Source: Candidatus Aldehydirespirator sp. (GTDB taxonomy: Bacteria > Actinomycetota > Acidimicrobiia > Acidimicrobiales > Aldehydirespiratoraceae). From it: a stretch of 64,000 nt of DNA. This document shows, one piece after another, positions 1 through 64,000 of the stretch; positions within the stretch are counted from its first letter, which is position 1, and each line of letters starts with the position of its first letter. The notes below the pieces were generated by a model. That model saw only the letters and a program-made list of their open reading frames with translations, searched no databases and was not told where the DNA came from. The DNA lies in assembly GCA_965204875.1 (NCBI GenBank), contig OZ242020.1, forward strand, positions 104,992-168,991, written 5' to 3'. The translations under genes were made by a program, and so were the position numbers.

Positions 1-2
1 TA

Positions 3-491
3 CCTCGAGCCGAGTTGACACCTCTCGCATACCGGCACATAGAGAACTCAGACGATACACTTGCTGTGGCGCTGCGTTCTATCCCAACGAACTTCAAAAA
101 GGTTGAGCTAGTTGAGAGTCACCTACGTAAGGGCAATCGACTGGTTCTGACTAACAGCAGCGACCTAGCCGCTCAAAACCGCCTGTTAAATGTTATTCAT
201 GACCCAGCAACGGCTCTGAATCAAATCAAGATATACGTAACGGAGTCACTTCGAAGACTGTACAATCAACGTAACCTAGTTTCCCATTCTGGCTCACTTC
301 GGTCGAGATCGCTGAGCGTCACTGCAAGAACCGCCTTAAGCCTCGTGGGAGCCGGACTAGACCGTATTGTCCATGCTCAGCTAGAAACAGCTGGACAACT
401 CACACCTCTAAGTCTCGTTGCTCGGGCAGAGAACGAACTTGATCTTCTCGGAACTCCAGGCGGTCGATCACTCAGTTCGCTGCTTGAGTAG
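3..491 (+). CDS. C-terminal part of a hypothetical protein; the 5' end lies outside the window
   Basis: The reading frame is open back to the left window edge, upstream of the listed TTG at 15. GC is clearly lower (about 50% by eye) than in the rest of the window. I recognise no motif. Confidence 0.4.
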   Translation, partial: PRAELTPLAYRHIENSDDTLAVALRSIPTNFKKVELVESHLRKGNRLVLTNSSDLAAQNRLLNVIHDPATALNQIKIYVTESLRRLYNQRNLVSHSGSLRSRSLSVTARTALSLVGAGLDRIVHAQLETAGQLTPLSLVARAENELDLLGTPGGRSLSSLLE

Positions 492-705
492 ACAAGCAAT
501 ACCGAGAGACCTCCTACGCTGTGAACAGCACACGAACTTAGTCTCACGCGCCCCGAACGCGTACACGCGTACGCTCCCACTGCCGCTCACGCTCCCGATG
601 CAGATGCTCCACGCTGACACGGCTACCTCCTAGACGAGATGACCGGCCAACGGGTCAAGGCCGCCACCCACCCGCGTAGCGCTGCGGGGCCGATACGGTT
701 GCGCC

Positions 706-1476
706 ATGGTCTTCTGGGTAAGCGCCGTCGTGATCGCCGTGTTGATGCTGGCGGTGTGGGCCATCAGCGCGGCCATCCGCAATGCCGGCATCGTCGACAT
801 CTTCTGGGGCTTCGGATTCGTGGCCGTGGCCTGGGCGGGTTGGCTGGTCACTGGCGGCAACGCCGCGAGGGCGGGGCTGCTGGTCGCCATGGCGACGGTG
901 TGGGGATTGCGCCTGACCATCCACCTGGCGGTGCGCAACTTGGGCAAGGAGGAGGACTTCCGCTACCAGGCCATGCGCCAGCGGGGAGGTGACAGGTTCT
1001 GGATCACCAGCCTGGTGCGTGTCTTCGCTCTGCAGGGCGCGGTCATGTGGGTCGTGTCGCTGCCCCTCCAGCTCGGCATCAGCGAGACGGAGCGGGGCTG
1101 GGTCGTGCTGTGGGTCGTGGGAGCGGTGGTGTTCCTGGTGGGCTTCGGGTTCGAGGCCATCGGCGACTGGCAACTCACCCGTTTCAAGGCCGATCCCGCC
1201 AACGCCGGCAAGGTGATGGACCGGGGTTTGTGGCGCTACACCCGCCACCCCAACTACTTCGGCGACGCCACCGCCTGGTGGGGTATCGGCTTGGTGGCGG
1301 CCTCAACGCCGATCGGGATCGTGGGCCTGATCGCCCCGGTGATCATGACCTTGTTGTTGATGAGGGTGTCGGGGGTACCGCTGCTTGAGCGCAGCCTCAG
1401 AAAGAACCGCCCGGAATACAGAAAGTACATCGAGCGAACCAGCCCCTTCATACCCCGCCGCCCCAAACCGCTCTAG
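706..1476 (+). CDS. DUF1295 / steroid-5-alpha-reductase-like integral membrane protein
   Basis: The translation is multi-TM. The C-terminal RHPNYFGD...WWG motif is typical of the DUF1295/ICMT-fold family. Confidence 0.8.
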
Positions 1477-1581
1477 ACGCACAAAGGAGTGCGGGGCGAC
1501 GCGCCAAGGCCCCCGAATCGCTCTGGTCCTGGGAGGGCTTGGCAGCATTGCAGGGCGGCGCAGCGGGGGTGCGGCCATGCG

Positions 1582-2151
1582 TCAGTGAGGCGAGATGTCC
1601 AGCGGTGGGCTGGCGAGGTCGCCCGCCACCACCGCCGGAAGGAACTCGCGCAGGCGGGCCGGCACGGTCGGCTCGCCGTTGGCCAGCAGGTCGTCGAGCG
1701 CCCACCAGCCGGCCTCAAGAAACGCCGCTGCCTCCAAGGCCTCCAGCCCGCGCGGCCGGAAGTCGCCGCCGTCGCACCAAGCCACATGTATGCGCTCGTC
1801 GGACTCGAACCGGATGCCCGAGAACGTGTACTCCACATACTGGGTCCACACGCACGGGCCCATACGGACATCGGTGATGCCGGTCTCCTCGTACAGCTCC
1901 CGCAGGCAGGTCGCTGCCGAGTCCTCGCCATAGCCGATCCCACCGCCGGGAATCTCCAGCCACTCCGGCTTGTGCGGATCGATCGGATCCTCCGAGCGGA
2001 TCAGGAACACCCGCCCGGCACCGTCGAGCAGCACGCAACGCGCAGCAGGCCGCCGGATCACAAACGACACGGAACCACGACCGCCAATCGCCGCGAGGTC
2101 AGGTCGGCCAGCACCCCAAGAAGGTAGCGCCCCGACCCGCTCAGACCTCAC
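1582..2151 (-). CDS. NUDIX hydrolase
   Basis: Nudix box GGGIGYGEDSAATCLRELYEETGI matches GX5EX7REUXEEXGU. The start codon is uncertain. Confidence 0.85.
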   Translation of the reverse strand: MRSERVGALPSWGAGRPDLAAIGGRGSVSFVIRRPAARCVLLDGAGRVFLIRSEDPIDPHKPEWLEIPGGGIGYGEDSAATCLRELYEETGITDVRMGPCVWTQYVEYTFSGIRFESDERIHVAWCDGGDFRPRGLEALEAAAFLEAGWWALDDLLANGEPTVPARLREFLPAVVAGDLASPPLDISPH

Positions 2152-2189
2152 TTACCCATCTACTCTCAATCCACTCTGCTCGCGTGCAA

Positions 2190-2783
2190 TCAAATCGGTT
2201 CGACAGTTATCTGCCATTCCGTAGATGGGTCACTTTGGACCTCGAACCAAATCTCACCAGGAGCCAGCCCGAAAAGCCCAACCCCGACATCCAATATCGA
2301 TGTCCACGAACCCGAAGAATCAATCTCATTGACCAACAGTTCCACTACCCCGGCCGAGTCCGACGCAATAACCGCAATATTCGACTGACTGGAACCCTCG
2401 AACACCATCGCAACCCGCCAACGACCCTCACCAAGAACACCAGCACCAGCCACATCCTGACCACTACCCTCCAGGATCACAGGCTCAGGCGGAAGCGTAG
2501 TTGTGGTCGTAGTGGTCGTCGTCGTTGTTGTTGTCGTGGTTGTAGTAGCCATCGTGGTGGTGGTGGTGGTGGTAGTAGTAGTAGTAGGTGCGACTTGCGG
2601 TTCTGTCTCTGGATCCGTCGGCGTTTCTGGAGCTAGCGAAGGCTCCAAAGTTGCTGGCGCAGCGACGGTCGTAGTGGGAGCCGCGGAATCTGACGATTCA
2701 TCGTCGGACACGAGCGCACCGACTATTCCGATCACGACAAAGCAACCAATAGCGATGAGGATGATCTTGAGCGGGCGTGGCAT
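2190..2783 (-). CDS. Membrane-anchored or secreted protein with a long poly-Thr linker
   Basis: An N-terminal TM/signal segment (IILIAIGCFVVIGIVGALV) is followed by an acidic/Pro region, a run of about 35 Thr, and a C-terminal domain of about 100 aa with unknown function. Confidence 0.6.
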   Translation of the reverse strand: MPRPLKIILIAIGCFVVIGIVGALVSDDESSDSAAPTTTVAAPATLEPSLAPETPTDPETEPQVAPTTTTTTTTTTTMATTTTTTTTTTTTTTTTTLPPEPVILEGSGQDVAGAGVLGEGRWRVAMVFEGSSQSNIAVIASDSAGVVELLVNEIDSSGSWTSILDVGVGLFGLAPGEIWFEVQSDPSTEWQITVEPI

Positions 2784-3258
2784 GGTGGCTCCCTTCGGGG
2801 GTTATGGCGTCGTTTGCCGTTCAACACCGAAATCCAGCCACGAAGGGAGCCATGACGACCCAAAACCCCCGTAGGTGGTGGATGTGCAGGAGCCTCGGCA
2901 GATGCCCCCGGTGTTGAACGGCAACGAGCACCATAGCAGCGCGACGGAAACGCCGCGCGCTGAGAACCTCCGGTGATGCGGGGCACGATCAGTCCGGGCG
3001 CACCATTGACACGTCTTGGAAGCAGTGGCGCAGTGAGCACCTTCCCGAGCCAATGCGGCTCTCGCGTTCGGCGTCGGGGGGTGGGGGCGGGGACGGGTGG
3101 GTGGACTCCGCCGATGGTTGCAGTTGGCCGGTCGCGACGGTCGGGTGTTGAGCCGGCACCCAGGGGGACTCGTTGGCCCGCAACCACCATATTAGAGTTA
3201 TGGTGAAAATGTGCGGGAGGGGTTGTGAAATGTCACAAAGGTATGGCATACTACTATT

Positions 3259-4980
3259 GTGCTGATCAAGACCGCCCGCCGGGCTGAAGCCGAGGTCAAA
3301 GCCCTGGTCGCAATGACCAACCGCAACGGCTTCGACACTGCCGAACTGCGTGAGGCGCTGGCGGTGTCTAGAGCTATCAAGGCGGCGCTGTCAGCGTTCC
3401 AGACCAACGCCGCGTTGATCGTCTCTAGGACCGAGCGTCACGGTGACGGCGGCGCCGGGGTGCTCGCTGAGACCGCCGGGTTGTCGCGGCGTGACGCTCA
3501 CGAGCGGGTCCGGGCTGCTGAGACGATCGCGGCGACACCATCGATACGCGACGCGGTCGAGTCCGGTCGGGTGACCGAGGCCAACGCGCGGCGGTTGGCC
3601 GAAGCCGTGAACAGGACGAGCGCTGAGGCTGTGGAGGCCGATGGCGGGTTGCTGACTAAAGCGGAGACGCTGCGGCCTGAGGACTTCGCGAGAGAGTCCC
3701 GGCGTTGGACTGCGGACCGTCAAGATGATGGCGGTGAGCGCGAGTATCAGCGGCTGCGCGCCAAGCGCAGCCTGCACATCTGGGACGCCGACGACGGCAC
3801 GGTGCAGATGCACGGCGTGTTCGATCCGGTGACCGGCAAACGCATCGGCAAACGGCTGCGCGCCGAGGCAGGACGAATGTACGACGCCGACAAGAAGGCA
3901 GCCACCCGCGGCGGCGAGCTTGGCGAACTGCCCGACGCTGCGCGGCGCACCTTCAAACAGTGCATGGCCGACGCCCTCGACAACCACACCTCACACACCC
4001 TCTCGGCCACCGGCAGGGGCCGGGCCACTGACCAACCCGCAGGCACCGGACCGAGGGCAGGCCATCTGGGGGACTCGACCACAGGCACAGGTCCCGACCG
4101 CGGCGCGGACGCAACCACGAGCAGAGTCCCGCGCACAGGCGCAAACCCGGGCAAAACCTTGACACGGGACACCAGCACCGGACGTGACAGTGGCACCAGC
4201 GCAGGTCCGCTCACCAACCGGAACCCCAACACAAGCCCGGCTTCAGCCAGTGACACAGACACCAGCAAGTGCACGGGCGGGTGTGCCGTGCAACCTGGGG
4301 ACTCGGCCGCGGGCACGGGGTCCGGCGCAGGCCAACCTGGAGGCCCGAGTGTGAGCCGGTCGTTCGCGGACATCAGCGTCATCGCGCACGTCGACCGTGC
4401 CACCGGCAATCTGATCGCGGAACTCCCTGACGGTGCGCGGCTGCCCGCGGCGGTGCTTGAGGAACTGGCCTGCAACGCAAGGCTCACCGGCCTCGTCTAT
4501 GACACTGCGGGCACGCCCATCTGGCGGGCCAAATCCTCACGCACCGCCACCGAGGGTCAGCGGCAATCACTGCTCAACCGCTGGGGCGGCTGCTTCCACT
4601 GCGCCGCCGACCCCGACATGTGCCAGATACATCACATCGTGCCCGTCTCAGCGGGCGGAGCCACCAAGATCGACAACATGGTCCCCGTCTGCTGGGACTG
4701 CCACAACAACATCCACCACCACCACTGGCAGATCCGCAAACACCCCGACGGGCACCACAGCCTCCACCCGCCCAAGAGCACCCACCACGGGCCCGCGCGC
4801 GCCCCGGAACGACCACGGCTGTTCACGCAGGACGGCCCCGAAGCCCTCTCAGCGGAGACACAAAGAGCGGCTGCCCCGGCATCGGATCAGCGCCCCCGCG
4901 CCGGACCCAGCGGACCAGCAACCGCACGAGCCGCTCTCCACCCAAGGGCCGTGACAACAACATCGCGAACCGACAGCTAG
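3259..4980 (+). CDS. DUF222 / HNH endonuclease (13E12-repeat-like family)
   Basis: C-terminal HNH motif CFHCAADPDMCQIHHIVPVSAGGATKIDNMVPVCWDCHNNIHH. The long N-terminal region resembles actinobacterial DUF222-HNH proteins. The central segment is disordered and rich in Thr, Gly and Pro. Confidence 0.8.
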   Translation: MLIKTARRAEAEVKALVAMTNRNGFDTAELREALAVSRAIKAALSAFQTNAALIVSRTERHGDGGAGVLAETAGLSRRDAHERVRAAETIAATPSIRDAVESGRVTEANARRLAEAVNRTSAEAVEADGGLLTKAETLRPEDFARESRRWTADRQDDGGEREYQRLRAKRSLHIWDADDGTVQMHGVFDPVTGKRIGKRLRAEAGRMYDADKKAATRGGELGELPDAARRTFKQCMADALDNHTSHTLSATGRGRATDQPAGTGPRAGHLGDSTTGTGPDRGADATTSRVPRTGANPGKTLTRDTSTGRDSGTSAGPLTNRNPNTSPASASDTDTSKCTGGCAVQPGDSAAGTGSGAGQPGGPSVSRSFADISVIAHVDRATGNLIAELPDGARLPAAVLEELACNARLTGLVYDTAGTPIWRAKSSRTATEGQRQSLLNRWGGCFHCAADPDMCQIHHIVPVSAGGATKIDNMVPVCWDCHNNIHHHHWQIRKHPDGHHSLHPPKSTHHGPARAPERPRLFTQDGPEALSAETQRAAAPASDQRPRAGPSGPATARAALHPRAVTTTSRTDS

Positions 4981-5078
4981 AGAGTGGGCGGCGGCGGTCG
5001 ATCTCGCCGGTGCCCCCACACGACAACTGCTGCGGGCGAGCGGGTCCTGTGGGCTTGATCGGCCTCTAGGTTGATCCG

Positions 5079-6886
<1,808 letters not shown>

Positions 6887-6890
<4 letters not shown>

Positions 6891-8836
6891 TGTTCAACTC
6901 ACCGGCGGGAATGCGAACCGGGCCGACGTCGGTGCAGTCCGCCGCCCAGGCCGGCCTGCCCCATGCGGACGTGCCCGGCGAGCTGAGGGCGAGAGTGCAG
7001 CGGGTGCTGGCAGGGGAGCCCGAGCATCCCGATCCGGTCGTCGAGTGGAGCCACGAGACCGACGAGACCGCCGGCCCGTTCGGGCTGCGCAGCTACCTCT
7101 GGCCCCATCGCCGCAGGCTCGCCGCCGCCCTGATGCTGGTGATCATCGAGACGGTCGCCGTGCAGATGGGCCCGGTGCTCACCCAGATCGGGGTGGACGA
7201 CGGCATCGGCGCAGGCGACCGGGGAGTGCTGCTGACCGCGGCCCTCGCCTACGTGTGCCTGCAGGCGCTGGCGGCGGCGGTCGGCGCGGGCCGCATCGCC
7301 CTCACCGGCCGCCTGGGCGAGGAACTGCTGGAGCGCCTGCGCATCCGCACGTTCGGGCACATGCAGCGCCAGGGCATGGACTTCTACACCGGCGAGCGGG
7401 CCGGGGTGCTGCTGACACGCATGACCTCCGACATCGAGGCTCTGTCGGTGCTGTTCCAGGAGGGCGTCATCAACTTCGCGCTGCAGGCCGCGACCCTGGT
7501 CGTGATCACGGTGCTGCTGTTCAACTACGACCCGCTGCTCGCGGTCGTCACCCTCGCGGCCGCGGTGCCGGCGACCGTGGCGGCGTCGCTCTGGTTCAGG
7601 CGCCGCGCCGCGGCCGACTACCTCGACGTGCGCCACCGCATCGGCGAGCTGCTGAGCCATCTGCAGGAGTCGCTCGCTGGCATCAGGGTGATCACGGCCC
7701 ACGGCCGGCGAGCCGCCAGCGTCGCCGAGCACCGCTCCGCCGTGCTCGCCCACCGCGACGCCAACCTGCGGGCCTGGCGGGCCAACGCCCTGTACGGCCC
7801 CGGCAGCGAGGCCATAGGGATCGCTACCCAGGCCGTGCTGCTCGCGGTCGGCGGGGCCATGGCCGCGAGCGGCCGGATCACCGTCGGCGAGCTCGCCGCC
7901 TACCTGCTGTTCCTAACCGCCTTCTTCGCCCCGGTGCAGGCGCTCGTGCAGCTCTACAACTCCTACCAGCAGGCCGGCGCCGCCGTCGCCAAGCTGCGCG
8001 AGCTCTTCGAGACCGAGCCGAGCGTGAGGGAGCGGCCCGGCGCGGTCGAGCTGGGCGCCGTGCGCGGCGAGATCGTCTTCGACGACGTGTGCTTCGCCTA
8101 CCGCGGGGCGCCGCAGGTTCTTCACGGGGTGAGCCTGCGCGTCTCGCCGGGTGAGACGGTGGCGCTCGTGGGCGAGACCGGCGCCGGCAAGTCGACCGTG
8201 GCCCGGCTCATCGCCCGGCTCTACGACCCGACGGGGGGGTCGATCCGCCTCGACGGCCACGACCTGCGCGATGTGACGCTCACAAGCCTCAGATCCCAGA
8301 TAGGGGTCGTGCCCCAGGAGCCGTTCCTGTTCGCGGGCACGGTGCGCGACAACGTGGGCTTCGCCCGCCCGGGCGCCGGCGACGCCGAGCTGGCGGAGGC
8401 TCTGCATGCGGTCGGGATCCAAGACGTCGTGGAGAGGCTCGGCGGCCTCGACGGGATCGTTCACGAGCGGGGCTCGACGCTGTCGGCCGGCGAGCGGCAG
8501 CTGCTGGCGTTGGCGCGCACGTTCGTGTCCCGGCCGCGGGTGCTGGTGCTGGACGAGGCCACGAGCAACCTGGACCTTCGCTCGGAGGCACAGATCGAGG
8601 TGGCGCTGGATGCGCTTTTGAGCGGCCGCACCGCGGTGATCGTGGCGCACCGCCTGAGCACGGCGCGCCGCGCCGACCGCATAGTGGTGATGCGCGAAGG
8701 CCGGATCGTCGAAGTCGGCAGCCATGAGGATCTGCTGGCCGCCGGCGGGCGCTATGCGACGATGTTCGAGACCTGGGACAGCCACACTCAAGGCTCCAGA
8801 ACGGCCGACTCCACCACAGGCAGCGATCCGCAATGA
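6887..8836 (+). CDS. ABC exporter, fused permease and ATPase (half transporter 2)
   Basis: The start GTG/ATG at 6887/6890 overlaps the upstream stop (GTGATG). Walker A GETGAGKST, signature LSAGERQLLALART, Walker B VLVLDEATSNLD. The listed ORF 5993..8836 is an out-of-frame upstream extension. Confidence 0.9.
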
Positions 8837-9654
8837 GCACACCCGACCCGAACCGTGCGCCTGATGCGGGCGACGCCGTGATAGCCCTGCGCGGGGTGCG
8901 CCGCAGGATCGAGGGCACCGAGGTGCTGCGCGGCATCGACTGGGAGGTGCGCTCAGGTCAGCGCTGGGTCGTCCTCGGACCCAACGGCTCCGGCAAGACC
9001 ACCCTGGTGCGGATCGCGTCGATGTGGGAGCACCCCTCGCAGGGAGCGGTGGAGGTGCTGGGCGAGCGGCTGGGGCATACCGACGTGCGCCGCCTGCGAG
9101 CCCGGGTGGGCTTCAGCAGCGCCGCCATGGCCGATCTGCTCCGACCGGCGCTCACCGCCGTCGAGGTCGTGATGACCGCGAAGCACGCCGCGCTGGAGCC
9201 GTGGTGGCACAGCTACGAGGACATCGACCGCCGGCAGGCCCGGCAGGCCCTCGAGCGGGTCGGGTGCGCCCACCGGGCGGGCAACCGGTTCGGGACGCTC
9301 TCCTCGGGCGAGAGGCAGCGGGTGCTGCTGGCTCGGTCGCTGCTGACCGACCCTGGGGTGATCATCCTGGACGAGCCCAACGCCGGACTCGACCTCGCGG
9401 GCCGCGAGGAGCTGATCATCACGCTGCGAGACCTCGCGCTGGATGCGGCCACTCCCCCGCTGGTGCTCGTCACCCACCACGCTGACGAGATCCCCGACGG
9501 GTTCACGCACGCACTGCTGCTGCGGGCGGGCAAGGTGCTGGCCGCCGGGCCCATCGGCGACACCCTCACAAGCGCCAACCTCTCGGCCTGCTTCGGGCTG
9601 GACCTGGTGCTGGAACGCCGCCACGGACGCTGGTCAGCCCGAGCCACCGCCTAG
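8833..9654 (+). CDS. Stand-alone ABC transporter ATP-binding protein
   Basis: ATGA overlap with the upstream gene. Walker A GPNGSGKTT, signature LSSGERQRVLLARSL, Walker B IILDEPNAGLD. Confidence 0.85.
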   Translation: MSTPDPNRAPDAGDAVIALRGVRRRIEGTEVLRGIDWEVRSGQRWVVLGPNGSGKTTLVRIASMWEHPSQGAVEVLGERLGHTDVRRLRARVGFSSAAMADLLRPALTAVEVVMTAKHAALEPWWHSYEDIDRRQARQALERVGCAHRAGNRFGTLSSGERQRVLLARSLLTDPGVIILDEPNAGLDLAGREELIITLRDLALDAATPPLVLVTHHADEIPDGFTHALLLRAGKVLAAGPIGDTLTSANLSACFGLDLVLERRHGRWSARATA

Positions 9655-9786
9655 CACACTTCCGAAACACTGACCACACGGCGCTAACGCACCTGCAACT
9701 CGGAGGCTCCCGCCAGCGTTAATGCCCTCTTCAGTCGGACTGTGCCTCAAACTGCTCCGACGTCCAGCGCGGTGGTCTGGCTGGAG

Positions 9787-11454
9787 TCATGCTGCGGCCG
9801 CCTCGAGCATTGCGAGGTCCGGCACCGGGATTCGGGCCATCTCGGACGGCTCGAACTTGACGAGCCCGCCTGCGTAGGTGCGTCCGACCGCGTTCGGCGC
9901 CGCCGCGCGTAAGGCAGCAGCGAGAGCGTCAATAGCCGGTCCCGTCATCGGCTCCCGTGGATAGATGCCGTGAGCCACGTTCACGTGCCGCACGGCGGCC
10001 CGGTTGCGAACGAACGCCGGCGGGCGGCGGGCCATGTAGGTGGCAAGAATCGGCGCAGGCTCCCGCAGCCGCACCGACCACCAAGGGTTCCTTTTGCGGG
10101 CGACGTAGCCCACTGGAACGCCACGATGCGTCGCCAAACGCAGGAACCGGTCGATGCGGGCCCTGTCATCAGCGTCGAACACGTCAAGATCTGCGGGCAG
10201 GTCGATCACGGCTCGCAGACCCTGGACTCCTCCCACCAGTGCGTTGCCGGCGCCGAACAACTCGCGGGCGCGTGTGATCGCCGGGAACAGCACGCCGCAC
10301 GGCAGCGACGGGTCCCCAGCATCGGTTATCCAGGTCTTGTTGGCGCCGGTCACCGCCCCACGATGCACTCGGCAGAGCTCACCGAGTTCGACATGTCCCG
10401 CCGGCGGCCGGGGTGATCGCTGGAGCAGAGTCGACCATCGCGGGGCGGCACGCACCTCCTCGCGATCAAACCGACGACCGCCATCCAACGCACCCAGCGC
10501 GGCAGTCCCGGGAACGCGCCTCATGCGGATCGAGGTCGTAGATGTGCCTACCTCGAAGCAGGTCACCGCGGCGGTCGTGGCGGCATCGCTGAAGGGTGTC
10601 GCGGAGGGATCGACCACATGCACTGACACCCCGCCCAGCCTGGTGGACACGAGTTCGCGCAACAGGCGTCCGTAGTTCACGTCGAGCCATTCGGACGATG
10701 TCACCAGCGATCCGACATCGCCCGGACGCGCATGCAGTGCAGTGGCCACAAAGAAGTAGGCGTGCAGGCCGGCAAGGCCGTTGGCACGCAGACCGAGACG
10801 TGACGCGCTCGCAGCCAGCCACCGCTTGCCTGATTGTCCGATCTGATGGTGCCGGACATAGGGAGGATTACCAAGATAAGCAGTCATGCCTGCCATAGTG
10901 CCTAGATCGGCTTCAAGATAATCTTCGACGACGATGCGCGCTCGTCCGTCAAATCCGGCCGCTGTCAGGTTGGCCCGGGCCACCAGGGCTGCTAGAGGAT
11001 CGACCTCGACACCCACGAGCGACGCTGCCGGGAAGGCCCGGCCCGCGGCCAGCAAGAAGCGAGCAGAGCCGGTCCCCGGATCAACGACGCGCAAGGGCCG
11101 GCCGCGTCCGGTCGCCCAAGCCACCATCGAGGACACGATCTCTGGAGGCGTGTAGACCGCGCCCAGCAGGCGGCGACGTTCAGGCTGCCTGACCCGAACG
11201 AACGCCTCGCCGAGCGGGTCGCCACCCCGACGCACCAGGTCGATCAGTTCATCGACCGCAACACCGGGATCGATCCGCCCGATCCCGCTGACCAGCCCCG
11301 ACTCCGGTCCCGAGAGGTTGGCAAGGCGACCGGACGCGGCGACTGCCCATGCTGCTGCGGCGATGTGCGCTTCGGTGGACAGACAGCGCTCAACCGTCGA
11401 GTCGTCGAGCCGCGCCTCGGTGGTGGTCAGGGTCATCTGAGTGAAGTGTGGCAT
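9787..11454 (-). CDS. N6-adenine DNA methyltransferase (gamma-class, Eco57I/TaqI-like) with no adjacent nuclease
   Basis: Motif order AVYTPPEIV, then motif I VVDPGTGSARFL, then motif IV GNPPYV. A long C-terminal domain resembles a target-recognition domain. Confidence 0.8.
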   Translation of the reverse strand: MPHFTQMTLTTTEARLDDSTVERCLSTEAHIAAAAWAVAASGRLANLSGPESGLVSGIGRIDPGVAVDELIDLVRRGGDPLGEAFVRVRQPERRRLLGAVYTPPEIVSSMVAWATGRGRPLRVVDPGTGSARFLLAAGRAFPAASLVGVEVDPLAALVARANLTAAGFDGRARIVVEDYLEADLGTMAGMTAYLGNPPYVRHHQIGQSGKRWLAASASRLGLRANGLAGLHAYFFVATALHARPGDVGSLVTSSEWLDVNYGRLLRELVSTRLGGVSVHVVDPSATPFSDAATTAAVTCFEVGTSTTSIRMRRVPGTAALGALDGGRRFDREEVRAAPRWSTLLQRSPRPPAGHVELGELCRVHRGAVTGANKTWITDAGDPSLPCGVLFPAITRARELFGAGNALVGGVQGLRAVIDLPADLDVFDADDRARIDRFLRLATHRGVPVGYVARKRNPWWSVRLREPAPILATYMARRPPAFVRNRAAVRHVNVAHGIYPREPMTGPAIDALAAALRAAAPNAVGRTYAGGLVKFEPSEMARIPVPDLAMLEAAAA

Positions 11455-11672
11455 CGCCCCGATCCGTTCGCTGGGATGGTGTCCCCCGCCGCGGCCGATG
11501 GTGAATGCATCTGCGGGAACTGTGCCTGCGCGTGCCGCTCGGGGTTACCGCAGGCACACGAGAAGCATGGCTTGGGGTTGTGACAGCTGGCGGCGCCCTG
11601 CGCGGCCGGCTCAAGGCTGGTCTGGTAAGTGATCCTGCCTGCTGGGCGCGGTTGACAGTCCCGTGCGCCGGA

Positions 11673-12866
11673 TCAAACAGTGTGGGCGCGGATGACCTCG
11701 GCCAGGGTGGCGACGCCGGTGTTGATGGCTTCGGTGGACAGGTGGCCGAAGCACAGCCGCATGCGGCGGGCGCCGTGCCCGGGATCGGTGCACCAGCCCG
11801 CGCCAGGGTTGAACTCGACTCCGGCCGCCGCGGCGGGCGCGACCAGGTCGGCGGTGTCGTAGCCGTCCGGCAACGTCGCCCACACGAAGATCCCGCCACT
11901 CGGCGGCGTGAACGCGAGCACCGCAGAGAGGTGCTCGCTGAGGGCCGAGCACAGCGCCTCGCACTTGCCCCGCAGCACGCTCACAAGCTGCTCGACATGG
12001 TCGTCGAAATGCGCGGCCGCGTACTCGGCGACCGCGAGCTGCTCGAGCGCACCGGAGCCGCCGTCGGACTTGAGCGGCAGGACCCTGCCGAGCAGGGGCC
12101 AGTCGGCCACGATGTAGCCGAGCCGCAGCGCCGGCGCCAGGGTCTTGGAGAACGAGCCGCAGTAAACGACCTGACCGCCACCGGCGTCGAGCGACCGGAT
12201 CGTCGGCGGCCTCGCACCGTCGAATATCAGATCGGCGTAGCAGTCATCCTCGAAGACGGCCACACCGTGGCACCGGGCCGCCTCCAGCAACTGGAGTCTG
12301 CGCTCGACCCCCATGACGGTTCCCGTCGGGTTCTGAACGGTCGGGATCGTGTAGATGAGCTTGGGCCGCCGACCACGGGCCGCCAGCGACGCAAGGGTCT
12401 CCTCGAGATGGTCGATGCGGATGCCGCCGCCGTCCAGGGCCACGCCGTGGACCTCCGCGCCGAGGGCGGTCAGCCTGCTCAAGGCGCCCGCATACGTGGC
12501 CTCCTCCACCACCACGGCGTCGCCCGGCGCCACGAGCGCGCCGCACACCAGGTCGAGCGCCTGCAGCGAGCCCGAGGTGACCAGCACCTCGTCGGGGTCG
12601 GTGGGCATGTGCGCGCGCCGTTCCAGCGCCCCGGCCACGACCTCGCGCAGCGGCAGGTGTCCCTGGGGACTGCCGCCCAGGTTGTAGCGCGCCAGGTCGG
12701 TGCCGTGGCGGGACAGCGCCACCGCGGCCGCCTCCGACAGTCCCGCGAAGGGCACGCTGTGGGGGTCGTTGTGGCCGCCGACGAAGTTGAAGGGCGGATC
12801 GCCCGCCCACCGCTGTTGCCCGCCGGCCAGGCCGGGCCGCAGCAGGGCCGTCATGTCAAAGCTCAT
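11673..12866 (-). CDS. PLP-dependent aminotransferase (class I/II fold)
   Basis: SFSKTLAPALRLGY provides the PLP-lysine motif. The overall layout matches an aminotransferase of about 400 aa. Confidence 0.75.
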   Translation of the reverse strand: MSFDMTALLRPGLAGGQQRWAGDPPFNFVGGHNDPHSVPFAGLSEAAAVALSRHGTDLARYNLGGSPQGHLPLREVVAGALERRAHMPTDPDEVLVTSGSLQALDLVCGALVAPGDAVVVEEATYAGALSRLTALGAEVHGVALDGGGIRIDHLEETLASLAARGRRPKLIYTIPTVQNPTGTVMGVERRLQLLEAARCHGVAVFEDDCYADLIFDGARPPTIRSLDAGGGQVVYCGSFSKTLAPALRLGYIVADWPLLGRVLPLKSDGGSGALEQLAVAEYAAAHFDDHVEQLVSVLRGKCEALCSALSEHLSAVLAFTPPSGGIFVWATLPDGYDTADLVAPAAAAGVEFNPGAGWCTDPGHGARRMRLCFGHLSTEAINTGVATLAEVIRAHTV

Positions 12867-12975
12867 GGCACGAACCTACTGCGCGCTACCCCGCCCGCAG
12901 AACCCGCGGGTGGCGCAGGCGTCGGACATTCGAGCGCTGTCCAGCAACTTGCGCGCTACTGTGAACACTTGCGCG

Positions 12976-13758
12976 CTACTGTGAACAGCTGGCGGGGATG
13001 ACGGCGAGGAGCACCCCCTCGGCCACCTCCACACCGGCGGGCGAGGCGACGATGACGTTGGACACGCCGCGTGCCGCTGTGGGGTCGAGCACCTCGTCGC
13101 TGAGGGGATACTCCAGGCCCCAGGTTCTCACGACCCGGGCCGGGCCTCCGACGGCCAGCAGCGAGACCACCTCGCCCACATCGCCGACCAGGCGATGCGA
13201 GCCCCTGAGCACCTGCACGCGGGCCTCGTCGACGGTCGCGGAAAGCGCCACTGTGGCCCAGCGAGGCGATGCCAGCACCAGCAGGCCGGCGAGGGCGTGG
13301 TCGAGCCGGCCACCGGCCGAGGCCAGGACATGTACCTCGCAGGCGCGCCGGCAGGCGTATTCGAGCGCAAGCTCGAGGTCGGTCGAGTCCTTGCGCTCGG
13401 GATGGTCCACCACATCGACACCGAGCCGTCGAGCCTCGGCCAGCGCGCCGTCGCCGGCAGAATCCAGGTCACCCACCACGGCATCGACCCGCCAGCCGAG
13501 GCCGACAGCCACATCAAGCCCACCGTCAGCAGCCACAACCAAGTCGGCATCCACCGACACATCAGCGGCAACGGCCGCTCCGACACTCGCTGACACATCA
13601 GCGGCCGAGACCGGGTCGGCGGACGGAGGCGCGACCTCGCTCACAGCGATGGGCTTGTGAGCCTCGCTCACAGCGGCAACGGCCGCGCTGGCGGGCGATT
13701 GCGCGGCCGGTATCGAGGGTATGGCTCCGGCGATCACCAGGGCACGGCCGCGGCGCAT
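12976..13758 (-). CDS. Thiamine diphosphokinase with an expanded low-complexity N-terminal insert
   Basis: AADGG...VVGDLDS...KDSTDLELAL...GGRLDH motifs of the TPK family. An insert of about 60 aa rich in Ala, Val, Ser and Asp lies near the N-terminus. Confidence 0.7.
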   Translation of the reverse strand: MRRGRALVIAGAIPSIPAAQSPASAAVAAVSEAHKPIAVSEVAPPSADPVSAADVSASVGAAVAADVSVDADLVVAADGGLDVAVGLGWRVDAVVGDLDSAGDGALAEARRLGVDVVDHPERKDSTDLELALEYACRRACEVHVLASAGGRLDHALAGLLVLASPRWATVALSATVDEARVQVLRGSHRLVGDVGEVVSLLAVGGPARVVRTWGLEYPLSDEVLDPTAARGVSNVIVASPAGVEVAEGVLLAVIPASCSQ

Positions 13759-13829
13759 CTGCGGGACCCTACAGAGCGGCCCCGACTCGCTCGCTCAGCG
13801 CAGACACGCAAGCACGCCCCGACTCGCCG

Positions 13830-15131
13830 CTAGGGCAGGTACGGGGTGGGGTCCACCGCCCTGCCGTCGATGCGCAGCTCGAAATGCAGGTGAGGGCCCG
13901 TGGACAGGCCGGTGGATCCCACCGCACCCACCTTGTCGCCGCTCGACACCTGATCGCCGACGGAGACCGAGATCGAGCTGAGGTGGGAGTACAGCGTGCT
14001 GTAGCCGAGCCCGTGATAGACGACGACGGTGTTGCCGTAGCCCGAGCGCCACCCGGCGACGATGACCTCGCCCGAGCGGGCGGCGCCGACCCGGTCGCCG
14101 GTGTCGCCGTCGAGGTCGATGCCCTGGTGCTGGCGCACCGAACCGAGGATGGGATGGACTCGGGGCCCGAAACCCGACGTCTTCTCCCCGCCGACGGGCC
14201 AGACGACCAACTCGAAGGGGCCGTTGGCAGCCTCGTGAGCCTGGCGCTGCTCGGAGACGGCACGCCTGCGGGCCTGCTCCTCGAGCCGGCGCCTCTCGGC
14301 CTCGGCGCGCCGCAGCTCCTCCTCGATGGCGAAGATCTCCCGCTCCATCTCCTCGTCGATGCGCTCGATCTCCGCCGCCTCGCGCTCGTACTCGTCGATG
14401 CGGCGCTGGATCTCGGCCCGGTACTCCTCGGCGGCGAGCCGGGCGTCCTCCAGCTCGGCCAGGCGCTGCTGCTGCGCGGCCCGCTCTCGCTCGGCCTCCT
14501 CCAGCTTCTCGACGGCGCTGCGCCGCACCACTTCGAGCCGAGCCTCGACCGTGCGCAGCTCGTCGGTGATCTCCAGCTCGCTGCCCACGGCCCGCTCGAT
14601 CAGGAAGAGCCGCACCGCGCTCTCGTTGAGGTCGCCGCTCGCCAGCTGCTCGATCACGTCCGCCGGCGCCTGGACGAACACCTCGATGGCACGCTGGCGC
14701 AGGCGCTCGCGCACAGCGGTGATCTCCTCTTGGAGCCAGGCGACCTCGGCGCGGGCCGCAGCAGCCTCGGCGATGGCCGCGGCGATGGACTTCTCGGCCG
14801 CGTCGATCCGGGCCAGTTGCAACTCGATATAGGTCTCCAGCTCGGACAGCGCGGCGACCAGGGCGGCGTCGTCGGCTGCGAGCGCGTCCACCTGCTTGGC
14901 AACCTCGGCCGCGCTGCGGGCCAGTTCCTCTCGCTCAACCCGGATGTCTTGGATCTGCTGATCTGGCTGGGCGAGCGCCGCGGTTCCCGTCAGCGCGGCG
15001 ACCACCGCACCCGCCAGCACGACGCAGATCACGCCGCCTCGCCGCACGCCGGCCGCCCAGAGAGTCCTCGACCAGTGAGACTGACGGTAGCCGTCGGCCA
15101 ATCGTCCATGTGCGGCGGTTGCCCAGAACAT
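13830..15131 (-). CDS. M23 family peptidoglycan metalloendopeptidase with an N-terminal coiled coil
   Basis: C-terminal HQGIDL...GNTVVVYH...GSTGLSTGPHLHFE motifs. A long Glu/Ala/Arg-rich coiled coil precedes them. I prefer the ATG at 15131 (MFWAT..., followed by a TM/signal segment) over the listed start at 15281. Confidence 0.85.
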   Translation of the reverse strand: MFWATAAHGRLADGYRQSHWSRTLWAAGVRRGGVICVVLAGAVVAALTGTAALAQPDQQIQDIRVEREELARSAAEVAKQVDALAADDAALVAALSELETYIELQLARIDAAEKSIAAAIAEAAAARAEVAWLQEEITAVRERLRQRAIEVFVQAPADVIEQLASGDLNESAVRLFLIERAVGSELEITDELRTVEARLEVVRRSAVEKLEEAERERAAQQQRLAELEDARLAAEEYRAEIQRRIDEYEREAAEIERIDEEMEREIFAIEEELRRAEAERRRLEEQARRRAVSEQRQAHEAANGPFELVVWPVGGEKTSGFGPRVHPILGSVRQHQGIDLDGDTGDRVGAARSGEVIVAGWRSGYGNTVVVYHGLGYSTLYSHLSSISVSVGDQVSSGDKVGAVGSTGLSTGPHLHFELRIDGRAVDPTPYLP

Positions 15132-15163
15132 TGTCAACCTGCGAAGCCGGATCACGAGACGGG

Positions 15164-15192
15164 ATCGTAACAAAACCGCAACACGACCGCAA
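15164..15192 (-). promoter_or_regulatory. Candidate promoter of the M23 peptidase gene (TTGCGG-N17-TACGAT on the minus strand)
   Basis: The minus strand reads TTGCGG, then 17 nt, then TACGAT, about 30 nt upstream of the ATG at 15131. This is a sequence pattern only. Confidence 0.3.
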
Positions 15193-15253
15193 CCTATCCG
15201 AAATCTATGTCGCGTGCCGCCGGAACGGCACAGACCCCGACCCAGACCCGGGG

Positions 15254-16414
15254 CTAGGGCTTCGCAGAACCGACGATCCACATGGCGAAATACTGGGCGC
15301 CGCCGCCGTAGGCGTGGCCCAGGGCCCGGCGGGCGCCGTCGACCTGGTGCTCGCCGGCTGCGCCCATCACCTGCAGCGCGGCCTCCGCGAAGCGGATCAT
15401 GCCCGAGGCGCCGATGGGGTTGCTCGAGAGCACGCCGCCGGAGCAGTTGACGGGCAGGTCGCCGCCGTCGAGCTCGGTCGCGCCCGACTCGACCATGCGC
15501 CAGCCGTCACCGGCAGCGGCGAACCCCAGGCTCTCGAGCCACATCGGCTCGTACCACGAGAACGGCACGTAGATCTCCACCGCATCGATCTCGGCCCGGC
15601 GGTCTGAGATGCCGGCCTGGGCGAACACGTCGTCGGCGCACTGCTCGGACGCGGCCGGCGACACCATGTTGCGGCCGCCGTAGCTGTTGCTCTCGCTGCG
15701 CATGGCGGTGCCGTGGACCCACGCCACCGGACCCTCGTGGGCGTCGCCGGCGGCCTCGTCGGTGAGCACCATGGCGCAGGCGCCGTCCGAGGACGGGCAG
15801 GTCTCGGAGTAGCGGATCGGATCCCACAGCATGGGCGAGTCCACCACCTGCTCGAGCGTGAGGCCGTGCTGGTGGAGGTGTGCGTAGGGGTTGAGCAATG
15901 CGTTGCGGCGGTCCTTGTGGGCGACCATGCAGCCGATCAGCTCGGGCGCCCCCGTCATCATCATGTAGCGGCGGATGATCGGCGAGAAGTAGCCGCCAGC
16001 GCCGGCGTTGACGGAGGTGGCGAACGGCTGGGGCAGCGAGAGCGCCCACATGGCGTTGGACTCCGACTGCTTCTCCCAGCCGACGGTGAGCACGCGGCGG
16101 TGCACCCGGCTCTGCACCATCGACGCCGCCACGCAGGCGGTGGAGCCGCCCACCGAGCCTGCGGTGTGAACGCGCATGATGGGCTTGCCGACGGCGCCAA
16201 GTGCCTCGGCCAGGTAGATCTCGGGCATCATCACGCCCTCGAAGAAGTCCGGCGCCTTGCCGATGATCACCGCGTCGATGTCGTCCCAGGTGCACTGCGC
16301 CATCTCCAGGGCGCGGTAGGCGGCCTCCCGCAGCAGCCCGGGGATCGAGACGTCCCGGCGCGCCGAGGCGTACTTGGTCTGGCCCACGCCGGTGACCGCG
16401 GTGCGCTCAGCCAT
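15254..16414 (-). CDS. Thiolase-like protein (SCP-x / lipid-transfer type)
   Basis: Thiolase-fold length and layout. The C-terminal NxSGG-like segment (NCSGGVLSSNPIGASG) is typical of non-specific lipid-transfer thiolases. Confidence 0.8.
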   Translation of the reverse strand: MAERTAVTGVGQTKYASARRDVSIPGLLREAAYRALEMAQCTWDDIDAVIIGKAPDFFEGVMMPEIYLAEALGAVGKPIMRVHTAGSVGGSTACVAASMVQSRVHRRVLTVGWEKQSESNAMWALSLPQPFATSVNAGAGGYFSPIIRRYMMMTGAPELIGCMVAHKDRRNALLNPYAHLHQHGLTLEQVVDSPMLWDPIRYSETCPSSDGACAMVLTDEAAGDAHEGPVAWVHGTAMRSESNSYGGRNMVSPAASEQCADDVFAQAGISDRRAEIDAVEIYVPFSWYEPMWLESLGFAAAGDGWRMVESGATELDGGDLPVNCSGGVLSSNPIGASGMIRFAEAALQVMGAAGEHQVDGARRALGHAYGGGAQYFAMWIVGSAKP

Positions 16415-16498
16415 GCGCCGCCACCGCTAGTCGCCCCCCGACACGCCTGCGCAGATCAGACACGCGCGCCTGCCCCAACCCTCGTAGCGCCGCCACCG

Positions 16499-17554
16499 CT
16501 AGTCGCCCTCCAGCACGCACACCAGGTTCTGCTGCAGGCAGGGCCCCGAGGTGGCGTGCGCGACGGCGCGGTCGCCCTCCCCGCGGGAGATCCGCGACGC
16601 GGCCTCACCGATGCGGATCAGCCCGGAGGCCATCATCGTGTGCGCGGCGAGCGCCCCGCCGGAGGGGTTGACCGCGGTCGTCTCCTCGTCGATGCCCAGC
16701 GCCCGGGTGAGCAGATGCTCCGAGGTGGTGTAGGGCGCGTGCAGTTCGGCGATATCCAGCTTGTCGGCGTTGACGCCGGCGTGCTGCGCGGCCAGCCGTG
16801 CCGACATCGACGAGGTGAGATCGCGGGCGCCGAGAGTGTGGGCATCGCTGCGGTGGTCGAAACCGCGTATCCATGCCGGTCTCTCACAGAGTTCTGCGGC
16901 CCGGTCGCCGGCGGCCAGCACGATGGCGCAGCCGCCGTCGGCGGAGGCCGGCAGGTCCGAGGGGCGCAGCGGATCGACGGCAAACTCCTCGGCGAGGATC
17001 TCATCCACGGTCTTGGGCTCGGCCCGCACCGCCTGGGGGTTGGAGGCGGCATGGGCGCGGCTGCGCGAGGCGATCTCGGCCAGACGCCGCTGACTGACGT
17101 GCCCGCCCTCGAGCTGCAGGCGCGCCGCGAGGGCCTCCACGGCGTGGCTGTCCGGCCAGAGCGGGCACACGTAGTAGGGATCCATCTGGGTGGCGAGAAC
17201 GTCGCGCAGCGAGCCGGGCGACGTCTTGCCGTAGCCGTACACCAGGGCCGTGTCGATGCCGCCGCACTGGATCTTGACCCATGCCTCATACAGCGCCCAG
17301 GCGCCGTCCTGCTCGACATGGCTCTCGCTGATGGGGGGCACCGGACCCGTGCCGTCGATGGTCATGACGAAGGAGAACGCCTGCCCGGCCAGGAAGTCCG
17401 ACGAGCCCGAGCAGGTGAAACCGATGTCAGCCTGGGTGAGGCCGACGTCGGTCTTGGCCCGCTCCATGAGCGGCACCATGAACTCGACCTCGGACTCGCC
17501 GGGGATCGAGGCCTCCTGGCGCTGCGCGAACGAGACGACCGCCACGTCGATCAT
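16499..17554 (-). CDS. Thiolase-like protein, second subunit
   Basis: Thiolase-fold similarity (NPSGGALAAHTMMASGL). It is shorter than its partner and lacks an obvious N-terminal active-site Cys context. Confidence 0.7.
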   Translation of the reverse strand: MIDVAVVSFAQRQEASIPGESEVEFMVPLMERAKTDVGLTQADIGFTCSGSSDFLAGQAFSFVMTIDGTGPVPPISESHVEQDGAWALYEAWVKIQCGGIDTALVYGYGKTSPGSLRDVLATQMDPYYVCPLWPDSHAVEALAARLQLEGGHVSQRRLAEIASRSRAHAASNPQAVRAEPKTVDEILAEEFAVDPLRPSDLPASADGGCAIVLAAGDRAAELCERPAWIRGFDHRSDAHTLGARDLTSSMSARLAAQHAGVNADKLDIAELHAPYTTSEHLLTRALGIDEETTAVNPSGGALAAHTMMASGLIRIGEAASRISRGEGDRAVAHATSGPCLQQNLVCVLEGD

Positions 17555-17699
17555 CCCGGCCCGGACCTCCTCTCGGGCTCAAGTGTGCCGCTCATATCGA
17601 TCACGTCGGCCCGGCCCTCCAGTTCAAGTGCGCATCTCATATCGATCACGTCGGCCCGGCCCTCCCCTCGGACTCAAGCGTGCAGCTCACGTCGATCAC
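17547..17699 (-). repeat. Three tandem units of 45-50 bp at the DUF35/thiolase junction
   Basis: The core tcgatca(c/t) recurs at 17548, 17597, 17642 and 17692. Each unit starts with GTGATCGA and ends with GGCCGGGCCGxx on the coding strand. Confidence 0.9.
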
Positions 17700-18271
17700 G
17701 GCGCCGCGGCCCGGCCGATGCGCTCGTAGTCGTCGATCCGCTCGTCCGGCTCGCCCGTGGGCTCCCAGCCGCTTATGTTGGCCGCCGACGTCTCAAGCTC
17801 GTCGTCGGGCCTCCACACGGCCCTGACGCGCATGCCGATGCGCACCTGCTCGGGCGCGATGTTGACCACCAGGCCCATGAAGCCCACGGAGGCGCCGTCG
17901 AGCACGATCCAGGCGCTGCAGTAGGGCGGCTTGAGGTCGGGCCGGCGCTCGATGGGGACGCGGGTCACGTTGAACGACTCGACATAGCCGACGTCGGGCA
18001 GCTCCACCACCTCGTGCGTCGCCGTGCCAGCGAGCGGGCTCACGCCGCGGGGCGGGACGAACACCTGGCCGGTCACTGCGCAACGCTCGCCGAGGATCCG
18101 CTTTTGGGCCATAGCCCGCAGGTAGCGCGACAGCGCCCGGCCCGGTGTGTAGGTATAGGTGAGCCGCAGCGGGGTGCAGACGCTGGACACGAGATCCTCG
18201 GCGGCGAGGGACTCCGGCAGCGTGACCTTCGAGGACAGCGCGGCGGGAGGCGCCAGCGGATCCGGCGCCAT
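17696..18271 (-). CDS. DUF35 OB-fold / Zn-ribbon protein
   Basis: Its size and its position next to thiolase genes fit. The C-terminal OB-fold-like segment (MRVRAVWRPDD) is typical of DUF35 partners of SCP-x thiolases. Confidence 0.65.
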   Translation of the reverse strand: MAPDPLAPPAALSSKVTLPESLAAEDLVSSVCTPLRLTYTYTPGRALSRYLRAMAQKRILGERCAVTGQVFVPPRGVSPLAGTATHEVVELPDVGYVESFNVTRVPIERRPDLKPPYCSAWIVLDGASVGFMGLVVNIAPEQVRIGMRVRAVWRPDDELETSAANISGWEPTGEPDERIDDYERIGRAAAP

Positions 18272-18720
18272 CAGCAGCCGTCCTCGGGAACGGGCTCGAA
18301 GCCGGCGATGTCGGCTATGTGACCCTCACGCTCGTTGCGCCACACCGCCCGCACCCGCATGCCGGTGAACATCTCAGCACGGTCGGCGAGCACGGCGTGA
18401 AGCATCGGGGTGTCGGCGCCATCGAGTCGTATCAGTGCCCAGGCGAACGGGCGCTCGAACGGCTGCTGGGGCCGGGGATCGCCGTTCCAGGCCCAGGTGA
18501 GCACCTCCCCGCCCTGGCCGACCTCCACCATCTCGGTGAGCGGCTCGGCGTTGATCGGGTCGTACTCCAGCGGCGGGCACAGCACCGAGCCGTCGGCTCT
18601 GCGTATGCCGCAGATCACGCCAGCCCGCAGGCCGGCCAGGAACGCGCCGATCACAGGCCCCGTCGAGCGGGTGAACGGGTACTCCAGCACCAGCGGCGCC
18701 TTCAGCGCTTCGGTGGCCAT
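18271..18720 (-). CDS. DUF35 OB-fold protein (second copy)
   Basis: A paralogous pattern (GMRVRAVWRNE). It has a TGATG one-nucleotide overlap with the downstream DUF35 gene. Confidence 0.65.
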   Translation of the reverse strand: MATEALKAPLVLEYPFTRSTGPVIGAFLAGLRAGVICGIRRADGSVLCPPLEYDPINAEPLTEMVEVGQGGEVLTWAWNGDPRPQQPFERPFAWALIRLDGADTPMLHAVLADRAEMFTGMRVRAVWRNEREGHIADIAGFEPVPEDGC

Positions 18721-18814
18721 GCGCCCCCAATGCTAGAGCAACAACCACTCGCCAAGCGCGCTCGGGTCGGGGTGACAGGTTGCCTGCCAGGGTGACGGGT
18801 TGCCGGCACGCGCC

Positions 18815-18844
18815 GGGAGGCCCGGCCGTGCTGCCGGGCCTCCC
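18815..18844 (-). terminator. Perfect 12-bp stem hairpin downstream of SLH paralog 1
   Basis: GGGAGGCCCGGC, a 6-nt loop, then GCCGGGCCTCCC, about 30 nt after the stop. The same module follows all three SLH genes. Confidence 0.6.
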
Positions 18845-18873
18845 GGTCGGTATGCCGTCTTGTGCTGGTGGTG

Positions 18874-21513
18874 TTAGCCGGAGGGTTCGCTGAAGTTGAT
18901 GATGCCGACTGTGGCGGGTGTCTGGTCCCGGTCATCATCGGCGCCGGGGGCGTTGTCCCGCAAGCGGATCAGGAACAGGACACTGCTCTTGTCGCCCGTC
19001 TCAGTCTCGTCGGTGTCGTTCATCCAGGTTGAGAAGGTGAGACTGCCGTCCGCGCCGGTGTGGCGGGTGTGGCGGTACTGGTCCCAGTTGGGAGAAGACT
19101 GGACGGCTGAGGGCCAAACTTGGAAATCGTTTGACCCCCCCTCCCTCTTAACCCTGTTCGCGTGTTTCTTGCCGGGTTCGGGGAAGTAGATGCGTTGGAG
19201 CTCAAACGTGGCGCGGCTGGTGCCGTCGGCGCCGGCTGTGGTGTCAGAGTTGCCTGCTCTGAGTTGCACCGTGATGGCCACTTCGTCACCGTAATCGGCC
19301 TCAACGGGGGCGTTCTTGTTCTTTTTTGTGTCATCCCCCTTCTTGAACGACTTCTGCAGATCCGCGCCCTCCGACTTCACGGTGATGCTGTCAGCAGCCG
19401 TTCCAGAGGGAACGGTCACGGTCGGCGCGGACCCAGAAGTGATGCGGTCGCCCTCTGACACATGCACGTAGAACACATGCAACCGCTTGTTGTCCAGCAC
19501 CTTCCTGGTGTCCAGGTTGATGATCGCCGTAGAGGCCGGACCGTTGAACTCCTCGAGCACGCGGATCACGATCGTCTTCTTATCACCGGCAGTGCTCGGG
19601 TTCGGGTCCGCCGGCGCAGTGACAGGGAACGAGACCATGCCCGTACCGTCGGTCTTCAGCGTATATTCAGCATCGATATCATAATCACTAACGGTCTCGC
19701 ATTCAGCATCACCACATTGAGGATCGAGTCGGGTATAGCCGATGTACTCGGTGACCTCATGCATCTTATTCCGACGGGGACTATAACGCATCGCGGTAGC
19801 ATGTCCATCCACATCAAATTGCCAGGAATGCAGATTGACAGGGCTGGCACCGTCGACACCGAACGCGGCGCGCTTCAGCTTGTCACCGTCGTTCTCGTCG
19901 GTGTGCAACAACTGCACCGTGAACTGCGACCAATCACCGAACTTCATCTCAAAATAATGGGCACTCTCGCTGTCCGTAGCCTTCGTGTCCGCAACCTTGT
20001 CATCATCAGCCGTAATACGCAACGACTCCGCCGCCACCTGACTCAACGGCAAAGTCGTGGTCGTGGTAGTCGTAGTGGTCGTAGTCGTGGTAGTCGTAGT
20101 CGTCGTCGTGGTAGTCGTAGTCGTCGTGGTAGCCGGGGTGGTAGTCGTAGTCGTAGTAGTCGTGGTAGCCGGGGTGGTAGTCGTAGTAGTGGTAGCCGGG
20201 GTGGTAGTCGTGGCAGTCGTAGTAGTTGTCGCGACCGGGGCCGAACCACCACCGCCACCGCCTGCAGGGGCGGCGGGAACAACCGCGGCCGCGGCCGGCA
20301 CCGTGACAGCATCAGGATCACCGGCGATGCGCAACTCGAAACCATTCACCTCGCCGTTGTAACGGGTGCCGCGGTCGCCGGTCCAGACCCACACCGTCAC
20401 ACCCCGACCAATGGTCGACGCGCTCAACTCGTCCAGTTTGACATCGCCGTCGGCGCCGGTCACCGGGTCACGCGCATCGATCGCGCACGCCGTGGAGGTG
20501 CGGTTAACGCTGCGCACGAGAGCGTTGCACCCGCCCCGCAGATCAAACGCCCGATAGCGGCGCTGCGAACTCACATAGAACCCATCCACCGGCGCCCCCG
20601 ACACCGGCCTGAACGTCGCGTCGCGCACCGACACCACCACCACACCACCGTCGGCCTGCGCCGTCACACCCGCCGGACGCACCCCCGTGTGCGCCAGCGT
20701 GCGCTTGATGAACGACGCCATATTTTTGCGCGGCACCGGACCCTCAGGATCAAACCTCCTCGCATCCCCGGCGCTGCCCGTCGTGATACCAAGCTCATAG
20801 GCGTAACTCGCCGCAACACGCGCATCCCCCGCAGGCACATCTGCGAAATGATCCAGCGTCCCACCCGAACCCAGGATCAGCTCACCCGCCATCGCGCCGT
20901 CCTGATGGAACAGGCCGGGGCTGGCATGGCGCAGGAACCCGATCAGAGCCACCGCCATCTCGGCCCGCGTGATGCTCGCATCGGGCCTGAACGCCATCCC
21001 CGAGCCGGCCAAAATGTCGTTGCGAGCCAGCGCCAGGATCGCGTTGCGGCGCTCCTCGTCGAGATCGGCGACATCGTTGAAGTCGGCGGCGCCCGAGCCG
21101 CCTGTCAGATCCACCCCGGCGACCCCAGCAGCCCTGTGCAAGAACAACGCCATCTGCGAACGCGACACCTCAGACCCGGCATCGAACCGCTCGGCCGTCC
21201 TGCCCCTGGTGATCCCGTAATACGCGATGCAGTTGATCGCATCCTCAGCAACCAACCCCTCGACATCCACAAACCCAGCATCCTCCGACGCGTCACCAAA
21301 ACACGCAGAAAACACCGGCAACGCATCAGCCTCCGCGCGGTCGTCCCCCACAGGCGCAGCCCCGACCGGCGCAGCCACCACAACCCCACCAACCAGACCA
21401 GCCACCAACAACACACACCACAACAAACCACCACCACGACACCGGCGGCGGCGGCCGGCTACAACATCAGCAGCCCCCCCCCCCCGGGGCGAAGTACGAA
21501 CCATCAGAGACAT
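18874..21513 (-). CDS. SLH-domain surface (S-layer-like) protein with poly-Thr linker, paralog 1
   Basis: The conserved start MSLMV lies behind GGAGAGG. It is followed by an Arg-rich n-region and a hydrophobic signal, then three SLH-like repeats (FVDVEGLVAEDAINCIAYYGITRG..F.., FNDVADLDEERRNAILALARNDILAG..FRPDASITRAEMAV, and others). A poly-Thr/Pro/Ala linker of about 60 aa, a variable middle and a conserved C-terminus complete the protein. Confidence 0.8.
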   Translation of the reverse strand: MSLMVRTSPRGGGAADVVAGRRRRCRGGGLLWCVLLVAGLVGGVVVAAPVGAAPVGDDRAEADALPVFSACFGDASEDAGFVDVEGLVAEDAINCIAYYGITRGRTAERFDAGSEVSRSQMALFLHRAAGVAGVDLTGGSGAADFNDVADLDEERRNAILALARNDILAGSGMAFRPDASITRAEMAVALIGFLRHASPGLFHQDGAMAGELILGSGGTLDHFADVPAGDARVAASYAYELGITTGSAGDARRFDPEGPVPRKNMASFIKRTLAHTGVRPAGVTAQADGGVVVVSVRDATFRPVSGAPVDGFYVSSQRRYRAFDLRGGCNALVRSVNRTSTACAIDARDPVTGADGDVKLDELSASTIGRGVTVWVWTGDRGTRYNGEVNGFELRIAGDPDAVTVPAAAAVVPAAPAGGGGGGSAPVATTTTTATTTTPATTTTTTTPATTTTTTTTTTPATTTTTTTTTTTTTTTTTTTTTTTTTTLPLSQVAAESLRITADDDKVADTKATDSESAHYFEMKFGDWSQFTVQLLHTDENDGDKLKRAAFGVDGASPVNLHSWQFDVDGHATAMRYSPRRNKMHEVTEYIGYTRLDPQCGDAECETVSDYDIDAEYTLKTDGTGMVSFPVTAPADPNPSTAGDKKTIVIRVLEEFNGPASTAIINLDTRKVLDNKRLHVFYVHVSEGDRITSGSAPTVTVPSGTAADSITVKSEGADLQKSFKKGDDTKKNKNAPVEADYGDEVAITVQLRAGNSDTTAGADGTSRATFELQRIYFPEPGKKHANRVKREGGSNDFQVWPSAVQSSPNWDQYRHTRHTGADGSLTFSTWMNDTDETETGDKSSVLFLIRLRDNAPGADDDRDQTPATVGIINFSEPSG

Positions 21514-21700
21514 CAGCCTCTCCTCTCGAACACCGGCGGAACCCCGCCGACCCGAATCGACCGGCACGACCCTAACACCACCCGGCCGGCCACAAGCCAA
21601 CCCCGGCAGCACCAGCGCCGTGCCACCCACCAACATACCCCCCCCCCCCCCCCGCAACGCAACGCAACCACAACTCCTCAAGACCTTGAAGGGCCGGCAA
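21514..21700 (-). promoter_or_regulatory. Conserved leader/promoter module of SLH paralog 1, containing a poly-G tract
   Basis: About 170 nt are conserved upstream of all three SLH genes. The module includes a run of about 16 C on the plus strand (21638..21653) abutting aacata (TATGTT on the coding strand), and a GGCGG-GGTT-CCGCC hairpin just before the RBS. Confidence 0.5.
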
Positions 21701-21780
21701 GCGGAGCGGTGACCTCATCCAAGCGCCTAGCCGGAAGGGAGGGGAAGCAAGTCGGGCGAGCCTAGGCTGCCGGCACGCGC

Positions 21781-21810
21781 GGGAGGCCCGGCTGTGTTGC
21801 CGGGCCTCCC
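21781..21810 (-). terminator. Hairpin downstream of SLH paralog 2
   Basis: It has the same GGGAGGCCCGGC / GCCGGGCCTCCC stem as the hairpin at 18815. Confidence 0.6.
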
Positions 21811-21837
21811 GGTCGGTATGCCGTCTCGTGCTGGTGG

Positions 21838-24381
21838 TTAGCCGGAGGGTTCGCTGAGCCTCACGATGCCGCTCGTGACCGGAGTGTTGTTGAGGCTGTT
21901 GGCGGCGTTGGGAGCGTTGGTGCTTGAGCGGATCAGGAACACGACACTGCCTGTGTCACCGGCGGCGGTGTTGGGGTCGTCCATCCAAACCGAGAAGGTG
22001 AGACTGCCGTCAGCGCCAGTGTAACGGGTTCGCCGCCACTGATGCCAATCAGTGGACTGCTGGATAGACTCGGGTCTAACCTCCAAATTGCTTCCTCCAC
22101 TCCTTTTGATCCGATTCACGTGACCGGCCGACGGAAAGTAGCCGCGGTGAATATTGAACGCAGCGCGGCTCGTGCCATCCGCTCCAACGGTGGTGTCTGC
22201 ACCGTCAGCGTCCTTGAGTTGAACCGTGACAGTCACCTCATCACCATAATCGGCCTCCACGAACACCTTGCTGCTGTTACCGGACGTGAACGACTTGTCC
22301 GTCTTCGCACCCTTGGACGTCACAGTGATGCTCGCGGCCGCCTCGCCCGCGGGAACTGTCGTGGTCACCGCAGAGCCAGAAGTCGTACGAGCCCCCTCCG
22401 TCACAAGCACAACAACCACATGCAACCGCTTGTTCGGCAGACCCGTGAACGCGGGAGAAGCCGGACCGTTGACCTCCTCGACAATATGGAGCACCAGCGT
22501 AGCCCTGTCACCCGCAGCGCTTGGGTTCGGATCCGCCGGCGCTGTAACAGCGAACGAAGCCATCCCCGTGCCATCGGTCTTCAGAGTATGCTGAGCAACG
22601 TTATTCGGAGTTTCAGCGCAGGGGTCGCCGCCCCGAAAACCATCCACATAAGCATGGTCATTAGCGACAACTTTAGAAACAGCCTCAGAAATGCTGGTAC
22701 TACACGGAGAAAGGCCAACTCCACGACCCGTCCCGTTGACCTGCCGAACATCGACCAGCACCGGGTTCGTGCCGTCCACACCGAACGCGGCGCGCTTCAC
22801 CCTGTCACCATCGTTCTCATCGGTGTACAACAACTGCACCGTGAACTGCGACCAATCACCGAACTTCATCGCATAATAGGAAACCTTATTTTGATCAATG
22901 AGCCTGGAACCCGCAACAGTCTCATCATCAGGCGTGATGCTCAACGACTCCGCCGCCACCTGACCCAACGGCATAGTCGTAGTAGTCGTCGTCGTCGTCG
23001 TGGTGGTAGTGGTCGTAGTCGTCGTCGTCGTAGTCGTCGTCGTCGTAGTCGTCGTAGCAGTGGGCGTAGTCGTAGTCGTGGTGGTGGTGGTTGCCGGGGC
23101 GGAACCACCGCCGCCGCCTGCAGGAGCGGCGGGAACAACCGCGGTCGCGGCCGGCACCGTGACAGCCCCAGCCTCCCCAGCGATGCGCAACTCGAAACCG
23201 TCCACACTGCTGTCGTTGTAAGAATCGCCGCGGTCGCCGGACCACACCCACACCGTCACACCACGACCAATCGTCGCAGCGGTCAACTCGTCCAGCCTCA
23301 CATCACCGCCGGCACCGGTCACAGGATCACGCGCGTCGATCGCGCACACCGTCGAAGTGCGGTTCACGCTTCTGACGATCGCGTTGCACCCGCCCCGCAG
23401 ATCAAACGCCCGATAGCGGCGCTGCGAACTCACATAGAACCCATCAACCAACGCACCGGCCACCGGCGCGAACACCGCGTCACGCACCGACACAACCACC
23501 GTGTTGCCGTCAGACTGCGCCGTCACCCCCGCCGGGCGCACCTTCGTGTGCGCCAGCGTGCGCGTGATGAACGACGCCATATTCTTGCGCAGAACGGGAT
23601 CACCAGGCGAGAACAGGCTCGCGCCCGCCGCGCTGCCCCTGGTGATACCAAGCTCATACGCGTAGGAGACCGCCGTGTCCACACCCTCAGGCAGACCGCG
23701 ACGCGCGTCAGCGAAATGATCCAGCGTCGCACCCGAACCCAGGATCAGCTCACCGGCCATAGCGCCGCTCCGATGGAACAGTCCGGGGCTGGCATGGCGC
23801 AGGAACCCGACCAGTGCCACCGCCATCTCGGCCCGCGTGATGCTCGCATCGGGCCTGAACGCCATCCCCGACCCGGCCAAGATGTCATTGCGGGCCAACG
23901 CCATGATCGCGTTGCGGCGCTCCTCGTCCAAATCCGCGATGTCAGCGAAGTCGGCGGCACCCGAGCCGCCTGTCAAATCCAACCCCGCCATCCCAGCAGC
24001 CCTGTGCAAGAACAGCGCCATCTGCGAACGCGTCACCTCAGACCCGGCATCGAACCGCTCAACCGTCCTGCCCCTGGTGATCCCATAGTACGCCAGGCAG
24101 TTGATCGCAGCCTCAGCAACCAACCCCTCAGTGTCCACGAACCCCGCGTCACGCGTGGCATCACCCACACACGCCGAAAACACCGGCAACGCATCGGCCT
24201 CCGCGCCGCTGCTGCCCACAGGCGCAGCCCCAACCGGCGCAGCCACCACAACAGAACCCACCAAACCAACCACCAACAACGCAGACCACCATAAGCGAGG
24301 CTTACCCCCGCCACGGCGGCGGCCAGCTACAACATCAACCAGCCCCCCCCCCGCGGGTGAAGTACGAACCATCAGAGACAT
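21838..24381 (-). CDS. SLH-domain surface protein with poly-Thr linker, paralog 2
   Basis: The architecture and N-terminal half match paralog 1 (MSLMVRTSPAGGG...). The central region of about 200 aa has diverged. The C-terminus is conserved (...YTGADGSLTFS.WMDD...VVFLIRSSTNAP...SEPSG). Confidence 0.8.
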   Translation of the reverse strand: MSLMVRTSPAGGGLVDVVAGRRRGGGKPRLWWSALLVVGLVGSVVVAAPVGAAPVGSSGAEADALPVFSACVGDATRDAGFVDTEGLVAEAAINCLAYYGITRGRTVERFDAGSEVTRSQMALFLHRAAGMAGLDLTGGSGAADFADIADLDEERRNAIMALARNDILAGSGMAFRPDASITRAEMAVALVGFLRHASPGLFHRSGAMAGELILGSGATLDHFADARRGLPEGVDTAVSYAYELGITRGSAAGASLFSPGDPVLRKNMASFITRTLAHTKVRPAGVTAQSDGNTVVVSVRDAVFAPVAGALVDGFYVSSQRRYRAFDLRGGCNAIVRSVNRTSTVCAIDARDPVTGAGGDVRLDELTAATIGRGVTVWVWSGDRGDSYNDSSVDGFELRIAGEAGAVTVPAATAVVPAAPAGGGGGSAPATTTTTTTTTPTATTTTTTTTTTTTTTTTTTTTTTTTTTTMPLGQVAAESLSITPDDETVAGSRLIDQNKVSYYAMKFGDWSQFTVQLLYTDENDGDRVKRAAFGVDGTNPVLVDVRQVNGTGRGVGLSPCSTSISEAVSKVVANDHAYVDGFRGGDPCAETPNNVAQHTLKTDGTGMASFAVTAPADPNPSAAGDRATLVLHIVEEVNGPASPAFTGLPNKRLHVVVVLVTEGARTTSGSAVTTTVPAGEAAASITVTSKGAKTDKSFTSGNSSKVFVEADYGDEVTVTVQLKDADGADTTVGADGTSRAAFNIHRGYFPSAGHVNRIKRSGGSNLEVRPESIQQSTDWHQWRRTRYTGADGSLTFSVWMDDPNTAAGDTGSVVFLIRSSTNAPNAANSLNNTPVTSGIVRLSEPSG

Positions 24382-24560
24382 CTCAGCCTCCCCTTCTCTC
24401 GAACACCGGCAGAACCCCGCCGACCCGAATCGACCGGCACAACCCTAACACCACCCGGCCGGCCACAAGCCAACCCGGCAGCACCAGCGCTACACCAACC
24501 ACCAACATACCCCCCCCCGGGCAACGCAACCCACAACTCCACTGGGTTGGCGAAGCTCGC
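24382..24560 (-). promoter_or_regulatory. Conserved leader/promoter module of SLH paralog 2
   Basis: It is homologous to 21514..21700. Here the poly-C run is only about 9 nt (24510..24518). Confidence 0.5.
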
Positions 24561-24574
24561 CGCTGGTGCCGTGG

Positions 24575-26002
24575 TCAGGCGCCGAGCAGCAGGAGCAGGC
24601 CGATGACGGTGTAGAGGATCATCACCGCCAGCATCGGGTACTGCGAGCGTGTGGCCAGCCGCCGCGGCCAGCGCTCCACGGCCCGGTCGTGGGCGACGGC
24701 CACGCCCAGAACATGGCCTGTCGCGATCGCGGCGGTCTGCGTCCAAGCGATCGTGTCGGTGGAGACCAGCAGGTAGTCCACGCCGTAGGCGGCGGTGCCG
24801 AAGAGATTCCAGCCCCGACCGAAGGGATCCGAGGCCAGGGCGATGATCTGCTGTCCCTCCAGCAGCAGGTAGCTGAAATAGTGCGCGACCGTGTAGGCCG
24901 CCGCAATGGGAACGAGCGAACCGGCGAAGGCGCCGGCCAGTTCCCGCTCGCTGCCGCCGGTGATGGCGGCCATCACCGCGATCGCCGCCCGGTACAGCAC
25001 CAGGACCACCAACACCACGAAGGTCAGGCCCACCGTGTTGAAAGCGGTGAGCCCCCAACCCGTGCGAGTCTCGACCGCCGTCAGCCACAGCGAGCTGCGC
25101 GTGAGGCCGTCGAATGTCGTGGAGCCCAGCACGACGAGGATCAGCGCCGTCGAGCCCCGCTTGACCGGCAGCACGGCCAGGCCGGCCAGCGGCAGCCGCA
25201 TCCTCCAGGCGCCGCTCGGGTGGCGGTACAGCGGGGCGATGGCGGAGAGCTTGGTGAACAGCACGCCGAAGCCCTCGGCGTCGCGCACCCAGCCGCGCCC
25301 GAAGACCGCGGCGCCCACCATCAGCACAGCCGCATAGGCCGCCACGTAGGCGCCGAGAAACCTGGGCTCGGAAGGGTCGTGGTAGGCGAGTTCGATCCAG
25401 ACGAACACGGACAGCGCGGCGACGGCCCACCGCTGGTCGCCGGCGCCCCGGTCGGCCTCGGACACCGGGCGCCGTCTGAGGCGCGCCCAGAGCCGGGCCG
25501 ACGTGTCGGCGACCGTGGCGAAGGGGTCGAGCCCTCGCCAGACATCGCCTGCCGGCACCGACGCGACCTGCAGGCCGACCCAGAAGATGATGAAGATCGC
25601 CACCGGCGCGATGTTGACCGAAGGATTGATGTTGCCCCGGAGCCCGGCATACAGCAGCACGCCGAGGGCCAGCAGTCCCGCCGCGCGTGCGACCGGCACG
25701 AGCGCCCGGCCCGCCGTTTGCAGCGGCCCCGGAAGGTCGCGCCCGGCGGCCGCGGCCCGGAGCCTGGGACGCTCCCAGAACATGCCGAGCGCCACGAACG
25801 ACGCCACCACCACGAACGAGGCGGCCCAGGCCAGCTGCCAGGCAGGCACGGGCAGATCGAGCCGGCCGCCCACACCGTGGGCGGCAGCCCGGCCCGCGGA
25901 CGCCGGCACCATCACCGCGGCCAACGCCGGGACCGCTGCCACACGGGTCCACAGTCGCAGCCGTGGGCTACGGCGGCGAGGCTTCGACGGAGGCTGCGTC
26001 AT
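24575..26002 (-). CDS. Polytopic integral membrane protein of unknown function
   Basis: At least 10 hydrophobic segments and an N-terminal signal-like segment ending in AAAHG. I recognise no catalytic motif. Confidence 0.6.
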   Translation of the reverse strand: MTQPPSKPRRRSPRLRLWTRVAAVPALAAVMVPASAGRAAAHGVGGRLDLPVPAWQLAWAASFVVVASFVALGMFWERPRLRAAAAGRDLPGPLQTAGRALVPVARAAGLLALGVLLYAGLRGNINPSVNIAPVAIFIIFWVGLQVASVPAGDVWRGLDPFATVADTSARLWARLRRRPVSEADRGAGDQRWAVAALSVFVWIELAYHDPSEPRFLGAYVAAYAAVLMVGAAVFGRGWVRDAEGFGVLFTKLSAIAPLYRHPSGAWRMRLPLAGLAVLPVKRGSTALILVVLGSTTFDGLTRSSLWLTAVETRTGWGLTAFNTVGLTFVVLVVLVLYRAAIAVMAAITGGSERELAGAFAGSLVPIAAAYTVAHYFSYLLLEGQQIIALASDPFGRGWNLFGTAAYGVDYLLVSTDTIAWTQTAAIATGHVLGVAVAHDRAVERWPRRLATRSQYPMLAVMILYTVIGLLLLLGA

Positions 26003-26094
26003 CGCAGGGGGATGCTCGTGGAGCCCCGAACGGCAGGGACTTGCGGGGCGGCTCCGAGCCGAGGCGCGCGCTCACTGCGGACGCAGGCTAACGG

Positions 26095-26168
26095 TGGGCG
26101 ATACTGGACTTGAACCAGTGGCCTCTGCCGTGTGAAGGCAGCGCTCTAGCCGTCTGAGCTAATCGCCC
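26095..26168 (-). tRNA. tRNA-Val (anticodon CAC)
   Basis: The reverse complement GGGCGATTAGCTCAG...CTGCC-TTCACAC-GGCAG...GGTTCAAGTCC...ATCGCCCA folds as a cloverleaf. CCA is not encoded. Confidence 0.85.
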
Positions 26169-26197
26169 GCGACCGGTGAGACTACCACCGGCCCGAG

Positions 26198-27220
26198 TCA
26201 CATCGCTGCGACTCGAAGGGCCCGCTCCATCACATGGCGGCTGCCGAGCAGTCGGCGCAGCTCGTTCTCCAGGCCGGCTATCGGGTACAGGTTCTGCGGC
26301 GCGCGGGCGTCCTTGTGAGGCTGGCTGGCGTAGCGCGGCAGCAGTGCCGACACAGCGTCGGCGCGGCACACCGCGTCCGCGAGCGCACTCGGCGACGCCA
26401 TCTCGCAGCGCACGATGCCCGACCATGGATGCGCCGCGACAGCCGGCAGGCGCAGGTACCAAGACCAGCGAGCGAAGCCCGAGCCGCCGATGAAGAACAG
26501 CGGGGTCCGCTGGCCGGCCCGCAGCGTCGAGATCACGCGCTGCTCGCGGTCCGGCAGGTACTGGACGTGCTGGGTCTTCACGTACCCGACGCCGGCCGGT
26601 GCGCCGCGGCCCCGGATCGGCCCGTCGAAGACCACCAGTTCCGCTCCCTCCGGCGGGATGATCTGCGCAGCGGTTGGATCGAGCACCGCATCGCCTTCAT
26701 CCGTTCCCTCCGGCGGGACGATCCGCGTCTCCAGCGCGGTCATCTGGTCATGGATCGCCCGGTAGAGGTCGTCGGGCCCGTCGGCCGCGCAGGGAACCAG
26801 CTCGTAGGTGCCGTGGCGGGTGGCGATGGGGACGGTGGCATGGGACGCCCTGGCATAGAGCGCCCGGAACACCCTCGACCCCACCACCCGAGCCGCGTCC
26901 GGGTCACAGCGGACCGCACCGGCGGCGACCGACGCGCAGACGCCGGGGCGGACCCCGTCCCCGTCGGTGATCCAGATGCGGGCGTCTATGCGCCGCACGC
27001 CGTCCACGAACACGACGGACTCCACAGGCTCAGCGTGAGGCGCGGGGTCGACCGCCGACCACCGGCCCTCGGCGCGCTCGGAGTACAGGACGACATCGCC
27101 GGTCGCCTCCTCAAGGTGCTCCGAGTCGGCGGCCAAGCCGTACTCGGGCGCCCAGCTCTCAACCGTGAACCTCAACCGCGCCTCCGGATCACGCGTGCCA
27201 CCCTCTCGCAGCGCAGGCAC
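26198..27220 (-). CDS. nurA: NurA-like nuclease (putative)
   Basis: The protein is 340 aa and sits last in the herA-sbcD-sbcC operon, as nurA does in archaea. It has an N-terminal VFVDGVRRID segment that resembles the catalytic Asp motif of NurA. The assignment rests mainly on context. Confidence 0.5.
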   Translation of the reverse strand: MPALREGGTRDPEARLRFTVESWAPEYGLAADSEHLEEATGDVVLYSERAEGRWSAVDPAPHAEPVESVVFVDGVRRIDARIWITDGDGVRPGVCASVAAGAVRCDPDAARVVGSRVFRALYARASHATVPIATRHGTYELVPCAADGPDDLYRAIHDQMTALETRIVPPEGTDEGDAVLDPTAAQIIPPEGAELVVFDGPIRGRGAPAGVGYVKTQHVQYLPDREQRVISTLRAGQRTPLFFIGGSGFARWSWYLRLPAVAAHPWSGIVRCEMASPSALADAVCRADAVSALLPRYASQPHKDARAPQNLYPIAGLENELRRLLGSRHVMERALRVAAM

Positions 27221-27354
27221 CCCGGCCGTTCAACGGCGGCCGGCCCTCGTGCCGCCGCTTGCGCCACCCTCCCGCAGCGCAGGCGCCCCAGTCAACCGCT
27301 GTGAACCGCACCTCCCGGGCACGGCTCGGCCAAGACACAGCCCTCTTCCCCCCA

Positions 27355-30201
27355 CTATGCCTCCACGCGCTCGATCATCGAGGTGTCAGGCCCCTTGGAC
27401 ACCACGAAGCGCACGGGCATCTCGTCGCCCAGCTCGCTGATGTGGGTGACGATGCACACCATCCGGCCGGACTCGGCCAGGTCGCCGATGGCGCCGGCCA
27501 CGACGCCCAGGGCGTCGGGGTCGAGCGTGCCGAAGCCCTCGTCGAGGAACAGCGAACCGAGCGCCGGACTCCCCGCGGAGGCCGTCTCGCCCCCGCCGTC
27601 GCCGAGCGCCAGAGCCAGAGCGAGGCTCGCCAGGAACGTCTCGCCGCCCGAGAGGGTCTTGGCCCCGCGCACCTCGTCCGCGTTCTGGTGGTCGCAGATC
27701 CCGAAGTCGGGGTCGTCGGGCACAAAGGAGTACTTGCCGTCCGACAGCTCCAGCAGCCGCTCGTTGGCCCGCTCGATCAAGTCCCCGACCGCGCCCACAA
27801 GGAGCCACCGCTCGAACCCGTCGGCCCGCAGCAACCGGCCGAGCTCCGCGGCTACCTCTTCGTCGGCGCGCAACTTGCCGACGCGTGCTTCTAGCTGCTG
27901 ACGCCGACGTAGCTCCTCGGTAGCAGTCTTGTGAGACATCTCGGCATTTGTGACGGCCACCGCCATCTCGCTCACGAAGCGACTCGAGTCGTCGCCGGGC
28001 TCGAAGTGGGCCGAGCACAGGGTTCGTGCGGACGCGATCAGCTCACGCTCGCGGCCCTGCGCGTCGCGCGCCCGGCGCTCGGCCGCCTCTGACTGCCTGG
28101 CGACCGCGGCCAGCGTCTCGATGGCCCAGGCGGCCAGGTCCTCCCAGTCCTGCAGCAACGACGCCTCAGGTGCCGGTGGCGACAGTGGAGCCAACTCGTC
28201 GCGCCTGGCGCCGTAGTCGCGCCGCGCTCGCTGTTCGTCGGCCTCTAGAGCCTCTAGCGCCTTGACCGCTTGCTGCTTGCGCTCATGGGCAGTCTGTTCT
28301 GCGGCCTCGGCCTTCTGCCGGGCGGCGGCCAGAGCCCCGGCCCGCTCGATGTCCGCCTCAAGCTGGGCTACCTCGGGCTCTCCGGCCAAACGCTCTTCGA
28401 GTTCCTGGCACTGCCGCTGGCAGCTGTCCCGATCTGCCTCGACCTTCGCCTTCTCGACCTCGGCATCCTGCTCCGCCCTAAGGCAGTCCCGCGTCTCGGC
28501 AGCATCTCGCAGGTCGCGCTCGGCCTGCTCCGCGGCCTGCCGCGCAGCGCTGCACCGCTCCGCTTCGGCAGCAAGCTCGTCGGCCTGTGATTCGAGACGG
28601 TCCAGCTCGACCCCGTCCGGCTGGCCCTGAAGCTCGTGCTGCAGCGTCTTCTCTCGCGCCGATAGCTGCTGCAACTGTGACGAGAGGCGTGCCGAGGCGC
28701 TGCGCAACTCAACAAGGGCGTCGGCCGCGCGTTCAACTTCGGACTGGGCGCGGCGGTGGTCAACATCGAGCCTGGCAAGCTCAGCGTCCGGGTCGTGTTC
28801 GGGAAGTTCCACGACCGTCCGGCGGCACACGGGGCACGGTTCACCCTCTCGCAACTGCGTAACCAGTCCCTCGGCCTGCTTGAGCGCACGAGCGAGATCG
28901 AGCCGCTCCACTGCCTTCGACAAGACCCCCTTGGCCGCCGACTGCTCGGCCTGCGCCGACTGCTCGGCCGCAACAGCACGTTCATGCTCAACTGCACGAT
29001 CGGCCACCTGCGGTGCCAGCTCTTCCAGTTCGGCCCGCAACGCGCGCACCCGCTCGATCTGGCCCCGATCCGGACCGCCGGCTGCGGAGTCGAGCGCCTG
29101 CTCAGCCGCACGACGCGCCGCAGCCGCTGCGCCCTCAGCCTCAGCCAGTCGCTCACGCACGACTTCGGCGGCCGCGACCGCTTCCCCGGCGACACGCTCC
29201 GCCTCGCCGGCGCGCTCCTGCAGGGAATCCAGCCGGCCCCGCTCTGCGTCGAGACGCCCGTGATCATCGAGAAGCCTCCGACACTGCCCCACGCTGGGAC
29301 CCTCGTCTGCCTCACGGCGCGCCCCGGTCGCGGCATCGCGCGCCTCCTCGTATTTCGCCGCGGCGCCGTCGCTTGCCTCACGAGCCGCCTGAAGCTCGGC
29401 GTCGAGCCGTTGCACGGCGCCTGGCACCGCCTTGCTACGGGCGAGCACCTTCCCAGCGGCGGCGAGGCGCGACATCTCGCCCTCGGCCGCCTTGCGATCA
29501 GCAACAGCCACCTCGAGCTGCTCCATCCGGGCTTCGAGCTCTGCCTGGGCGGCGCGTGCGGCCTCGGCAAGCCCGGCAAGCTCGGTGACCCGTTCAGCGG
29601 TCGGCGCCTCACGCTCGAGTTCGGGCCGCAGCGCCGCGATCTGATCCCGGGCCGTGGCGGCCCGCCTGCGAGCCTCGGCACCCACGCGGTCGTAGATGCC
29701 CAGGCCGATGAGGTGTTTCAGCAGTTCCTGGCGGTCGGCGGCCTTGTCGTGCAGGAACTCCGCGAAACGGCCCTGCGGCAGCACCACGGTCTTGGTGAAG
29801 CGGTCGAAGTCGAGGCCCAGGAGCCCCTCAACGGCGGGGCCCATCTCGCGGGCGCTGCCGGCCAGGGTCTGCTCGCCTCGCTCCAGGCGGGCCTCCCTGG
29901 TGGAGGCGCCGGCGGCGGTCCGGCGAACCACGCGCGTCGCCGTGTACGCCTCGCCGCCCGCCTCGAAGTCGAGGGAGACCCGCGCCTCCGCCGCCAGCTG
30001 GTTGATGACCGGTGCCACGGCCCGGGCGTCGTCGTAGCGGGCCACGGTTCCGAACAGGGCGAAGGTGATGCCGTCGATGATCGTGGTCTTGCCGGATCCG
30101 GTAGGCCCCACGAGGGCTGCCTGCTCCACATCGCTGAAGTCCACCGCGGTGTCGGAGCGGAAGCTGCCGAAGCCCCTCAGGCTCAACTTCAAGGGCCTCA
30201 T
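27355..30201 (-). CDS. sbcC: SbcC / Rad50-like SMC ATPase
   Basis: Walker A GPTGSGKTT, long coiled coils, a central zinc hook CPVC, signature LSGGETFLASLALALAL, Walker B LFLDEGFGTLD. Confidence 0.9.
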   Translation of the reverse strand: MRPLKLSLRGFGSFRSDTAVDFSDVEQAALVGPTGSGKTTIIDGITFALFGTVARYDDARAVAPVINQLAAEARVSLDFEAGGEAYTATRVVRRTAAGASTREARLERGEQTLAGSAREMGPAVEGLLGLDFDRFTKTVVLPQGRFAEFLHDKAADRQELLKHLIGLGIYDRVGAEARRRAATARDQIAALRPELEREAPTAERVTELAGLAEAARAAQAELEARMEQLEVAVADRKAAEGEMSRLAAAGKVLARSKAVPGAVQRLDAELQAAREASDGAAAKYEEARDAATGARREADEGPSVGQCRRLLDDHGRLDAERGRLDSLQERAGEAERVAGEAVAAAEVVRERLAEAEGAAAAARRAAEQALDSAAGGPDRGQIERVRALRAELEELAPQVADRAVEHERAVAAEQSAQAEQSAAKGVLSKAVERLDLARALKQAEGLVTQLREGEPCPVCRRTVVELPEHDPDAELARLDVDHRRAQSEVERAADALVELRSASARLSSQLQQLSAREKTLQHELQGQPDGVELDRLESQADELAAEAERCSAARQAAEQAERDLRDAAETRDCLRAEQDAEVEKAKVEADRDSCQRQCQELEERLAGEPEVAQLEADIERAGALAAARQKAEAAEQTAHERKQQAVKALEALEADEQRARRDYGARRDELAPLSPPAPEASLLQDWEDLAAWAIETLAAVARQSEAAERRARDAQGRERELIASARTLCSAHFEPGDDSSRFVSEMAVAVTNAEMSHKTATEELRRRQQLEARVGKLRADEEVAAELGRLLRADGFERWLLVGAVGDLIERANERLLELSDGKYSFVPDDPDFGICDHQNADEVRGAKTLSGGETFLASLALALALGDGGGETASAGSPALGSLFLDEGFGTLDPDALGVVAGAIGDLAESGRMVCIVTHISELGDEMPVRFVVSKGPDTSMIERVEA

Positions 30202-30349
30202 CGCGGCGCCTCCGCGCCCCCGGCACGCCTGCGAGCGAGTGCCGCAGGAACGCTCCGAACCGGGTCAGGCCTCATCGCGGCGCCTCCGCGCCCCCGGCAC
30301 GCCTGCGAGCGAGTGCCGCAGGAACGCTCCGAACCGGGTCGGGCCTCAT
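30196..30349 (-). repeat. Two tandem 74-bp units between sbcD and sbcC
   Basis: cat (ATG) recurs at 30199, 30273 and 30347. The two units are nearly identical, differing only at about 30267/30341 (a/g). Confidence 0.9.
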
Positions 30350-31527
30350 CGCAGCGTCTCTGCCCGATCGGCCTCGTGCTGTTCCTCCAGCAGCGCGACG
30401 AACAGCGACCTCACCCGCCCGTCCGCGATGTTGCGCTCGGCCAGGTACTCGTCGAAGAGCTCGACGCTGCCGCGCCCGGATCGCGCGGACCGGCGGCGCC
30501 GAGGTTGCGAGTCGTCCTCGACGCGCACGTCCACCACGCTCTCACCGCGTGCGCCCAGCGCCTCGCGCACCTCTCCGGCAAGGCCGGCCCGCCGCGGCTC
30601 CCGCACGATCACCCTCAGCCACGGGTCTCCCTCAAGCTCCGCGGCGGCCCCGGCGACCTCCGCCAGCGTGCCCGACAGCGTGCGCAGCGACCGGCCGCCC
30701 CCCAGCCGCAGCGGCGTCACCGCCGGGGGCAGGCCGGCCTCAATCTCGACCAGGTTCACCTGCTTGTGGTGCTGCTCCTCGCCGAAGTCGAGCTGCAGGG
30801 GCGACCCGCAATAGTGGATCTGGCCAGGCCCGGCGATCCTCTGGGGCCGGTGCACGTGGCCGAGTGCCACATATCCCGCCGTGGCCGGAAAGACCTGGGC
30901 GCTCAGCGCGTACTCGTCGACGAAGTGCACGGCCCGCTCGCCGCCCCCGAGCCTGCCGCCGTGCACGAAGGCGTGCGCCATCAACACGTTGACCGTGCCG
31001 GGCTCGAAGCCCCCGGCCAGCACCTCGATCAGCAGCCGCATGCGCTCGGCATAGGCCTGCGCGTGCTCGTAGGCCTCGGAGTCCATCAGGTCCCTGGCGC
31101 GGACGATGCCGCGCCGTGACACGAACGGCAGCATGGCCACGCAGGCGTCCTCGCCCCGGCGCGTCCGCAAGCGCAGCACGCCGCCGTCGCCGGGCCTGCT
31201 CGGCTCGGCAACCACATGCACGCGCCCGGCGGCCTCGAACACGGGCGCCACGGCTGCGAGCTTGCGACCGCTGTCGTGGTTGCCGGCGATCACCGCCACC
31301 TGTGCGCCTGTGCCGGCCAGGTCCAGCAGCGCCCGGTACACGATCCTCTCCGCCTCGGCCGACGGCGCGGAGGTCTCGAACACGTCGCCCGCCACGAGCA
31401 CCAGGTCTACCGAGTGCTCACCGGCCAGGCGGGCGATCTCGGCCAGCACCGCCTGATGCTCGCCGGCGCGGCTTCGCCCCCGGATCGTCTTGCCGACGTG
31501 CCAGTCGCTGGTGTGCAGCAGTTTCAT
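30346..31527 (-). CDS. sbcD: SbcD / Mre11-like nuclease
   Basis: MKLLHTSDWHVGK...LVAGDVFE...IAGNHD phosphoesterase motifs. I prefer the start at 31527 (MKLLHTSDWH) over the listed 31608. Confidence 0.9.
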   Translation of the reverse strand: MKLLHTSDWHVGKTIRGRSRAGEHQAVLAEIARLAGEHSVDLVLVAGDVFETSAPSAEAERIVYRALLDLAGTGAQVAVIAGNHDSGRKLAAVAPVFEAAGRVHVVAEPSRPGDGGVLRLRTRRGEDACVAMLPFVSRRGIVRARDLMDSEAYEHAQAYAERMRLLIEVLAGGFEPGTVNVLMAHAFVHGGRLGGGERAVHFVDEYALSAQVFPATAGYVALGHVHRPQRIAGPGQIHYCGSPLQLDFGEEQHHKQVNLVEIEAGLPPAVTPLRLGGGRSLRTLSGTLAEVAGAAAELEGDPWLRVIVREPRRAGLAGEVREALGARGESVVDVRVEDDSQPRRRRSARSGRGSVELFDEYLAERNIADGRVRSLFVALLEEQHEADRAETLR

Positions 31528-31582
31528 CGCCGCACCCGCCGCAGCCGGGCAACCACGCCGGCGCGCCGCGCCTGTTGCAGCC

Positions 31583-33346
31583 TCACGCCAGGCCCTCGAA
31601 AGGGTCATCGGGCTGTGCGGGGCCGCCGGCGCCGGGAGGCAGGGAGGGATCGACCTCGGCTGAGCGGGTGGCCCAGGCCGGGAACGGGAACTCCACCAGC
31701 AGCGGCACCGGCAGGCGGGGCTGGGACACGTACATCGAGCCGGGCTTGAGGATCGTGGCCCGCTGGCGCTGCACGCCGGGCAGGAACCCGTACTGCTCGC
31801 GGCCCGCCTCGGCGCTGTCGAGGCGCCCGACCACGCGCACGGCGCTGTTGGCCACCACCCGCCGCTCCACCTCGCTGGCCGTCTGCTGGGCGCCGATCAG
31901 GATGATCCCGAGGCTGCGTCCCCGCTCGGCCACGTCCAGCAGGATCTCCTTGATGGGGCTGCTGCCGTCGCGGGGCGCGTACTTGTTGAGCTCGTCGAGC
32001 ACCACGAACTGCAGCGGCTTGGAGGTTCCGCTGCTCTCCTTGGCCTCGAAGGCCTGGCGCAGCACGACGCCGACCACGAAACGCTTGGCCCGGTCGTGGA
32101 GCTGATGTATGTCCACCACGGTGAGCTGGTTGGAGTCCAGGTCGATCGCGTGGGCCGGGGCGTCCGCCACGTCGGCGCGTATCAGATGGTGGAGGTGGCG
32201 CACCGAGGCGTGCAACCGGCGAACGAAGGCGTTGATCGTGCCGGGGCCGATGGCCCGCCCGCTCCAGCGCGGGTCCGGCGCCTGGTCGGGATCGTCGGGG
32301 ATCAGCTGCCGCTCGATGGCGTTCACAAGCTCGCCGAAGCGCCGGATCGTGCTCTTGCCGATGCGCACCGACCCGTCCGCCGCCGCGGTCCTATCGGCGC
32401 ACCGGGCCAGCTGCGCCGCCACCGACTGCACGACGATGGTGTACTGCTGGCGCTCGTCCTGGGCGTCCGCGAACAGGAAGGGCAGCAGCTGCTGCGAGCA
32501 GAAGTCGGCGATGCTCCAGAAGTAGGGGCGCACCCCGTAGTGCCGGGCGCCGGTGGCGGGGGTGGCGTTGGGGTCGTTGGGGCGGGGCGGCGCCAGGACG
32601 CCGACCGAGGTGAAGGGAGCGGGCTGGAGCCCCAGCGCCGCGTAGCGCTGTCGCTGGTCGGGTTCGAGGCGGGCGTTGGGGTGGTCCAGGAAGAGCAGGT
32701 CCTCGCCCTTGACGTTGAAGATCAGGCCCTTGGTGTGCATGGCCTCGCCCGCGAGCACACCCGAGTTGAACAGCGCGTACAGCAGGAACGTGGCGTAGCT
32801 GGTCTTGGTGGCGACGCCGGAGATGCCGCTGATGTTGATGTGGGCGCCCTTGGTGCCGTCGATGAAGTCGAGGTCGAGGTAGATGGGCTCGTCGTAGCGG
32901 CTCAGGCCCGCAGGAAGGCGGCGATCCGGCTCGACCTCATCGAAGTCCAGGGCCGCGTCGCGCTCCTCGCCGGCGGCGAGGCGCACCTCCGAACCGGGCA
33001 GCGGCGGCACGAACGTCTCCGGCACCACCCTGGTGAGCTGCACCTGCGCGGCCTCGCTCACCTCGGCCGGCAGCACGCCGTCGGCGATCAGGAAGACGTC
33101 GCTGTCGAAGCGGGCGCCCTCGTGGCGGGCCCGCACCTGGCTGACGACGCCGTAGAGGCAGATCCGGTCATCGTTGGGCAGCACCCGGTCTATCGCCACC
33201 ACGTCATCGAGCTGCAGGTGCGAGCCGGGTGCCACGGCCACCCAGAACTCGAGCGGCGTGGCGTCGTCGGTGCCGAGCACCCGGCCCACCACCTCGCTCA
33301 CGGCAACCTCTCCATCAATGTGCTCTTCATCAAGATGAAGGTACAA
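31583..33346 (-). CDS. herA: HerA-like (DUF87, FtsK/HerA superfamily) ATPase
   Basis: An N-terminal barrel-like region, a deviant Walker A GISGVATKTS, Walker B FVVLDELNKY, and a C-terminal LGIILIGAQQTASEV segment typical of HerA. Confidence 0.75.
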   Translation of the reverse strand: MYLHLDEEHIDGEVAVSEVVGRVLGTDDATPLEFWVAVAPGSHLQLDDVVAIDRVLPNDDRICLYGVVSQVRARHEGARFDSDVFLIADGVLPAEVSEAAQVQLTRVVPETFVPPLPGSEVRLAAGEERDAALDFDEVEPDRRLPAGLSRYDEPIYLDLDFIDGTKGAHINISGISGVATKTSYATFLLYALFNSGVLAGEAMHTKGLIFNVKGEDLLFLDHPNARLEPDQRQRYAALGLQPAPFTSVGVLAPPRPNDPNATPATGARHYGVRPYFWSIADFCSQQLLPFLFADAQDERQQYTIVVQSVAAQLARCADRTAAADGSVRIGKSTIRRFGELVNAIERQLIPDDPDQAPDPRWSGRAIGPGTINAFVRRLHASVRHLHHLIRADVADAPAHAIDLDSNQLTVVDIHQLHDRAKRFVVGVVLRQAFEAKESSGTSKPLQFVVLDELNKYAPRDGSSPIKEILLDVAERGRSLGIILIGAQQTASEVERRVVANSAVRVVGRLDSAEAGREQYGFLPGVQRQRATILKPGSMYVSQPRLPVPLLVEFPFPAWATRSAEVDPSLPPGAGGPAQPDDPFEGLA

Positions 33347-33426
33347 CAGGCGTGTGACAGCGGTTCTCGCACCGGCCCCGTGCGGCGCTGAGACCCTCAG
33401 GCGGGCTCGGGCAGGCTGCAGGGGCG

Positions 33427-34836
33427 CTACAGCGGCGCCACGGGATCGAGTGCCAGGAGGTCCTCGAGCACGGCAAGCGTCTCGAGCACGGCCAGGTCGT
33501 CGACCTGGTGGCCCATTGCCTGCAGGCCGATGGGCATCCCGTCGGCTGCGAAGCCGCAGCAGACCGTGCCCGCGGGCCGGCGTGTCAGGTTGGCCAGCGG
33601 AGTGAACCGCACCCAGTCCGGGGTGGGCTCGCCGTCGATGGTGCCCATCCCCTCGGCCACCGGGGTCTGACCCGCCACGGTCGGCAGCAGCAGCACGTCG
33701 TAGCCGGCCATCATCTCGGCCAGCTCCACCGACAGCTCACCGCAACGCTGCCGAGCCTCGAACATCGACGACACCGTGGTCGTGTCGAGGTTGTCCTCCA
33801 TCCAGCCGGCCAGCAGCGGCGTGACATGGTCCCAGTCGGCGGTACCGCGCAGCGGGCCATACAAAGGCGCGAGCCCGCCCCCGAAGAACAGCGCCAGGAA
33901 CGCCGGCATCCCCCTGTCGAGCACAGTCGACGCCTCGGTGACCTCCACACCCGCAGCGGCCAAGCGCTCGACGGCGCTCGCACAGCTGGCCGCGATCTCC
34001 GAGTCGACCGCGCCGCCGTCTATCGAAGGCGCCCACAGCACCCGGCGAGGCGGCTGCGGGGAGTCGAGCGCGTCACGCCAGGAGCGGTCCGGCGCGGGCA
34101 GGCTGCGAAGGTCGGCCGGATCGGGGCCGGTCACAGCGTCCAGGCACAGCGCCACGTCACGGATGCGCCGAGCCATCGGCCCCACGCACGACAAGTCCCC
34201 CAGGCCAAGGGGCGGCGGGCCGCTCGGGACCCTGCCCTGGCTGGTCTTGATGCCCGACAGGCCGCAGACCGACGAGGGGATGCGTATCGAGCCCCCGCCG
34301 TCGGAGCCGGTGCCGACCGGGATCATCCCGGCGGCCAGAGCCGCCGCGGTGCCGCCGGACGACCCGCCGGGCGAACGCCGGGTGTTCCACGGATTGAGAG
34401 CGGCCCCGAACAGGGGGCTGTAGGTGTCCATCATGCAGCCCTGCTCGGGTGTGTTGGTCTTGCCGATCACAACGCACCCGGCGGCGCGCAGGCGGGCCAC
34501 CTCGGTCGCGTCGCGCTCGGCCGCCGCGGCGTGCCTCAGGTGCATGGCGCCCCTGGTGGTGACGAAGCCGGCGGCGTCGGCCAGGTCCTTCACACCGATG
34601 GGGATGCCGGCCAGCGGGCCGGGGTCGCGGCCGGCGTCCAGCTGCTCGTCGAGCGCCGCGGCCTGCGCCCTGGCATTGTCCGCGTCCACCGCCACGAACG
34701 CGTTGACGGCACCGTTGAGCGCCTCGATGCGCTCGAGCGCATGCTCGGTCACGGCCGCCGCGCTGAGCGCGCGCTCGCGCACCAGAGCCGCCAAGGCCTC
34801 CACCGTCACACTGCGAAAATCCGGCACCTCTGTCAT
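33427..34836 (-). CDS. Amidase (amidase-signature family)
   Basis: GGSSGG signature (SPGGSSGGTAAALAAG) and a length of about 470 aa. Confidence 0.85.
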   Translation of the reverse strand: MTEVPDFRSVTVEALAALVRERALSAAAVTEHALERIEALNGAVNAFVAVDADNARAQAAALDEQLDAGRDPGPLAGIPIGVKDLADAAGFVTTRGAMHLRHAAAAERDATEVARLRAAGCVVIGKTNTPEQGCMMDTYSPLFGAALNPWNTRRSPGGSSGGTAAALAAGMIPVGTGSDGGGSIRIPSSVCGLSGIKTSQGRVPSGPPPLGLGDLSCVGPMARRIRDVALCLDAVTGPDPADLRSLPAPDRSWRDALDSPQPPRRVLWAPSIDGGAVDSEIAASCASAVERLAAAGVEVTEASTVLDRGMPAFLALFFGGGLAPLYGPLRGTADWDHVTPLLAGWMEDNLDTTTVSSMFEARQRCGELSVELAEMMAGYDVLLLPTVAGQTPVAEGMGTIDGEPTPDWVRFTPLANLTRRPAGTVCCGFAADGMPIGLQAMGHQVDDLAVLETLAVLEDLLALDPVAPL

Positions 34837-34858
34837 CGCATCGCCCTCCCGTCAGGCG

Positions 34859-34913
34859 TCCACCGAATGTGATCCACCGAATGTAATCCACCGAATGTAA
34901 TCCACCGAATGTA
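34859..34913. repeat. Four tandem copies of the 14-bp unit tccaccgaatgtNa between murF and the amidase gene
   Basis: Read directly from the sequence: gtccaccgaatgtga tccaccgaatgtaa tccaccgaatgtaa tccaccgaatgta. The array ends about 25 nt upstream of the amidase start. Confidence 0.9.
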
Positions 34914-34946
34914 TGCGGAGATCAGGGTGCGTCGAGCGCAGCGCGA

Positions 34947-36374
34947 TCAGCAGCTGATCAGGCGCTCCAGCAGGCGCTCCAGCCCCGCCACCCGCGATGC
35001 CTTGACCAGCAGGACGTCGCCGGATCGGGGCCAGCCCAGCCGGCGCAGCGCCCCGAAAGCGCCGTCGATGTCCGCCGTCTCGGCCATCACGCCGCCTCCC
35101 AGCGAGTACTCCGCAGCGTTGACCGTCACGATCCCGACGCCGAGGCCCGCAGCCGCCGCGCCGATCTCTGCATGCGCCTCCTCGGAGAAGTCGCCCAGCT
35201 CTGCCATCGTGCCCAGCACCGCAAGCCGGCGCCGGGCCGGAAGCGCCGCCAGAGCCTCGAGCGCGGCCCGCATGGAGGCGGGATTGGCGTTGTAGCAGTC
35301 ATCGATCAGGCGCGCGCCGCTGGCGCTGCGCAACAGTTCCATGCGATGCGGCGAGAGGGTCGGCTCGGCCAGTCCCGCCGCCACCTCGTCGGGCGCCACA
35401 CCGAGGTGCAGCGCGACCGCGGCCGCGGCGAGCGCGTTGTCCACCAGATGGGCGCCCCTGGCCCCGAGCACCACGGGCTGCTGCCCATATGGGCTGCACA
35501 GAGTGAACCGGGGCGTCAACTCGTCGTCGATAGTGACGTCCCGAGCCGACACCTCGCCACCGGCGCCGTATGTGACCACCTTCGCACGGGTGCCGGCGGC
35601 CATCGCCGCGACCCTGGGCGCGCCGGCGTTCAAGAAGGCCGCGCCGCCCTCCGCCGCGGGCGGCAGCGCCTCCACCAGCGCCCGCTTGGCCGCCGCCACC
35701 GACTCCAGGGTAAGGAACTCGCTGGTGTGGGCCAGGCCCACATTGGTCACCACGCCCATGTTCGGCCTGGCCAGATCGCACAGCGAGGCGATGTGGCCGG
35801 GGCCTCTCGCCCCCATCTCGACCACCAGCGCCTGGACACCCTCCGGTGCCGACAGGATCGTGATGGGGACGCCGATCTCGTTGTTGAACGACCGCCTGCT
35901 CGCCCACACAAGCCGCGAGCGGCCGAGCACGGCGGCCAAGAGGTCCTTGGTGGTGGTCTTGCCGACCGAGCCCGTGATCCCCACCACCGCAGGGTTCCCG
36001 AGCCTGCGGCGCGCCTCGGCGGCGAGGTCGCGCAGCGCCCGGGCCGTGTCGTCGACCCTCACCGCGGCCGCTCCCGCGACCGCGGGCTCCCGGGCCGTGA
36101 GGTAGCCGGCCGCGCCCCGTGACACGGCGTCAGCTATGAAGTCATGCCCGTCGCGCGCGGCGACCAGCGGCACGAACAGCATGCCGGGCCGCACGTCGCG
36201 GCTGTCGTGGGCAACCCCGTCCAGGGTCGCGTCAGCGGAGCCCGAGCACACACGGCCCCCGGTAGCGTCCGCGACCTGCTCAGCCGTCCAGCGCACGCCC
36301 GCGATTGTGCCATGAGCCGGACCTGTCACAGCCGAGCCGGCCCAGCCCAGGAGACCGCCTCGCGTGATCGCCAC
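34947..36374 (-). CDS. murF: UDP-N-acetylmuramoyl-tripeptide--D-alanyl-D-alanine ligase
   Basis: Mur ligase P-loop GITGSVGKTTTKDLL and a MurF-like length and domain order. The start is uncertain; an internal GTG near 36296 is possible. Confidence 0.85.
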   Translation of the reverse strand: MAITRGGLLGWAGSAVTGPAHGTIAGVRWTAEQVADATGGRVCSGSADATLDGVAHDSRDVRPGMLFVPLVAARDGHDFIADAVSRGAAGYLTAREPAVAGAAAVRVDDTARALRDLAAEARRRLGNPAVVGITGSVGKTTTKDLLAAVLGRSRLVWASRRSFNNEIGVPITILSAPEGVQALVVEMGARGPGHIASLCDLARPNMGVVTNVGLAHTSEFLTLESVAAAKRALVEALPPAAEGGAAFLNAGAPRVAAMAAGTRAKVVTYGAGGEVSARDVTIDDELTPRFTLCSPYGQQPVVLGARGAHLVDNALAAAAVALHLGVAPDEVAAGLAEPTLSPHRMELLRSASGARLIDDCYNANPASMRAALEALAALPARRRLAVLGTMAELGDFSEEAHAEIGAAAAGLGVGIVTVNAAEYSLGGGVMAETADIDGAFGALRRLGWPRSGDVLLVKASRVAGLERLLERLISC

Positions 36375-36495
36375 GAAGGCGGAGCAGGCGGATCAACGGC
36401 CCAGGACTGTCCGGCTAACGTCCCAGAACAGTCCGGCGGTTGCGCAGAACAGACCGATCAAGAGCCCGCAACCCGCCGGCGATAGCGTCGCTGAC

Positions 36496-37836
36496 ATGGT
36501 TGACCGGCGGGTGCGGCTGGTGGTGCTGTTCGGCGGTCGCTCCGCCGAGCATGCGGTCTCTTGCGTATCGGCCCGACACGTGATCGCCGCCGCCGACTCG
36601 GAGAAATACTTGGTCGAGCCGGTCGGCATCACCACCGACGGCACCTGGGTCCGGGCAGAGGCGGCGGCCGAGGCGCTGCAGGCGGGCACCTCCGAACTGC
36701 CTGAGCGACTGAGCGCGGCAGGCCCACCGGTCGATCCGCTCGCCGTGCTGGGCACCTCCGGAGCAACCGGCTCACCGGCCGTGCCGGGCGCCTCGGCAGC
36801 AGCCGATGTCGTCATCGGCGGGAAGCGGGCGCGTGCCCGGCACAGCGGCCCGACCGTCGTGGCGCCGATCCTGCACGGGCCCATGGGAGAGGACGGCACC
36901 GTCCAGGGCCTGCTCGATCTGGCCAGCGTCGCATATGTCGGCGCGGGCGTGCTGTCCTCGGCTCTGTGCATGGACAAGACGGCAGCCAAGACGATGCTCG
37001 CACAAGGCGGGATAGCACAGGTTCGCTGGCGCTCGCTCACCGTCGACGACCCCTCGGCAAGCAACGACGACCTCGCGAGCGACATCGAAGCCATCGTGGA
37101 GGATCTGGGACTGCCGGCCTTTGTGAAGCCCGCCCGCATGGGCTCCTCGGTCGGCGTGTCGCTGGCGCGCACCCGTGACGAGCTGGCCGACGGGCTGCGG
37201 GCTGCGGGCTGCTATGACCGTCTCGTCATCGTCGAGGAGCGCTCCCGCGGGCGCGAGATCGAGATCGCCGTGATCGGCAACGACGGCTACGAGGCGATCC
37301 TGCCGCCACCCAGCGACGCCACCGGCACCGACCGGATGCGGGACGACGACGGCTACGAGGCCAGCCTGCCGCCACCCAGCGACGCCACCGGCACCGATCA
37401 GGTCGAGGACGACGACGGCTACCAAGTGAGCCTGCCGGGCGAGATCGTCCCCGCTGCGGACTTCTACGACTATGACGACAAGTACGGCGACGGCGCCGAA
37501 CTCCATGTCCCCGCACCGCTCGCCAACACCGAGGTAGCCGAGGCGCAGCGCCTCGCCATGGCCGCCTGCCGGGCGCTGAGGGTGGAAGGCATGGCCCGCG
37601 TCGACTTCTTCTACGAGGACGGACGGAATGGCCGCGGCGACCGAGGCTGGCTGGTGAACGAGCTGAACACGATGCCGGGGTTCACCCCTATATCGATGTT
37701 CCCGAAGCTCTGGCATGCCGGCGGGCTCACCTATGGGGATCTGATCGACCGCCTGGTGGAACTGGCACTGCAGCGCCACGCCCGGCGGCAGCGCCACACC
37801 CGCACCGACCCCGGCACGACCCTTCCGGCGCTGTGA
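36496..37836 (+). CDS. ddl: D-alanine--D-alanine ligase carrying a 44-aa repeat insertion
   Basis: RLVVLFGGRSAEHAVS, the ATP-grasp core, FYDYDDKY and NELNTMPGFT motifs. The ATG at 36496 is preferred over the listed 36364. See the repeat at 37282..37413. Confidence 0.9.
   Translation: MVDRRVRLVVLFGGRSAEHAVSCVSARHVIAAADSEKYLVEPVGITTDGTWVRAEAAAEALQAGTSELPERLSAAGPPVDPLAVLGTSGATGSPAVPGASAAADVVIGGKRARARHSGPTVVAPILHGPMGEDGTVQGLLDLASVAYVGAGVLSSALCMDKTAAKTMLAQGGIAQVRWRSLTVDDPSASNDDLASDIEAIVEDLGLPAFVKPARMGSSVGVSLARTRDELADGLRAAGCYDRLVIVEERSRGREIEIAVIGNDGYEAILPPPSDATGTDRMRDDDGYEASLPPPSDATGTDQVEDDDGYQVSLPGEIVPAADFYDYDDKYGDGAELHVPAPLANTEVAEAQRLAMAACRALRVEGMARVDFFYEDGRNGRGDRGWLVNELNTMPGFTPISMFPKLWHAGGLTYGDLIDRLVELALQRHARRQRHTRTDPGTTLPAL
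37282..37413 (+). repeat. In-frame 2 x 66-bp tandem repeat inside ddl
   Basis: DGYEAILPPPSDATGTDRMRDD / DGYEASLPPPSDATGTDQVEDD precede the ancestral-looking DGYQVSLPGEIVPAADFYDY. Confidence 0.9.
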
Positions 37837-38030
37837 ACCACCGGTGGAGTTCGCCACCCCACAGAGCCCATGCGCCGGGTTGCGGCTCAAGCAGAGTGGA
37901 GGTCTCGATCTGTGAACCGCTCACAAGCCCGCGCTCGCCCGCGGTGACAGCGGCGCGCACACTTCTATACCCGCAGCGACAGGGTGCCCGTCAAACGTGC
38001 GATAGCGGCTGATCCGCTAGAACTAGCGGC

Positions 38031-40478
38031 GTGATCTCTGAGGCTCTGGCCGGCAAGCGCATCGCCATCACGGGCGCGACCGGCTTTCTGGGCACGGCGC
38101 TCACCGAGCGGCTGCTGCGCTGCGTGCCCGGCTGCGAGCTGGTGCTGATCGTGCGTCCAGGCCGCCGGGGCGCGGCCGAGCGGGTGCGCCGCGACGTGCT
38201 GCGCAACGACGCCTTCGGCCGCTTGCGCGCCGAGCTGTCGCAGCAGGGCGCTCAGGAGTCCTATGAGGAGATGACGGCACGGCGGGTCACGGCCGTCGCG
38301 GGCGATGTCAGCGTCGACGGGCTGGGGCTCGACGACGCCGGCCTGGCCGCGCTGGCCGCCTGCGACACGGTGATACACGCTGCGGCCACCGTCAACTTCG
38401 ACTCGGCCCTCGACGACGCGGTCGAGGTCAACCTGCTCGGCCCGACACGGGTGGCGGCGGCGCTCGCCGAGGCCGGCGCCAGAGCACACCTGATCTCGGT
38501 ATCGACCTGCTACGTGGCCGGCAGCCGCCGGGGCGCGGCCCCCGAGCAGCTCGTCGACGACTCGCCGTTCTTCACCGACGTGGACTGGCGCGACGAGGCG
38601 GCCGGCGCACGCCAGGCCCGCGCCGACGCCGAGCAGGCCAGCCGGAGCCCACAGCGCCTCGCCGCGCTGTCCGCTGAGGCCCGGCGAGAGCTCGGCGCGG
38701 CCGGCATCCCGGCGATTGCCCACAAGGTGGAGAGCCTGAGGCGGCGCTGGGTGGAGGAGCAGATGAGCAGCGCCGGCCGCGCCAGGGCCGCCAGCCTGGG
38801 CTTCCCCGACGCCTACGCCTTCACCAAGGCCCTCGGTGAGCGCGCCTTGGCCGAGACCCGCGGCGACACGCCGGTGAGCATCGTGCGGCCCTCCATCATC
38901 GAGTCCGCCCTGGCCGAGCCCTACCCGGGATGGATCCGCGGCTTCCGGATGGCCGAGCCGGTGATCGCCGCCTACGCCCGGGGCCTGCTCAAGGAGTTCC
39001 CCGGCGTGCCCGAGGGGATCATCGACGTGATCCCGGTGGACCTCGTCGTGGCCACCATCGCAGCGGTGGCGGCACGCGGCCCCGGCGGTCACCACTCCGG
39101 CAGTCACACCCCCCAGGGTCACGACTCCGGCAGTCACAGCCCCGGCGGCCACGACTCCGGCGGTCACGGCCCGGACGTCGTCCAGATCGCCAGCGGGGCC
39201 ATCAACCCGCTCAAGTACGGCCAACTCTTCGACCTCGTGAGCGGCTGGTTCACCGACCACCCCGTCTACGACGAGCACAACCAGCCGATCCGGGTGCCTC
39301 GCTGGTCGTTCCCCGGACGGGGGCGCGTGGCCCGGCAGCTCCAGCGGGCCCAGCGCTGCCTGGAGGCGGCCGACCGGGTGCTCTCGGTGCTGCCCCTGCG
39401 GGGCCGCCACGCGATGATGAGCGCCGGCCTCGACGAGCGCCGCCAGCAACTGGAGCGTGCCAGCGACTACGTGGAGCTGTACGGCGCCTACGCCGAGTGC
39501 GAGGCGATCTACGGGCTCGACCGCCTGATGGAGCTGTGGGAGTCCCTCGACGACATCGACCGGTCGACGTTCTGCTTCGACCCGCGCCGCGTGGACTGGG
39601 ACCGCTACGTGCACGAGATCCACCTGCCGTCGATGGTGGAGCAGGCCCGCCTGAAGATGGCGCCGGGCACGCGGCCCCCCGGGGGCGAGACCCGCTCGGG
39701 CAGGCTCCGGCGGCAGGTGCTCGCCCCCGAGCGCCACCTGGCCGTGTTCGACCTCGAGAACACGCTGATCGCGTCGAACGTGGTGGCCAGCTACGCCTGG
39801 CTCGCCACCCGCGAGCTGGACGACGCAGCCAGGGTGCGTTTCGCGGCCCGCACGCTGGCCGAGGCGCCCAGGCTGCTGGCGCTGGACCGCCGCGACCGCA
39901 GCGACTTCCTGCGCTACTTCTACCGCCGCTTCGCCGGCGCCGGAGTCGACCGCATGGACGCCGAGTGCGCCGAGATGCTCAGCGACCTGATCCTGGCCAG
40001 GTCCTTTCCCCAGGGCATCCGCCGGGTGCGCCGGCATCGAGCCGCCGGGCACACGACCCTGCTCATCACCGGCGCGCTGGACTTCGTGGTGGCGCCCCTG
40101 CGACCGCTCTTCGACCACATCGTGGCCGCGGAGATGGGAACCCGCGACGGCGCCTACGACGGCAGACTGCGCAGCGTGCCCCCCACCGGCGAGGCCCGCT
40201 ACCAGACTCTGGTCGATTTCGCCGCCGAGCGCGGCCTCGACCTCCGGGAGTCCGTCGCATACGCCGACAGCACGTCGGATCTGCCGATGCTCGAGGCCGT
40301 GGGCTTCCCGGTGGCGGTCAACCCCGAGACCAAGCTCGCAGCCCTGGCACGGCGGCGCGGCTGGCTCATCGAGCACTGGTCGACCAGCGCCGGAGCGCCG
40401 GCCAAGCTGCTGCCGATGGCGCCGCGGGACCGCCATCGCCACCGGCACGGGCGCGCCACGCTCACCAGGCTCGCCTGA
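38031..40478 (+). CDS. Fatty acyl-CoA/thioester reductase (NAD_binding_4-type) fused to a HAD-IB hydrolase domain
   Basis: N-terminal ITGATGFLGTALTERLL Rossmann motif and a FAR-like layout. The C-terminal part carries AVFDLENTLI (HAD motif I with Glu in place of the second Asp) and ADSTSDLPMLE (motif IV). Confidence 0.65.
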   Translation: MISEALAGKRIAITGATGFLGTALTERLLRCVPGCELVLIVRPGRRGAAERVRRDVLRNDAFGRLRAELSQQGAQESYEEMTARRVTAVAGDVSVDGLGLDDAGLAALAACDTVIHAAATVNFDSALDDAVEVNLLGPTRVAAALAEAGARAHLISVSTCYVAGSRRGAAPEQLVDDSPFFTDVDWRDEAAGARQARADAEQASRSPQRLAALSAEARRELGAAGIPAIAHKVESLRRRWVEEQMSSAGRARAASLGFPDAYAFTKALGERALAETRGDTPVSIVRPSIIESALAEPYPGWIRGFRMAEPVIAAYARGLLKEFPGVPEGIIDVIPVDLVVATIAAVAARGPGGHHSGSHTPQGHDSGSHSPGGHDSGGHGPDVVQIASGAINPLKYGQLFDLVSGWFTDHPVYDEHNQPIRVPRWSFPGRGRVARQLQRAQRCLEAADRVLSVLPLRGRHAMMSAGLDERRQQLERASDYVELYGAYAECEAIYGLDRLMELWESLDDIDRSTFCFDPRRVDWDRYVHEIHLPSMVEQARLKMAPGTRPPGGETRSGRLRRQVLAPERHLAVFDLENTLIASNVVASYAWLATRELDDAARVRFAARTLAEAPRLLALDRRDRSDFLRYFYRRFAGAGVDRMDAECAEMLSDLILARSFPQGIRRVRRHRAAGHTTLLITGALDFVVAPLRPLFDHIVAAEMGTRDGAYDGRLRSVPPTGEARYQTLVDFAAERGLDLRESVAYADSTSDLPMLEAVGFPVAVNPETKLAALARRRGWLIEHWSTSAGAPAKLLPMAPRDRHRHRHGRATLTRLA
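39087..39176 (+). repeat. In-frame 3 x 30-bp His/Gly/Ser-rich repeat inside the reductase gene
   Basis: GHHSGSHTPQ GHDSGSHSPG GHDSGGHGPD. Confidence 0.85.
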
Positions 40479-40533
40479 TGCACCGCAACCTCAACCATCG
40501 CGGGCGCGCCACGCTCGCCAGGCCCGCCTGATG
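40448..40533 (+). repeat. 53-bp tandem duplication of the reductase/LarA-like gene junction
   Basis: cgggcgcgccacgctc(a/g)ccaggc(t/c)cgcctgatg occurs twice, at 40448..40480 and 40501..40533. Confidence 0.9.
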
Positions 40534-42150
40534 GCGCCGGACCGCCGCCCGCACCGGGCGCCGCGACCCGGTCTCGTCGTCGAGGTGGACCGCTCCACGC
40601 CGCCGGTGCTGTTCCACCACGGCGAGGGGTTCCGCCTGGAGCGGCTGCCGCCGGGGCGCAGCCGCGTGATCTACCCCGCCGAGCCGCAGGCGGGCCTTTC
40701 CGACCCCGACGGGGCCATACGCGAGGCCCTGCTGAACCCGCTCGACGACGACCCGCTGCCTTCGCTGCTGCATCCGGGAATGCGCCTCACCATCGCCTTC
40801 GACGACGTGTCGCTGCCGCTGCCGCCCATGCGACGACCCGACATCCGCCAGCGCGTCGTCGAGCAGGTGCTCGACATGGCGGCCGCGGCCGGGGTCGACG
40901 ACGTGCACCTGATCGCGGCGCTGGCCCTGCACCGTCGCATGACCGAGGCCGAGCTGCGCCACGCCCTCGGCGACCGGGTCTATGAGGCGTTCGCCCCGCA
41001 CGGAGCCCTCTACAACCACGACGCCGAGGATCCCGACGGCATGGTGGAGCTGGGCCGCACCCCCCACGACGAGCTGGTCACCATGAACCGCCGGGCCGCG
41101 GAGAGCGACCTGCTGGTGTACGTGAACATCAACCTCGTCGCCATGGACGGCGGATGGAAGTCCACGGCCACGGGCCTGGCCGGATACAGCGCGCTGCGCC
41201 ACCATCACAACGTGGCGACCATGCAGCGGTCTCGCTCGTTCATGGACCGCCACCGCTCGGAGCTGCACCGCTCGAACTGGCGCCAGGGCGAGGTGATCAA
41301 GGCCCACGGCCCGCGCGTTTTCCAAATCGAGACCACCGTCAACAACAACACCTTCGGCCGCTCCGGCCCCCTGGCCGTGCTGCAGAAGCGGGAGTGGGAG
41401 TGGGGCGCGCGGGACCGGGCGTCGTTCATGGCGATGCAGGCCGGCCTGCGGGCCATGCCGGGCGCGGCCCGCCGCAGCCTCTTCGGCTCCTGGCTGGCCC
41501 CGTACGAGATGACCTCGGTGCAGGCCGGCGACGTCGAGGCCGTGCACGAGCGCACCACCTCACACGTGCTGTCACAGCATCTGGTGGCCGTCGAGGGCCA
41601 GACCGACGTGCTCACGATGGGGCTGCCCTACATCTGCCCCTACAACGTGAACTCGACCATGAACCCGATCCTGGTCATGTGCCTGGGCCTGGGGTACTTC
41701 TTCAACCTCTACCGGGGCCGGCCGCTGGTGCGCTCCGGCGGCGTGGTGATCATGAGCCATCCCACGCCCTGGGAGTTCCACCCGGTGCATCATCCGAGCT
41801 ACATCGACTTCTTCGAGCAGGTGCTGCCCGTCACCACCGACCCCGCCGAGATCGAGTCGAAGTTCGAGGAGCAGTTCGCCCGCGACGAGTGGTACATCCA
41901 CCTGTACCGCACCAGCTACGCCTATCACGGCGTCCACCCGTTCTACATGTGGTACTGGGGGGCGCACGCCCTGCAGTGGCTGGGCCGGGTGATCGTGGTG
42001 GGCGGCGACCCTGCGGCGGTGCGCAGGATGGGCTTCCAGCCCGCCTCCACCCTGCCGGACGCGCTGGAGATGGCCGGCGATGTGGTGGGACCGTCGCCCA
42101 CGATCACACACCTGCACAACCCGCCGATCCTCATGGCCGACGTAACGTGA
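40531..42150 (+). CDS. LarA-like (DUF2088, lactate-racemase N-terminal domain) protein
   Basis: The N-terminal region (LTIAFDDVSLPLP...VHLIAALALHRRMT...NINLVAMDGGWKS) resembles the DUF2088/LarA fold. This is judged by eye only. Confidence 0.5.
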   Translation: MAPDRRPHRAPRPGLVVEVDRSTPPVLFHHGEGFRLERLPPGRSRVIYPAEPQAGLSDPDGAIREALLNPLDDDPLPSLLHPGMRLTIAFDDVSLPLPPMRRPDIRQRVVEQVLDMAAAAGVDDVHLIAALALHRRMTEAELRHALGDRVYEAFAPHGALYNHDAEDPDGMVELGRTPHDELVTMNRRAAESDLLVYVNINLVAMDGGWKSTATGLAGYSALRHHHNVATMQRSRSFMDRHRSELHRSNWRQGEVIKAHGPRVFQIETTVNNNTFGRSGPLAVLQKREWEWGARDRASFMAMQAGLRAMPGAARRSLFGSWLAPYEMTSVQAGDVEAVHERTTSHVLSQHLVAVEGQTDVLTMGLPYICPYNVNSTMNPILVMCLGLGYFFNLYRGRPLVRSGGVVIMSHPTPWEFHPVHHPSYIDFFEQVLPVTTDPAEIESKFEEQFARDEWYIHLYRTSYAYHGVHPFYMWYWGAHALQWLGRVIVVGGDPAAVRRMGFQPASTLPDALEMAGDVVGPSPTITHLHNPPILMADVT

Positions 42151-42232
42151 CGCCGACTCGTCAGAACTCCGGCACCGAACCGGCACCGAGGTCGGAGCAT
42201 CGCTCCGGGACTCGCCCCGCCGACGTGAGCTG

Positions 42233-43186
42233 ATGGGCATCGCGCACGATCTGGGGCTGACCGGCCTGGGGCGGCGCCTGCCGTCGCCGGTTCGGGCATG
42301 GCGCGCCCGCTCGTTCCCGCTGCGGGCGCCGGCGCTGCCGCGCGGCGTCGAGTCCACCGAGGCGCCGCAGCGCACCGGCTCGGGCTTCGACACATCGTGG
42401 GCGCGCCGCTGGCCGGCTCGCATGTGCCGCGCCGCCATCGTGGAGGGGCCGATGCGGGCCATGGTCCAGGTGTTCGCCTCGCCTCGCCGCAACGGCATCG
42501 ACCGCCTCAGCGGCCTCGAGGGGCCGGTGATCTTCGTGTCCAACCACCACAGCCATATCGACACCCCCCTGCTGCTCACCTCGATCCCCGAGCCGTGGCG
42601 CCACCGCATGATGGTGGGCGCGGCGGCGGACTACTTCTTCGGCACGCGCACCGCAGGGGCGGCGGCCGCCCTCGTCATCGGCGCCATCCCCATCGAGCGC
42701 GCCCGCGTCGGGCGCCGCTCCGCCGACCTCGCGGCCGGCCTCATCGACGATGGCTGGAGCCTGCTGATCTACCCGGAGGGCGGCAGGAGCCCCGACGGCT
42801 GGGGGCAGCCGTTTCGGGGCGGCGCCGCCTACCTGGCGCTGCGCTGCGGCGTGCCGGTGGTGCCGATCTGCGTGCGCGGCACCGGCAACATCTTGAGCAA
42901 GGGCCGCCGGATGCCCAAGCCGGCGGAGGCGTCGGTGACCTTCGGCGTTCCCATGCGGCCCGAACCGGGTGAGCGGGCGCCCCGCTTCGCGGCCCGCATC
43001 GAGGCGGCAGTGGCGGCCCTGGCCGACGAGGCCGGCACCGACTGGTACTCGGCGCGCATGCGCGCCCACGCCGGCGCCGGCGGCACGCTGACCGGCCCCG
43101 CCGCCGGCGCCTGGCGCCGCCAGTGGGCCCTCGGCCAGCGCCCCCGCCGGCAGGCCCGCCCGCAACACCGCTGGCCCGCCCCCTAG
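42233..43186 (+). CDS. PlsC-type (lysophospholipid/glycerol-3-phosphate) acyltransferase
   Basis: HX4D motif NHHSHIDTPLL and the YPEGGRS motif. Confidence 0.8.
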   Translation: MGIAHDLGLTGLGRRLPSPVRAWRARSFPLRAPALPRGVESTEAPQRTGSGFDTSWARRWPARMCRAAIVEGPMRAMVQVFASPRRNGIDRLSGLEGPVIFVSNHHSHIDTPLLLTSIPEPWRHRMMVGAAADYFFGTRTAGAAAALVIGAIPIERARVGRRSADLAAGLIDDGWSLLIYPEGGRSPDGWGQPFRGGAAYLALRCGVPVVPICVRGTGNILSKGRRMPKPAEASVTFGVPMRPEPGERAPRFAARIEAAVAALADEAGTDWYSARMRAHAGAGGTLTGPAAGAWRRQWALGQRPRRQARPQHRWPAP

Positions 43187-43348
43187 CGCTCGCGGCGCTG
43201 CCCTCCTCCGCTTCACAGGCGATATCGGCACGGGCAGATCGCAGGCCATAACTGCGCCTGCCTGCCCGAAGCGCACCGGGCACTTCTGGCACGCACACGC
43301 CCCTTGAGCCCCCCTCTGAAGCGTCGGGATCGCTCGTAGGCTGAGTTC

Positions 43349-45637
43349 ATGGGCGCGTCATCCAGTACTCCGATAGGTGAGATCAGCCGCGTGTACGCCA
43401 CGCTGGACGAGCGGGTGGGACGGGCCCGCGAGAGCCTCGGGCGTCCCCTGACGCTGACCGAGAAGATCCTGGTCAACCACCTCGACGGCTCCGCCACCGG
43501 CGTGCCCGAGCGGAACGCCTACGTGGACCTGCGCCCCGACCGGGTGGCCATGCAGGACGCCACCGCGCAGATGGCCTGGCTGCAGTTCATGACCGCCGGG
43601 CTCGACGAGGTGCAGGCGCCCACCACCACCCACTGCGACCACCTGATCACCGCCCGCAGCGACGCCAGGCGCGACCTGCTCGCCGCGCTGTCGGGCAACG
43701 ACGAGGTGTACGAGTTCCTGCGCAGCGTGTGCGCCCGCTACGGCGCCGGGTTCTGGAAGCCCGGCTCGGGCATCATCCACCAGGTCGTGCTCGAGAACTA
43801 CGCCTACCCCGGCGGGATGATGATCGGCACCGACAGCCACACTCCCAACGCCGGCGGGCTGGCCATGATCGCGGTGGGCGTCGGCGGCGCGGACGCCGTG
43901 GACGTGATGACGGGATTCGGATGGAACGTGCGCTGGCCCAAGCTCATCGGCGTGCATCTCACGGGCCGCCTCAGCGGCTGGTCCGCCCCCAAGGACGTGA
44001 TCCTCAAGGTGGCCGACGTCCTCACCGTGGCGGGCGGCACGGGCGCCGTCGTCGAGTACTTCGGTGAGGGTGCCCGCTCGCTGAGCGCCACGGGCAAGGC
44101 CACCATCTGCAACATGGGCGCCGAGATCGGCGCCACCACCTCGATCTTCGACTACGACGAATCCATGGGCCGCTACCTGCGGGCGACGGGCCGCAGCGAG
44201 GCCGCCGACGCCGCCGACGCGGTGGGCCACCACCTGCGCGGCGATCCCGAGACCGAGCAAGACCCCGGACGCTTCTACGACCGGGTGGTGGAGATCGACC
44301 TCGACGCCCTCGGCCCCCACATCAACGGCCCGCACACGCCGGATCTGTCCCGGCCCGTCGCCGGCCTCGGCGGCGAGGCCCGCGAGCACGGCTGGCCGCT
44401 GGAGATCAGCGCCGCGCTCGTGGGCAGCTGCACCAACTCCTCCTACGAGGACATCACCAGGGCCGCCTCCATAGCACGCGACGCGGCCTCCAAGGGACTG
44501 CGGGCCCGCACCCGGCTGCTCGTGACACCCGGATCCGAGCAGATCCGCGCCACGATCACCCGGGACGGGCTGATGGCCGACCTCGAAGCGCTGGGCGCCA
44601 CCGTCCTGGCGAACGCCTGCGGGCCCTGCATCGGCCAGTGGGACCGCTCCGGCGAGGAGGGTCACGCCCCCGGCACGCCGAACGTGATCGTCACCTCATA
44701 CAACCGCAACTTCCCCAAGCGCAACGACGGCGACGCCGCCACCCTGGCCTTCGTCACCTCGCCCGAGACGGTGATCGCGCTGGCCCTCGCCGGGAGCCTC
44801 GACTTCGACCCGGCCCGCGGCACCCTGGCCAACGCCCGCGGCGAGGCGGTGACGCTGGCCGAGCCCGAGGGGATCGAGCTGCCCCCGGCTGGTTTCGATC
44901 CCGGCGCCGACCTGTTCGAGCCGCCGCCCGCGGACGGCACGGGCGTCGAGGTGTCGGTCTCGCCCGACTCGCAGCGCATCCAGCTGCTGCAGCCCTTCGC
45001 CCCCTGGGACGGGCGGGACTTCGAGGACCTGCCGGTGATCGCCAAGGCCCGCGGGAAGTGCACCACCGACCACATCTCCGCCGCCGGGCCGTGGCTGCGC
45101 TACCGGGGCCATCTCGAGAACATCTCCGGCAACCTCTACCTGGGCGTGGTCAACGCCTTCGACGGCTACGAGACGGGCCACGGACGCAACCAGCTCACCG
45201 GCCGGGTGCAGCCGCTGCCCGAGATCGCCCGCGACTATCACGCGGCAGGCCGGCGCTGGGTGTTCATCGGCGACTCCAACACCGGCGAGGGGTCCAGCCG
45301 CGAGCACGCCGCCATGGAGCCGCGCTACCGGGGCTGCGCGATGGCGCTGGCACGCAGCTTCGCGCGCATCCACGAGACCAACCTCAAGAAGCAGGGGGTC
45401 CTGGCGCTCACGTTCGCGGACCCCGCCGACTACGAGCGGATCGGCGAGAGCGACCGGATCGCCGTGCGGGGCCTGGCGGACCTGGCGCCCGGCCGACCTG
45501 TGAGGGTGGAGGTCACGCCGCCGGGCGCGGCGATGTGGTCCTTCGAGGGCCTGCACACGCTGAGCGGCGAGCAGATCGAGTGGTTCCACGCCGGCAGCGC
45601 CCTGAACATCATCTCGAACCGCGGCGCAGCCCGCTGA
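43349..45637 (+). CDS. acn: Aconitate hydratase (about 760 aa, mitochondrial-type architecture)
   Basis: LTLTEKILVNHL, DRVAMQDATAQMA, IGTDSHTPNAGG, SCTNSSYED and NACGPCIGQW cluster-ligand motifs. Confidence 0.9.
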   Translation: MGASSSTPIGEISRVYATLDERVGRARESLGRPLTLTEKILVNHLDGSATGVPERNAYVDLRPDRVAMQDATAQMAWLQFMTAGLDEVQAPTTTHCDHLITARSDARRDLLAALSGNDEVYEFLRSVCARYGAGFWKPGSGIIHQVVLENYAYPGGMMIGTDSHTPNAGGLAMIAVGVGGADAVDVMTGFGWNVRWPKLIGVHLTGRLSGWSAPKDVILKVADVLTVAGGTGAVVEYFGEGARSLSATGKATICNMGAEIGATTSIFDYDESMGRYLRATGRSEAADAADAVGHHLRGDPETEQDPGRFYDRVVEIDLDALGPHINGPHTPDLSRPVAGLGGEAREHGWPLEISAALVGSCTNSSYEDITRAASIARDAASKGLRARTRLLVTPGSEQIRATITRDGLMADLEALGATVLANACGPCIGQWDRSGEEGHAPGTPNVIVTSYNRNFPKRNDGDAATLAFVTSPETVIALALAGSLDFDPARGTLANARGEAVTLAEPEGIELPPAGFDPGADLFEPPPADGTGVEVSVSPDSQRIQLLQPFAPWDGRDFEDLPVIAKARGKCTTDHISAAGPWLRYRGHLENISGNLYLGVVNAFDGYETGHGRNQLTGRVQPLPEIARDYHAAGRRWVFIGDSNTGEGSSREHAAMEPRYRGCAMALARSFARIHETNLKKQGVLALTFADPADYERIGESDRIAVRGLADLAPGRPVRVEVTPPGAAMWSFEGLHTLSGEQIEWFHAGSALNIISNRGAAR

Positions 45638-45665
45638 ACGGCCTGCGAGCCGCCGCCAGAAAGGC

Positions 45666-45700
45666 TGAAGCGGCTGACCTGGGGGAGATCAGCCGCTTCA
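45666..45700 (+). terminator. 12-bp perfect hairpin after the aconitase gene
   Basis: TGAAGCGGCTGA, an 11-nt loop, then TCAGCCGCTTCA, 29 nt after the stop. There is no U-tract. Confidence 0.5.
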
Positions 45701-45907
45701 TCTGGCACTCGAGCCTCATTTTGAGAGGGGGGTTTGCCCGAGTGCGTTCGGTGCATCCTGCGCTGGAGGGAGCGCTCCGCAGTCCGAACACCGGTCAAGC
45801 TAACAGCCTCCGGAGCCGGAGCAAGCATCATCGCGACAGTTTGTATCGATACTTGCTATCGCTAGCTGCGATTGTGTCGGACCGCTGCGGCGATACCGTT
45901 GCCTGCG

Positions 45908-46864
45908 ATGGAACTCCGGCAGCTCAACGCCCTGCTCGCCGTAGCAGAGCACGAGAGCTTCTCGGCCGCGGCCAGGGCCCTGCACACCGTTCAGTCCAAC
46001 GTCTCGGCGCATGTCGCCCGACTCGAGGCCGAGGCGGGGGCGACGCTGATCGACAGAGCGCGCCGCACCCTCACCCCCGAGGGCCAGGTGGTCGCCGGGC
46101 GGGCACGGCGCATCCAGCTCGAGCTGCAGGCCATCTCCGACGATCTCGCCTCCCTGCGCTCCAACCTGACCGGCACCGTGCGCCTCGGCGTCATCGGCAC
46201 GACGGCACGCTGGATCGTCCCGCTGCTCCTCGACGATTCCAAGCGCCGGCACCCGGGCCTGGAGCTGATCGTGGTGGCCGCCACCACCTTGACGCTGGTG
46301 CCCCTGCTGGTCCAGGACCGCATCGACCTGGCCGTCGTGAACCTGCCCGTGGACGACCCCGACGTGCAGACCGAGTACCTCTTCAGCGAGGATCTCACGG
46401 TGATCGCGCCCGAGCACCACGAGCTGGCCGCCCTCGAGCGGGTCAGCCTCGGCGATCTGGCACACCATGAGATACTGCTGCCACCGAGGGGGACCGCCTT
46501 CCGCGACGAGATCGACGCGGACGCGCGGCGCGCCCGGGTGAAGCTGGTGACACGAGCCGAGATCGACGGTCTGCGGCTGCTGGCCGCGCTGGCGCTCGCG
46601 GGGCTGGCACCGGCGCTGCTGCCCGCCAGCGCCACGCACGGGGTCTCTGCGGGCGGCTGGCGCAGGGTTGCCGTGGACGGCGTCGGGGCGCGCATCGTCG
46701 GGTTCGCACGGAACCGTCGCGCCGCGCCGTCGGCGCCCCCGCGCGCGGTCGCCGAGATGATCCACGAGATCGTGCGAGCCGAGGCCGAGCGCGAGCCGCA
46801 CATACGCCACGGCCGGCCTCCCGCCGGCGCGGGCGCGGCGAGCCGGGCACCCGCACTGACATGA
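45908..46864 (+). CDS. LysR-family transcriptional regulator
   Basis: N-terminal HTH MELRQLNALLAVAEHESFSAAARALHTVQSNVSAHVARLE. The ATG at 45908 is preferred as the start. Confidence 0.9.
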   Translation: MELRQLNALLAVAEHESFSAAARALHTVQSNVSAHVARLEAEAGATLIDRARRTLTPEGQVVAGRARRIQLELQAISDDLASLRSNLTGTVRLGVIGTTARWIVPLLLDDSKRRHPGLELIVVAATTLTLVPLLVQDRIDLAVVNLPVDDPDVQTEYLFSEDLTVIAPEHHELAALERVSLGDLAHHEILLPPRGTAFRDEIDADARRARVKLVTRAEIDGLRLLAALALAGLAPALLPASATHGVSAGGWRRVAVDGVGARIVGFARNRRAAPSAPPRAVAEMIHEIVRAEAEREPHIRHGRPPAGAGAASRAPALT

Positions 46865-48261
46865 CCGCCGAGTCGCCCCGGCCGGCAGACCACGGTGCCG
46901 GCCCAGCGGGCGCTGCTCGCCTGGCCGTCAGGGCGGGATCCGCGGCGTTCGTTCGCGCCAGCGTCACCACCCTCGGCGGGCGAACGGTCGTCGACGTCGA
47001 TGCTCGCGGGCCGGACACCGACGACCACGGCGCCCTCGCCTGGGCCGACGGCCGCGACATGGCCGCCGCGGCCCGCCTGGCGCGCGCCCAGCGCCTGCCG
47101 ATCGTGTTGCGGCTGGCCTCCTCGGGCGCGGACCTCACCGAGGGCATCGACGCTCTGGCCGGCTGGGCCGCCGCGGCCGCCGAACTCGCCCGCTGCTCGG
47201 GCGTGGTGCCCGTCATCGTGATCGCGGAGGGCCCCAACGTGTCGGGCCCGGCCCTGCTGCTGGGGCTGGCCGACTTCGTGGTGATGACCACCGACGCCTA
47301 CGCGTTCGTCGTCGGCCCGCAGATGGTGGAGGAGTTCACCGGCATGCCCGTCGACCGTGCCGCGCTGGGCGGCGCCGAGACGCACGCGGCGCGCACGGGC
47401 GTGGCCGGCTTCCTGGCAGCCGACGCCGCCGAGGCCGAGGAGACCGTCGCCGAGCTTCTCGGATACCTGCCCGACCACAACGGCGCCGACCCCCCGCCGC
47501 GGCGCTGCGACGACCCGGTCGACCGGGCCGTCAGCGAGCTGTACGAGGTGCTGCCCGCCGAGTCCGGCGGCACCTACAACGTCACCGACGTGCTGGCAGC
47601 GGTGGTCGACGGCGGCGTGCTGCTGGAGCCGCAGGCCTACTGGGGCCCCAACCTGGTCACCGCCTTCGCCACGCTCGGCGGGCGGCCCGTGGGGCTCGTC
47701 GCCAACCAGCCACAGTCCCTGGCCGGCACGCTGGACATCACCGCGTCGCGCAAGGGCGCCCGCTTCGTCGCCTTCTGCGACGCCTTCAACCTTCCGGTGA
47801 TCACCTTCGTGGACACCTCCGGCTTCTATCCCGGCAAGGATCTGGAGTGGCGGGGCATGATCCGCTACGGCGCCCAGATGGCCTTCGCCTACGCCCGCGC
47901 CACCGTGCCGCGGGTCAACGTGACGCTGCGCAAGTCCTACGGCGGCGCCTACATCGTCATGGACTCCAAGACGATGGGCAACGACGTGGCGCTGGCCTGG
48001 CCCACCGCGGAGATCGCGGTCATGGGCGCGCGGGGCGCCGTGGAGATCCTGCATCGCAGAGCCGGCGCCGCCGAGCGGGCCGAGCTGGAGGCGGCCTACG
48101 AGCAGCGCCTGCTCAACCCCTACATCGCCGCCGACCGCGGCGCCATCGACGCGGTGATCGACCCGGCCGACACCCGGCGCGAGCTGTGCGCGGCCCTGGA
48201 GATGCTGATCGCGAAGCGTGAGCGGCTGCCGCGGCGACGCCACGACAACACGCCCCTGTAA
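46861..48261 (+). CDS. Acyl-CoA carboxylase carboxyltransferase (beta) subunit-like protein
   Basis: The C-terminal half carries GGAYIVMDSK and AWPTAEIAVMGARGAVEIL carboxyltransferase motifs. It has an ATGA overlap with the LysR gene. Confidence 0.75.
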   Translation: MTAESPRPADHGAGPAGAARLAVRAGSAAFVRASVTTLGGRTVVDVDARGPDTDDHGALAWADGRDMAAAARLARAQRLPIVLRLASSGADLTEGIDALAGWAAAAAELARCSGVVPVIVIAEGPNVSGPALLLGLADFVVMTTDAYAFVVGPQMVEEFTGMPVDRAALGGAETHAARTGVAGFLAADAAEAEETVAELLGYLPDHNGADPPPRRCDDPVDRAVSELYEVLPAESGGTYNVTDVLAAVVDGGVLLEPQAYWGPNLVTAFATLGGRPVGLVANQPQSLAGTLDITASRKGARFVAFCDAFNLPVITFVDTSGFYPGKDLEWRGMIRYGAQMAFAYARATVPRVNVTLRKSYGGAYIVMDSKTMGNDVALAWPTAEIAVMGARGAVEILHRRAGAAERAELEAAYEQRLLNPYIAADRGAIDAVIDPADTRRELCAALEMLIAKRERLPRRRHDNTPL

Positions 48262-48296
48262 CCCCCGGCGACGCCACGGCGGCGCGCCGGGGTATT

Positions 48297-49571
48297 GTGA
48301 ACACGATGACGCATAGCATCACGATCACCGACAACCGCTCGGGGGACAGCATCGAGATCCCCATCGCCGGCGGCGGGATCGACTCCTCGCAGTGGCGCAA
48401 GCTGCTTCCGGGGATCTGGTTCTATGATCCCGGCCTCGCCACCACCGCCGGCACGGCCAGCGCCATAGCCGAGATCGACGGCGACGCGGGCGTCCTGCGA
48501 TACCGCGGCTACCCGATCGAGCAGCTCGCCGAGCACAGCACCTTCCCGGAGGTGGCCTACCTGCTGATCCACGGCGAGCTGCCTGCGCCCGGCGAGCTGG
48601 ACGTCTGGGTGGATGAGATAACCCGCCACACCTTCGTCCACGAGAACTTCCGCAAGCGCATCTTCGACGCCTTCCACTACGACGCCCACCCGATGGGCCT
48701 GCTGACCTCGGGCGTGGCCGGCCTGTCGACCTTCTATCCCGACGCCAAGGACATCTTCGACCGCGGCAACCGCATGGCGCAGATCATCCGCCTGATCGCC
48801 AAGATGCCGACGCTCGCGGCGGCGGCCTACCGCTTCTCGAGGGGCCTGCCCTTCAACTTCCCCGACAACGCCGACGACTTCCCGACGCGCTTCCTCAAGA
48901 TGATGTTCGACATCGACGGCAGCTACGAGCCCCCCGCCGCGCTGGTGCGGGCCATGCGGGTGCTGTTCATCCTGCACGCCGACCACGGGCAGAACTGCTC
49001 CACCACCGCGGCGCGGGTGGTGGGTTCGAGCCACGCCGACCCGTACTCGGCCATCGCCGCGGCCTGCGCCGCCCTGTACGGCCCCCTGCACGGCGGCGCC
49101 AACGAGGCCGTGATCAACATGCTGGGCGAGATCGGCTCATACGACAACGTGGACAGCTTCGTGGCGTCGGCCAAGCGTGAGGGGCGCCGGCTGATGGGCT
49201 TCGGGCACCGCATCTACAAGAACTACGACCCGCGGGCGATGATCATCAAGGCCGCGGCACACGACGTGTTCGAGGTGATCGGCAAGAACCCGCTGCTCGA
49301 CATCGCCCTCAAGCTCGAGGAGGTGGCGCTGGCCGACGAGTATTTCCTGAGCCGGCGCCTCTACCCGAACGTCGACTTCTACTCGGGACTCATCTACCAG
49401 TCGCTGGGGTTCCCCACCAACATGTTCACCGTGCTCTTCGCCATCGGCCGCACCCCGGGATGGCTGGCACACTGGAACGAGATGCTCGAGCAGAACTCAC
49501 GCATCTACCGCCCCCGCCAGCTCTACACAGGCGCAGACCGCCGCGACTACAAGCCACTAGAAGCCCGCTAG
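48297..49571 (+). CDS. gltA: Citrate synthase
   Basis: ILHADHGQNCST, GPLHGGANE and GFGHRIYKNYDPR motifs. Confidence 0.9.
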   Translation: MNTMTHSITITDNRSGDSIEIPIAGGGIDSSQWRKLLPGIWFYDPGLATTAGTASAIAEIDGDAGVLRYRGYPIEQLAEHSTFPEVAYLLIHGELPAPGELDVWVDEITRHTFVHENFRKRIFDAFHYDAHPMGLLTSGVAGLSTFYPDAKDIFDRGNRMAQIIRLIAKMPTLAAAAYRFSRGLPFNFPDNADDFPTRFLKMMFDIDGSYEPPAALVRAMRVLFILHADHGQNCSTTAARVVGSSHADPYSAIAAACAALYGPLHGGANEAVINMLGEIGSYDNVDSFVASAKREGRRLMGFGHRIYKNYDPRAMIIKAAAHDVFEVIGKNPLLDIALKLEEVALADEYFLSRRLYPNVDFYSGLIYQSLGFPTNMFTVLFAIGRTPGWLAHWNEMLEQNSRIYRPRQLYTGADRRDYKPLEAR

Positions 49572-49616
49572 CGCACCAGTCGAACCAGCCCGGCCCGCCT
49601 GTTTTCGCCCTGGGAG

Positions 49617-50600
49617 CTAGGGCTGGGCCGTGTGGAGCACGATCTTGCCGGCGTTTAGGTTGGCCTCCATGCGGTGGTGGGCTGCGGGGGCGTCGTCGAG
49701 GGCGAAGCGGCTGTCGATGACCGGGCGCATCGTCCCCGCGGCCACGTGCGGCAGGATCTCAGCCGCGAACCGGCGGGTGACGGCGATCTTCTCCTCGATG
49801 GGCCGGGCGCGCAGGGTGGTGCCGATCAGGGTCGCTCGCCGGGCCAGCAGCGTCATGGGGTCGAACGGCACCGGCTTGCCCGCCATCACGCCCACCTGCA
49901 CGATCCGGCCGCCGGTTCGCACGCACGACACGTTGCGCGGCAGGTAGTCGCCGCCGACGACGTCGAGCACCACGTCCACGCCGCCGCCGCCGGTCGCGGC
50001 GCTGACCGCGGCCACGAAGTCGTCGCTGGCGTAGTCGATCACGATGTCGGCGCCGAGGGCCTCACAGACATGTTGCTTGCCGGCGGAGGCGGTGACCGCG
50101 ATGCGCGCCCCGATGGCCTTGGCTATCTGGATGGACGCCGTGCCGACCCCCGACGCGCCCGCGTGTACGAGCGCCCAGCGGCCCGAGGTGAGCCCGCCCT
50201 GGCGCACCAGCGCGTCCCAGGCCGTGATGAACACCTCCGGGAGAGCGCCCGCATCCTCAAGCCCGAGGGCGGCGGGCACCGCCATCGCCTGGCGCTCGTG
50301 AACGGTGAGCCGCTCTGCGTAGCCGCCGCCGGCGACGATGCCCATCACCGCGTCGCCCACAGCGTGCTCGGTGACCCGCTCGCCGGTTGCGGCGACACGC
50401 CCCGCGAACTCCAGGCCGGGGATCTCATGCTCCGCCGGCGGCCCCGGATACCGGCCGCGCCGCTGCATCAGATCGGCACGGTTGACCGACGTGGTCGCCA
50501 CGTCCACCAGGATCTCCTCGGGGCCGGGCACCGGATCCGGCACGTCGCGAACCACCAGCACCTCGGGCGGCCCCTTCTGCTCGATAACGACAGCTCTCAC
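49617..50600 (-). CDS. qor: NAD(P)H:quinone oxidoreductase (zeta-crystallin / MDR family)
   Basis: MDR layout with HAGASGVGTASIQIAK as the nucleotide-binding motif. Confidence 0.8.
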   Translation of the reverse strand: MRAVVIEQKGPPEVLVVRDVPDPVPGPEEILVDVATTSVNRADLMQRRGRYPGPPAEHEIPGLEFAGRVAATGERVTEHAVGDAVMGIVAGGGYAERLTVHERQAMAVPAALGLEDAGALPEVFITAWDALVRQGGLTSGRWALVHAGASGVGTASIQIAKAIGARIAVTASAGKQHVCEALGADIVIDYASDDFVAAVSAATGGGGVDVVLDVVGGDYLPRNVSCVRTGGRIVQVGVMAGKPVPFDPMTLLARRATLIGTTLRARPIEEKIAVTRRFAAEILPHVAAGTMRPVIDSRFALDDAPAAHHRMEANLNAGKIVLHTAQP

Positions 50601-50646
50601 AGTGATCCTCCCAATCCAGCGATCTGATGCCGCGGGTAAACAAGCG

Positions 50647-51078
50647 TCAGAAATACCCGAAATCGGAGGGGCCGTCCGGGAGGTAAGCCGACCCCGGATC
50701 TGATCCTTCCGGCACTATAGGAGCATCGGAATCCGGACGATCCAGCATCGCCCAACTCGCTTCCACGCTCCGACCATCGGCCAACACCGCCTGCCCGGAC
50801 ATGCCAGACCCAGCGCCAGCGCCACCCGCCACGAAGCCTGAAGCCTCCAAAAGGCGCACTTTGCGACGCAACCGCGCCTTCGCCATTAGTAGCGTCATCA
50901 ACATAACCGCGAGACCAACGAAGAAAATCCATGAACCCACCATCACTCCCCAGGTCATCACGAAATAGCATGCGGAGCTAGTCCAATACAAGATAAGCGC
51001 CAGCAAGTCGGTGCGGAATGCAACGGGACTGCCATCAGCCCAAACCGCTGACTTGAACGCTGACCTGATCACTTCCAC
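50647..51078 (-). CDS. Hypothetical small membrane protein (lower-GC patch)
   Basis: Two clear TM segments and no recognisable motif. Local GC is markedly lower. Confidence 0.45.
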   Translation of the reverse strand: MEVIRSAFKSAVWADGSPVAFRTDLLALILYWTSSACYFVMTWGVMVGSWIFFVGLAVMLMTLLMAKARLRRKVRLLEASGFVAGGAGAGSGMSGQAVLADGRSVEASWAMLDRPDSDAPIVPEGSDPGSAYLPDGPSDFGYF

Positions 51079-51095
51079 GAGCCAACCTACTATTG

Positions 51096-52028
51096 CTAGC
51101 AGCCAGGTCTATTGCTTCGGTGGCGCAAATTGCATTTGTTGGCCGGAGGAATCGGACCTCCAGTATACGGTTTCCGATCAGCGTTCAGCTTATCTCTGTG
51201 CCTCCATGCCTCCCGCACGTAGTGCGGACCCGCGGTGACTGCCGTGGTTACCGCTGCAGTACAAGGGATGCTGGAGGCACATCGAAGCGCGGCATATTTC
51301 ACCACGACAAACACTGCAACCCAGAAGGGGTCAGCCACCACAGGGTAACTCGCACCGCGATGATCCACCGTTTGAACAATCACCCGGCCGTTAATTTCAA
51401 AATGAGTCAGCACATCTTTGCCGTCCGCGTCTACAGCCCAGGGTGCCATAATCCCGCCGGCTTCCTTGCCGAAGTCGTCATAGAACCTCACCGAGCCGTC
51501 GTTTTGAATCTTGGCGCTATACCCTGCAGGCACGGCACGTTCAAACCGATACTTCGTTGAGGCATCGGAATTGTCGATGATCAACGCGGCCATGAACACT
51601 GAAGCGTCATCGGCCGCGTGAGTCCACAATTCAACGTTCTCGTCGTCTTCGAGGGCTACAACGGCATCAGGAACACCCCGATCCGTCCACACCGTGTCGA
51701 ACTCGGCCGCGCCTGTGTTAGCAACCGGTCCCGGAGCTGTGGTCTCGACATCGCGATTGATGTCTGAGGCGCTGCCGCCACCCACACCGGCATTCGCGGC
51801 TGGGACTGAATCGTCGTCGCTAGCGTCGGCGACACCCGCAGGAGCTTCGAGCGGCGTCTGCGCCTGAGCGGGCAGCGCAACTGTCAGCGCTAGGACAGCA
51901 ACCGCGCACACCGCGGCACACGAAAGTCGGACTCTGCGCCTCACGGCAGTACCTCCTGATTGACCTGTGCGACCTCGGCTGCGGGGCTGCACGCTGGTAG
52001 CTATACCCGAGATCAAGCGCTGTGTCAA
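51096..52028 (-). CDS. Hypothetical secreted protein (lower-GC patch)
   Basis: Signal peptide (LSCAAVCAVAVLALTVALPAQAQ) followed by an acidic linker. No recognisable domain. Confidence 0.5.
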   Translation of the reverse strand: MTQRLISGIATSVQPRSRGRTGQSGGTAVRRRVRLSCAAVCAVAVLALTVALPAQAQTPLEAPAGVADASDDDSVPAANAGVGGGSASDINRDVETTAPGPVANTGAAEFDTVWTDRGVPDAVVALEDDENVELWTHAADDASVFMAALIIDNSDASTKYRFERAVPAGYSAKIQNDGSVRFYDDFGKEAGGIMAPWAVDADGKDVLTHFEINGRVIVQTVDHRGASYPVVADPFWVAVFVVVKYAALRCASSIPCTAAVTTAVTAGPHYVREAWRHRDKLNADRKPYTGGPIPPANKCNLRHRSNRPGC

Positions 52029-52053
52029 GTGTCCTGGGACTCAGCCCTGGAAC

Positions 52054-53796
52054 TCAGAAGCGCAGCTTGGACGGGTAGGGGTAGAGGTCGGGGAAGTCTC
52101 CGCTGCGGTTGCGCTGCTGCATCGACTGCCAGAACCCGACCGTGGCGATCTCGGGGTATTGCTCTGCGAACACCTCTCCGAGCACCGCAGGCGAGCGCAG
52201 GAAGGTGGCGAACTCCTCGGGGAACACGTCGTCGGCGCCCACCGGGAACCACGGCTGATCGAGCATCTCGTCGGCGTCGGCACCGGGGGCGGGCAGCCCG
52301 CGGAAGTTCACCTCCGACAGCAGGGCCAGCTCGTCATAGTCATAGAACACGACCGCGCCGAGCCGGGTCACGCCGAAGTTCTTGGCGAACAGGTCGCCGG
52401 GGAAGATGTTGGCCGCGGCCAGGTCCTTGATGGCGTTGCCGTAGTCGACGGCGGCCGCCCGCACCCGGTCGGGCGCCATCTCCCGCAAGTACAGGTCCAG
52501 CGGGTAGACGCGCCGCTCGGTGTACACATGGCCGAGCACCACCTCGTCGCCGCTGACGGTCACCGTGCGCGAGCAGTCCCGCTGCAGTTCCTCGAGGAGG
52601 TCGTGGTCGAAGCGGTCGCGGGAGAAGGTCAGGTTCTCGAACTCCTGCGCGTCCACCAGCCTGCCCATCCGGTCGTAGCCGAACACCAGCTGGTAGCGCC
52701 TCTTGACCTCCTCGGGGGTGATCCTCTTGCTGGGCGGGAAGCGGTCCTTGATGACCTTGAACACCACGTCGAACGAGGGCAGCGCGAACACCGCCATGAC
52801 GGTGCCGGCGGCGCCGCGCGAGTGCTCGAAGCGGGTGTTGGAGTGCTCCATGTGCCGGTACAGGGCCCGGAAAAGGTTGGTCTTGCCGTGCTGGGAGTAC
52901 CCGAGGGCGGTGTAGAGCTCGGCGACCGGCTTCACCGGCAGCATCGACTTGAGGAAGGCCACGACGGCGGCGGGGCGCGTCGTGAGGGCGTGCATGTAGG
53001 AGCGGGCGTAGCTGAACAGGCGGCTGGCGGCGGACTCGGTCAGCAGCGCCGCATCGACGCGCACGCCCGTGCCGTCGTGCACGACGGGCAGGATGCACGG
53101 CGACACCCGGTTGAGCCAGCGCAGCCGGCCGACCAGGTAGGCACCCTTCTGTCGGTAGAAGACGGGTTCGAGCACGTCGATGGCGTCGAGTCCCCGCCAA
53201 GTGCCCGCAAGCTGCGCGTCGATCCGCTCGGCCACCAGGCGGGCGTCTCGGTCCAGGTCGGCGAAGTGCGGCCCCAGCGGGCTGCGTCGCAGGACAGCCC
53301 GCACCGCAGCCTCCGTAGAGCTCGCAGCCCCCGCGGGCGCGGCGACAGCGGCGGTGCGGTAGTCGCCCGCGGCGGGGTCGTCGGCAGGCAGCGCCGTGGG
53401 GCCGAGCCAGATGAACTCCAGATCCCGGTCGAGGCCGACTACATCGAAGAGGCGCCGGGTGACGGAGTTGTAGAACGTCTCGGCCAGCTCCGTGTCGCCG
53501 CGCGGCGCCACGAGTTCCACGTAGCGCCGCTGGGCCTCGATCCAGCTGCCCCGCGGATCGCAGGCTGGAACCCGGTCGCGGCAGGTCTCGACGGTCTCGA
53601 GCACGGCGGCGGTGTGCAGCTCGAGACGCTCGGCCGCGTCCTGGCGGTGGCCGTGCCAGTCCCGTGCGAGGAAGCGCTCCCCGGCACGGCCGGTGATGGC
53701 GATGAAGCGGCGGTGGAAGTCCTCGAAGCGCCGGTAGAGGATGTTCGCCAGCTCCTCCGGCGTGCCCGGGCGGCCCGGTCGGCTTCGCGGGCCCAC
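52054..53796 (-). CDS. aceK: Isocitrate dehydrogenase kinase/phosphatase
   Basis: Strong collinear similarity to E. coli AceK as I recall it: FDVVFKVIKDRF, AQEFENL, AAANIFPGDLFAKNFGVTR, VVFYDYDE and VNFR segments. Confidence 0.85.
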   Translation of the reverse strand: MGPRSRPGRPGTPEELANILYRRFEDFHRRFIAITGRAGERFLARDWHGHRQDAAERLELHTAAVLETVETCRDRVPACDPRGSWIEAQRRYVELVAPRGDTELAETFYNSVTRRLFDVVGLDRDLEFIWLGPTALPADDPAAGDYRTAAVAAPAGAASSTEAAVRAVLRRSPLGPHFADLDRDARLVAERIDAQLAGTWRGLDAIDVLEPVFYRQKGAYLVGRLRWLNRVSPCILPVVHDGTGVRVDAALLTESAASRLFSYARSYMHALTTRPAAVVAFLKSMLPVKPVAELYTALGYSQHGKTNLFRALYRHMEHSNTRFEHSRGAAGTVMAVFALPSFDVVFKVIKDRFPPSKRITPEEVKRRYQLVFGYDRMGRLVDAQEFENLTFSRDRFDHDLLEELQRDCSRTVTVSGDEVVLGHVYTERRVYPLDLYLREMAPDRVRAAAVDYGNAIKDLAAANIFPGDLFAKNFGVTRLGAVVFYDYDELALLSEVNFRGLPAPGADADEMLDQPWFPVGADDVFPEEFATFLRSPAVLGEVFAEQYPEIATVGFWQSMQQRNRSGDFPDLYPYPSKLRF

Positions 53797-53808
53797 GGCG
53801 GGAAGGCC

Positions 53809-54120
53809 TCAGTCCTCGGCAGCGCCTGCGTCGTTGCGAGCGAGGTCGTGGTGGCGGATCACCTCGTCGATCACGAACCGCAGGAACTTCTCGCTGAAGG
53901 CGGGGTCGAGGTTGGCCGCTGCGGCCAGTTCCCGCATCCTGGCGACCTGCTGCGACTCGCGCTCGGGATCAGCGGGCGGCAGCCCGGCGCTTGCCTTGTA
54001 CGCGCCGATCTGCTTGGTGACCTTGAAGCGCTCGGCAAGCAGCAGTACCAGAGCAGCGTCAATGTTGTCGATGCTCGACCGGTAACCGGCCAACAATTCG
54101 TCACCCGGTCCCGAGTCCAC
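53809..54120 (-). CDS. Chorismate mutase (AroQ class)
   Basis: RSSIDNIDAALVLLLAERFKVTKQIGAYK...PEREQ-like pattern of small AroQ mutases. The start codon is GTG. Confidence 0.8.
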   Translation of the reverse strand: MDSGPGDELLAGYRSSIDNIDAALVLLLAERFKVTKQIGAYKASAGLPPADPERESQQVARMRELAAAANLDPAFSEKFLRFVIDEVIRHHDLARNDAGAAED

Positions 54121-54131
54121 GACCCGAAACG

Positions 54132-55655
54132 CTACCGCCGTCGAGTTCTTTCGGCAATGAGGTGCTCGATGGCCTCGTCTCGGGCCCAGGCAAGATCTAC
54201 GAGATCGTCAATCGAGGCAACCAATAGCTCGCCTCGACCCTCGATTTCTGTGCGAAGAACATCGAGCGGAACCCGCCTATCGCTCTTTGTGCCATTATGA
54301 TACGGGCAGAGCGGTGCACGATTGTCTATTTCGTGTCGTCCCTGCTTCGACCTGGGATCGATATGATCTAGCACGAAATTATTGATAGTGTGTTGGATCA
54401 ACATCTCGCCGTTCACGTCCTGTTTCCAGTTGGCAAATCCACAGCACCAGGCACGCCAATCCGAAAGACCCAACAGAAACTCAAGCATCTCCGAGCGTGA
54501 GAATATGCTAGCACGGGTCTTGTACTTGCGAGGTGGCAATGGCTTTACCGACTTCACATCGTCTTCCAATGTCGAGCGAACAGGTAGTTCGTGCGGTCCA
54601 CGCATAGTGACATCCGCGCGCGCCAGTGAGGCCCCCGCGTGAGCCAACACGCCCTCAGGTGCTTCACCATCAACGGCGTAACCGAACTTCTTGAACTGCC
54701 GCCTAAGCACAGTCATCGCACGCGGAGATATGTCACAAGCCACCCACTGACGGCCTAACCTTTCCGCAGCTACCGGAACATAGGCACATCCAGCGAAAGG
54801 GTCCATCACCAGATCGCCGGGCATGCTAGATGCTCGGACGATAAGTTCGGCCAAGGCTACCGGCTTCTGGGTCGGATATCCAGTGCGCTCTTTCGCCTGA
54901 TTGTTGAGTGATGGTATGTTCCACACATCGGTCATGCCCTTCTGTTTTCCACTAAGCCTACGTGACGAGGCCGGTTGCGTCGGCTTGGAGAAGGGGAAGA
55001 CATCGGACTTTGTGTAAAATAGTAAGGTATCATGCTTGCGTGACCATCGCTTCGGAGATGATCCACCCAATCCGTATGACCAAACGATCTCGTTCTGAAA
55101 ATTCTCCTCGCCAAATGTCGCATCTAGCAACATTCTCAGATAACTGTTGGCGGCATGATCACAATGCAAGTAGATTGACCCTGAAGGCTTCAGAATACGA
55201 TGGCATTCGATGAGTCGTACAGCCATGTATGCTAGATAAGCAGCGGCACTCTCAGAATGTGTCTTTCGAGTAGCTTGTATCGCACTGTTCACTGCTGAAT
55301 GCCGATCTTCAATATCGTTCATCCATTCCTCGTGGATGTCAGCTGACCACGACCATATATCCTGAAACCTCGCTGTCGTGTCACCCGACGGCCACACGAT
55401 GCTCGCCTTATCCGCATCATTCACACCGTGAATGCCCCATGATGCAAGAACATCTGACTCCATCTGAGTCTCCTCGGCAGTCAGTGGAGGCCTGAGCTTG
55501 CCGACGAACGTGTCGTTCTTCGCGAATGGAGGATCGGTGCAGATGAGGTCGACGCAAGCCGTATCCAGCGACTTGAGCAAATGGCAGTTGTCAACAATGA
55601 ACAGATGCCGGTTGAGAGAGTGTGCCTGTGTCGTGCTGCTCACGTCGCTGGCCAT
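54132..55655 (-). CDS. Beta-class N4/N6 DNA methyltransferase fused to a C-terminal HNH nuclease domain
   Basis: Motif IV TDPPF comes before motif I DPFAGCAY...AAERLGR, which is the beta-class order. The C-terminal DHIDPRSKQGRHEIDNRAPLCPYHNGTKSD forms the HNH domain. GC is about 50% by eye. Confidence 0.75.
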   Translation of the reverse strand: MASDVSSTTQAHSLNRHLFIVDNCHLLKSLDTACVDLICTDPPFAKNDTFVGKLRPPLTAEETQMESDVLASWGIHGVNDADKASIVWPSGDTTARFQDIWSWSADIHEEWMNDIEDRHSAVNSAIQATRKTHSESAAAYLAYMAVRLIECHRILKPSGSIYLHCDHAANSYLRMLLDATFGEENFQNEIVWSYGLGGSSPKRWSRKHDTLLFYTKSDVFPFSKPTQPASSRRLSGKQKGMTDVWNIPSLNNQAKERTGYPTQKPVALAELIVRASSMPGDLVMDPFAGCAYVPVAAERLGRQWVACDISPRAMTVLRRQFKKFGYAVDGEAPEGVLAHAGASLARADVTMRGPHELPVRSTLEDDVKSVKPLPPRKYKTRASIFSRSEMLEFLLGLSDWRAWCCGFANWKQDVNGEMLIQHTINNFVLDHIDPRSKQGRHEIDNRAPLCPYHNGTKSDRRVPLDVLRTEIEGRGELLVASIDDLVDLAWARDEAIEHLIAERTRRR

Positions 55656-55751
55656 CTTCTCAGTACCTTCCTTTCGGAGGGATCGCGTAGGCTACAAGCG
55701 AGCACAGGCGCCGCAGCGCGCACCACAAGTTGAGGGGCGCTTGTCCAGTGG

Positions 55752-55826
55752 TGGGCCGTAGGGGATTTGAACCTCTGACCTCCTGCGTGTCGAGCAGGCG
55801 CTCTAACCAGGCTGAGCTAACGGCCC
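55752..55826 (-). tRNA. tRNA-Val (anticodon GAC) with non-canonical features
   Basis: The reverse complement GGGCCGTTAGCTCAGCCTGGTTAGAGCG-CCTGC-TCGACAC-GCAGG-AGGTC-AGAGGTTCAAATCCCCT-ACGGCCCA folds as a cloverleaf. Position 33 reads C and the T-stem has one A.C mismatch. Confidence 0.7.
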
Positions 55827-56015
55827 CGAGGCTTCGCAGGCTAGCAGGCGCGGCCGGCACGCGTGCCGATCAAGGACGTAGATGAGCGCTCATTCCAGAT
55901 CGAGGAGCAGCCAACCGCCGCTCCGCCGAGGCCCGGCACGGAGCCGACCTCCCCATAGCGCCGACAACGGGACATCTAGACAGCCCCGAGTAGCACATGC
56001 GCCCTGTTAGCATGG

Positions 56016-57398
56016 GTGCCGGTGGGCGAGATGGTGGCGAGTGAGGCGTGGCTGCCCTCAGCGGGCGGGCTGCAACGGCGGCGCTATCACGGCTACCTGC
56101 CCGACCCGCTGAGCGACTGGGCCCCCGAGCCGGACGCCGCGTTGCAGGCTGCGATCGATGCCGCCGATCAGCACTGCGCCCGGATCGGCCGCATGGGAGG
56201 CGCACCGCTGGGGGTTGCCGTGGCGTCCTGGGTGGTCGCACGCGACGAGAGCATCCAGTCGAGCATCATCGAAGGCATCCGCACATCGAGGGATGCCCTC
56301 GCCTGGGCGCAGTACCGAGAGCGCACCGGTCAGCCGATATTCGACGCGAACAGCGCGCTGACGCTGGGCGCGGGGCGGCAACTCGAGGCCGCCCGCGAGT
56401 TGGGCGAGCGCATGAGAGAGGGCGAGGCCTGCCGCGTGGAGGACTTGCGTGCGCTGCACGCGGCCCTCTGCGAGAACACCCCTGATCGCCACATTGCCGG
56501 AGTCGTGCGGCATGAGCCCATCTGGATAGGCCCTCCCAACTGCCGGATCGAAGATGCTGCCTTCGTGGCGCCGCCGCCCTCGTATGTGCCCGATCTGCTG
56601 GAGGACTTGACGCATTACATCAACTCGGCACGTCACTCTCCGGCGTTTCAAGCCGCCGCCGCTCACGCACAGTTCGAGGCGATCCACCCGTTCGAGGACG
56701 GCAACGGCAGAACCGGCAGGGCACTCATCCACGCGGTGCTCATAGCCCGAGGAGTGGTGAACGGCGCAGTGCCCATCAGTTCCACGCTCGAACGCGAGCG
56801 CCGTGAATATTATGCGGCGCTCAACGAGTCGCATGTGCTGTGCGCGCCCGGCGACTCGCGGGCACGCCTGTCCGGATTGAGCAGATGGCTGCTGCTGTTC
56901 CGGGACGCCGCCGCCGAAGCCGAGGAGCACGTTCGGCATGCTCTCGAATCTGCCGAGGCGTTAATCTCCCAATGGCGCAATAGGGCGCGTCTGAGAGCGG
57001 GGAGCGGCGCGACCGCGCTCCTAGAGGCGCTGCCGTCAATGCCGATCTTGACGGCTGACATGGCTGCCCGAAGATTGGGCATGAGTCCCAAGTCCGCACG
57101 CACCGCGATACGCACGCTGACACGGGCAGGCATTCTCAAGCCGATCGGCGGCAAGCGCAACGGGCGCTACACGGTGCCCGACGTCATCGAGTTGATCCCG
57201 ACCACTACGCCGGAAGGGGGCGCGGTGGCGGCCAACTACAGCACCGCGGCAGCCGCAGCGTCATCGCTGTTGGACGCCTTGCCACCCAACGCCGCCGCCA
57301 GGCAGCATATCGTGTGCGCGTACCTGGGCCCGCGCTCCAAGAAGCCCTGCCTGCTGCCCAAAGGCCACGGCGGTCAGCACCGCTACACAACCCGGTGA
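56016..57398 (+). CDS. Fic family protein
   Basis: Fic motif HPFEDGNGRTGRAL and a C-terminal wHTH-like region. The start is uncertain. Confidence 0.85.
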   Translation: MPVGEMVASEAWLPSAGGLQRRRYHGYLPDPLSDWAPEPDAALQAAIDAADQHCARIGRMGGAPLGVAVASWVVARDESIQSSIIEGIRTSRDALAWAQYRERTGQPIFDANSALTLGAGRQLEAARELGERMREGEACRVEDLRALHAALCENTPDRHIAGVVRHEPIWIGPPNCRIEDAAFVAPPPSYVPDLLEDLTHYINSARHSPAFQAAAAHAQFEAIHPFEDGNGRTGRALIHAVLIARGVVNGAVPISSTLERERREYYAALNESHVLCAPGDSRARLSGLSRWLLLFRDAAAEAEEHVRHALESAEALISQWRNRARLRAGSGATALLEALPSMPILTADMAARRLGMSPKSARTAIRTLTRAGILKPIGGKRNGRYTVPDVIELIPTTTPEGGAVAANYSTAAAAASSLLDALPPNAAARQHIVCAYLGPRSKKPCLLPKGHGGQHRYTTR

Positions 57399-57733
57399 GA
57401 TCGGATTGGGCCTGCCCGGCCGGCACGGCCGGATCGCTCCACTCATTGAAGGCCCCAAGCCAGGCTGCTGCCCGGAAGCCGTTGTCCCACTGTTCGCGCT
57501 CCGTCATCCGCAGGGGCACCACACAGGCTGATTGAAGACCGCGGCCTGCCCTCAACCGTCACGCTGAGGCAGAGCAAGCGCAACGCCGCATCACCCTTCC
57601 CTCCAGTAAGTGCCCAGTAGCGCTGCTGTGCGCCTGTGGATTGGCCCACCAATGCCGGATGCGCTCGTAGGCGCCCAGCGGCGCGGGGCGCGCCCCCCAC
57701 GACCTCCCGGAGGTCGGGGCGGCTGCGCGATCG

Positions 57734-57808
57734 AGCGCCGGGCGGGATTTGAACCCGCGGCTTCACGGCTTTGCAGGCCGTTCCCTTCGGCCACTCGGGC
57801 ACCGGCGC
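57734..57808 (-). tRNA. tRNA-Cys (anticodon GCA)
   Basis: The reverse complement GCGCCGGTGCCCGAGTGGCCGAAGGGA-ACGGC-CTGCAAA-GCCGT...GCGGGTTCAAATCCCGC-CCGGCGCT closely resembles actinobacterial tRNA-Cys. Confidence 0.85.
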
Positions 57809-57944
57809 GGGGTTCCAAGCGTACCGGCGACACCGGCGCCTGCCGCGGCCTCCGGCGGTCGCAGCGGACTCCTTCAGTTCGCAGCAATGACGGTGTACGT
57901 TGTTGGGTTATCGCCGCGGCCTCCGGCGGTCGCAGCGGACTCCG

Positions 57945-58577
57945 TCAGCGCCGGCGGGAGCGGGCGGCCACCGCTGCGGTCACCGACGCCGCCCCCGCCG
58001 AGTGCAGGCACCTCGCGACCGCACGCAACGTTGCGCCGGTGAGCATCACGTCGTCCACAAGCACTATGTGGCGGTCCGCAACCGGCTCCAGCGCCATGTA
58101 ACCCAACCCTGCGGCAACCTCGTCGTGCGCCTCGGGCTCGACGTCTTGCATCTTGGGCGAATCGCGCCGGCGGCCGAGGAGGCCGGGGCGCCACTCCCCC
58201 GCCCCGGCTGCCGCCAACGCTCGCGCCAGATGCGAAGCCACGGTCGCAGCGCGCCCCCTCGTTGCCGCGTGATCGACCTGGGTGAGTGGCGCATAGGCGT
58301 CATCGGATGCCCGACCGGGCCGCGACACCAGGGTCGGATCGCCCTGCCCCGTGGCCGATGGCGGCCCCGAGGGCACGCCCGTGACCAGGTTCGGCGGGCC
58401 GCCCGATGGCACGGGGATCCGGGCCGCCAGGCCCGCGAAGCGAACGGCGAGCCGGGCCGCCGCCGCCGGGTCGTCCAAGTCCCGGGCCCTGTGCACCAGC
58501 AGGCCGACCTCGGTGCGGACATTGCCGGCGGGTCTCCAGTAGTCGTCGAGCACATGCAGGCTCTCGACGCCTCGCAT
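57945..58577 (-). CDS. ComF-family phosphoribosyltransferase-like protein
   Basis: C-terminal PRTase motif HIVLVDDVMLTGATL. The listed start at 58622 overlaps tRNA-Gly, so an internal start (ATG at 58577 or later) is more likely. Confidence 0.6.
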   Translation of the reverse strand: MRGVESLHVLDDYWRPAGNVRTEVGLLVHRARDLDDPAAAARLAVRFAGLAARIPVPSGGPPNLVTGVPSGPPSATGQGDPTLVSRPGRASDDAYAPLTQVDHAATRGRAATVASHLARALAAAGAGEWRPGLLGRRRDSPKMQDVEPEAHDEVAAGLGYMALEPVADRHIVLVDDVMLTGATLRAVARCLHSAGAASVTAAVAARSRRR

Positions 58578-58580
58578 CGG

Positions 58581-58653
58581 AGCGGACGACCGGCCTCGAA
58601 CCGGCGACCTCAACCTTGGCAAGGTTGCGCTCTACCAACTGAGCTACGTCCGC
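58581..58653 (-). tRNA. tRNA-Gly (anticodon GCC)
   Basis: The reverse complement GCGGACGTAGCTCAGTTGGTAGAGCG-CAACC-TTGCCAA-GGTTG-AGGTC-GCCGGTTCGAGGCCGGT-CGTCCGCT. Confidence 0.9.
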
Positions 58654-58759
58654 GAAGAAGCGACGATGCTAGCGCCGCACTCCAGCACCGACACCGGCAC
58701 CCAGACATCAGACACCGCTGAGCCGGTCGTTGCCGAAGGGAGAGGAAACAGTTTCGGCT

Positions 58760-59770
58760 CTAGTGGCGGTCGCCGGGCGCGGCGGGCGACCCGGGCGCAT
58801 CGCGCACGCTGACCGCCGCGGCGCGCAAGGACCCGGCCACTGCATCGGCATCAGCGAGCTCCGCCTCCTGATCGGCACTGATCGGCAGCAGCCTCTCCAG
58901 CGGGGAGCGCGCCTCCGCGGACGCGTGCGCCAGCAGTTCGGCGGCGGCTGCTAGGTGGTCTGCGGCATTCTGATCGTTGGTCTGTTCCGTCATCTCCTGA
59001 GTGGAAGACGCATATCCGGCAAAGCGCCAGTTTGTGAACGCCCCCTTGGAATCGCGCGGCAGGGCACCGAGGGCAGCAGACACCGCCGCGTGAACATCCT
59101 GCTCGTCAACGAGCGCATCAAGCATCTTCTCTATCTTGTGATCGCGGTCGAGGACGCGCCCCTTGCGCAGGCGTCCTATCGCGTTCAGCGATGACTCGAG
59201 GCAAAAGTGGGAGTCTTCCAACATGTTCAGCAGCGCCCACGACCCGGGACGATCTTCGCTAGTCGAACTATGGCTGAAGGCAGCGTCACAGGCCGAAGAT
59301 CCTTTGCGCGCGCCCTGCATAATTTCGTTGATGGCGAGCTGCCTATCGTTGCGTGCCATAGTCCACGCCGCTCCTTCCCGCTCCGCGATATCGCCGTCAA
59401 TCTCTGAATGTCCGCTCAGGGTGCGCCCGTGGCGGACGGCCTCGCTGTAAACGGACGAGCGTGCATATCGGGTGCTCCAGGCAAGCTGCCGCGGCGTCAC
59501 CGGCATAGCGTCACAGTCGAAACCGGTGACGCCATGCGCCCGGTCTTGCAACTCGCCCTGCAGCGCCTCGAACTCCGACTCCGAGCAGTCCGGCGTGTCC
59601 ACGACCACCAGCAGGTCGATGTCGGAGCGCTCCGTCGCCGCGTTCTTGGCGACCGAACCGAACAGCACAACCGCCTCGATCTCAGGATGCGCATCCCGAA
59701 GAGCCTCCGCGGCGCGCTGAGCATCAGCAGCAGTAGGAATGGAGGCAGCCGAGTTGCCGGGAGTGCCCAT
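58760..59770 (-). CDS. Fused nucleotidyltransferase (MNT-type) and HEPN-like protein, paralog A
   Basis: N-terminal LFGSVAKNAATERSDIDLLVVV (the GS...DxD NTase motif). The C-terminal half carries GRLRKGRVLDRDHK, which fits the HEPN Rx4-6H motif. Confidence 0.6.
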   Translation of the reverse strand: MGTPGNSAASIPTAADAQRAAEALRDAHPEIEAVVLFGSVAKNAATERSDIDLLVVVDTPDCSESEFEALQGELQDRAHGVTGFDCDAMPVTPRQLAWSTRYARSSVYSEAVRHGRTLSGHSEIDGDIAEREGAAWTMARNDRQLAINEIMQGARKGSSACDAAFSHSSTSEDRPGSWALLNMLEDSHFCLESSLNAIGRLRKGRVLDRDHKIEKMLDALVDEQDVHAAVSAALGALPRDSKGAFTNWRFAGYASSTQEMTEQTNDQNAADHLAAAAELLAHASAEARSPLERLLPISADQEAELADADAVAGSLRAAAVSVRDAPGSPAAPGDRH

Positions 59771-59889
59771 AACGCGAGACGCCTCCTGCGGAGCGGGGTC
59801 ATCGGCAGCCTAATCGAAACGCCCCTTGACGCCCCTGTGGGCCGTGGGTAGGGAAACGGGTCGGGCGTGCCGGGGCTTCCGGGACGCGC

Positions 59890-59919
59890 GGGAGGCCCGG
59901 CGGCGTTGCCGGGCCTCCC
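59890..59919 (-). terminator. Hairpin downstream of SLH paralog 3
   Basis: It has the same GGGAGGCCCGGC / GCCGGGCCTCCC stem as the hairpins at 18815 and 21781. Confidence 0.6.
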
Positions 59920-59952
59920 GGTCGGTGTGCCGTCTCGGGTGTTTGATGGCGT

Positions 59953-62355
59953 TTAGCCGGTGGGTTCGCTGAGTCTCACGATGCCGCTTGTGACCGGGGT
60001 GGTGCCGAGGTCGTTGGTGGCGTCGGGGGCGTTGGTGCTCGAGCGGATCAGGAACACAACGCTGCCCGAGTGGCCCGAGGTGCCGGTGTCGGGGTCGTCC
60101 ATCCAGGTTGAGAAGGTGAGGCTGCCGTCAGCGCCGGTGTAACGGGTCCGCCGGTACTGGTCCCAACCGCTGGACGCCTCGGCAGACCGCGGCATAATCA
60201 CAATATCGCGCGCTCCCGCCCTTTCAATCGAGTTCGCGTGACCGCCTGTCGGGAAGTAGAGACGTTGGATATTGAACGCAGCGCGGCTCGTGCCATCCAC
60301 ACCGACGGTGGTGTCACCGTCAGCGTCCTGGAGTTGCACCGTGATCGACACCTCATCACCATAATCGGCCGCCACGAACGTCGAGCTTGTGGTCCCGGAC
60401 GTGAACGACTTGTCAGTCTTGGCACCGTTGGACATCACGGTAATCTTGGTAGCCGCGTCGCCGGCGGGCACGGTCGTGGTCACCGCGGACCCAGAAGTCG
60501 TGCGCGCACCCTCCGACACATGCACAATGACCACATGCATCCGCTTGTTCGGAACAGCAGTGATCGCAGACGATGCCGGACCGTTGATCTCCTCCACAAG
60601 ATGAACTACCAGCGTGCGCCTGTCACCCGCAGTGCCCGGGGTCGGATCCGCCGGCGCCATAACAGCGAACGAAGCCATACCCGTGCTATCGGTCTTCAGA
60701 GTATGCTGAGCAACGGTAGCATCGTTTCGAGTGGAATTGAGATAGTCGTTAGCAACAACCTTCGGCGTAGCACTACTGAACTGAGAAGGGTTCTTTAGGT
60801 GAGTATCGATGTCGACCTGCCGAACATCAATCAACACAGGGTTCGTGCCGTCCACACCGAACGCGGCGCGCTTCACCTTGTCACCATCATTCTCGTCGGT
60901 GTACAACAACTGCACCGTGAACTGCGACCAGTCACCGAACTTCATCTGGTAATAGTCACCGCCACCACTAAAGGTGGCCTTGGTAGCCGCAACCTTCTCA
61001 TCATCAGGCGTGATACTCAACGACTCGGCCGCCACCTGACCCAACGGCATAGTAGTCGTAGTCGTCGTAGTGGTCGTAGTAGGCGTAGTCGTCGTCGTCG
61101 TCGTGGTCGTCGTGGCGGAACCGCCGCCGCCGCCTGCTGGGGCGGCGGGAACGACCGCGGTCGCGGCCGGCACCGTGACAGCGTCAGGATCACCGGCGAT
61201 GCGCAACTCGAACCCGTCCACACTGCTGTCGTTGTAAGAATCGCCCCGGTCGCCGGACCAGACCCACACCGTCACACCACGACCGATGGTCGCGGCGGCC
61301 AGCTCGTCCAGCTTCACATCACCATCGGCGCCGGTGACCGGATCACGCGCGTCGACCGCGCACGCCGTCGAGGTGCGATTCACGCTCCGCACGAGCGCGT
61401 TGCACCCGCCCCGCAGATCAAACGCCCGATAGCGGCGCTGCGTGCTCACATAGAACCCGTCAACCGGCGCACCAGCCACCGGCATGAACATTGCGTCGCG
61501 CACCGACACCACCACCGTGTTGCCATCGGCCTGCGCGGTCACGCCAGCGGGGCGCACACCCGTGTGCGCCAACCAGCGCGACACGAACGATGCCAGGTTC
61601 TTGCGCAGCACACGACCCTCAGGATCAAACTTGCTCCCATCGCTGGCGCTGCCCGTCGTCAACCCCAACTCGAACCCATAACTCGCCGCCGTGCCCACAC
61701 GTCCCGAACGCGCGTCGCTGAAATGATCCAGGCTGCCCTCGCCGAGCTTCAACGCGCCCGACGCGTCGAACAGGCCCGGGCTCGCCAACCGCAACAACCC
61801 CACAAGCGCCGCCACCGTCTCAGCACGCGTCACCGGCACACCGGACATGGCACCGTCACCCGAGAGCACACCGGCGGCGGCCAACGCCGCCACAGCACGC
61901 CGGGTCTCATTGTCCATCGCGGCGTCGCCATCCATCCCGGCGTCATCTTCGGCGTCACCGAACTCAACCCCCGCGAGCACCGCCGCCCGATACAACACCA
62001 ACGCCAACTCCGCACGCGACACCACCGCACCGGCACCGAACCGGTCCTCAGACGCGCTCACGGCGACCCCGTAATACGCCAGACAGTTCACCGCGTCCTC
62101 AGCGCCGATACCCGCAACATCCACAAACCCCGCATCCCCCAACGCGTCACCAAAACACGCAGAAAACACCGGCAACACATCAGCCTCCGCGCCGCTGCCG
62201 CCCACAGGCGCGGCCCCAGCAGGAGCCGCTGCCACAACCCCACCAACCAAACCAACCACCAACAACACACACCACAACAAACCACCACCACCACCACGGC
62301 GGCGGCCGGCTACAACATCAGCCAGCCCCCCCCCCGCGGCGAGAACCACTACCAA
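59953..62355 (-). CDS. SLH-domain surface protein with a shorter poly-Thr linker, paralog 3; the conserved start is apparently out of frame
   Basis: The architecture matches paralogs 1 and 2. The ORF track starts this ORF at a TTG (MVVVLAAGGG...). The conserved RBS and ATG-TCT-CTG-ATG lie a few nt upstream in a different frame. Confidence 0.7.
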   Translation of the reverse strand: MVVVLAAGGGLADVVAGRRRGGGGGLLWCVLLVVGLVGGVVAAAPAGAAPVGGSGAEADVLPVFSACFGDALGDAGFVDVAGIGAEDAVNCLAYYGVAVSASEDRFGAGAVVSRAELALVLYRAAVLAGVEFGDAEDDAGMDGDAAMDNETRRAVAALAAAGVLSGDGAMSGVPVTRAETVAALVGLLRLASPGLFDASGALKLGEGSLDHFSDARSGRVGTAASYGFELGLTTGSASDGSKFDPEGRVLRKNLASFVSRWLAHTGVRPAGVTAQADGNTVVVSVRDAMFMPVAGAPVDGFYVSTQRRYRAFDLRGGCNALVRSVNRTSTACAVDARDPVTGADGDVKLDELAAATIGRGVTVWVWSGDRGDSYNDSSVDGFELRIAGDPDAVTVPAATAVVPAAPAGGGGGSATTTTTTTTTTPTTTTTTTTTTMPLGQVAAESLSITPDDEKVAATKATFSGGGDYYQMKFGDWSQFTVQLLYTDENDGDKVKRAAFGVDGTNPVLIDVRQVDIDTHLKNPSQFSSATPKVVANDYLNSTRNDATVAQHTLKTDSTGMASFAVMAPADPTPGTAGDRRTLVVHLVEEINGPASSAITAVPNKRMHVVIVHVSEGARTTSGSAVTTTVPAGDAATKITVMSNGAKTDKSFTSGTTSSTFVAADYGDEVSITVQLQDADGDTTVGVDGTSRAAFNIQRLYFPTGGHANSIERAGARDIVIMPRSAEASSGWDQYRRTRYTGADGSLTFSTWMDDPDTGTSGHSGSVVFLIRSSTNAPDATNDLGTTPVTSGIVRLSEPTG

Positions 62356-62540
62356 CCATCAGAGACATCTGAGCCTCCCCTTTCTCTCGAACGCCGGCAG
62401 AACCCCGCCGACCCGGCTAGACGGCACAACCCTAACACCACCGGCCGGCAACACGCCAACCCCGGCAGCACCAGAGCCACACCACCCACCAACATACCCA
62501 AGCCGCCCCCCGGCACGCAACAACCACAAACCCTCAAGGC
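62356..62540 (-). promoter_or_regulatory. Conserved leader/promoter module of SLH paralog 3
   Basis: It is homologous to the other two leaders. Here the poly-C run next to aacata is interrupted (ccc aag ccg cccccc). Confidence 0.45.
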
Positions 62541-62790
62541 CGAGAACGGCCGGCTAGCAGCGCATGGACATCATCCAAGCGCCTGCACGAACTGCGACGC
62601 CCCAGCCGGCTCGCCCCCCTGCTGCCGACGACGGCCCCCCGACGGCACGTCCGTGACCAGATCCGGCAGGCCGACCGACGAACCGGGGACCTGAGCTGCA
62701 AGGCACCGGTCGCTTGACACGACGCATCGCACAAGCACGTTGCCGCACTGGCGCGGACGCGGCACGCCGCCGGCAGGAACAGCTTCGGCT

Positions 62791-63801
62791 CTAGTGGCGG
62801 TCGCCGGGCGCTGCGGGCGAACCGGGCGCATCGCGCACGCTGACCGCCGCAGCGCGCAAGGACTCGGCCACTGCATCGGCATCAGCGAGCTCCTCCTCCT
62901 GATCGGCGCTGATCGGCGGCAGCCTCTCCAGCGAGCCGCGCGCCTCTGCTGCCGCGTATCTCAAGAGTGCCGCCGCAGCTTCCAGATGAGCCGCAGCGTT
63001 CTCCTCGGTTGTCTCAGCCATCAGCTTCGGGGTTGCCCCAGCGTAGAGCGCGAGCCGCCACCTCGTGAACTCGCCCTTGTCGTCGCGCGGCAGGTCGCTG
63101 AGCGCCACGGAGGCTGCCGCATACGCATCGACTTCTTCGGCTAGCTCCTCCAGCATGATCTCAATCCGATGATCGCGGTCAAGGATGCGCCCCATACGCA
63201 GGCGTCCTACCGCGTTCAGGCAGGCTTCGGCACAAGCATGGGAGCTTTCCAACGCGTCCTGCAGTGTCCGCAGTCGCTTGCCGGCACCGCTAGAAATCAG
63301 CAACTCTCGCGCTGCTCGGTCCGCCGACTCCGCCTTCCTTGCAGCCTGCATAATTTCGTTGATGGCGAGCTGCCTATCGTTGCGTGCCATAGCCCATGCT
63401 GCCCCTTCCCGCTCAGCGATATCGCTGTCAATCTCTGAATGTCCGCTCAGGGTGCGCCCGTGGCGGACGGCCTCGCTGTAAACCGACGAGCGCGCATATC
63501 GGGTACTCCAGGCAAGCTGCCGCGGCGTCACCGGCATAGCGTCACAGTCGAAACCGGTGACGCTATGCACCCGGTCTTGCAACTCGCCCTGCAGCGCCTC
63601 GAACTCCGACTCCGAGCAGTCCGGCGTGTCCACGACCACCAGCAGGTCGATGTCGGAGCGCTCCGTCGCCGCGTTCTTGGCGACCGAGCCGAACAGCACA
63701 ACCGCCTCGATCTCAGGATGCGCATCCCGAAGAGCCTCCGCAGCACGTTGAGCATCAGCAGCAGTAGGAATGGAGGCAGTGGAGTTGCTAGGAGTGCTCA
63801 T
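62791..63801 (-). CDS. Fused nucleotidyltransferase (MNT-type) and HEPN-like protein, paralog B
   Basis: It has the same length (336 aa) as paralog A. The first ~135 and last ~45 residues are nearly identical to paralog A, the middle has diverged, and RMGRILDRDHR is conserved. Confidence 0.6.
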   Translation of the reverse strand: MSTPSNSTASIPTAADAQRAAEALRDAHPEIEAVVLFGSVAKNAATERSDIDLLVVVDTPDCSESEFEALQGELQDRVHSVTGFDCDAMPVTPRQLAWSTRYARSSVYSEAVRHGRTLSGHSEIDSDIAEREGAAWAMARNDRQLAINEIMQAARKAESADRAARELLISSGAGKRLRTLQDALESSHACAEACLNAVGRLRMGRILDRDHRIEIMLEELAEEVDAYAAASVALSDLPRDDKGEFTRWRLALYAGATPKLMAETTEENAAAHLEAAAALLRYAAAEARGSLERLPPISADQEEELADADAVAESLRAAAVSVRDAPGSPAAPGDRH

Positions 63802-64000
63802 AACGCGGGACGCCTCCTACGGAACGGGGTCATCGGCAGTCTAATCGAGACATCCCCGTGCGCACGCGCCGCCCCAGCGGTACGACCTCGCCGCCAACCA
63901 CGAAACTGAGCGTCCCAGCGCGCACGCGCCGCTCCAGAACCCAGAGCCACAACGCCACCGCCGGACACAGCTGCTCAGAGCCCTGCCCACGATCGGGACT

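What the first reader, a model, noticed from the sequence alone, without database searches (positions are those of the whole stretch)
17547..17699. Junction repeat between the DUF35 and thiolase genes forms GTGA/ATGA-coupled mini-ORFs of 17 and 32 codons
The DUF35 stop overlaps a GTG (CCGTGATCGAC). From that GTG, VIDVSCTLESEGRAGPT* (17646..17699) ends in a TGA overlapping the next GTG. VIDMRCALELEGRADVIDMSGTLEPERRSGPG* (17551..17649) then ends in a TGA overlapping the thiolase ATG (GGATGATCGAC, MIDVAV). Each unit of 45-50 bp starts like the thiolase N-terminus (VID/MID) and ends like the DUF35 C-terminus (GRAAAP*). The units have diverged from each other, so the duplications are not recent, yet the overlaps are retained.
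Basis: seen in the sequence. Interest (0 to 1): 0.6.

Follow-up and report, generated by a model that had tools for sequence, protein, structure and literature searches.

The report
Tandem-duplicated gene junction with relay mini-ORFs
The stop/start junction between two enzyme-subunit genes of a sponge-associated actinobacterium has been duplicated three times in tandem, and because each copy keeps the overlapping stop/start signal, ribosomes can probably still pass from the first gene to the second through two throw-away mini-genes, much like the MIRU repeats of mycobacteria.

Summary
On the minus strand, three tandem units of 50, 45 and 50 nt (17555-17699) lie between a DUF35/OB-fold gene and an SCP-x-type thiolase-like gene. 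GTGA/ATGA overlaps chain the DUF35 stop to a 17-codon ORF, then a 32-codon ORF, then the thiolase ATG.

The host is an Acidimicrobiales bacterium of the 'Ca. Aldehydirespirator' clade. Outgroups and three clade members have a direct NTGA overlap at this junction. Other clade members carry many different inserts of 20-217 nt, mostly tandem units that begin like the thiolase start. In all 18 expanded variants, a chain of mini-ORFs still reaches the thiolase start. The peptides are not conserved. There is no RNA structure, Rfam match, promoter or terminator, and no second copy of the unit in the window.

Best reading: a locally generated, junction-spanning minisatellite that is tolerated, and probably filtered by selection, because it keeps translational coupling. 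It works like MIRUs but is not a dispersed element.

Caveat: neutral simulation shows that much of the overlap retention follows automatically from duplicating an NTGA junction. For this array alone, retention is not significant. Interest is moderate.

The parts
17696..18271 (-). Upstream gene: DUF35-type protein (OB_ChsH2_C domain, weak zinc-ribbon match), 191 aa. Its TGA stop is at 17698-17696.
   Evidence: ORF. Pfam OB_ChsH2_C E=1.2e-11. PDB relative 6ok1_B ChsH2(DUF35), E=5.6e-7.
17696..17699 (-). Node 0: GTGA. The DUF35 stop overlaps the GTG of mini-ORF 1 by 4 nt.
17650..17699 (-). Repeat unit 1, 50 nt: GTGATCGACGTGAGCTGCACGCTTGAGTCCGAGGGGAGGGCCGGGCCGAC.
17646..17699 (-). Mini-ORF 1: 17 codons plus stop, VIDVSCTLESEGRAGPT*.
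   Evidence: It is below the 20-aa cut-off of the ORF listing. GC by codon position is 0.59/0.59/0.94.
17646..17649 (-). Node 1: GTGA. The stop of mini-ORF 1 overlaps the GTG of mini-ORF 2.
17605..17649 (-). Repeat unit 2, 45 nt. It has a 5-nt deletion relative to units 1 and 3. Its length is a multiple of 3, so translation runs in frame into unit 3.
17555..17604 (-). Repeat unit 3, 50 nt. It starts with a GTGATCGAT that is read in frame as Val-Ile-Asp inside mini-ORF 2.
17551..17649 (-). Mini-ORF 2: 32 codons plus stop, VIDMRCALELEGRADVIDMSGTLEPERRSGPG*.
   Evidence: No Pfam match. GC3 is 0.72 against 0.92-0.93 in the flanking genes.
17551..17554 (-). Node 3: ATGA. The stop of mini-ORF 2 overlaps the thiolase ATG.
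17566..17574 (-). Purine-rich Shine-Dalgarno-like tract GAGAGGAGG, 11 nt upstream of the thiolase ATG. Counterparts in the other units are GAGGGGAGG at 17661-17669 and GGAGGG at 17615-17620.
   Evidence: Sequence. Unexpanded relatives have a similar tract in the DUF35 3' end. Function as a ribosome-binding site is inferred.
16499..17554 (-). Downstream gene: SCP-x/lipid-transfer-type thiolase-like protein, 351 aa, MIDVAVVSF...
   Evidence: Pfam Thiolase_C_1 and Thiolase_C, both below gathering score. PDB relatives 7yvy, 6esq and 7pxp. It is 100% identical to database protein P0001, found on a 3.05-Mb contig.

Best explanation
The array is a locally generated minisatellite. A segment of about 50 nt was duplicated in tandem. 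That segment spanned the ancestral GTGA stop/start overlap, taking roughly the last 30 nt of the DUF35 gene plus the first 12-18 nt of the thiolase gene. The copies have since diverged by 18-20%, and one has a 5-nt deletion.

Every copy carries the NTGA overlap and a purine-rich tract. A ribosome that terminates DUF35 can therefore restart at once on a 17-codon ORF, terminate and restart on a 32-codon ORF, and terminate exactly on the thiolase ATG. This would be a chain of termination-reinitiation events with 4-nt overlaps.

The mini-ORFs would then be throw-away spacers whose only role is to deliver ribosomes. The insert is tolerated because coupling of two subunits of a thiolase-DUF35 complex is kept. 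Variants that break the chain, or that add a long N-terminal extension to the thiolase, are probably removed by selection. Copy number may modulate how much thiolase is made relative to DUF35.

Shown: the anatomy, the local origin, the variability of the junction in the clade, and the unbroken chains in relatives.
Inferred: that the mini-ORFs are translated, that coupling matters here, and that selection maintains the chain.
For: Anatomy.

Local origin:
- The repeat extends into both flanking genes.
- The unit head GTGATCGACGTG equals the thiolase head.
- The unit tail GRAGPT* parallels the DUF35 tail GRAAAP*.
- There is no other copy in the 64-kb window.
- The second array in the window (30194-30360) has an unrelated 74-nt unit that likewise begins like its own downstream gene.

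Ancestral state: distant relatives have the stop and start within -4 to +4 nt in 44 loci. Outgroups L027-L036 and clade members L114, L116 and L117 have direct NTGA.

Hypervariability: the distance from the DUF35 stop to the thiolase start ranges from -1 to 216 nt in close relatives. Arrays have units of 20, 36, 40, 41 and 75 nt, and one 40/41-nt unit family has 1, 3, 4 or 5 copies.

Relay closure: all 18 distinct expanded junctions are closed, 14 of them purely by NTGA overlaps, with up to 8 successive mini-ORFs in L017. Two distant lineages, L048 and L062, also have bridging ORFs.

Compensation: the 40-nt unit family is 1 mod 3 and would break with 1 or 3 extra copies. It is closed in different ways: an internal GTGA (29+11), an internal ATGA (20+20), an 80-nt hop, or TAG plus 7 nt.

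Null models: random inserts close in about 0.3 of cases each. Neutral duplication gives 0.49 when fresh and 0.29-0.32 after divergence, with 0.24-0.33 in-frame fusions. No fusions longer than 5 codons are seen.

Peptides are not conserved between units or lineages.

Complex formation: relatives of both proteins are solved as thiolase-DUF35 complexes, going by their PDB entry names.

Literature: NTGA is the commonest coupling motif. [quoted passage not shown] 2023 as it appears in the review's reference list. A short ORF can serve only to deliver ribosomes (review PMC12548453).
Against: There are no expression or ribosome-profiling data, so translation of the mini-ORFs and dependence of the thiolase on them are inferred.

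Much of the overlap retention is automatic. If in-frame fusions are excluded, a fresh junction duplication closes the relay in 74% of simulations. The clade-wide significance therefore ranges from about 0.14-0.2 (most generous null) to about 1e-3 or lower (diverged null).

For this window's array alone, the closed relay has a null probability of 0.17-0.3. The invariant GTGATCGA head is not significantly more conserved than expected, with 14 of 50 columns variable (my alignment of the units, same as used).

Each unit also supplies a GGAGG-like tract, so the thiolase might be initiated independently of coupling.

L040 and L044 tolerate a 17-nt untranslated gap after the DUF35 stop.
Confidence: 0.65

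Rival explanations
1. Neutral junk. The array is a slippage-generated minisatellite with no effect on fitness. The overlaps persist only because each copy inherited them. The thiolase is translated from its own ribosome-binding site whether or not the mini-ORFs are read.
For: - Simulated fresh junction duplications keep a closed relay in 49% of cases, or 74% if in-frame fusions are set aside.
- Closure for this array alone is not unusual, with null 0.17-0.3.
- A GAGAGGAGG tract lies upstream of the thiolase ATG.
- Peptides drift freely, and GC3 of mini-ORF 2 has dropped to 0.72.
- L040 and L044 have a 17-nt untranslated gap.
Against: - 0 of 18 expanded variants in the clade are broken. The simulation predicts 18% broken when fresh and about 41% after 10% divergence.
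- There are no long in-frame fusions, where 24-33% are expected.
- Homologous 40-nt units close the relay by different internal nodes.
- Indels between homologous single-ORF inserts (44, 41 and 20 nt) are all multiples of three.
- Tight stop/start spacing at this junction is conserved across Actinobacteria.
Confidence: 0.22
2. A MIRU-type mobile or dispersed repeat inserted at the thiolase start codon and then amplified.
For: The behaviour is the same as described for MIRUs: tandem intercistronic units whose ORF is coupled at -4 spacing to the downstream gene (PMC12548453). Many junctions in the clade carry arrays. The thiolase1/thiolase2 junction of relatives carries a shared palindromic, REP-like unit.
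Against: - The unit ends match the local flanking genes.
- No other copy is present in 64 kb.
- The other array in the window has an unrelated unit derived from its own flanks.
- Different relatives have unrelated units at the same junction.
- A metagenome scan found only single in-frame coding matches.
Confidence: 0.05
3. The mini-ORFs encode functional micropeptides.
For: The reading frames are open with start codons and high GC3 in ORF 1 (0.94). A 44-codon hydrophobic ORF occupies the same position in L115.
Against: - There are 9 differences between units 1 and 3. By my own reading of the units, most of the in-frame ones change the amino acid and only 2 are synonymous.
- Peptides in relatives are unrelated in sequence and range from 4 to 72 codons.
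- There is no Pfam match.
- No relative carries the same peptides.
Confidence: 0.03
4. A structured RNA, regulatory site or internal promoter/terminator lies between the genes.
For: Intergenic repeats in operons are sometimes RNA-processing or attenuation sites.
Against: - The fold energy equals that of shuffled sequence: z=0.08, with 103 of 200 shuffles folding as well.
- No inverted repeat lies within the units.
- No Rfam match at E<=1.
- No promoter-like or terminator-like site.
Confidence: 0.03
5. Assembly artefact.
For: Tandem repeats are error-prone in assemblies. Only one assembly of this genome is on record.
Against: - The units differ at 18-20% of positions and by a 5-nt indel, so they are not a collapsed or stuttered copy.
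- Analogous arrays occur at the same junction in many independent short-read and long-read assemblies.
Confidence: 0.02

Closest known systems
MIRUs (mycobacterial interspersed repetitive units; Supply et al. 1997, as summarised in the review PMC12548453)
   Same: Both are tandem units of tens of bp in an intercistronic region of an operon, in the same orientation as the genes. Each unit holds a short ORF whose stop overlaps the next start codon (NTGA, '-4 nt spacing'), so insertion has little effect on expression of the downstream gene. Copy number varies between relatives. Both hosts are high-G+C Actinomycetota.
   Different: MIRUs are a dispersed, apparently mobile family with one consensus at many loci. 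Here the unit is built from the local gene ends, is absent from the rest of the window, and differs from the other array in the window and from the arrays of relatives at the same junction. The host is Acidimicrobiales, not Mycobacterium. Similarity to the MIRU consensus was not tested.
NTGA-coupled gene pairs and 'ribosome-delivery' short ORFs (termination-reinitiation coupling; review PMC12548453; Huber et al. 2023 and Shell et al. 2015 as cited there)
   Same: Both use a 4-nt stop/start overlap between co-directional genes that encode subunits of a complex. In both, a short upstream ORF's sole role may be to hand a ribosome to the next start.
   Different: Here two hand-overs are chained in series, and up to eight in relative L017. 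They are created by tandem duplication of the junction itself. Coupling has not been measured.
De novo tandem repeats that arise independently and evolve fast in some prokaryotic genomes (e.g. Borg elements; PMC9879509, abstract only)
   Same: Both are lineage-specific and abundant, with independently arising tandem direct repeats that include intergenic ones.
   Different: The organism and context differ. No stop/start relay is described in that abstract. I saw only the abstract, so the comparison is superficial.

Membership tests
MIRU | Tandem units of about 40-100 bp in an intercistronic region, co-oriented with the flanking genes | tested here: met
   Units of 50, 45 and 50 nt lie between DUF35 and thiolase on the minus strand.
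MIRU | An ORF inside the unit coupled to the downstream start codon with -4 nt spacing (NTGA) | tested here: met
   GTGA at 17699-17696 and 17649-17646, and ATGA at 17554-17551.
MIRU | A dispersed, apparently mobile family with the same consensus at many unrelated loci | tested here: not met
   There is no other copy in 64 kb. Unit ends derive from the local genes. The 74-nt array at 30194-30360 is unrelated in sequence. The metagenome scan gave only chance coding hits. Limit: only about 2% of the genome could be searched.
MIRU | Copy number variable between strains or relatives (VNTR behaviour) | tested here: inconclusive
   This is shown for a different unit family at the same junction: 1 copy in L008/L020, 3 in L014, 4 in L017 and 5 in L022. 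No relative carries this window's own unit, so its variability is unknown.
MIRU | Sequence related to the MIRU consensus; host in the genus Mycobacterium | not tested
   No MIRU sequence was available in the tools. The host is an Acidimicrobiales bacterium of the 'Ca. Aldehydirespirator' clade.
Translationally coupled gene pair (termination-reinitiation) | Co-directional ORFs with overlapping or nearly abutting stop and start | tested here: met
   All three hand-overs are NTGA. The junction is tight (-4 to +4 nt) in 44 distant relatives.
Translationally coupled gene pair (termination-reinitiation) | Translation of the downstream ORF depends on translation of the upstream ORF | not testable with these tools
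   This needs reporter fusions or ribosome profiling.
Translationally coupled gene pair (termination-reinitiation) | Partners are subunits of one complex | tested here: inconclusive
   This rests on homology only. The DUF35 protein matches 6ok1_B ChsH2(DUF35). The thiolase matches 6esq and 7pxp, which I know as thiolase-DUF35 complexes. The E-values are modest.
REP/MITE-like palindromic intergenic repeat | The unit forms a stable hairpin or has terminal inverted repeats | tested here: not met
   No inverted repeat within the units. Fold z-score 0.08.
Functional small protein gene | Peptide sequence conserved or under purifying selection in paralogous units or relatives | tested here: not met
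   Units differ mostly by amino-acid-changing substitutions (plus my reading of the unit sequences). Peptides at this junction in relatives are unrelated. No Pfam hit.

The most novel reading that the evidence does not exclude
Genomes of the 'Ca. Aldehydirespirator' clade have an unusually high rate of junction-spanning tandem duplication inside operons. Arrays are seen at four junctions of this one operon across relatives, and at the SbcD/SbcC junction in this window. Selection keeps only those arrays that form closed chains of NTGA-coupled mini-ORFs. The arrays would then act as evolvable rheostats: each extra termination-reinitiation step changes the ratio of downstream to upstream subunit. 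They would also be a natural series of 1-8 consecutive reinitiation events. This would be a locally generated, non-mobile counterpart of MIRUs and might explain how MIRU-like families originate.
Probability: 0.17. Interest if true: 0.65.

Novelty: new variant of a known kind. Interest (0 to 1): 0.42.

Why it matters
If the relay reading holds, this clade offers a natural, graded series for measuring how efficiently bacterial ribosomes reinitiate at NTGA overlaps. The same gene junction occurs with 0 to 8 successive stop/start hand-overs. It would also show whether operon stoichiometry can be tuned by copy number.

It also shows that MIRU-like architecture can arise locally from the junction itself, without a mobile element. 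That bears on the unresolved origin of MIRUs.

In practice, such arrays cause gene callers to place starts and stops inconsistently. Here the thiolase is called at 351 or 360 aa, and DUF35 anywhere from 105 to 327 aa in relatives, most often 191-247. The arrays are also potential strain-typing markers for uncultured sponge symbionts.

Tried and rejected
1. Exact look-up of the window's DUF35 and thiolase proteins, and of P0001, in the contig index found nothing on record. The source assembly and possible strain variants could not be retrieved.
2. The metagenome scan with the unit-boundary pattern GAGGNCCGGGCCGRSRTGATCGAY gave 27 single hits. All lie in frame inside unrelated coding sequences (E-x-R-A-E/D-V/M-I-D), and none is an array.
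3. Structured RNA, Rfam family, promoter and terminator were all negative.
4. Micropeptide function was rejected for lack of any conservation.
5. An antisense ORF (17250..17729 on the plus strand, 159 aa) covers the array. I judged it spurious. The units sit in different frames relative to it, because the unit spacings are not multiples of three, so it cannot explain the repeat.
6. I considered slippage between the 8-nt direct repeat GATCGACG in the DUF35 tail (codons I-D-D) and the same 8-mer in the thiolase head (M-I-D-V). It would give a 41-nt unit with the head GTGATCGACGAC. The observed units are 50 nt with the thiolase-type head GTGATCGACGTG. This simple model does not fit the window, though microhomology may still help.
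7. Dinucleotide shuffles at fixed length proved a poor null for relay closure (0.01-1.0, depending mainly on length mod 3). I replaced them with random-length Markov inserts and explicit duplication-plus-mutation simulations.
8. Conservation of the node motif within this array alone is not significant.
9. Literature searches for an already described non-mycobacterial equivalent found nothing specific.
Full report
**Observation.** All features here are on the minus strand. A DUF35-type gene (18271..17696; Pfam OB_ChsH2_C E=1e-11) is followed by a thiolase-like gene (17554..16499; Thiolase_C_1/Thiolase_C), then by a second thiolase-like gene (16414..15254). A second DUF35 gene lies upstream (18720..18271). 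Between DUF35 and the first thiolase lie three head-to-tail units: 17699-17650 (50 nt), 17649-17605 (45 nt) and 17604-17555 (50 nt). Tandem Repeats Finder reports 17557-17711, period 50, 3.2 copies, 74% matches, score 173. The repeat finder aligns three 71-nt copies at 69-82% identity that run into the DUF35 tail and the thiolase head. The DUF35 TGA lies inside a GTGA. The GTG opens a 17-codon ORF (VIDVSCTLESEGRAGPT*) whose TGA lies inside the next GTGA. That GTG opens a 32-codon ORF (VIDMRCALELEGRADVIDMSGTLEPERRSGPG*) whose TGA lies inside the ATGA of the thiolase start. The 45-nt unit is a multiple of three, so the third GTGATC is read through in frame. This is why three units give two ORFs.

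**What it is not.**
- The region folds no better than shuffled sequence (z=0.08).
- It has no internal inverted repeats and no Rfam match at E<=1.
- It has no promoter-like or terminator-like site.
- The 32-residue peptide has no Pfam match.
- The unit occurs nowhere else in the 64-kb window.
- A scan of public metagenome contigs with the unit-boundary pattern returned only single chance matches inside coding sequences.

**Organism and ancestral state.** The thiolase is 100% identical to one database protein from a 3.05-Mb contig. The next relatives are at 88-89%. Related loci come from Acidimicrobiales MAGs. Many are labelled 'Candidatus Aldehydirespirator', and several MAG names suggest sponge metagenomes. 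The one paper that names the genus concerns sponge-associated Actinobacteriota. In 44 distant relatives (Microthrixaceae, Iamiaceae, Streptomyces and others), the DUF35 stop and thiolase start are within -4 to +4 nt of each other. In the nearer outgroups L027-L036, and in clade members L114, L116 and L117, they form a direct NTGA overlap. Tight coupling is therefore ancestral and widely conserved. Relatives of both proteins have been solved. By my knowledge of these PDB entries, they are thiolase-DUF35 complexes: 6ok1 Ltp2-ChsH2(DUF35), 6esq and 7pxp. The review of translational coupling lists Huber et al. [quoted passage not shown]

**The junction is hypervariable in the clade.** The distance from the DUF35 stop to the thiolase start ranges from -1 to 216 nt among close relatives.
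- Many inserts are tandem arrays whose units begin ATGATCGAC, like the thiolase start.
- A 40/41-nt unit family is present once (L008, L020, L021, L024, L025), three times (L014), four times nearly identically (L017) or five times (L022).
- Other unit sizes are 20 nt (L026) and 75 nt (L009).
- 36-nt units in L007 are in frame and lengthen DUF35.
- Non-repetitive inserts occur in L011, L013, L002-L006, L015, L016, L038 and L115.
- No relative has this window's unit.
- The window's thiolase gene differs from the nearest relatives at 42-49% of 4-fold sites, whereas the units differ from each other at 18-20%. The array therefore arose after the split from every sequenced relative, but it is not recent.

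**Local origin.** The unit head GTGATCGACGTG equals the thiolase head ATGATCGACGTG. In the DUF35 frame the unit tail reads ...EGRAGPT*, parallel to the DUF35 tail ...IGRAAAP*. A second array in the window (30194-30360, two 74-nt units) lies between an SbcD-like and an SbcC-like gene. Its sequence is unrelated, yet it is built the same way. Each unit starts ATGAGGCC like the downstream gene and ends like the upstream gene. It forms two identical 25-codon ORFs with ATGA at both ends. These are junction-spanning duplications, not copies of one dispersed element.

**Relay test.** I followed a terminating ribosome from the DUF35 stop to the nearest start codon, allowing from 4 nt upstream of the stop to 12 nt beyond it, then to that ORF's stop, and so on.
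- All 18 distinct expanded junctions in the clade reach the thiolase start.
- Fourteen do so purely by NTGA overlaps, with 1 to 8 mini-ORFs (L017: MIDVREPWPG*/VTPA* four times).
- Three end in TAG followed by 7 nt before the ATG. One (L012) has a first hop with a 10-nt untranslated gap (start 13 nt after the first base of the stop).
- L115 was fetched after the pattern had been formulated. It has one 44-codon ORF from the DUF35 GTGA to the thiolase GTGA.
- Two distant lineages with expanded junctions (L048, L062) also have bridging ORFs. L040 and L044 have a 17-nt untranslated gap followed by a 5-codon ORF that ends in ATGA on the thiolase start.
- The peptides are unrelated between lineages, at 4 to 72 codons.
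- In the homologous 40-nt units, length is 1 mod 3. These would not close with one or three extra copies. Closure is achieved differently in different genomes: an internal GTGA (29+11 nt), an internal ATGA (20+20), an 80-nt hop over two units, a 41-nt periodic variant, or TAG plus 7 nt.
- The homologous single-ORF inserts of 44, 41 and 20 nt differ by multiples of three.

**How much of this is automatic?**
- Random inserts of random length close the relay in about 0.3 of cases.
- A fairer null duplicates a random segment spanning an unexpanded NTGA junction and then mutates it. Fresh duplications give relay 0.49, in-frame fusion to the thiolase 0.33 and broken 0.18. After 10% substitutions and 1% indels, the figures are 0.32, 0.27 and 0.41.
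- I counted about 15 independent architectures: 11 relays, 3 short fusions of 4-5 codons, and 1 with a gap.
- By my binomial calculation, the deficit of broken chains has a probability of about 0.2 under the freshest null and about 0.004 under the diverged null. No long fusion is seen.
- The clade-wide pattern therefore favours selection for an unbroken hand-over, but it is not proof.
- For this window's array alone, the closed relay is unremarkable (null 0.17-0.3).
- Within the array, 14 of 50 columns vary, by my alignment of the three units. The invariant GTGATCGA head is not significantly conserved.
- Of the 9 differences between units 1 and 3, most of the in-frame ones change the amino acid and only 2 are synonymous, by my own reading. 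GC3 has fallen to 0.72 in mini-ORF 2, against 0.92-0.93 in the flanking genes. The peptides themselves are drifting.

**Mechanism proposed.** Replication slippage or unequal recombination duplicated the junction. Each copy carries NTGA plus a purine-rich tract (GAGGGGAGG, GGAGGG, GAGAGGAGG). Translation is therefore handed from DUF35 through two disposable ORFs to the thiolase by termination-reinitiation. Arrays that break the chain, or that extend the thiolase N-terminus, are lost. Copy number may tune the thiolase:DUF35 ratio. The anatomy, local origin and comparative pattern are shown. Translation, coupling dependence and selection are inferred.

**Comparison with known systems.** The closest known case is the MIRU family of mycobacteria. 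The review PMC12548453 (citing Supply et al. 1997) describes MIRUs as apparently mobile repeats that insert at start codons. [quoted passage not shown] The array here works like a MIRU. It fails the defining feature of being a dispersed family with a common consensus, so it should not be filed as a MIRU. I found no paper describing such arrays outside mycobacteria. The library is limited, so this is not proof of absence.

**Verdict.** This is a real, well-defined feature. It is a new, locally generated variant of a known kind: intercistronic tandem repeats with coupled mini-ORFs. Interest is moderate. It would be higher if a genome-wide census or reporter assays show that relay closure is selected and that copy number tunes expression.

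Noticed in passing
window 30194-30360 (minus strand): Two 74-nt tandem units (96% identical) lie between an SbcD-like gene (30346-31608, Metallophos) and an SbcC-like gene (27355-30201, AAA_23/SbcC_Walker_B). They form two identical 25-codon ORFs (MRPDPVRSVPAALARRRAGGAEAPR) with ATGA overlaps at both ends. The architecture matches the finding, but the sequence is unrelated.
   Followed up: partly
window 16414-16499 (minus strand): The junction between the two thiolase-like genes carries a 72-nt duplication: GGGCGACTAGCGGTGGCGGCGC occurs twice. An ORF starting at a GTG 2 nt after the TAG stop spans the insert and ends in a TGA just inside the second thiolase gene, overlapping its first 8 nt.
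   Followed up: partly
L002 4057-4224; L012 4065-4264; L016 4036-4336; L022 4067-4262: Relatives carry 71-91-nt tandem units at the thiolase1/thiolase2 junction. The TRF arrays in L012, L016 and L022 are 96-100% identical internally. The units share a palindromic core AATTGGCAGC...GCTGCCAGTT, suggesting a REP-like element family distinct from the array under study. Long bridging ORFs span most of them.
   Followed up: partly
L022 1928-2179; L117 871-933; L027 5185-5274; L015 1546-1865: Further tandem arrays (72 nt x3.5, 21 nt x3, 45 nt x2, 103 nt x3.1) sit at or next to other gene junctions of the same operon in relatives. Outgroup loci L028-L037 show none. Junction duplication looks like a lineage-wide tendency.
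   Followed up: no
L115 1397-1531: The single bridging ORF at the DUF35/thiolase junction of this relative is 44 codons and strongly hydrophobic (VIAVFVIVAALSAIAVIVAAVAVISVMM...). It is built from in-frame GTGATCG repeats of 15 and 30 nt. It could be a de novo membrane peptide or just a by-product.
   Followed up: no
L007/L001 2839-2950: Here the junction repeats (36 nt x3.1) are in frame with DUF35. They lengthen its C-terminus with a low-complexity Ser/Thr/Glu-rich tail (247 aa instead of 191), and the GTGA overlap with the thiolase is kept.
   Followed up: no
window 34859-34913 (minus strand): TTACATTCGGTGGA is repeated 3.9 times (97% matches) in a 110-nt gap upstream of gene 33427-34836, just before a GGGAGGG tract and an ATG. 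It is unusually A+T-rich for this genome and might be an operator or another regulatory repeat.
   Followed up: no
window 12947-12987 (minus strand): A perfect 20-nt direct repeat GTTCACAGTAGCGCGCAAGT x2 straddles the stop of gene 12976-13758, upstream of gene 11673-12866.
   Followed up: no
window 18874-21681 (minus strand), also 22974-23076 and 61050-61113: A 935-aa ORF contains a very long threonine-rich tract (TTTTATTTTPATTTTTTT...) encoded by 9-nt-periodic repeats. Similar GTC/GTA-periodic repeats recur at two other places in the window.
   Followed up: no
window, 11 sites (e.g. 463, 10201, 48154, 50034, 53866, 58269, 60341): RTGATCGAY occurs 11 times against 2.3 expected from shuffles. 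Four are the array nodes and seven are elsewhere. I did not check whether the others are start codons or Val-Ile-Asp codons.
   Followed up: no
L040, L044 (2968-3001): Soil Acidimicrobiaceae MAGs have a 14-nt duplication of the thiolase start (ATGAGAGGCCCCGCATGAGAGAC). It gives a 5-codon ORF MRGPA* with ATGA onto the thiolase start, after a 17-nt untranslated gap. In L049 the first ATG has decayed.
   Followed up: no

What the first reader, a model, noticed from the sequence alone, without database searches (positions are those of the whole stretch)
18815..24560. Tandem pair of mosaic SLH / poly-Thr surface-protein paralogs built from shared leader, start and terminator modules
Two adjacent genes of about 2.6 kb, plus a third at 59953..62355, encode proteins with the same layout. 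Each has the MSLMV start, an Arg-rich signal, three SLH-like repeats, a conserved domain of about 250 aa and a poly-Thr linker. A central region of about 200 aa has diverged, and the last ~100 aa are conserved again (YTGADGSLTFS...VFLIR...SEP(S/T)G). Each copy also keeps a leader of about 170 nt and an identical 12-bp-stem terminator. Conserved flanks around a variable cassette form a substrate for recombinational or antigenic variation of an S-layer-like surface. That is known for Campylobacter fetus sap genes, but I am not aware of it being described in high-GC Gram-positives.
Basis: partly seen in the sequence, partly recalled or inferred. Interest (0 to 1): 0.7.

Follow-up and report, generated by a model that had tools for sequence, protein, structure and literature searches.

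The report
Poly-G-switched SLH surface-protein gene family
Three mosaic copies of a cell-wall-anchored surface-protein gene in an Acidimicrobiales chromosome each carry their own promoter-leader and terminator, and they hold every long poly-G run in the window at two conserved 5' positions, which suggests on/off switching of single copies rather than cassette swapping.

Summary
Three minus-strand paralogs (A 18874-21513, B 21838-24381, C 59953-62355) encode signal peptide, three SLH repeats, a beta-sandwich domain, a poly-Thr linker and Ig-like domains. Each has a conserved leader of about 125 nt and an identical 12-bp 3' hairpin.

The mosaic ancestry is statistically strong. The SLH region groups A with B, and the C-terminal half groups B with C (max-chi2 105.7 against a permutation maximum of 23). 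No tract is near-identical (minimum dS about 0.17). The same domain combinations recur in other genomes, so the recombination is old.

The Campylobacter fetus sap model is not met. Every copy has its own promoter-like region, Shine-Dalgarno sequence and signal peptide, and all copies are in direct orientation.

All five homopolymers of 9 nt or more in the window are poly-G tracts at two homologous sites in these genes. One site is at the promoter (A G16, B G9). The other is at codons 10-13 (A G12, B G10, C G10). C's conserved ATG is out of frame.

The same two sites carry G11-G15 tracts in four paralogs of a distant Acidimicrobiales MAG, and two of those are out of frame.

Best reading: a contingency-locus family that phase-varies by slipped-strand mispairing. 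This is unproven, because homopolymer sequencing error could mimic the frame states.

The parts
18874..21513 (-). Paralog A CDS, 879 aa: signal peptide, SLH x3, beta-sandwich, poly-Thr linker (20044-20262), Ig-like C-terminal domains
21838..24381 (-). Paralog B CDS, 847 aa, same layout; poly-Thr linker at 22966-23118
59953..62355 (-). Paralog C long ORF, 800 codons from TTG 62355. The conserved RBS and ATG at 62368 are out of frame by one G in the G10 tract. Poly-Thr linker at about 61042-61134.
21474..21485 (-). Coding poly-G tract of A (G12, codons 10-14, in frame)
24343..24352 (-). Coding poly-G tract of B (G10, in frame)
62326..62335 (-). Coding poly-G tract of C (G10). It puts the conserved ATG out of frame; G9 or G12 would restore the frame.
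21638..21653 (-). Promoter-proximal poly-G tract of A (G16). It lies between a (TTGCG)x3 / TTGCGT -35-like element and the -10-like TATGTT at 21632-21637.
24510..24518 (-). Promoter-proximal poly-G tract of B (G9), between TTGCGT (24524-24529) and TATGTT (24504-24509)
62497..62514 (-). Homologous position in C. The tract is interrupted (GCCGGGGGGCGGCTTGGG), giving a fixed 18-nt spacer between TTGCGT (62515-62520) and TATGTT (62491-62496).
21514..21637 (-). Leader of A: -10-like TATGTT, a long hairpin of about 30 bp, TGTTAGGGT (extended -10-like), a second hairpin CGGCGGGGUUCCGCCG, and the SD GGAGAGG
24382..24509 (-). Leader of B (same elements)
62369..62496 (-). Leader of C (same elements)
18815..18844 (-). 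3' hairpin of A (12-bp GC stem, 6-nt loop, no U-tail)
21781..21810 (-). 3' hairpin of B
59890..59919 (-). 3' hairpin of C
22582..22746 (-). Hypervariable segment of B (residues 546-600). Its core (561-578) is a low-confidence surface loop of the first post-linker beta-sandwich domain. The homologous A and C stretches are about 19695-19860 and 60734-60861.

Best explanation
These are three members of a large Acidimicrobiales multigene family of wall-anchored surface proteins.

Protein layout. An N-terminal signal peptide with a long n-region is followed by a three-SLH module. By analogy with B. anthracis Sap, that module should bind pyruvylated secondary cell-wall polymer. Next comes a conserved disulfide-containing beta-sandwich. 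A poly-Thr spacer follows, disordered and probably O-glycosylated. It projects two or three Ig-like beta-sandwich domains outward, and one of them carries a hypervariable loop.

Gene layout. Each gene is an autonomous expression unit. It has a promoter-like region, a structured 5' leader of about 125 nt, a strong Shine-Dalgarno sequence with ATG, and a GC-rich 3' hairpin.

Two layers of variation.
(1) Shown: past homologous recombination or gene conversion among paralogs has produced mosaics.
(2) Inferred: each copy can be switched on or off independently by slipped-strand length changes in two poly-G tracts. One tract sits between the -35-like and -10-like promoter elements and would set spacer length and so transcription. 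The other sits at codons 10-13 of the signal peptide and sets the reading frame.

In this assembly A and B are in frame and C is frame-shifted off. The likely benefit is stochastic change of the exposed surface, for example to escape phages that use these proteins as receptors.
For: Family and fold:
- Pfam SLH is found in all three.
- The AlphaFold model shows SLH x3, a beta-sandwich, a disordered linker and beta-sandwich domains.
- Foldseek matches the Sap SLH module complexed with pyruvylated SCWP (6bt4) and Ig-like MG, invasin and FdeC folds.
- A TRAE motif is visible in SLH2 (ITRAEMAVAL).
- More than 271 homologues were found. At least 10 lie on one 3.05-Mb contig, and 5 were recovered from Acidimicrobiales MAG OZ220491.1: three loci plus P0009 and P0053.

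Autonomous units:
- Leader and hairpin are conserved at all three copies and nowhere else in the window.
- The leaders fold better than shuffled sequence (z -3.4, -2.9, -2.0).
- The 3' hairpin is kept in OZ220491.1 paralogs, with 8 of 16 pairs changed on both sides.

Mosaic ancestry.

Poly-G tracts:
- All 5 homopolymers of 9 nt or more in the 64-kb window fall at two homologous sites of these genes. The pattern G9 matches 17 times against 1.9 expected.
- Across about 177 kb of Acidimicrobiales DNA, all 13 runs of 8 nt or more lie at these two sites in 8 genes.
- The sites are conserved at only about 52% protein identity: L001 promoter G13, L002 G12 and G11, L003 G14 and G14, L116 G15 and G15.
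- Tract length differs at every copy.
- Three of 7 coding tracts put the conserved RBS-ATG out of frame (C, L002, L116). Each is followed by an intact ORF of 800 to about 1390 codons.
- GGG makes up only 18% of Gly codons in neighbouring genes. The second Gly run a few codons downstream uses GGT and GGC.
- With TTGxxx as the -35, spacers of 17, 18 and 18 nt to TATAGT or TATGGT result in L001, L002 and L116.

Context: copy C lies in a defence-island-like neighbourhood with SoFic, an MTase-HNH fusion and MntA-like NTases.
Against: - No population data are available, so length heterogeneity of the tracts within a strain is not shown.
- G10-G16 tracts are exactly where long-read consensus sequences err. 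The ON and OFF calls could therefore be assembly errors.
- The promoter is not mapped. With the aligned TTGCGT as -35, the spacers are 19 (A), 14 (B) and 18 (C), and L003 gives 29. The tract-as-spacer model does not fit every copy.
- An extended -10-like TGTTAGGGT about 60 nt downstream could be the real promoter.
- Subfamily II relatives lack tracts altogether.
- The close relative L005 has the coding tract (G9) but no promoter tract.
- Surface location, SCWP binding, glycosylation and phage-receptor function are all inferred by analogy.
Confidence: 0.55

Rival explanations
1. This is an ordinary diverged paralog family with no programmed variation. The poly-G tracts are by-products of Gly codons and a G-rich leader in a high-GC genome. 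The out-of-frame copies are homopolymer sequencing errors or young pseudogenes.
For: Frame states rest on single consensus assemblies, and contig names suggest long-read assemblers. Subfamily II lacks tracts. The paralogs are old, with dS at least 0.17 everywhere. Orthologous mosaics are stable across genomes.
Against: All 13 runs of 8 nt or more in about 177 kb fall at two homologous positions. They persist across lineages that share only about 52% protein identity, while their lengths differ at every copy. GGG is a minority Gly codon, and the neighbouring Gly run avoids it. The out-of-frame copies keep ORFs of 800-1390 codons intact.
Confidence: 0.27
2. Conserved 5' and 3' flanks act as recombination arms that swap a variable cassette between loci, giving antigenic variation of an S-layer as in Campylobacter fetus sap.
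For: There are conserved flanks and an internal hypervariable stretch. The recombination signal is significant. Within-genome homogenisation of the beta-sandwich domain is visible: A, B and C are 83-89% identical to each other but 77-82% to P0001-P0003.
Against: There are no silent, promoterless cassettes, because each copy has its own leader, SD and signal peptide. All copies are in direct orientation, and I saw no recombinase gene or invertible promoter near them (ORF lists and Pfam scans of neighbouring genes). No near-identical tracts exist. The hypervariable stretch is unique in every protein compared (13-47% identity), so no shared cassette pool is seen. A signal peptide is present, unlike type-I-secreted SapA (the SapA secretion route is from my own knowledge).
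Confidence: 0.1
3. The G tracts are cis-regulatory structures (G-quadruplexes) or sites of transcriptional slippage or ribosomal frameshifting. They would tune expression without any heritable change in DNA length.
For: Runs of G12-G16 can in principle form G4 structures or promote RNA-polymerase slippage (general knowledge). Out-of-frame copies could still be expressed through slippage, which would explain their intact ORFs.
Against: Tract lengths differ freely between copies, from 9 to 16, which is unlike a structure under length constraint. G9-G10 is too short for a stable intramolecular G4. Slippage is best documented for A and T runs (general knowledge).
Confidence: 0.08

Closest known systems
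Neisseria Opa outer-membrane protein family (own knowledge)
   Same: There are several complete loci per genome, each with its own promoter. A repeat tract inside the signal-peptide coding region sets the reading frame of each copy independently. The genes are mosaics with hypervariable segments shaped by inter-locus recombination.
   Different: Opa uses CTCTT pentamers, not poly-G. Opa proteins are unrelated beta-barrels of a diderm pathogen. Here there is an extra promoter-proximal tract, and the host is a free-living or environmental actinobacterium.
Neisseria meningitidis porA / opc and Bordetella fim promoter homopolymers (own knowledge)
   Same: A poly-G or poly-C tract lies between the -35 and -10 elements, so tract length sets spacer length and promoter strength.
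   Different: The promoter is not mapped here, and the spacer arithmetic fits only some copies.
Campylobacter fetus sap S-layer variation (own knowledge)
   Same: A family of surface-layer protein genes shares a conserved 5' region and has divergent remainders.
   Different: The sap system uses one promoter on an invertible segment that serves promoterless cassettes, and SapA has no signal peptide. Here every copy is autonomous, in direct orientation, and carries a signal peptide.
Bacillus anthracis Sap / EA1 / BSL SLH proteins (PDB 3pyw, 6bt4)
   Same: A three-SLH module with the same fold (TM 0.76-0.79, 23-24% identity) and a TRAE motif. Many SLH paralogs with different passenger domains occur per genome.
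   Different: The host is Acidimicrobiia, not Firmicutes. There is a poly-Thr spacer and a family-specific beta-sandwich after the SLH module. No homopolymer tracts are known to me in the Bacillus genes.
Tropheryma whipplei WiSP surface proteins (PMC2078596)
   Same: An actinobacterial surface-protein family whose conserved N-terminal repeats are proposed to promote recombination and surface diversity.
   Different: WiSP proteins have WND domains, not SLH, and are not homologous. WiSP recombination produces large inversions and deletions between nearly identical (99%) repeats. Here the repeats are 80-90% identical.
Mycobacterium tuberculosis homopolymer-tract phase variants such as glpK (PMC10334774; bioRxiv 10.1101/717272)
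   Same: Reversible frameshifts in G/C homopolymers of a high-GC actinobacterium.
   Different: The tracts here are longer (9-16 nt; my recollection is that the glpK tract is about 7 nt). They occur in pairs (promoter and coding) and are attached to a multigene surface-protein family.

Membership tests
SLH-domain cell-wall-anchored proteins (Pfam PF00395) | SLH HMM match above the gathering score | tested here: met
   38.9, 42.0 and 22.8 bits against a cut-off of 20.8
SLH-domain cell-wall-anchored proteins (Pfam PF00395) | Three tandem SLH repeats forming the pseudo-trimeric module | tested here: met
   AlphaFold residues 50-280 have pLDDT above 90. Foldseek matches 3pyw and 6bt4 with TM 0.76-0.79 over 188-198 columns.
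SLH-domain cell-wall-anchored proteins (Pfam PF00395) | TRAE-type motif used for binding pyruvylated SCWP | tested here: met
   ITRAEMAVAL in SLH2 of A and B, VTRAETVAAL in C. SLH1 has TRSQ and SLH3 has LRKN.
SLH-domain cell-wall-anchored proteins (Pfam PF00395) | Genome encodes CsaB pyruvyl transferase and a pyruvylated SCWP | not testable with these tools
   No csaB was found among the window ORFs scanned. The rest of the genome is unavailable.
True S-layer (lattice-forming) protein | Self-assembly into a 2-D paracrystalline array; dominant abundance | not testable with these tools
   Ten or more paralogs with swapped passenger domains per genome fit SLH-anchored accessory proteins or adhesins at least as well.
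Campylobacter fetus sap-type cassette system | A single promoter on an invertible element that serves promoterless homologues | tested here: not met
   Each copy has its own conserved promoter-like region, leader and SD.
Campylobacter fetus sap-type cassette system | Opposed orientation of cassettes, allowing inversion | tested here: not met
   A, B and C are all on the minus strand.
Campylobacter fetus sap-type cassette system | A conserved 5' region shared by all homologues | tested here: met
   The leader and N-terminal half are 80-95% identical.
Simple-sequence contingency loci (slipped-strand phase variation) | Homopolymer of 8-9 nt or more within the 5' coding region or core promoter of a surface-protein gene | tested here: met
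   Coding tracts are G10-G12 and promoter tracts G9-G16 in the window. Relatives carry tracts of G9-G15 at the same sites: G11-G15 in OZ220491.1 and a coding G9 in L005.
Simple-sequence contingency loci (slipped-strand phase variation) | Tracts over-represented relative to the genome background | tested here: met
   The G9 pattern matches 17 times against 1.9 expected. All 13 runs of 8 nt or more in about 177 kb lie at the two sites.
Simple-sequence contingency loci (slipped-strand phase variation) | Tract length differs between copies, with in-frame and out-of-frame states and otherwise intact ORFs | tested here: met
   Four are in frame (A, B, L003, L005) and three are out of frame (C, L002, L116). 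Caveat: these are consensus assemblies only.
Simple-sequence contingency loci (slipped-strand phase variation) | Tract-length heterogeneity within one clonal population, correlated with expression | not testable with these tools
   No reads and no same-strain assemblies are available. The closest genome (the 3.05-Mb contig) could not be fetched.

The most novel reading that the evidence does not exclude
A free-living or environmental actinobacterial lineage (Acidimicrobiales) runs a contingency-gene system on its cell surface. A multigene family of SLH-anchored proteins would have each copy gated independently by two hypermutable poly-G tracts, one at the promoter spacer and one in the signal-peptide codons. 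This would be layered on paralog gene conversion and would give combinatorial, heritable but reversible surface coats, plausibly as a defence against phages. To my knowledge, and in the literature searched here, neither SLH proteins nor phase variation has been described for this class.
Probability: 0.45. Interest if true: 0.72.

Novelty: new variant of a known kind. Interest (0 to 1): 0.6.

Why it matters
Phase-variable surface-protein families are textbook for host-adapted pathogens such as Neisseria, Campylobacter, Haemophilus and Mycoplasma. They are hardly documented in environmental high-GC monoderms.

If the tracts switch, Acidimicrobiia, which are abundant in soils, waters and activated sludge and mostly uncultured, would use the same bet-hedging logic. 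The likely pressure would be phages or grazers.

It would also give a directly testable marker. Tract-length heteroplasmy could be read in existing metagenomic reads to follow surface switching in situ.

There is a practical point as well. Most public gene calls for this subfamily are N-terminally truncated (MPVFSAC...). Annotation pipelines therefore mishandle these starts, and secretion prediction for them is unreliable.

Tried and rejected
(1) I scanned the metagenome collection with the leader core GGTGTTAGGGTNGTNCCG. It returned 107 stretches, but BLAST of the full leaders and of gene B against all fetched loci matched only L005 and L001-L003. The rest were chance hits.

(2) I tried to fetch the closest genome, a 3,054,164-nt contig holding at least 10 paralogs, through P0001, P0003, P0004, P0005 and P0006. 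None was on record. No synteny or chimera test against a sister strain was therefore possible.

(3) A protein search with the 81-aa N-terminus found nothing.

(4) Rfam found only four tRNAs in the window and no known RNA family for the leader.

(5) The sigma-70 and terminator consensus scan did not flag the leader promoter or the 3' hairpin, which has no U-tail.

(6) The afdb50 fold library was unavailable.

(7) Leader covariation rests on only 4 sequences. Four of 41 pairs show changes on both sides, and the covariation term is about 0, so the leader structure is plausible but not demonstrated.

(8) I considered a diversity-generating retroelement or an invertase-driven shufflon. I saw no reverse transcriptase or recombinase gene next to A, B or C, but no dedicated search was run. 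Integrases do occur next to subfamily II genes in other genomes.

(9) Literature searches for SLH proteins in Acidimicrobiia or Acidimicrobiales, and for homopolymer phase variation of actinobacterial S-layers, returned 0 papers.
Full report
OBSERVATION. Three long ORFs lie on the minus strand. A is 18874-21513 (879 aa from the MSLMV ATG), B is 21838-24381 (847 aa) and C is 59953-62355 (800 aa from TTG). They align end to end, with B 72% and C 65% identical to A.

Pfam finds SLH in each, at 38.9, 42.0 and 22.8 bits against a cut-off of 20.8. The leader core motif and the 12-bp-stem hairpin each occur exactly at the three copies and nowhere else in the window. For the hairpin, 0 matches were expected in shuffled sequence. 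Leaders from the -10-like TATGTT to the ATG are 81-87% identical with gaps counted. The 70 nt after the stop codon are 76-90% identical. The corrections are given below.

WHAT THE PROTEINS ARE. I built an AlphaFold model of B from a 117-sequence alignment (mean pLDDT 79.6). It shows these parts:
- a disordered signal region (residues 1-48);
- a helical three-SLH module (50-280, pLDDT above 90);
- a beta-sandwich (285-405) with two invariant cysteines;
- a disordered poly-Thr linker (407-473);
- further beta-sandwich domains (479-660 and 684-843).

Foldseek matches the SLH module to Bacillus anthracis Sap, including the complex with pyruvylated cell-wall polymer (3pyw and 6bt4, TM 0.76-0.79). 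The remainder matches strings of Ig-like domains such as macroglobulin MG, invasin and FdeC. The TRAE motif is present in SLH2.

Anchoring to a pyruvylated wall polymer, O-glycosylation of the Thr linker and outward display of the Ig-like domains are inferences from those families. None of them is shown here.

THE FAMILY. More than 271 homologues were found. The only genome-collection relative with a name is Acidimicrobiales MAG OZ220491.1. One 3.05-Mb contig carries at least 10 paralogs whose C-terminal modules are swapped among Big_1, fn3 and extra repeats.

N-termini split the family in two. Subfamily II is the majority and starts MPQLVKKRRSGWAVLA.... Subfamily I has a long n-region, MS(L/Q)xV...GGG...RRR, and includes the window genes, P0121 (locus L005) and four OZ220491.1 genes.

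The SLH genes have a GC3 of 0.71-0.74, while their neighbours have 0.88-0.93. The same offset appears in OZ220491.1. The surrounding window is ordinary chromosome, with aconitase, citrate synthase, Mur ligase, Ddl, thiolases and SbcCD.

MOSAIC ANCESTRY. DNA identity in 60-nt windows changes abruptly along the genes. In the SLH region A and B are about 90% identical, while C is about 50% identical to either. In the C-terminal half B and C are 80-85% identical, while A is 55-68% identical to either.

Of 796 informative sites, the SLH block supports A=B at 99 of 120 sites. The 3' half supports B=C. A single-breakpoint max-chi2 gives 105.7, against a permutation maximum of 23 (0 of 1000 permutations reach it).

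Synonymous divergence confirms different ages rather than different constraint. For A-B, dS is 0.2-0.5 in the 5' half and 0.6 to over 2 in the 3' half. For B-C, dS is about 1.2 in SLH2 and SLH3 and 0.36-0.5 in the 3' half.

Three observations argue against an active cassette system:
- No window has dS below about 0.17.
- B shares its domain combination with P0001, and C with P0004 from other assemblies.
- The 55-aa hypervariable stretch (B residues 546-600) is unique in every protein (13-47% identity). Its core (residues 561-578) is a low-confidence loop in the model, and for the B-C pair its dN is about equal to its dS.

Recombination is thus real but old, and I did not see a shared cassette pool.

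EXPRESSION MODULES. Each copy has a strong SD (GGAGG-like) 5-8 nt before the conserved ATG. Each leader is predicted to form a hairpin of about 30 bp plus a second hairpin, with z-scores of -3.4, -2.9 and -2.0. Covariation support is weak because only four sequences are available.

Without gaps, leader divergence is about 0.09. That is lower than synonymous divergence in the adjacent codons (0.17-0.31), which suggests constraint.

The 3' hairpin lacks a U-tail. It is nevertheless retained in OZ220491.1 paralogs, with 8 of 16 pairs changed on both sides. It is therefore a selected structure, either a terminator or a 3' stabiliser.

Because every copy is self-sufficient, the sap model of one promoter serving silent cassettes by inversion is not met.

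THE POLY-G TRACTS. All five homopolymers of 9 nt or more in the 64-kb window are poly-G on the coding strand of these genes, at two homologous positions. The G9 pattern matches 17 times against 1.9 expected.

Site 1 lies directly 5' of the -10-like TATGTT, where leader conservation begins.
- A has G16 (21638-21653).
- B has G9 (24510-24518).
- C has an interrupted version of the tract.

Site 2 lies at codons 10-13 of the signal peptide.
- A has G12 and is in frame.
- B has G10 and is in frame.
- C has G10, which puts the conserved RBS-ATG (62368) out of frame. That frame reads MSLMVGSGSRRGGGAG and then stops. G9 or G12 would restore MSLMVGSGSRRGGGLADVVAGRRR..., the layout seen in the relative L005, which has G9 and is in frame.

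The same two sites carry tracts in OZ220491.1, at only about 52% protein identity:
- L001 has a promoter G13.
- L002 has a promoter G12 and a coding G11, which is out of frame (the ATG frame hits TAG).
- L003 has G14 at both sites and is in frame.
- L116 has G15 at both sites and is out of frame; it needs G14.

Across about 177 kb of Acidimicrobiales DNA fetched here, all 13 runs of 8 nt or more lie at these two sites in 8 genes. Subfamily II loci have none.

GGG makes up 18% of Gly codons in neighbouring genes. The next Gly run a few codons downstream uses GGT and GGC. The three out-of-frame copies keep ORFs of 800 to about 1390 codons intact. That argues for recent or reversible shifts, or for consensus errors, and against old pseudogenes.

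PROMOTER GEOMETRY. This part is inference. In OZ220491.1 a T-rich stretch is followed by GGGTTG, then the tract, then (CAT)TGGTG and TATGGT or TATAGT. Taking TTGxxx as the -35 gives spacers of 17 nt (L001), 18 nt (L002) and 18 nt (L116), but 29 nt in L003.

In the window the aligned -35-like TTGCGT gives 19 nt for A, 14 nt for B and 18 nt for C, where the tract is interrupted and so fixed. The fit is partial. An extended -10-like TGTTAGGGT about 60 nt downstream is also conserved in L005 and is an alternative promoter.

MECHANISM AND RIVALS. Taken together, the anatomy matches simple-sequence contingency loci. I give 0.55 to the composite reading set out under the best explanation.
- Near-certain: an SLH-anchored surface-protein family built of autonomous units, with old recombination between copies.
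- About even odds: the tracts really switch expression.

The main rival (0.27) is that the tracts are inert and the frame states are homopolymer consensus errors. Contig names suggest long-read assemblers. Error could explain a frame state, but it cannot explain why the tracts exist, sit at conserved positions and are exclusive to these genes.

The sap-like cassette model gets 0.10. A structural or slippage role for the tracts, without any change in DNA length, gets 0.08.

COMPARISON WITH KNOWN SYSTEMS. In working logic the closest match is the Neisseria opa family, together with promoter-spacer homopolymers such as porA and opc (own knowledge). In protein family the genes are SLH proteins like B. 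anthracis Sap and the BSLs.

Actinobacterial precedents exist for both layers. Tropheryma whipplei WiSP surface proteins recombine through conserved WND repeats (PMC2078596). Homopolymer phase variation occurs in Mycobacterium tuberculosis (PMC10334774).

I found no paper linking SLH proteins or S-layer phase variation to Acidimicrobiia. I therefore rate this as a new variant of a known kind.

LIMITS. There are no reads, no sister-strain genome and no expression data. Searches were dead ends.

Noticed in passing
window 58760-59770 and 62791-63801 (minus strand): Two paralogous 336-aa nucleotidyltransferase genes (Pfam Polbeta / NTP_transf_2; MntA-like; PADLOC candidate PDC-S09) flank copy C as a 4031-bp direct repeat. 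They are themselves mosaics. The 5' 450 nt are 93-100% identical, the middle is 35-68% identical at the protein level, and the last 120 nt or so are 93-95% identical.
   Followed up: partly
window 54132-58653: A defence-island-like stretch lies beside copy C. It holds a low-GC (0.56) DNA methyltransferase with a C-terminal HNH-like tail (54132-55655), a SoFic-type Fic protein (55980-57398, PADLOC E 1e-58), tRNA-Val, tRNA-Cys and tRNA-Gly, and a phosphoribosyltransferase gene. The same Pribosyltran gene lies near SLH genes in L113 and L114.
   Followed up: partly
L113 4710-5861 and L115 4721-5872: In two other genomes a P4-type tyrosine integrase (Arm-DNA-bind_3 / Phage_integrase) ends about 130 nt upstream of a subfamily II SLH gene, and further SLH paralogs (SLH+RCC1) lie nearby. 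This suggests that these surface-protein genes travel on, or accumulate in, integrative islands.
   Followed up: no
window 18874-24381 and 59953-62355; L001-L003: The SLH genes have a much lower third-position GC (0.71-0.74) than adjacent genes (0.88-0.93). The same offset appears in OZ220491.1 (0.54-0.62 against 0.66-0.73). The cause is unknown; horizontal transfer, expression-linked codon use and relaxed selection are all possible.
   Followed up: partly
window 2190-2783 (minus strand): A small (197 aa) membrane-anchored protein carries its own poly-Thr run, roughly 25 Thr by eye. It has no Pfam family and is not homologous to the SLH genes.
   Followed up: no
window 3259-4980 (plus strand); L001 1423-2868: An HNH endonuclease gene with a long N-terminal region, which resembles the actinobacterial DUF222/HNH type from my own knowledge. 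From the N-terminal sequence shown, a similar-looking ORF lies a few kb from the SLH gene in L001; this was judged by eye only.
   Followed up: no
window 30194-30341: A perfect-looking tandem duplication of a 74-nt unit (99% identical) lies at the junction of the SbcC-like (27355-30264) and SbcD-like (30346-31896) genes.
   Followed up: no
window 21653-21667: Three tandem TTGCG pentamers lie immediately 5' of A's G16 tract, the last one sharing its final G with the tract. B and C have one or two copies. This is a second short repeat that could shift -35 placement.
   Followed up: no
P0001-P0004, P0006, P0009 (public gene calls): Public gene calls for subfamily I proteins mostly start at an internal TTG (MPVFSAC...) or right at the poly-G tract (P0009, MVPAGGGGG...), so the signal peptide is lost. 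This could be a consequence of out-of-frame tracts or of an internal GGAGG upstream of that TTG.
   Followed up: partly
window 21700-21760 and 62560-62620: A and C share about 70 nt of extra upstream homology beyond the tract (57-75% identical), which B lacks. B's leader abuts the stop codon of the upstream membrane-protein gene (24575).
   Followed up: no

What the first reader, a model, noticed from the sequence alone, without database searches (positions are those of the whole stretch)
21474..21485. Homopolymeric G tract inside codons 9-13 of every SLH paralog
On the coding strand, paralog 1 reads CCC CGG GGG GGG GGG GCT, a run of 12 G at 21474..21485. Paralog 2 reads GCG GGG GGG GGG CTG, a run of 10 G at 24343..24352. 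Paralog 3 has a run of 9-10 G near 62326..62335. All three sit at the same place, just after MSLMV..., and encode GGG. Runs this long are prone to slipped-strand mispairing. Their length differs between copies while the flanks are conserved. This is the classic layout of translational phase-variation switches in Neisseria and Haemophilus contingency loci, and of the glpK C-tract in M. tuberculosis.
Basis: partly seen in the sequence, partly recalled or inferred. Interest (0 to 1): 0.75.

Follow-up and report, generated by a model that had tools for sequence, protein, structure and literature searches.

The report
Poly-G on/off switches in surface-protein genes
Three paralogous cell-surface (SLH-domain) genes of an uncultured Acidimicrobiales-like bacterium each carry a long run of G just after the start codon, and two carry a second run upstream, and one gene is already frame-shifted off; this is a well-known kind of random gene switch, seen here in a lineage where I found no report of it.

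Summary
On the minus (coding) strand there are runs of 12 G (21474-21485), 10 G (24343-24352) and 10 G (62326-62335), 28-33 nt after a conserved Shine-Dalgarno/ATG start of three SLH paralogs.

- Paralog 3 is out of frame. The ATG frame stops after 16 codons, and G9 or G12 restores 804-805 aa.
- Paralogs 1 and 2 have a second tract (G16, G9) about 140 nt upstream, abutting a TAnnnT -10-like hexamer.
- All five runs of 9 or more in the 64 kb belong to these genes.

An independent metagenome contig matches 13.8 kb of the window except for +1 G in both tracts of paralog 1, which switches it OFF. In related Acidimicrobiales MAGs the same layout recurs: of 18 tract-bearing genes, 8 are in frame and 10 are out. 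Every OFF gene regains a long ORF (650 to 1,400 codons, or open to the locus end) with a 1-2 base change.

Best explanation: slipped-strand contingency loci giving translational ON/OFF, probably with promoter tuning. Switching itself was not observed, because no reads were available. HiFi homopolymer error and slow, clade-level variation remain as rivals. This is a new member of a known kind.

The parts
18874..21513 (-). Paralog P1 CDS (879 aa from the conserved ATG at 21513). It has an N-terminal signal-like peptide, an SLH region, a poly-Thr linker and a variable C-terminal half. ON at G12.
21474..21485 (-). P1 coding tract, G12, starting 28 nt after the A of the ATG. G10, G11, G13 and G14 give 14-18 aa products. 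It is G13 in ERZ26693861 ctg116199.
21519..21527 (-). P1 Shine-Dalgarno (GAGAGGAGA), 5 nt before the ATG.
   Evidence: read directly
21514..21631 (-). P1 conserved, G+T-rich leader. The predicted fold is -70 kcal/mol (z = -4.8). Its last hairpin pairs the Shine-Dalgarno sequence with codons 2-3.
21632..21637 (-). TATGTT, a -10-like TAnnnT hexamer directly 3' of the upstream tract. It is conserved in all three paralogs.
   Evidence: The promoter role is inferred; the sigma-70 scan was negative.
21638..21653 (-). P1 upstream tract, G16, preceded by GTTGCGTTGCGTTGC. It is G17 in ERZ26693861 ctg116199.
21780..21811 (-). A 13-bp GC-rich hairpin 26 nt after the P2 stop codon, a likely terminator. 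If so, P1 needs its own promoter between here and 21640.
   Evidence: z = -4.8
21838..24381 (-). Paralog P2 CDS (847 aa). ON at G10.
24343..24352 (-). P2 coding tract, G10. Same length in the second assembly.
24504..24518 (-). P2 upstream tract G9 (24510-24518) plus the adjacent TATGTT (24504-24509).
59953..62368 (-). Paralog P3. The conserved SD-ATG at 62368 is out of frame with the 800-codon ORF that ends at 59953. OFF at G10; G9 gives 804 aa and G12 gives 805 aa.
62326..62335 (-). P3 coding tract, G10, starting 33 nt after the ATG. The ATG frame ends at TGA 62318-62320.
62491..62511 (-). P3 upstream element: TATGTT (62491-62496) preceded by an interrupted tract, GGGGGGCGGCTTGGG. I read this as a decayed or locked version of the upstream tract.

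Best explanation
The G runs are hypermutable simple-sequence switches (contingency loci) on a family of secreted, SLH-anchored surface proteins.

Shown in silico:
- Each gene starts at a conserved Shine-Dalgarno/ATG.
- After 28-33 nt (up to 90 nt in one relative) comes a G run of 9-16, followed by the arginine-rich and hydrophobic signal-peptide region.
- Gaining or losing one G puts the ATG frame onto a stop within 14-34 codons (up to 46 in L034 and the poly-C genes). No signal peptide or protein is then made.
- A further 1-2 base change restores a long ORF.

Inferred:
- Length changes arise by slipped-strand mispairing at replication, so each paralog flips ON and OFF independently and cells differ in which surface proteins they display.
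- The second tract about 140-190 nt upstream lies between a GTTGC motif and a TAnnnT -10-like hexamer. It most likely changes promoter geometry and so tunes or gates transcription. That would make each gene a two-level switch.
- Actinobacterial NucS mismatch repair does not correct indels (PMC8228993), which would leave such tracts unusually unstable. Whether this organism relies on NucS was not tested.
- The likely benefit is stochastic variation of the cell surface against phage or host recognition.
For: Placement is non-random.
- All five runs of 9 or more in the window are at these genes.
- Other Gly runs in the same genes avoid GGG.

Frame logic.
- P1 and P2 are ON and P3 is OFF.
- Simulated +-1 and +-2 changes toggle products between 14-19 aa and 804-880 aa.

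Difference between assemblies.
- ERZ26693861 ctg116199 equals the window over 18000-31840 except for +1 G in both P1 tracts (12->13, 16->17).
- The shorter P2 tracts (10 and 9) are unchanged.

Conservation of the layout across species.
- OZ220491.1 paralogs share the order: upstream Gn, TAnnnT, a roughly 190-nt leader, SD-ATG, Gn. Their proteins are about 50% identical to the window's.
- OZ246894.1 has a coding G14.
- L038 has a G9.

Phases.
- 8 genes are ON and 10 are OFF.
- OFF alleles sit at both +1 and -1 from ON, and none shows any other lesion in the DNA fetched.

A second gene family.
- An FN3-rich family with C-terminal SLH domains carries 5' poly-C runs of 14-19: one ON, two OFF.

Annotation echo.
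- P0006 (784 aa, starting MLPVFSAC) and P0121 (851 aa, with a signal peptide, G9) fall in the same 90% cluster.

Tract turnover.
- Interrupted or absent upstream tracts occur in P3, L010, L014 and L026.

Precedents.
- PMC4746626 and PMC2831843.
Against: - No read-level or within-population data were available, so reversibility and switching rate are unobserved.
- The one same-gene length difference comes from a contig whose name suggests 3x coverage. Both changes are in the two longest tracts, which is exactly where HiFi consensus is weakest.
- In one of the two OFF phases an in-frame GTG or TTG lies a few codons before the tract (P3, L007). Leaky expression is therefore possible, although the start is 18 nt or more from the SD.
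- The promoter role of the upstream tract is untested. The sigma-70 scan found nothing, the -35-to-TAnnnT spacings I counted are heterogeneous (14-28 nt), and no TSS data exist.
Confidence: 0.75

Rival explanations
1. Slow, evolutionary-scale variation. The tracts are real and do break frames, but they change rarely. OFF copies are then recently silenced paralogs of an expanding and decaying gene family, not reversibly switching genes.
For: - C. acnes precedent: tract lengths follow clades (PMC4746626).
- Some upstream tracts are interrupted or lost.
- The P2 tracts are identical in the two assemblies.
Against: - Ten OFF genes keep ORFs with no other lesion in the DNA fetched (eight of them span about 650 to 1,400 codons).
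- Two tracts differ between sequences that have 0 substitutions over 13.8 kb.
- Tracts of 10-19 nt are far above the lengths that are unstable in other bacteria (established knowledge).
Confidence: 0.12
2. Sequencing or assembly error. The tracts exist, but their true lengths are all in frame. The out-of-frame calls and the 12-versus-13 difference would then be long-read homopolymer miscalls.
For: - Contig names such as ctg116199_3x_l suggest low-coverage long-read metagenome assemblies (my inference).
- The two differences are +1 in the two longest tracts.
Against: - OFF calls include short tracts: G10 in P3, G11 in L012 and L026, G12 in L004.
- Meanwhile G13 and G14 tracts are in frame.
- The errors would have to go in both directions.
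- 10 of 18 genes out of frame is too many for occasional miscalls in chromosome-level MAGs.
Confidence: 0.08
3. RNA-level recoding. RNA polymerase slippage on the G run, or ribosomal frameshifting, yields in-frame product whatever the DNA length, so the tract sets expression level rather than ON/OFF.
For: Long homopolymers are known to cause transcriptional slippage (established knowledge). It would explain why OFF alleles are tolerated.
Against: - Programmed recoding sites keep one fixed frame relationship across orthologs. Here in-frame and both out-of-frame states coexist, even for the same gene.
- No frameshift-stimulating structure was sought or found downstream.
- This does not exclude slippage as a source of leakiness.
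Confidence: 0.05

Closest known systems
Cutibacterium (Propionibacterium) acnes G/C homopolymeric tracts at surface-protein genes (dermatan-sulphate adhesins)
   Same: - Actinobacterial, G/C tracts.
- Tracts lie either in the 5' coding region or upstream in the UTR or promoter.
- The genes encode surface proteins (PMC4746626).
   Different: - Here the tracts are longer (9-19).
- Both tract types occur on the same gene.
- They mark large SLH paralog families in an uncultured marine Acidimicrobiales lineage.
- In C. acnes the variation was judged slow and clade-linked.
Neisseria and Haemophilus contingency loci (e.g. the lgt genes with coding poly-G, PMC2192423; promoter-spacer tracts such as opc and porA, from my own knowledge)
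   Same: - A coding homopolymer near the 5' end gives translational ON/OFF.
- A promoter tract changes hexamer spacing.
- Many independently switching surface genes form a 'phasome'.
   Different: - Different phylum and a monoderm SLH anchor.
- Not a pathogen as far as is known.
- No MutS/MutL context is established.
- Switching has not been measured.
Listeria monocytogenes inlA 5' poly(A) tract and the general 5'-end homopolymer rule
   Same: A homopolymer a few codons after the start gives a product of about 8 aa when shifted, and it reverts at about 1000 times the point-mutation rate (PMC2831843).
   Different: That case is a single poly(A) gene. Here there is a poly-G or poly-C multigene family with an extra upstream tract.
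Mycobacterium tuberculosis glpK 7C tract
   Same: A reversible frameshift in a G/C homopolymer, in an actinobacterium that lacks indel-correcting mismatch repair.
   Different: That is a metabolic gene with a short tract in mid-gene and a drug-tolerance phenotype. It is not a surface-protein family and has no promoter tract.

Membership tests
SSR-mediated translational phase-variable (contingency) gene | A homopolymer long enough to be hypermutable (about 7-9 or more) lies inside the 5' coding region, downstream of the real start codon. | tested here: met
   G12, G10 and G10 start 28-33 nt after a conserved SD-ATG.
SSR-mediated translational phase-variable (contingency) gene | Length changes that are not multiples of 3 truncate the product early, and compensating changes restore it. 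| tested here: met
   In the simulation, +-1 and +-2 changes give 14-19 aa versus 804-880 aa. The same holds in relatives.
SSR-mediated translational phase-variable (contingency) gene | Tract length is polymorphic between strains or paralogs, in steps that are not multiples of 3. | tested here: met
   - P1 is 12 versus 13 between two assemblies.
- 8 genes are in frame and 10 are out, across the window, two related MAGs and one further contig.
SSR-mediated translational phase-variable (contingency) gene | OFF alleles carry no other inactivating lesion. | tested here: met
   In all 10 OFF genes the tract is the only lesion found. Eight regain ORFs of about 650-1,400 codons; the two poly-C genes read open to the end of the fetched locus.
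SSR-mediated translational phase-variable (contingency) gene | High-frequency, reversible switching occurs within a clonal population. | not testable with these tools
   No reads or cultures are available. Only consensus assemblies were compared.
SSR-mediated translational phase-variable (contingency) gene | The gene product is surface-exposed or interacts with the environment. | tested here: met
   - Pfam SLH domain.
- Weak match to the B. anthracis Sap SLH structure.
- N-terminal RRR plus a hydrophobic signal-like segment.
Promoter-spacer homopolymer switch (opc, porA or Bordetella fim type) | The tract lies between the -35 and -10 elements of the gene's promoter. | tested here: inconclusive
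   - The tract abuts TATGTT in the window. It lies 5-15 nt (mostly 5-9) before a TAnnnT hexamer in nine OZ220491.1 paralogs, and GTTGC or a close variant precedes it in most.
- A terminator-like hairpin after P2 implies that P1 has a promoter in this region.
- However, the sigma-70 scan found none and there are no TSS data.
Promoter-spacer homopolymer switch (opc, porA or Bordetella fim type) | Tract length varies between strains or paralogs. | tested here: met
   P1 is 16 versus 17. Paralogs range from 9 to 17, and some tracts are interrupted or absent.
Promoter-spacer homopolymer switch (opc, porA or Bordetella fim type) | Transcript level depends on tract length. | not testable with these tools
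   This needs RNA-seq or reporter assays.
Programmed transcriptional slippage or ribosomal frameshift site | A fixed out-of-frame arrangement is conserved across orthologs and paralogs. | tested here: not met
   In-frame and both out-of-frame states coexist, even for the same gene.

The most novel reading that the evidence does not exclude
Sponge-associated (inferred) Acidimicrobiales run a lineage-wide 'phasome'. At least two SLH surface-protein families would be gated gene by gene through 5' homopolymer switches, 18 or more genes across the assemblies sampled. Many of these genes would have two independent switches, a promoter tract and a coding tract, giving combinatorial and stochastic remodelling of the cell coat. 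This would be the first contingency-locus system described for SLH or S-layer-type proteins, for the class Acidimicrobiia, and for a marine invertebrate symbiont.
Probability: 0.5. Interest if true: 0.65.

Novelty: new member of a known kind. Interest (0 to 1): 0.55.

Why it matters
If the tracts switch as predicted, an uncultured, high-GC marine actinobacterial lineage varies its SLH-anchored surface coat stochastically. Its closest relatives are MAGs, one of which is named for a sponge-symbiont family.

That would bear on how such bacteria cope with phage and with host recognition, which cannot be studied in culture.

It is directly testable with sequencing reads that already exist for these MAGs.

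There is also a practical point. Automated annotation of these genomes truncates or mis-starts many of these genes, for example proteins that begin at MLPVFSAC. Their surface-protein repertoire is therefore systematically under-called.

Tried and rejected
- JGI metagenome contigs. A protein-pattern scan and a leader DNA pattern scan both returned nothing, so there is no Illumina-based comparison.
- DNA of the closest genome, a 3.05 Mb contig carrying P0001-P0008. Exact-protein look-ups failed for P0001, P0004 and P0006. Its OFF states are inferred only from truncated annotations.
- A second copy of the P3 locus, sought through its neighbour gene: not on record. The ATG-started P1 is also not on record.
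- Hypothesis that the wider 'MPQLVKKRRSGW...' SLH lineage uses a poly-A switch. The idea came from the many truncated annotated N-termini. It is rejected: the DNA reads GTG AAG AAG CGG with no homopolymer.
- The E. coli-type sigma-70 scan found no promoter at any of the three 5' regions.
- Rfam gives only four tRNAs in the window and no family at the leader.
- RNAalifold on ten OZ220491.1 leaders found 1 compensatory pair out of 56, so I make no claim of a structured RNA element.
- I counted spacing between a putative -35 (TTGCnn) and TAnnnT by hand. The values range from 14 to 28 nt and show no relation to the coding ON/OFF state, so I do not assign promoter ON/OFF states.
- Literature searches found no paper on phase variation in Acidimicrobiia, on homopolymer switches in sponge symbionts, or on slipped-strand switching of SLH proteins.
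Full report
**1. The observation**

On the + strand they are C12 at 21474-21485, C10 at 24343-24352 and C10 at 62326-62335. The minus strand carries three long paralogous ORFs:
- P1, 18874-21513
- P2, 21838-24381
- P3, 59953 to about 62368

Their only Pfam hit is the S-layer homology (SLH) domain. There is also a weak match to the SLH domain of Bacillus anthracis Sap.

Each ORF is preceded by a strong Shine-Dalgarno sequence and the conserved start ATG TCT CTG ATG GTT. The run begins 28-33 nt after the A of the ATG. It is followed by an arginine-rich and then hydrophobic signal-like segment.

The runs are not chance events:
- The whole 64 kb holds five homopolymers of 9 or more, and all five are at these genes. 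The next longest run is 7.
- G9 words occur 17 times against 1.9 expected.
- Inside the same genes, every other Gly run uses mixed GGC/GGT codons. GGG is only about 18% of Gly codons in the window.

**2.

(a) P3 is out of frame. From the conserved ATG at 62368 the reading frame hits TGA after 16 codons. G9 or G12 would give 804 or 805 aa. P1 (G12) and P2 (G10) are in frame, and any +-1 or +-2 change cuts them to 14-18 aa.

(b) P1 and P2 have a second tract about 140 nt upstream of the ATG: G16 at 21638-21653 and G9 at 24510-24518.
- Each abuts the hexamer TATGTT, which fits the TAnnnT pattern of actinobacterial -10 elements (from my own knowledge).
- Each is preceded by GTTGC.
- P3 has the same TATGTT behind an interrupted tract, GGGGGGCGGCTTGGG.

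(c) A 13-bp GC hairpin follows the P2 stop codon. P1 therefore probably has its own promoter in the 140 nt that contain the tract.

**3. Comparison with an independent assembly**

The ENA metagenome contig ERZ26693861:ctg116199_3x_l encodes exactly the P2 protein. Over window 18000-31840 (13.8 kb) it differs from the window at only two positions. Both are one extra G, in the P1 coding tract (13, out of frame, gene called as 798 aa) and in the P1 upstream tract (17). The shorter P2 tracts (10 and 9) are unchanged.

Next to this block, 138 differences are packed into window 16493-18000. The two sequences are therefore not copies of one assembly.

This result fits hypermutable tracts. It equally fits consensus error at the two longest homopolymers of a contig whose name suggests 3x coverage. 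I cannot separate the two without reads.

**4. Relatives**

Protein search shows a large family in uncultured bacteria. A scan of species-representative genomes returned:
- 31 loci in one chromosome-level MAG labelled Acidimicrobiales bacterium (OZ220491.1)
- one locus in a second Acidimicrobiales MAG (OZ246894.1)
- one locus in a Candidatus Spongiisociaceae MAG

In OZ220491.1 the subfamily with N-terminal SLH domains repeats the window's layout, at about 50% protein identity. The order is: upstream G12-15, then TAnnnT (TATGGT, TATCTT, TAGTGT, TAATGT or TATAGT), a conserved leader of about 190 nt, SD-ATG TCT CAG TTG TTT AGT..., a coding G10-16, and then CTT AGT GCT CTA G. In that last stretch both wrong frames hit TAG at once.

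Frames computed by script:

| Locus | Coding tract | State |
|---|---|---|
| L009 | G10 | ON |
| L013 | G13 | ON |
| L015 | G14 | ON |
| second gene in L014 | G13 | ON (ORF open to the locus end, 89 codons) |
| L004 | G12 | OFF |
| L007 | G15 | OFF |
| L008 | G15 | OFF |
| L012 | G11 | OFF |
| L014 | G16 | OFF |
| L026 | G11 | OFF |

Other cases:
- A second family in the same genome is FN3-rich with C-terminal SLH domains. It has poly-C after its SD-ATG: C14 ON, C16 OFF, C19 OFF.
- The OZ246894.1 gene has a coding G14 that is OFF for every candidate start.
- L038, another ERZ26693861 contig, carries a G9 ON gene of 851 aa. Its product falls in the same 90% cluster as P0006, a 784-aa protein in a 3.05 Mb genome that is annotated from MLPVFSAC. 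That is what a gene caller produces when the 5' end is frame-shifted.

In total, 18 tract-bearing genes give 8 ON and 10 OFF. The OFF alleles lie at both +1 and -1 from the nearest ON length. Each regains a long ORF with a 1-2 base change: about 650-1,400 codons in eight genes, and open to the end of the fetched locus in the two poly-C genes.

This pattern argues against two alternatives. It does not fit a one-directional calling bias. It does not fit old pseudogenes either: at this base composition, 1,000 open codons do not persist by chance (my estimate is about 0.02 stops per random codon).

A more distant lineage of the family, with proteins starting MPQLVKKRRSGW, has no homopolymer. The switch is therefore a trait of one clade, not of the protein family as a whole.

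**5. Mechanism**

Shown in silico: tract length decides whether the SD-ATG frame reaches the signal peptide.

Inferred: length changes by replication slippage, so that each paralog flips independently.

Established background:
- 5' homopolymers act as reversible inactivation switches in many prokaryotes (PMC2831843).
- G/C tracts in coding 5' ends or upstream regions mark surface-protein genes in the actinobacterium C. acnes (PMC4746626).
- The actinobacterial NucS mismatch-repair pathway cannot correct indels (PMC8228993).

Whether this organism uses NucS was not tested.

The upstream tract most likely alters promoter geometry. Evidence for this: its adjacency to TAnnnT in three window genes and nine OZ220491.1 genes, the GTTGC (or a close variant) before it in most of them, and the terminator-like hairpin upstream of P1. 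Evidence against: the E. coli-type promoter scan found nothing, my hand-counted spacings are heterogeneous, and there are no TSS data. I hold the promoter reading at roughly even odds, and the coding switch at about 0.75.

**6. Rivals**

- Slow, clade-level variation, as was concluded for C. acnes: 0.12.
- Long-read homopolymer error: 0.08. It cannot explain OFF calls at G10-G12 alongside in-frame G13-G14, nor shifts in both directions.
- RNA-level slippage or frameshifting as the real route of expression: 0.05. The frame relationship is not fixed. Such slippage may still make OFF leaky, and in one OFF phase an unassisted GTG or TTG precedes the tract.

**7. Novelty and score**

The mechanism is textbook. 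What is new is the setting:
- An uncultured Acidimicrobiales clade, with a sponge association inferred only from the relatives' record titles.
- SLH-anchored proteins.
- Unusually long G/C tracts, two per gene.
- Spread over at least two families.

Full-text searches found no report of phase variation in Acidimicrobiia, of homopolymer switches in sponge symbionts, or of slipped-strand switching of SLH proteins. I class it as a new member of a known kind, with interest 0.55.

Noticed in passing
window 21514-21631 (-), 24382-24503 (-), 62369-62490 (-); L004-L026 leaders: The 120-190 nt leader between the upstream tract and the ATG is conserved among paralogs. The P1 leader is predicted to fold strongly (-70 kcal/mol, z = -4.8). 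Its last hairpin pairs the Shine-Dalgarno sequence with codons 2-3. Ten OZ220491.1 leaders show almost no compensatory covariation (1 pair of 56), so a functional RNA structure is unproven.
   Followed up: partly
window 21334-21637 (-), 24202-24509 (-), 62189-62500 (-): On the coding strand, the leader plus the first 60 codons are about 74% G+T and only 5-7% A. TTG, GTT and GGT codons are preferred there. The SLH genes have GC3 near 0.73, against 0.85-0.95 for neighbouring genes.
   Followed up: partly
L008 about 1241-1256; L010 and L011 about 1177-1192: A perfect TGTGA-N6-TCACA palindrome (the CRP/GlxR-type consensus, from my own knowledge) sits just 5' of the upstream tract in three OZ220491.1 paralogs. 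The distance from the palindrome to TAnnnT is 22 nt where there is no tract and 25-26 nt where there is one. The tract could therefore shift the phasing of an activator site.
   Followed up: no
L021 3370-3424, L023 3103-3150, L032 3509-3564 (OZ220491.1): A second surface-protein family (FN3-rich, with C-terminal SLH domains) has poly-C tracts of 14-19 a few codons after its own SD-ATG. One gene is ON and two are OFF.
   Followed up: yes
window 16493-18000 versus L002: There are 138 differences in 1.5 kb, covering a thiolase-like ORF and its neighbours. This patch lies directly beside 13.8 kb that is identical except for the two tract indels. It looks like a recombination boundary or a hypervariable patch.
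   Followed up: partly
window 58760-59770 (-) and 62791-63801 (-): P3 is flanked by two 336-aa nucleotidyltransferase (Polbeta/NTP_transf_2) paralogs that are 77% identical. The direct-repeat spacing is 4031 nt.
   Followed up: partly
window 54132-55655 (-), next to tRNA-Val 55749-55826: A dip in GC content (0.56 against about 0.70) coincides with a gene fusing an N6/N4 DNA methylase to an HNH endonuclease, beside a tRNA. It may be an acquired element.
   Followed up: partly
P1 aa 441-487, P2 aa 431-469, P3 aa 415-435: The poly-Thr linkers differ in length between paralogs (roughly 20-45 Thr). They are written with mixed ACC/ACG/ACT codons, so they are not simple slippage-prone repeats.
   Followed up: partly
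L036 and L037 (ERZ25068633 ctg160072): In the tract-free lineage, tandem SLH paralogs are separated by a HigB-like toxin and HTH antitoxin pair. One paralog has a replaced 5' end that lacks the MPQLVKKRR start. Many family members in the database are annotated with truncated signal peptides.
   Followed up: partly
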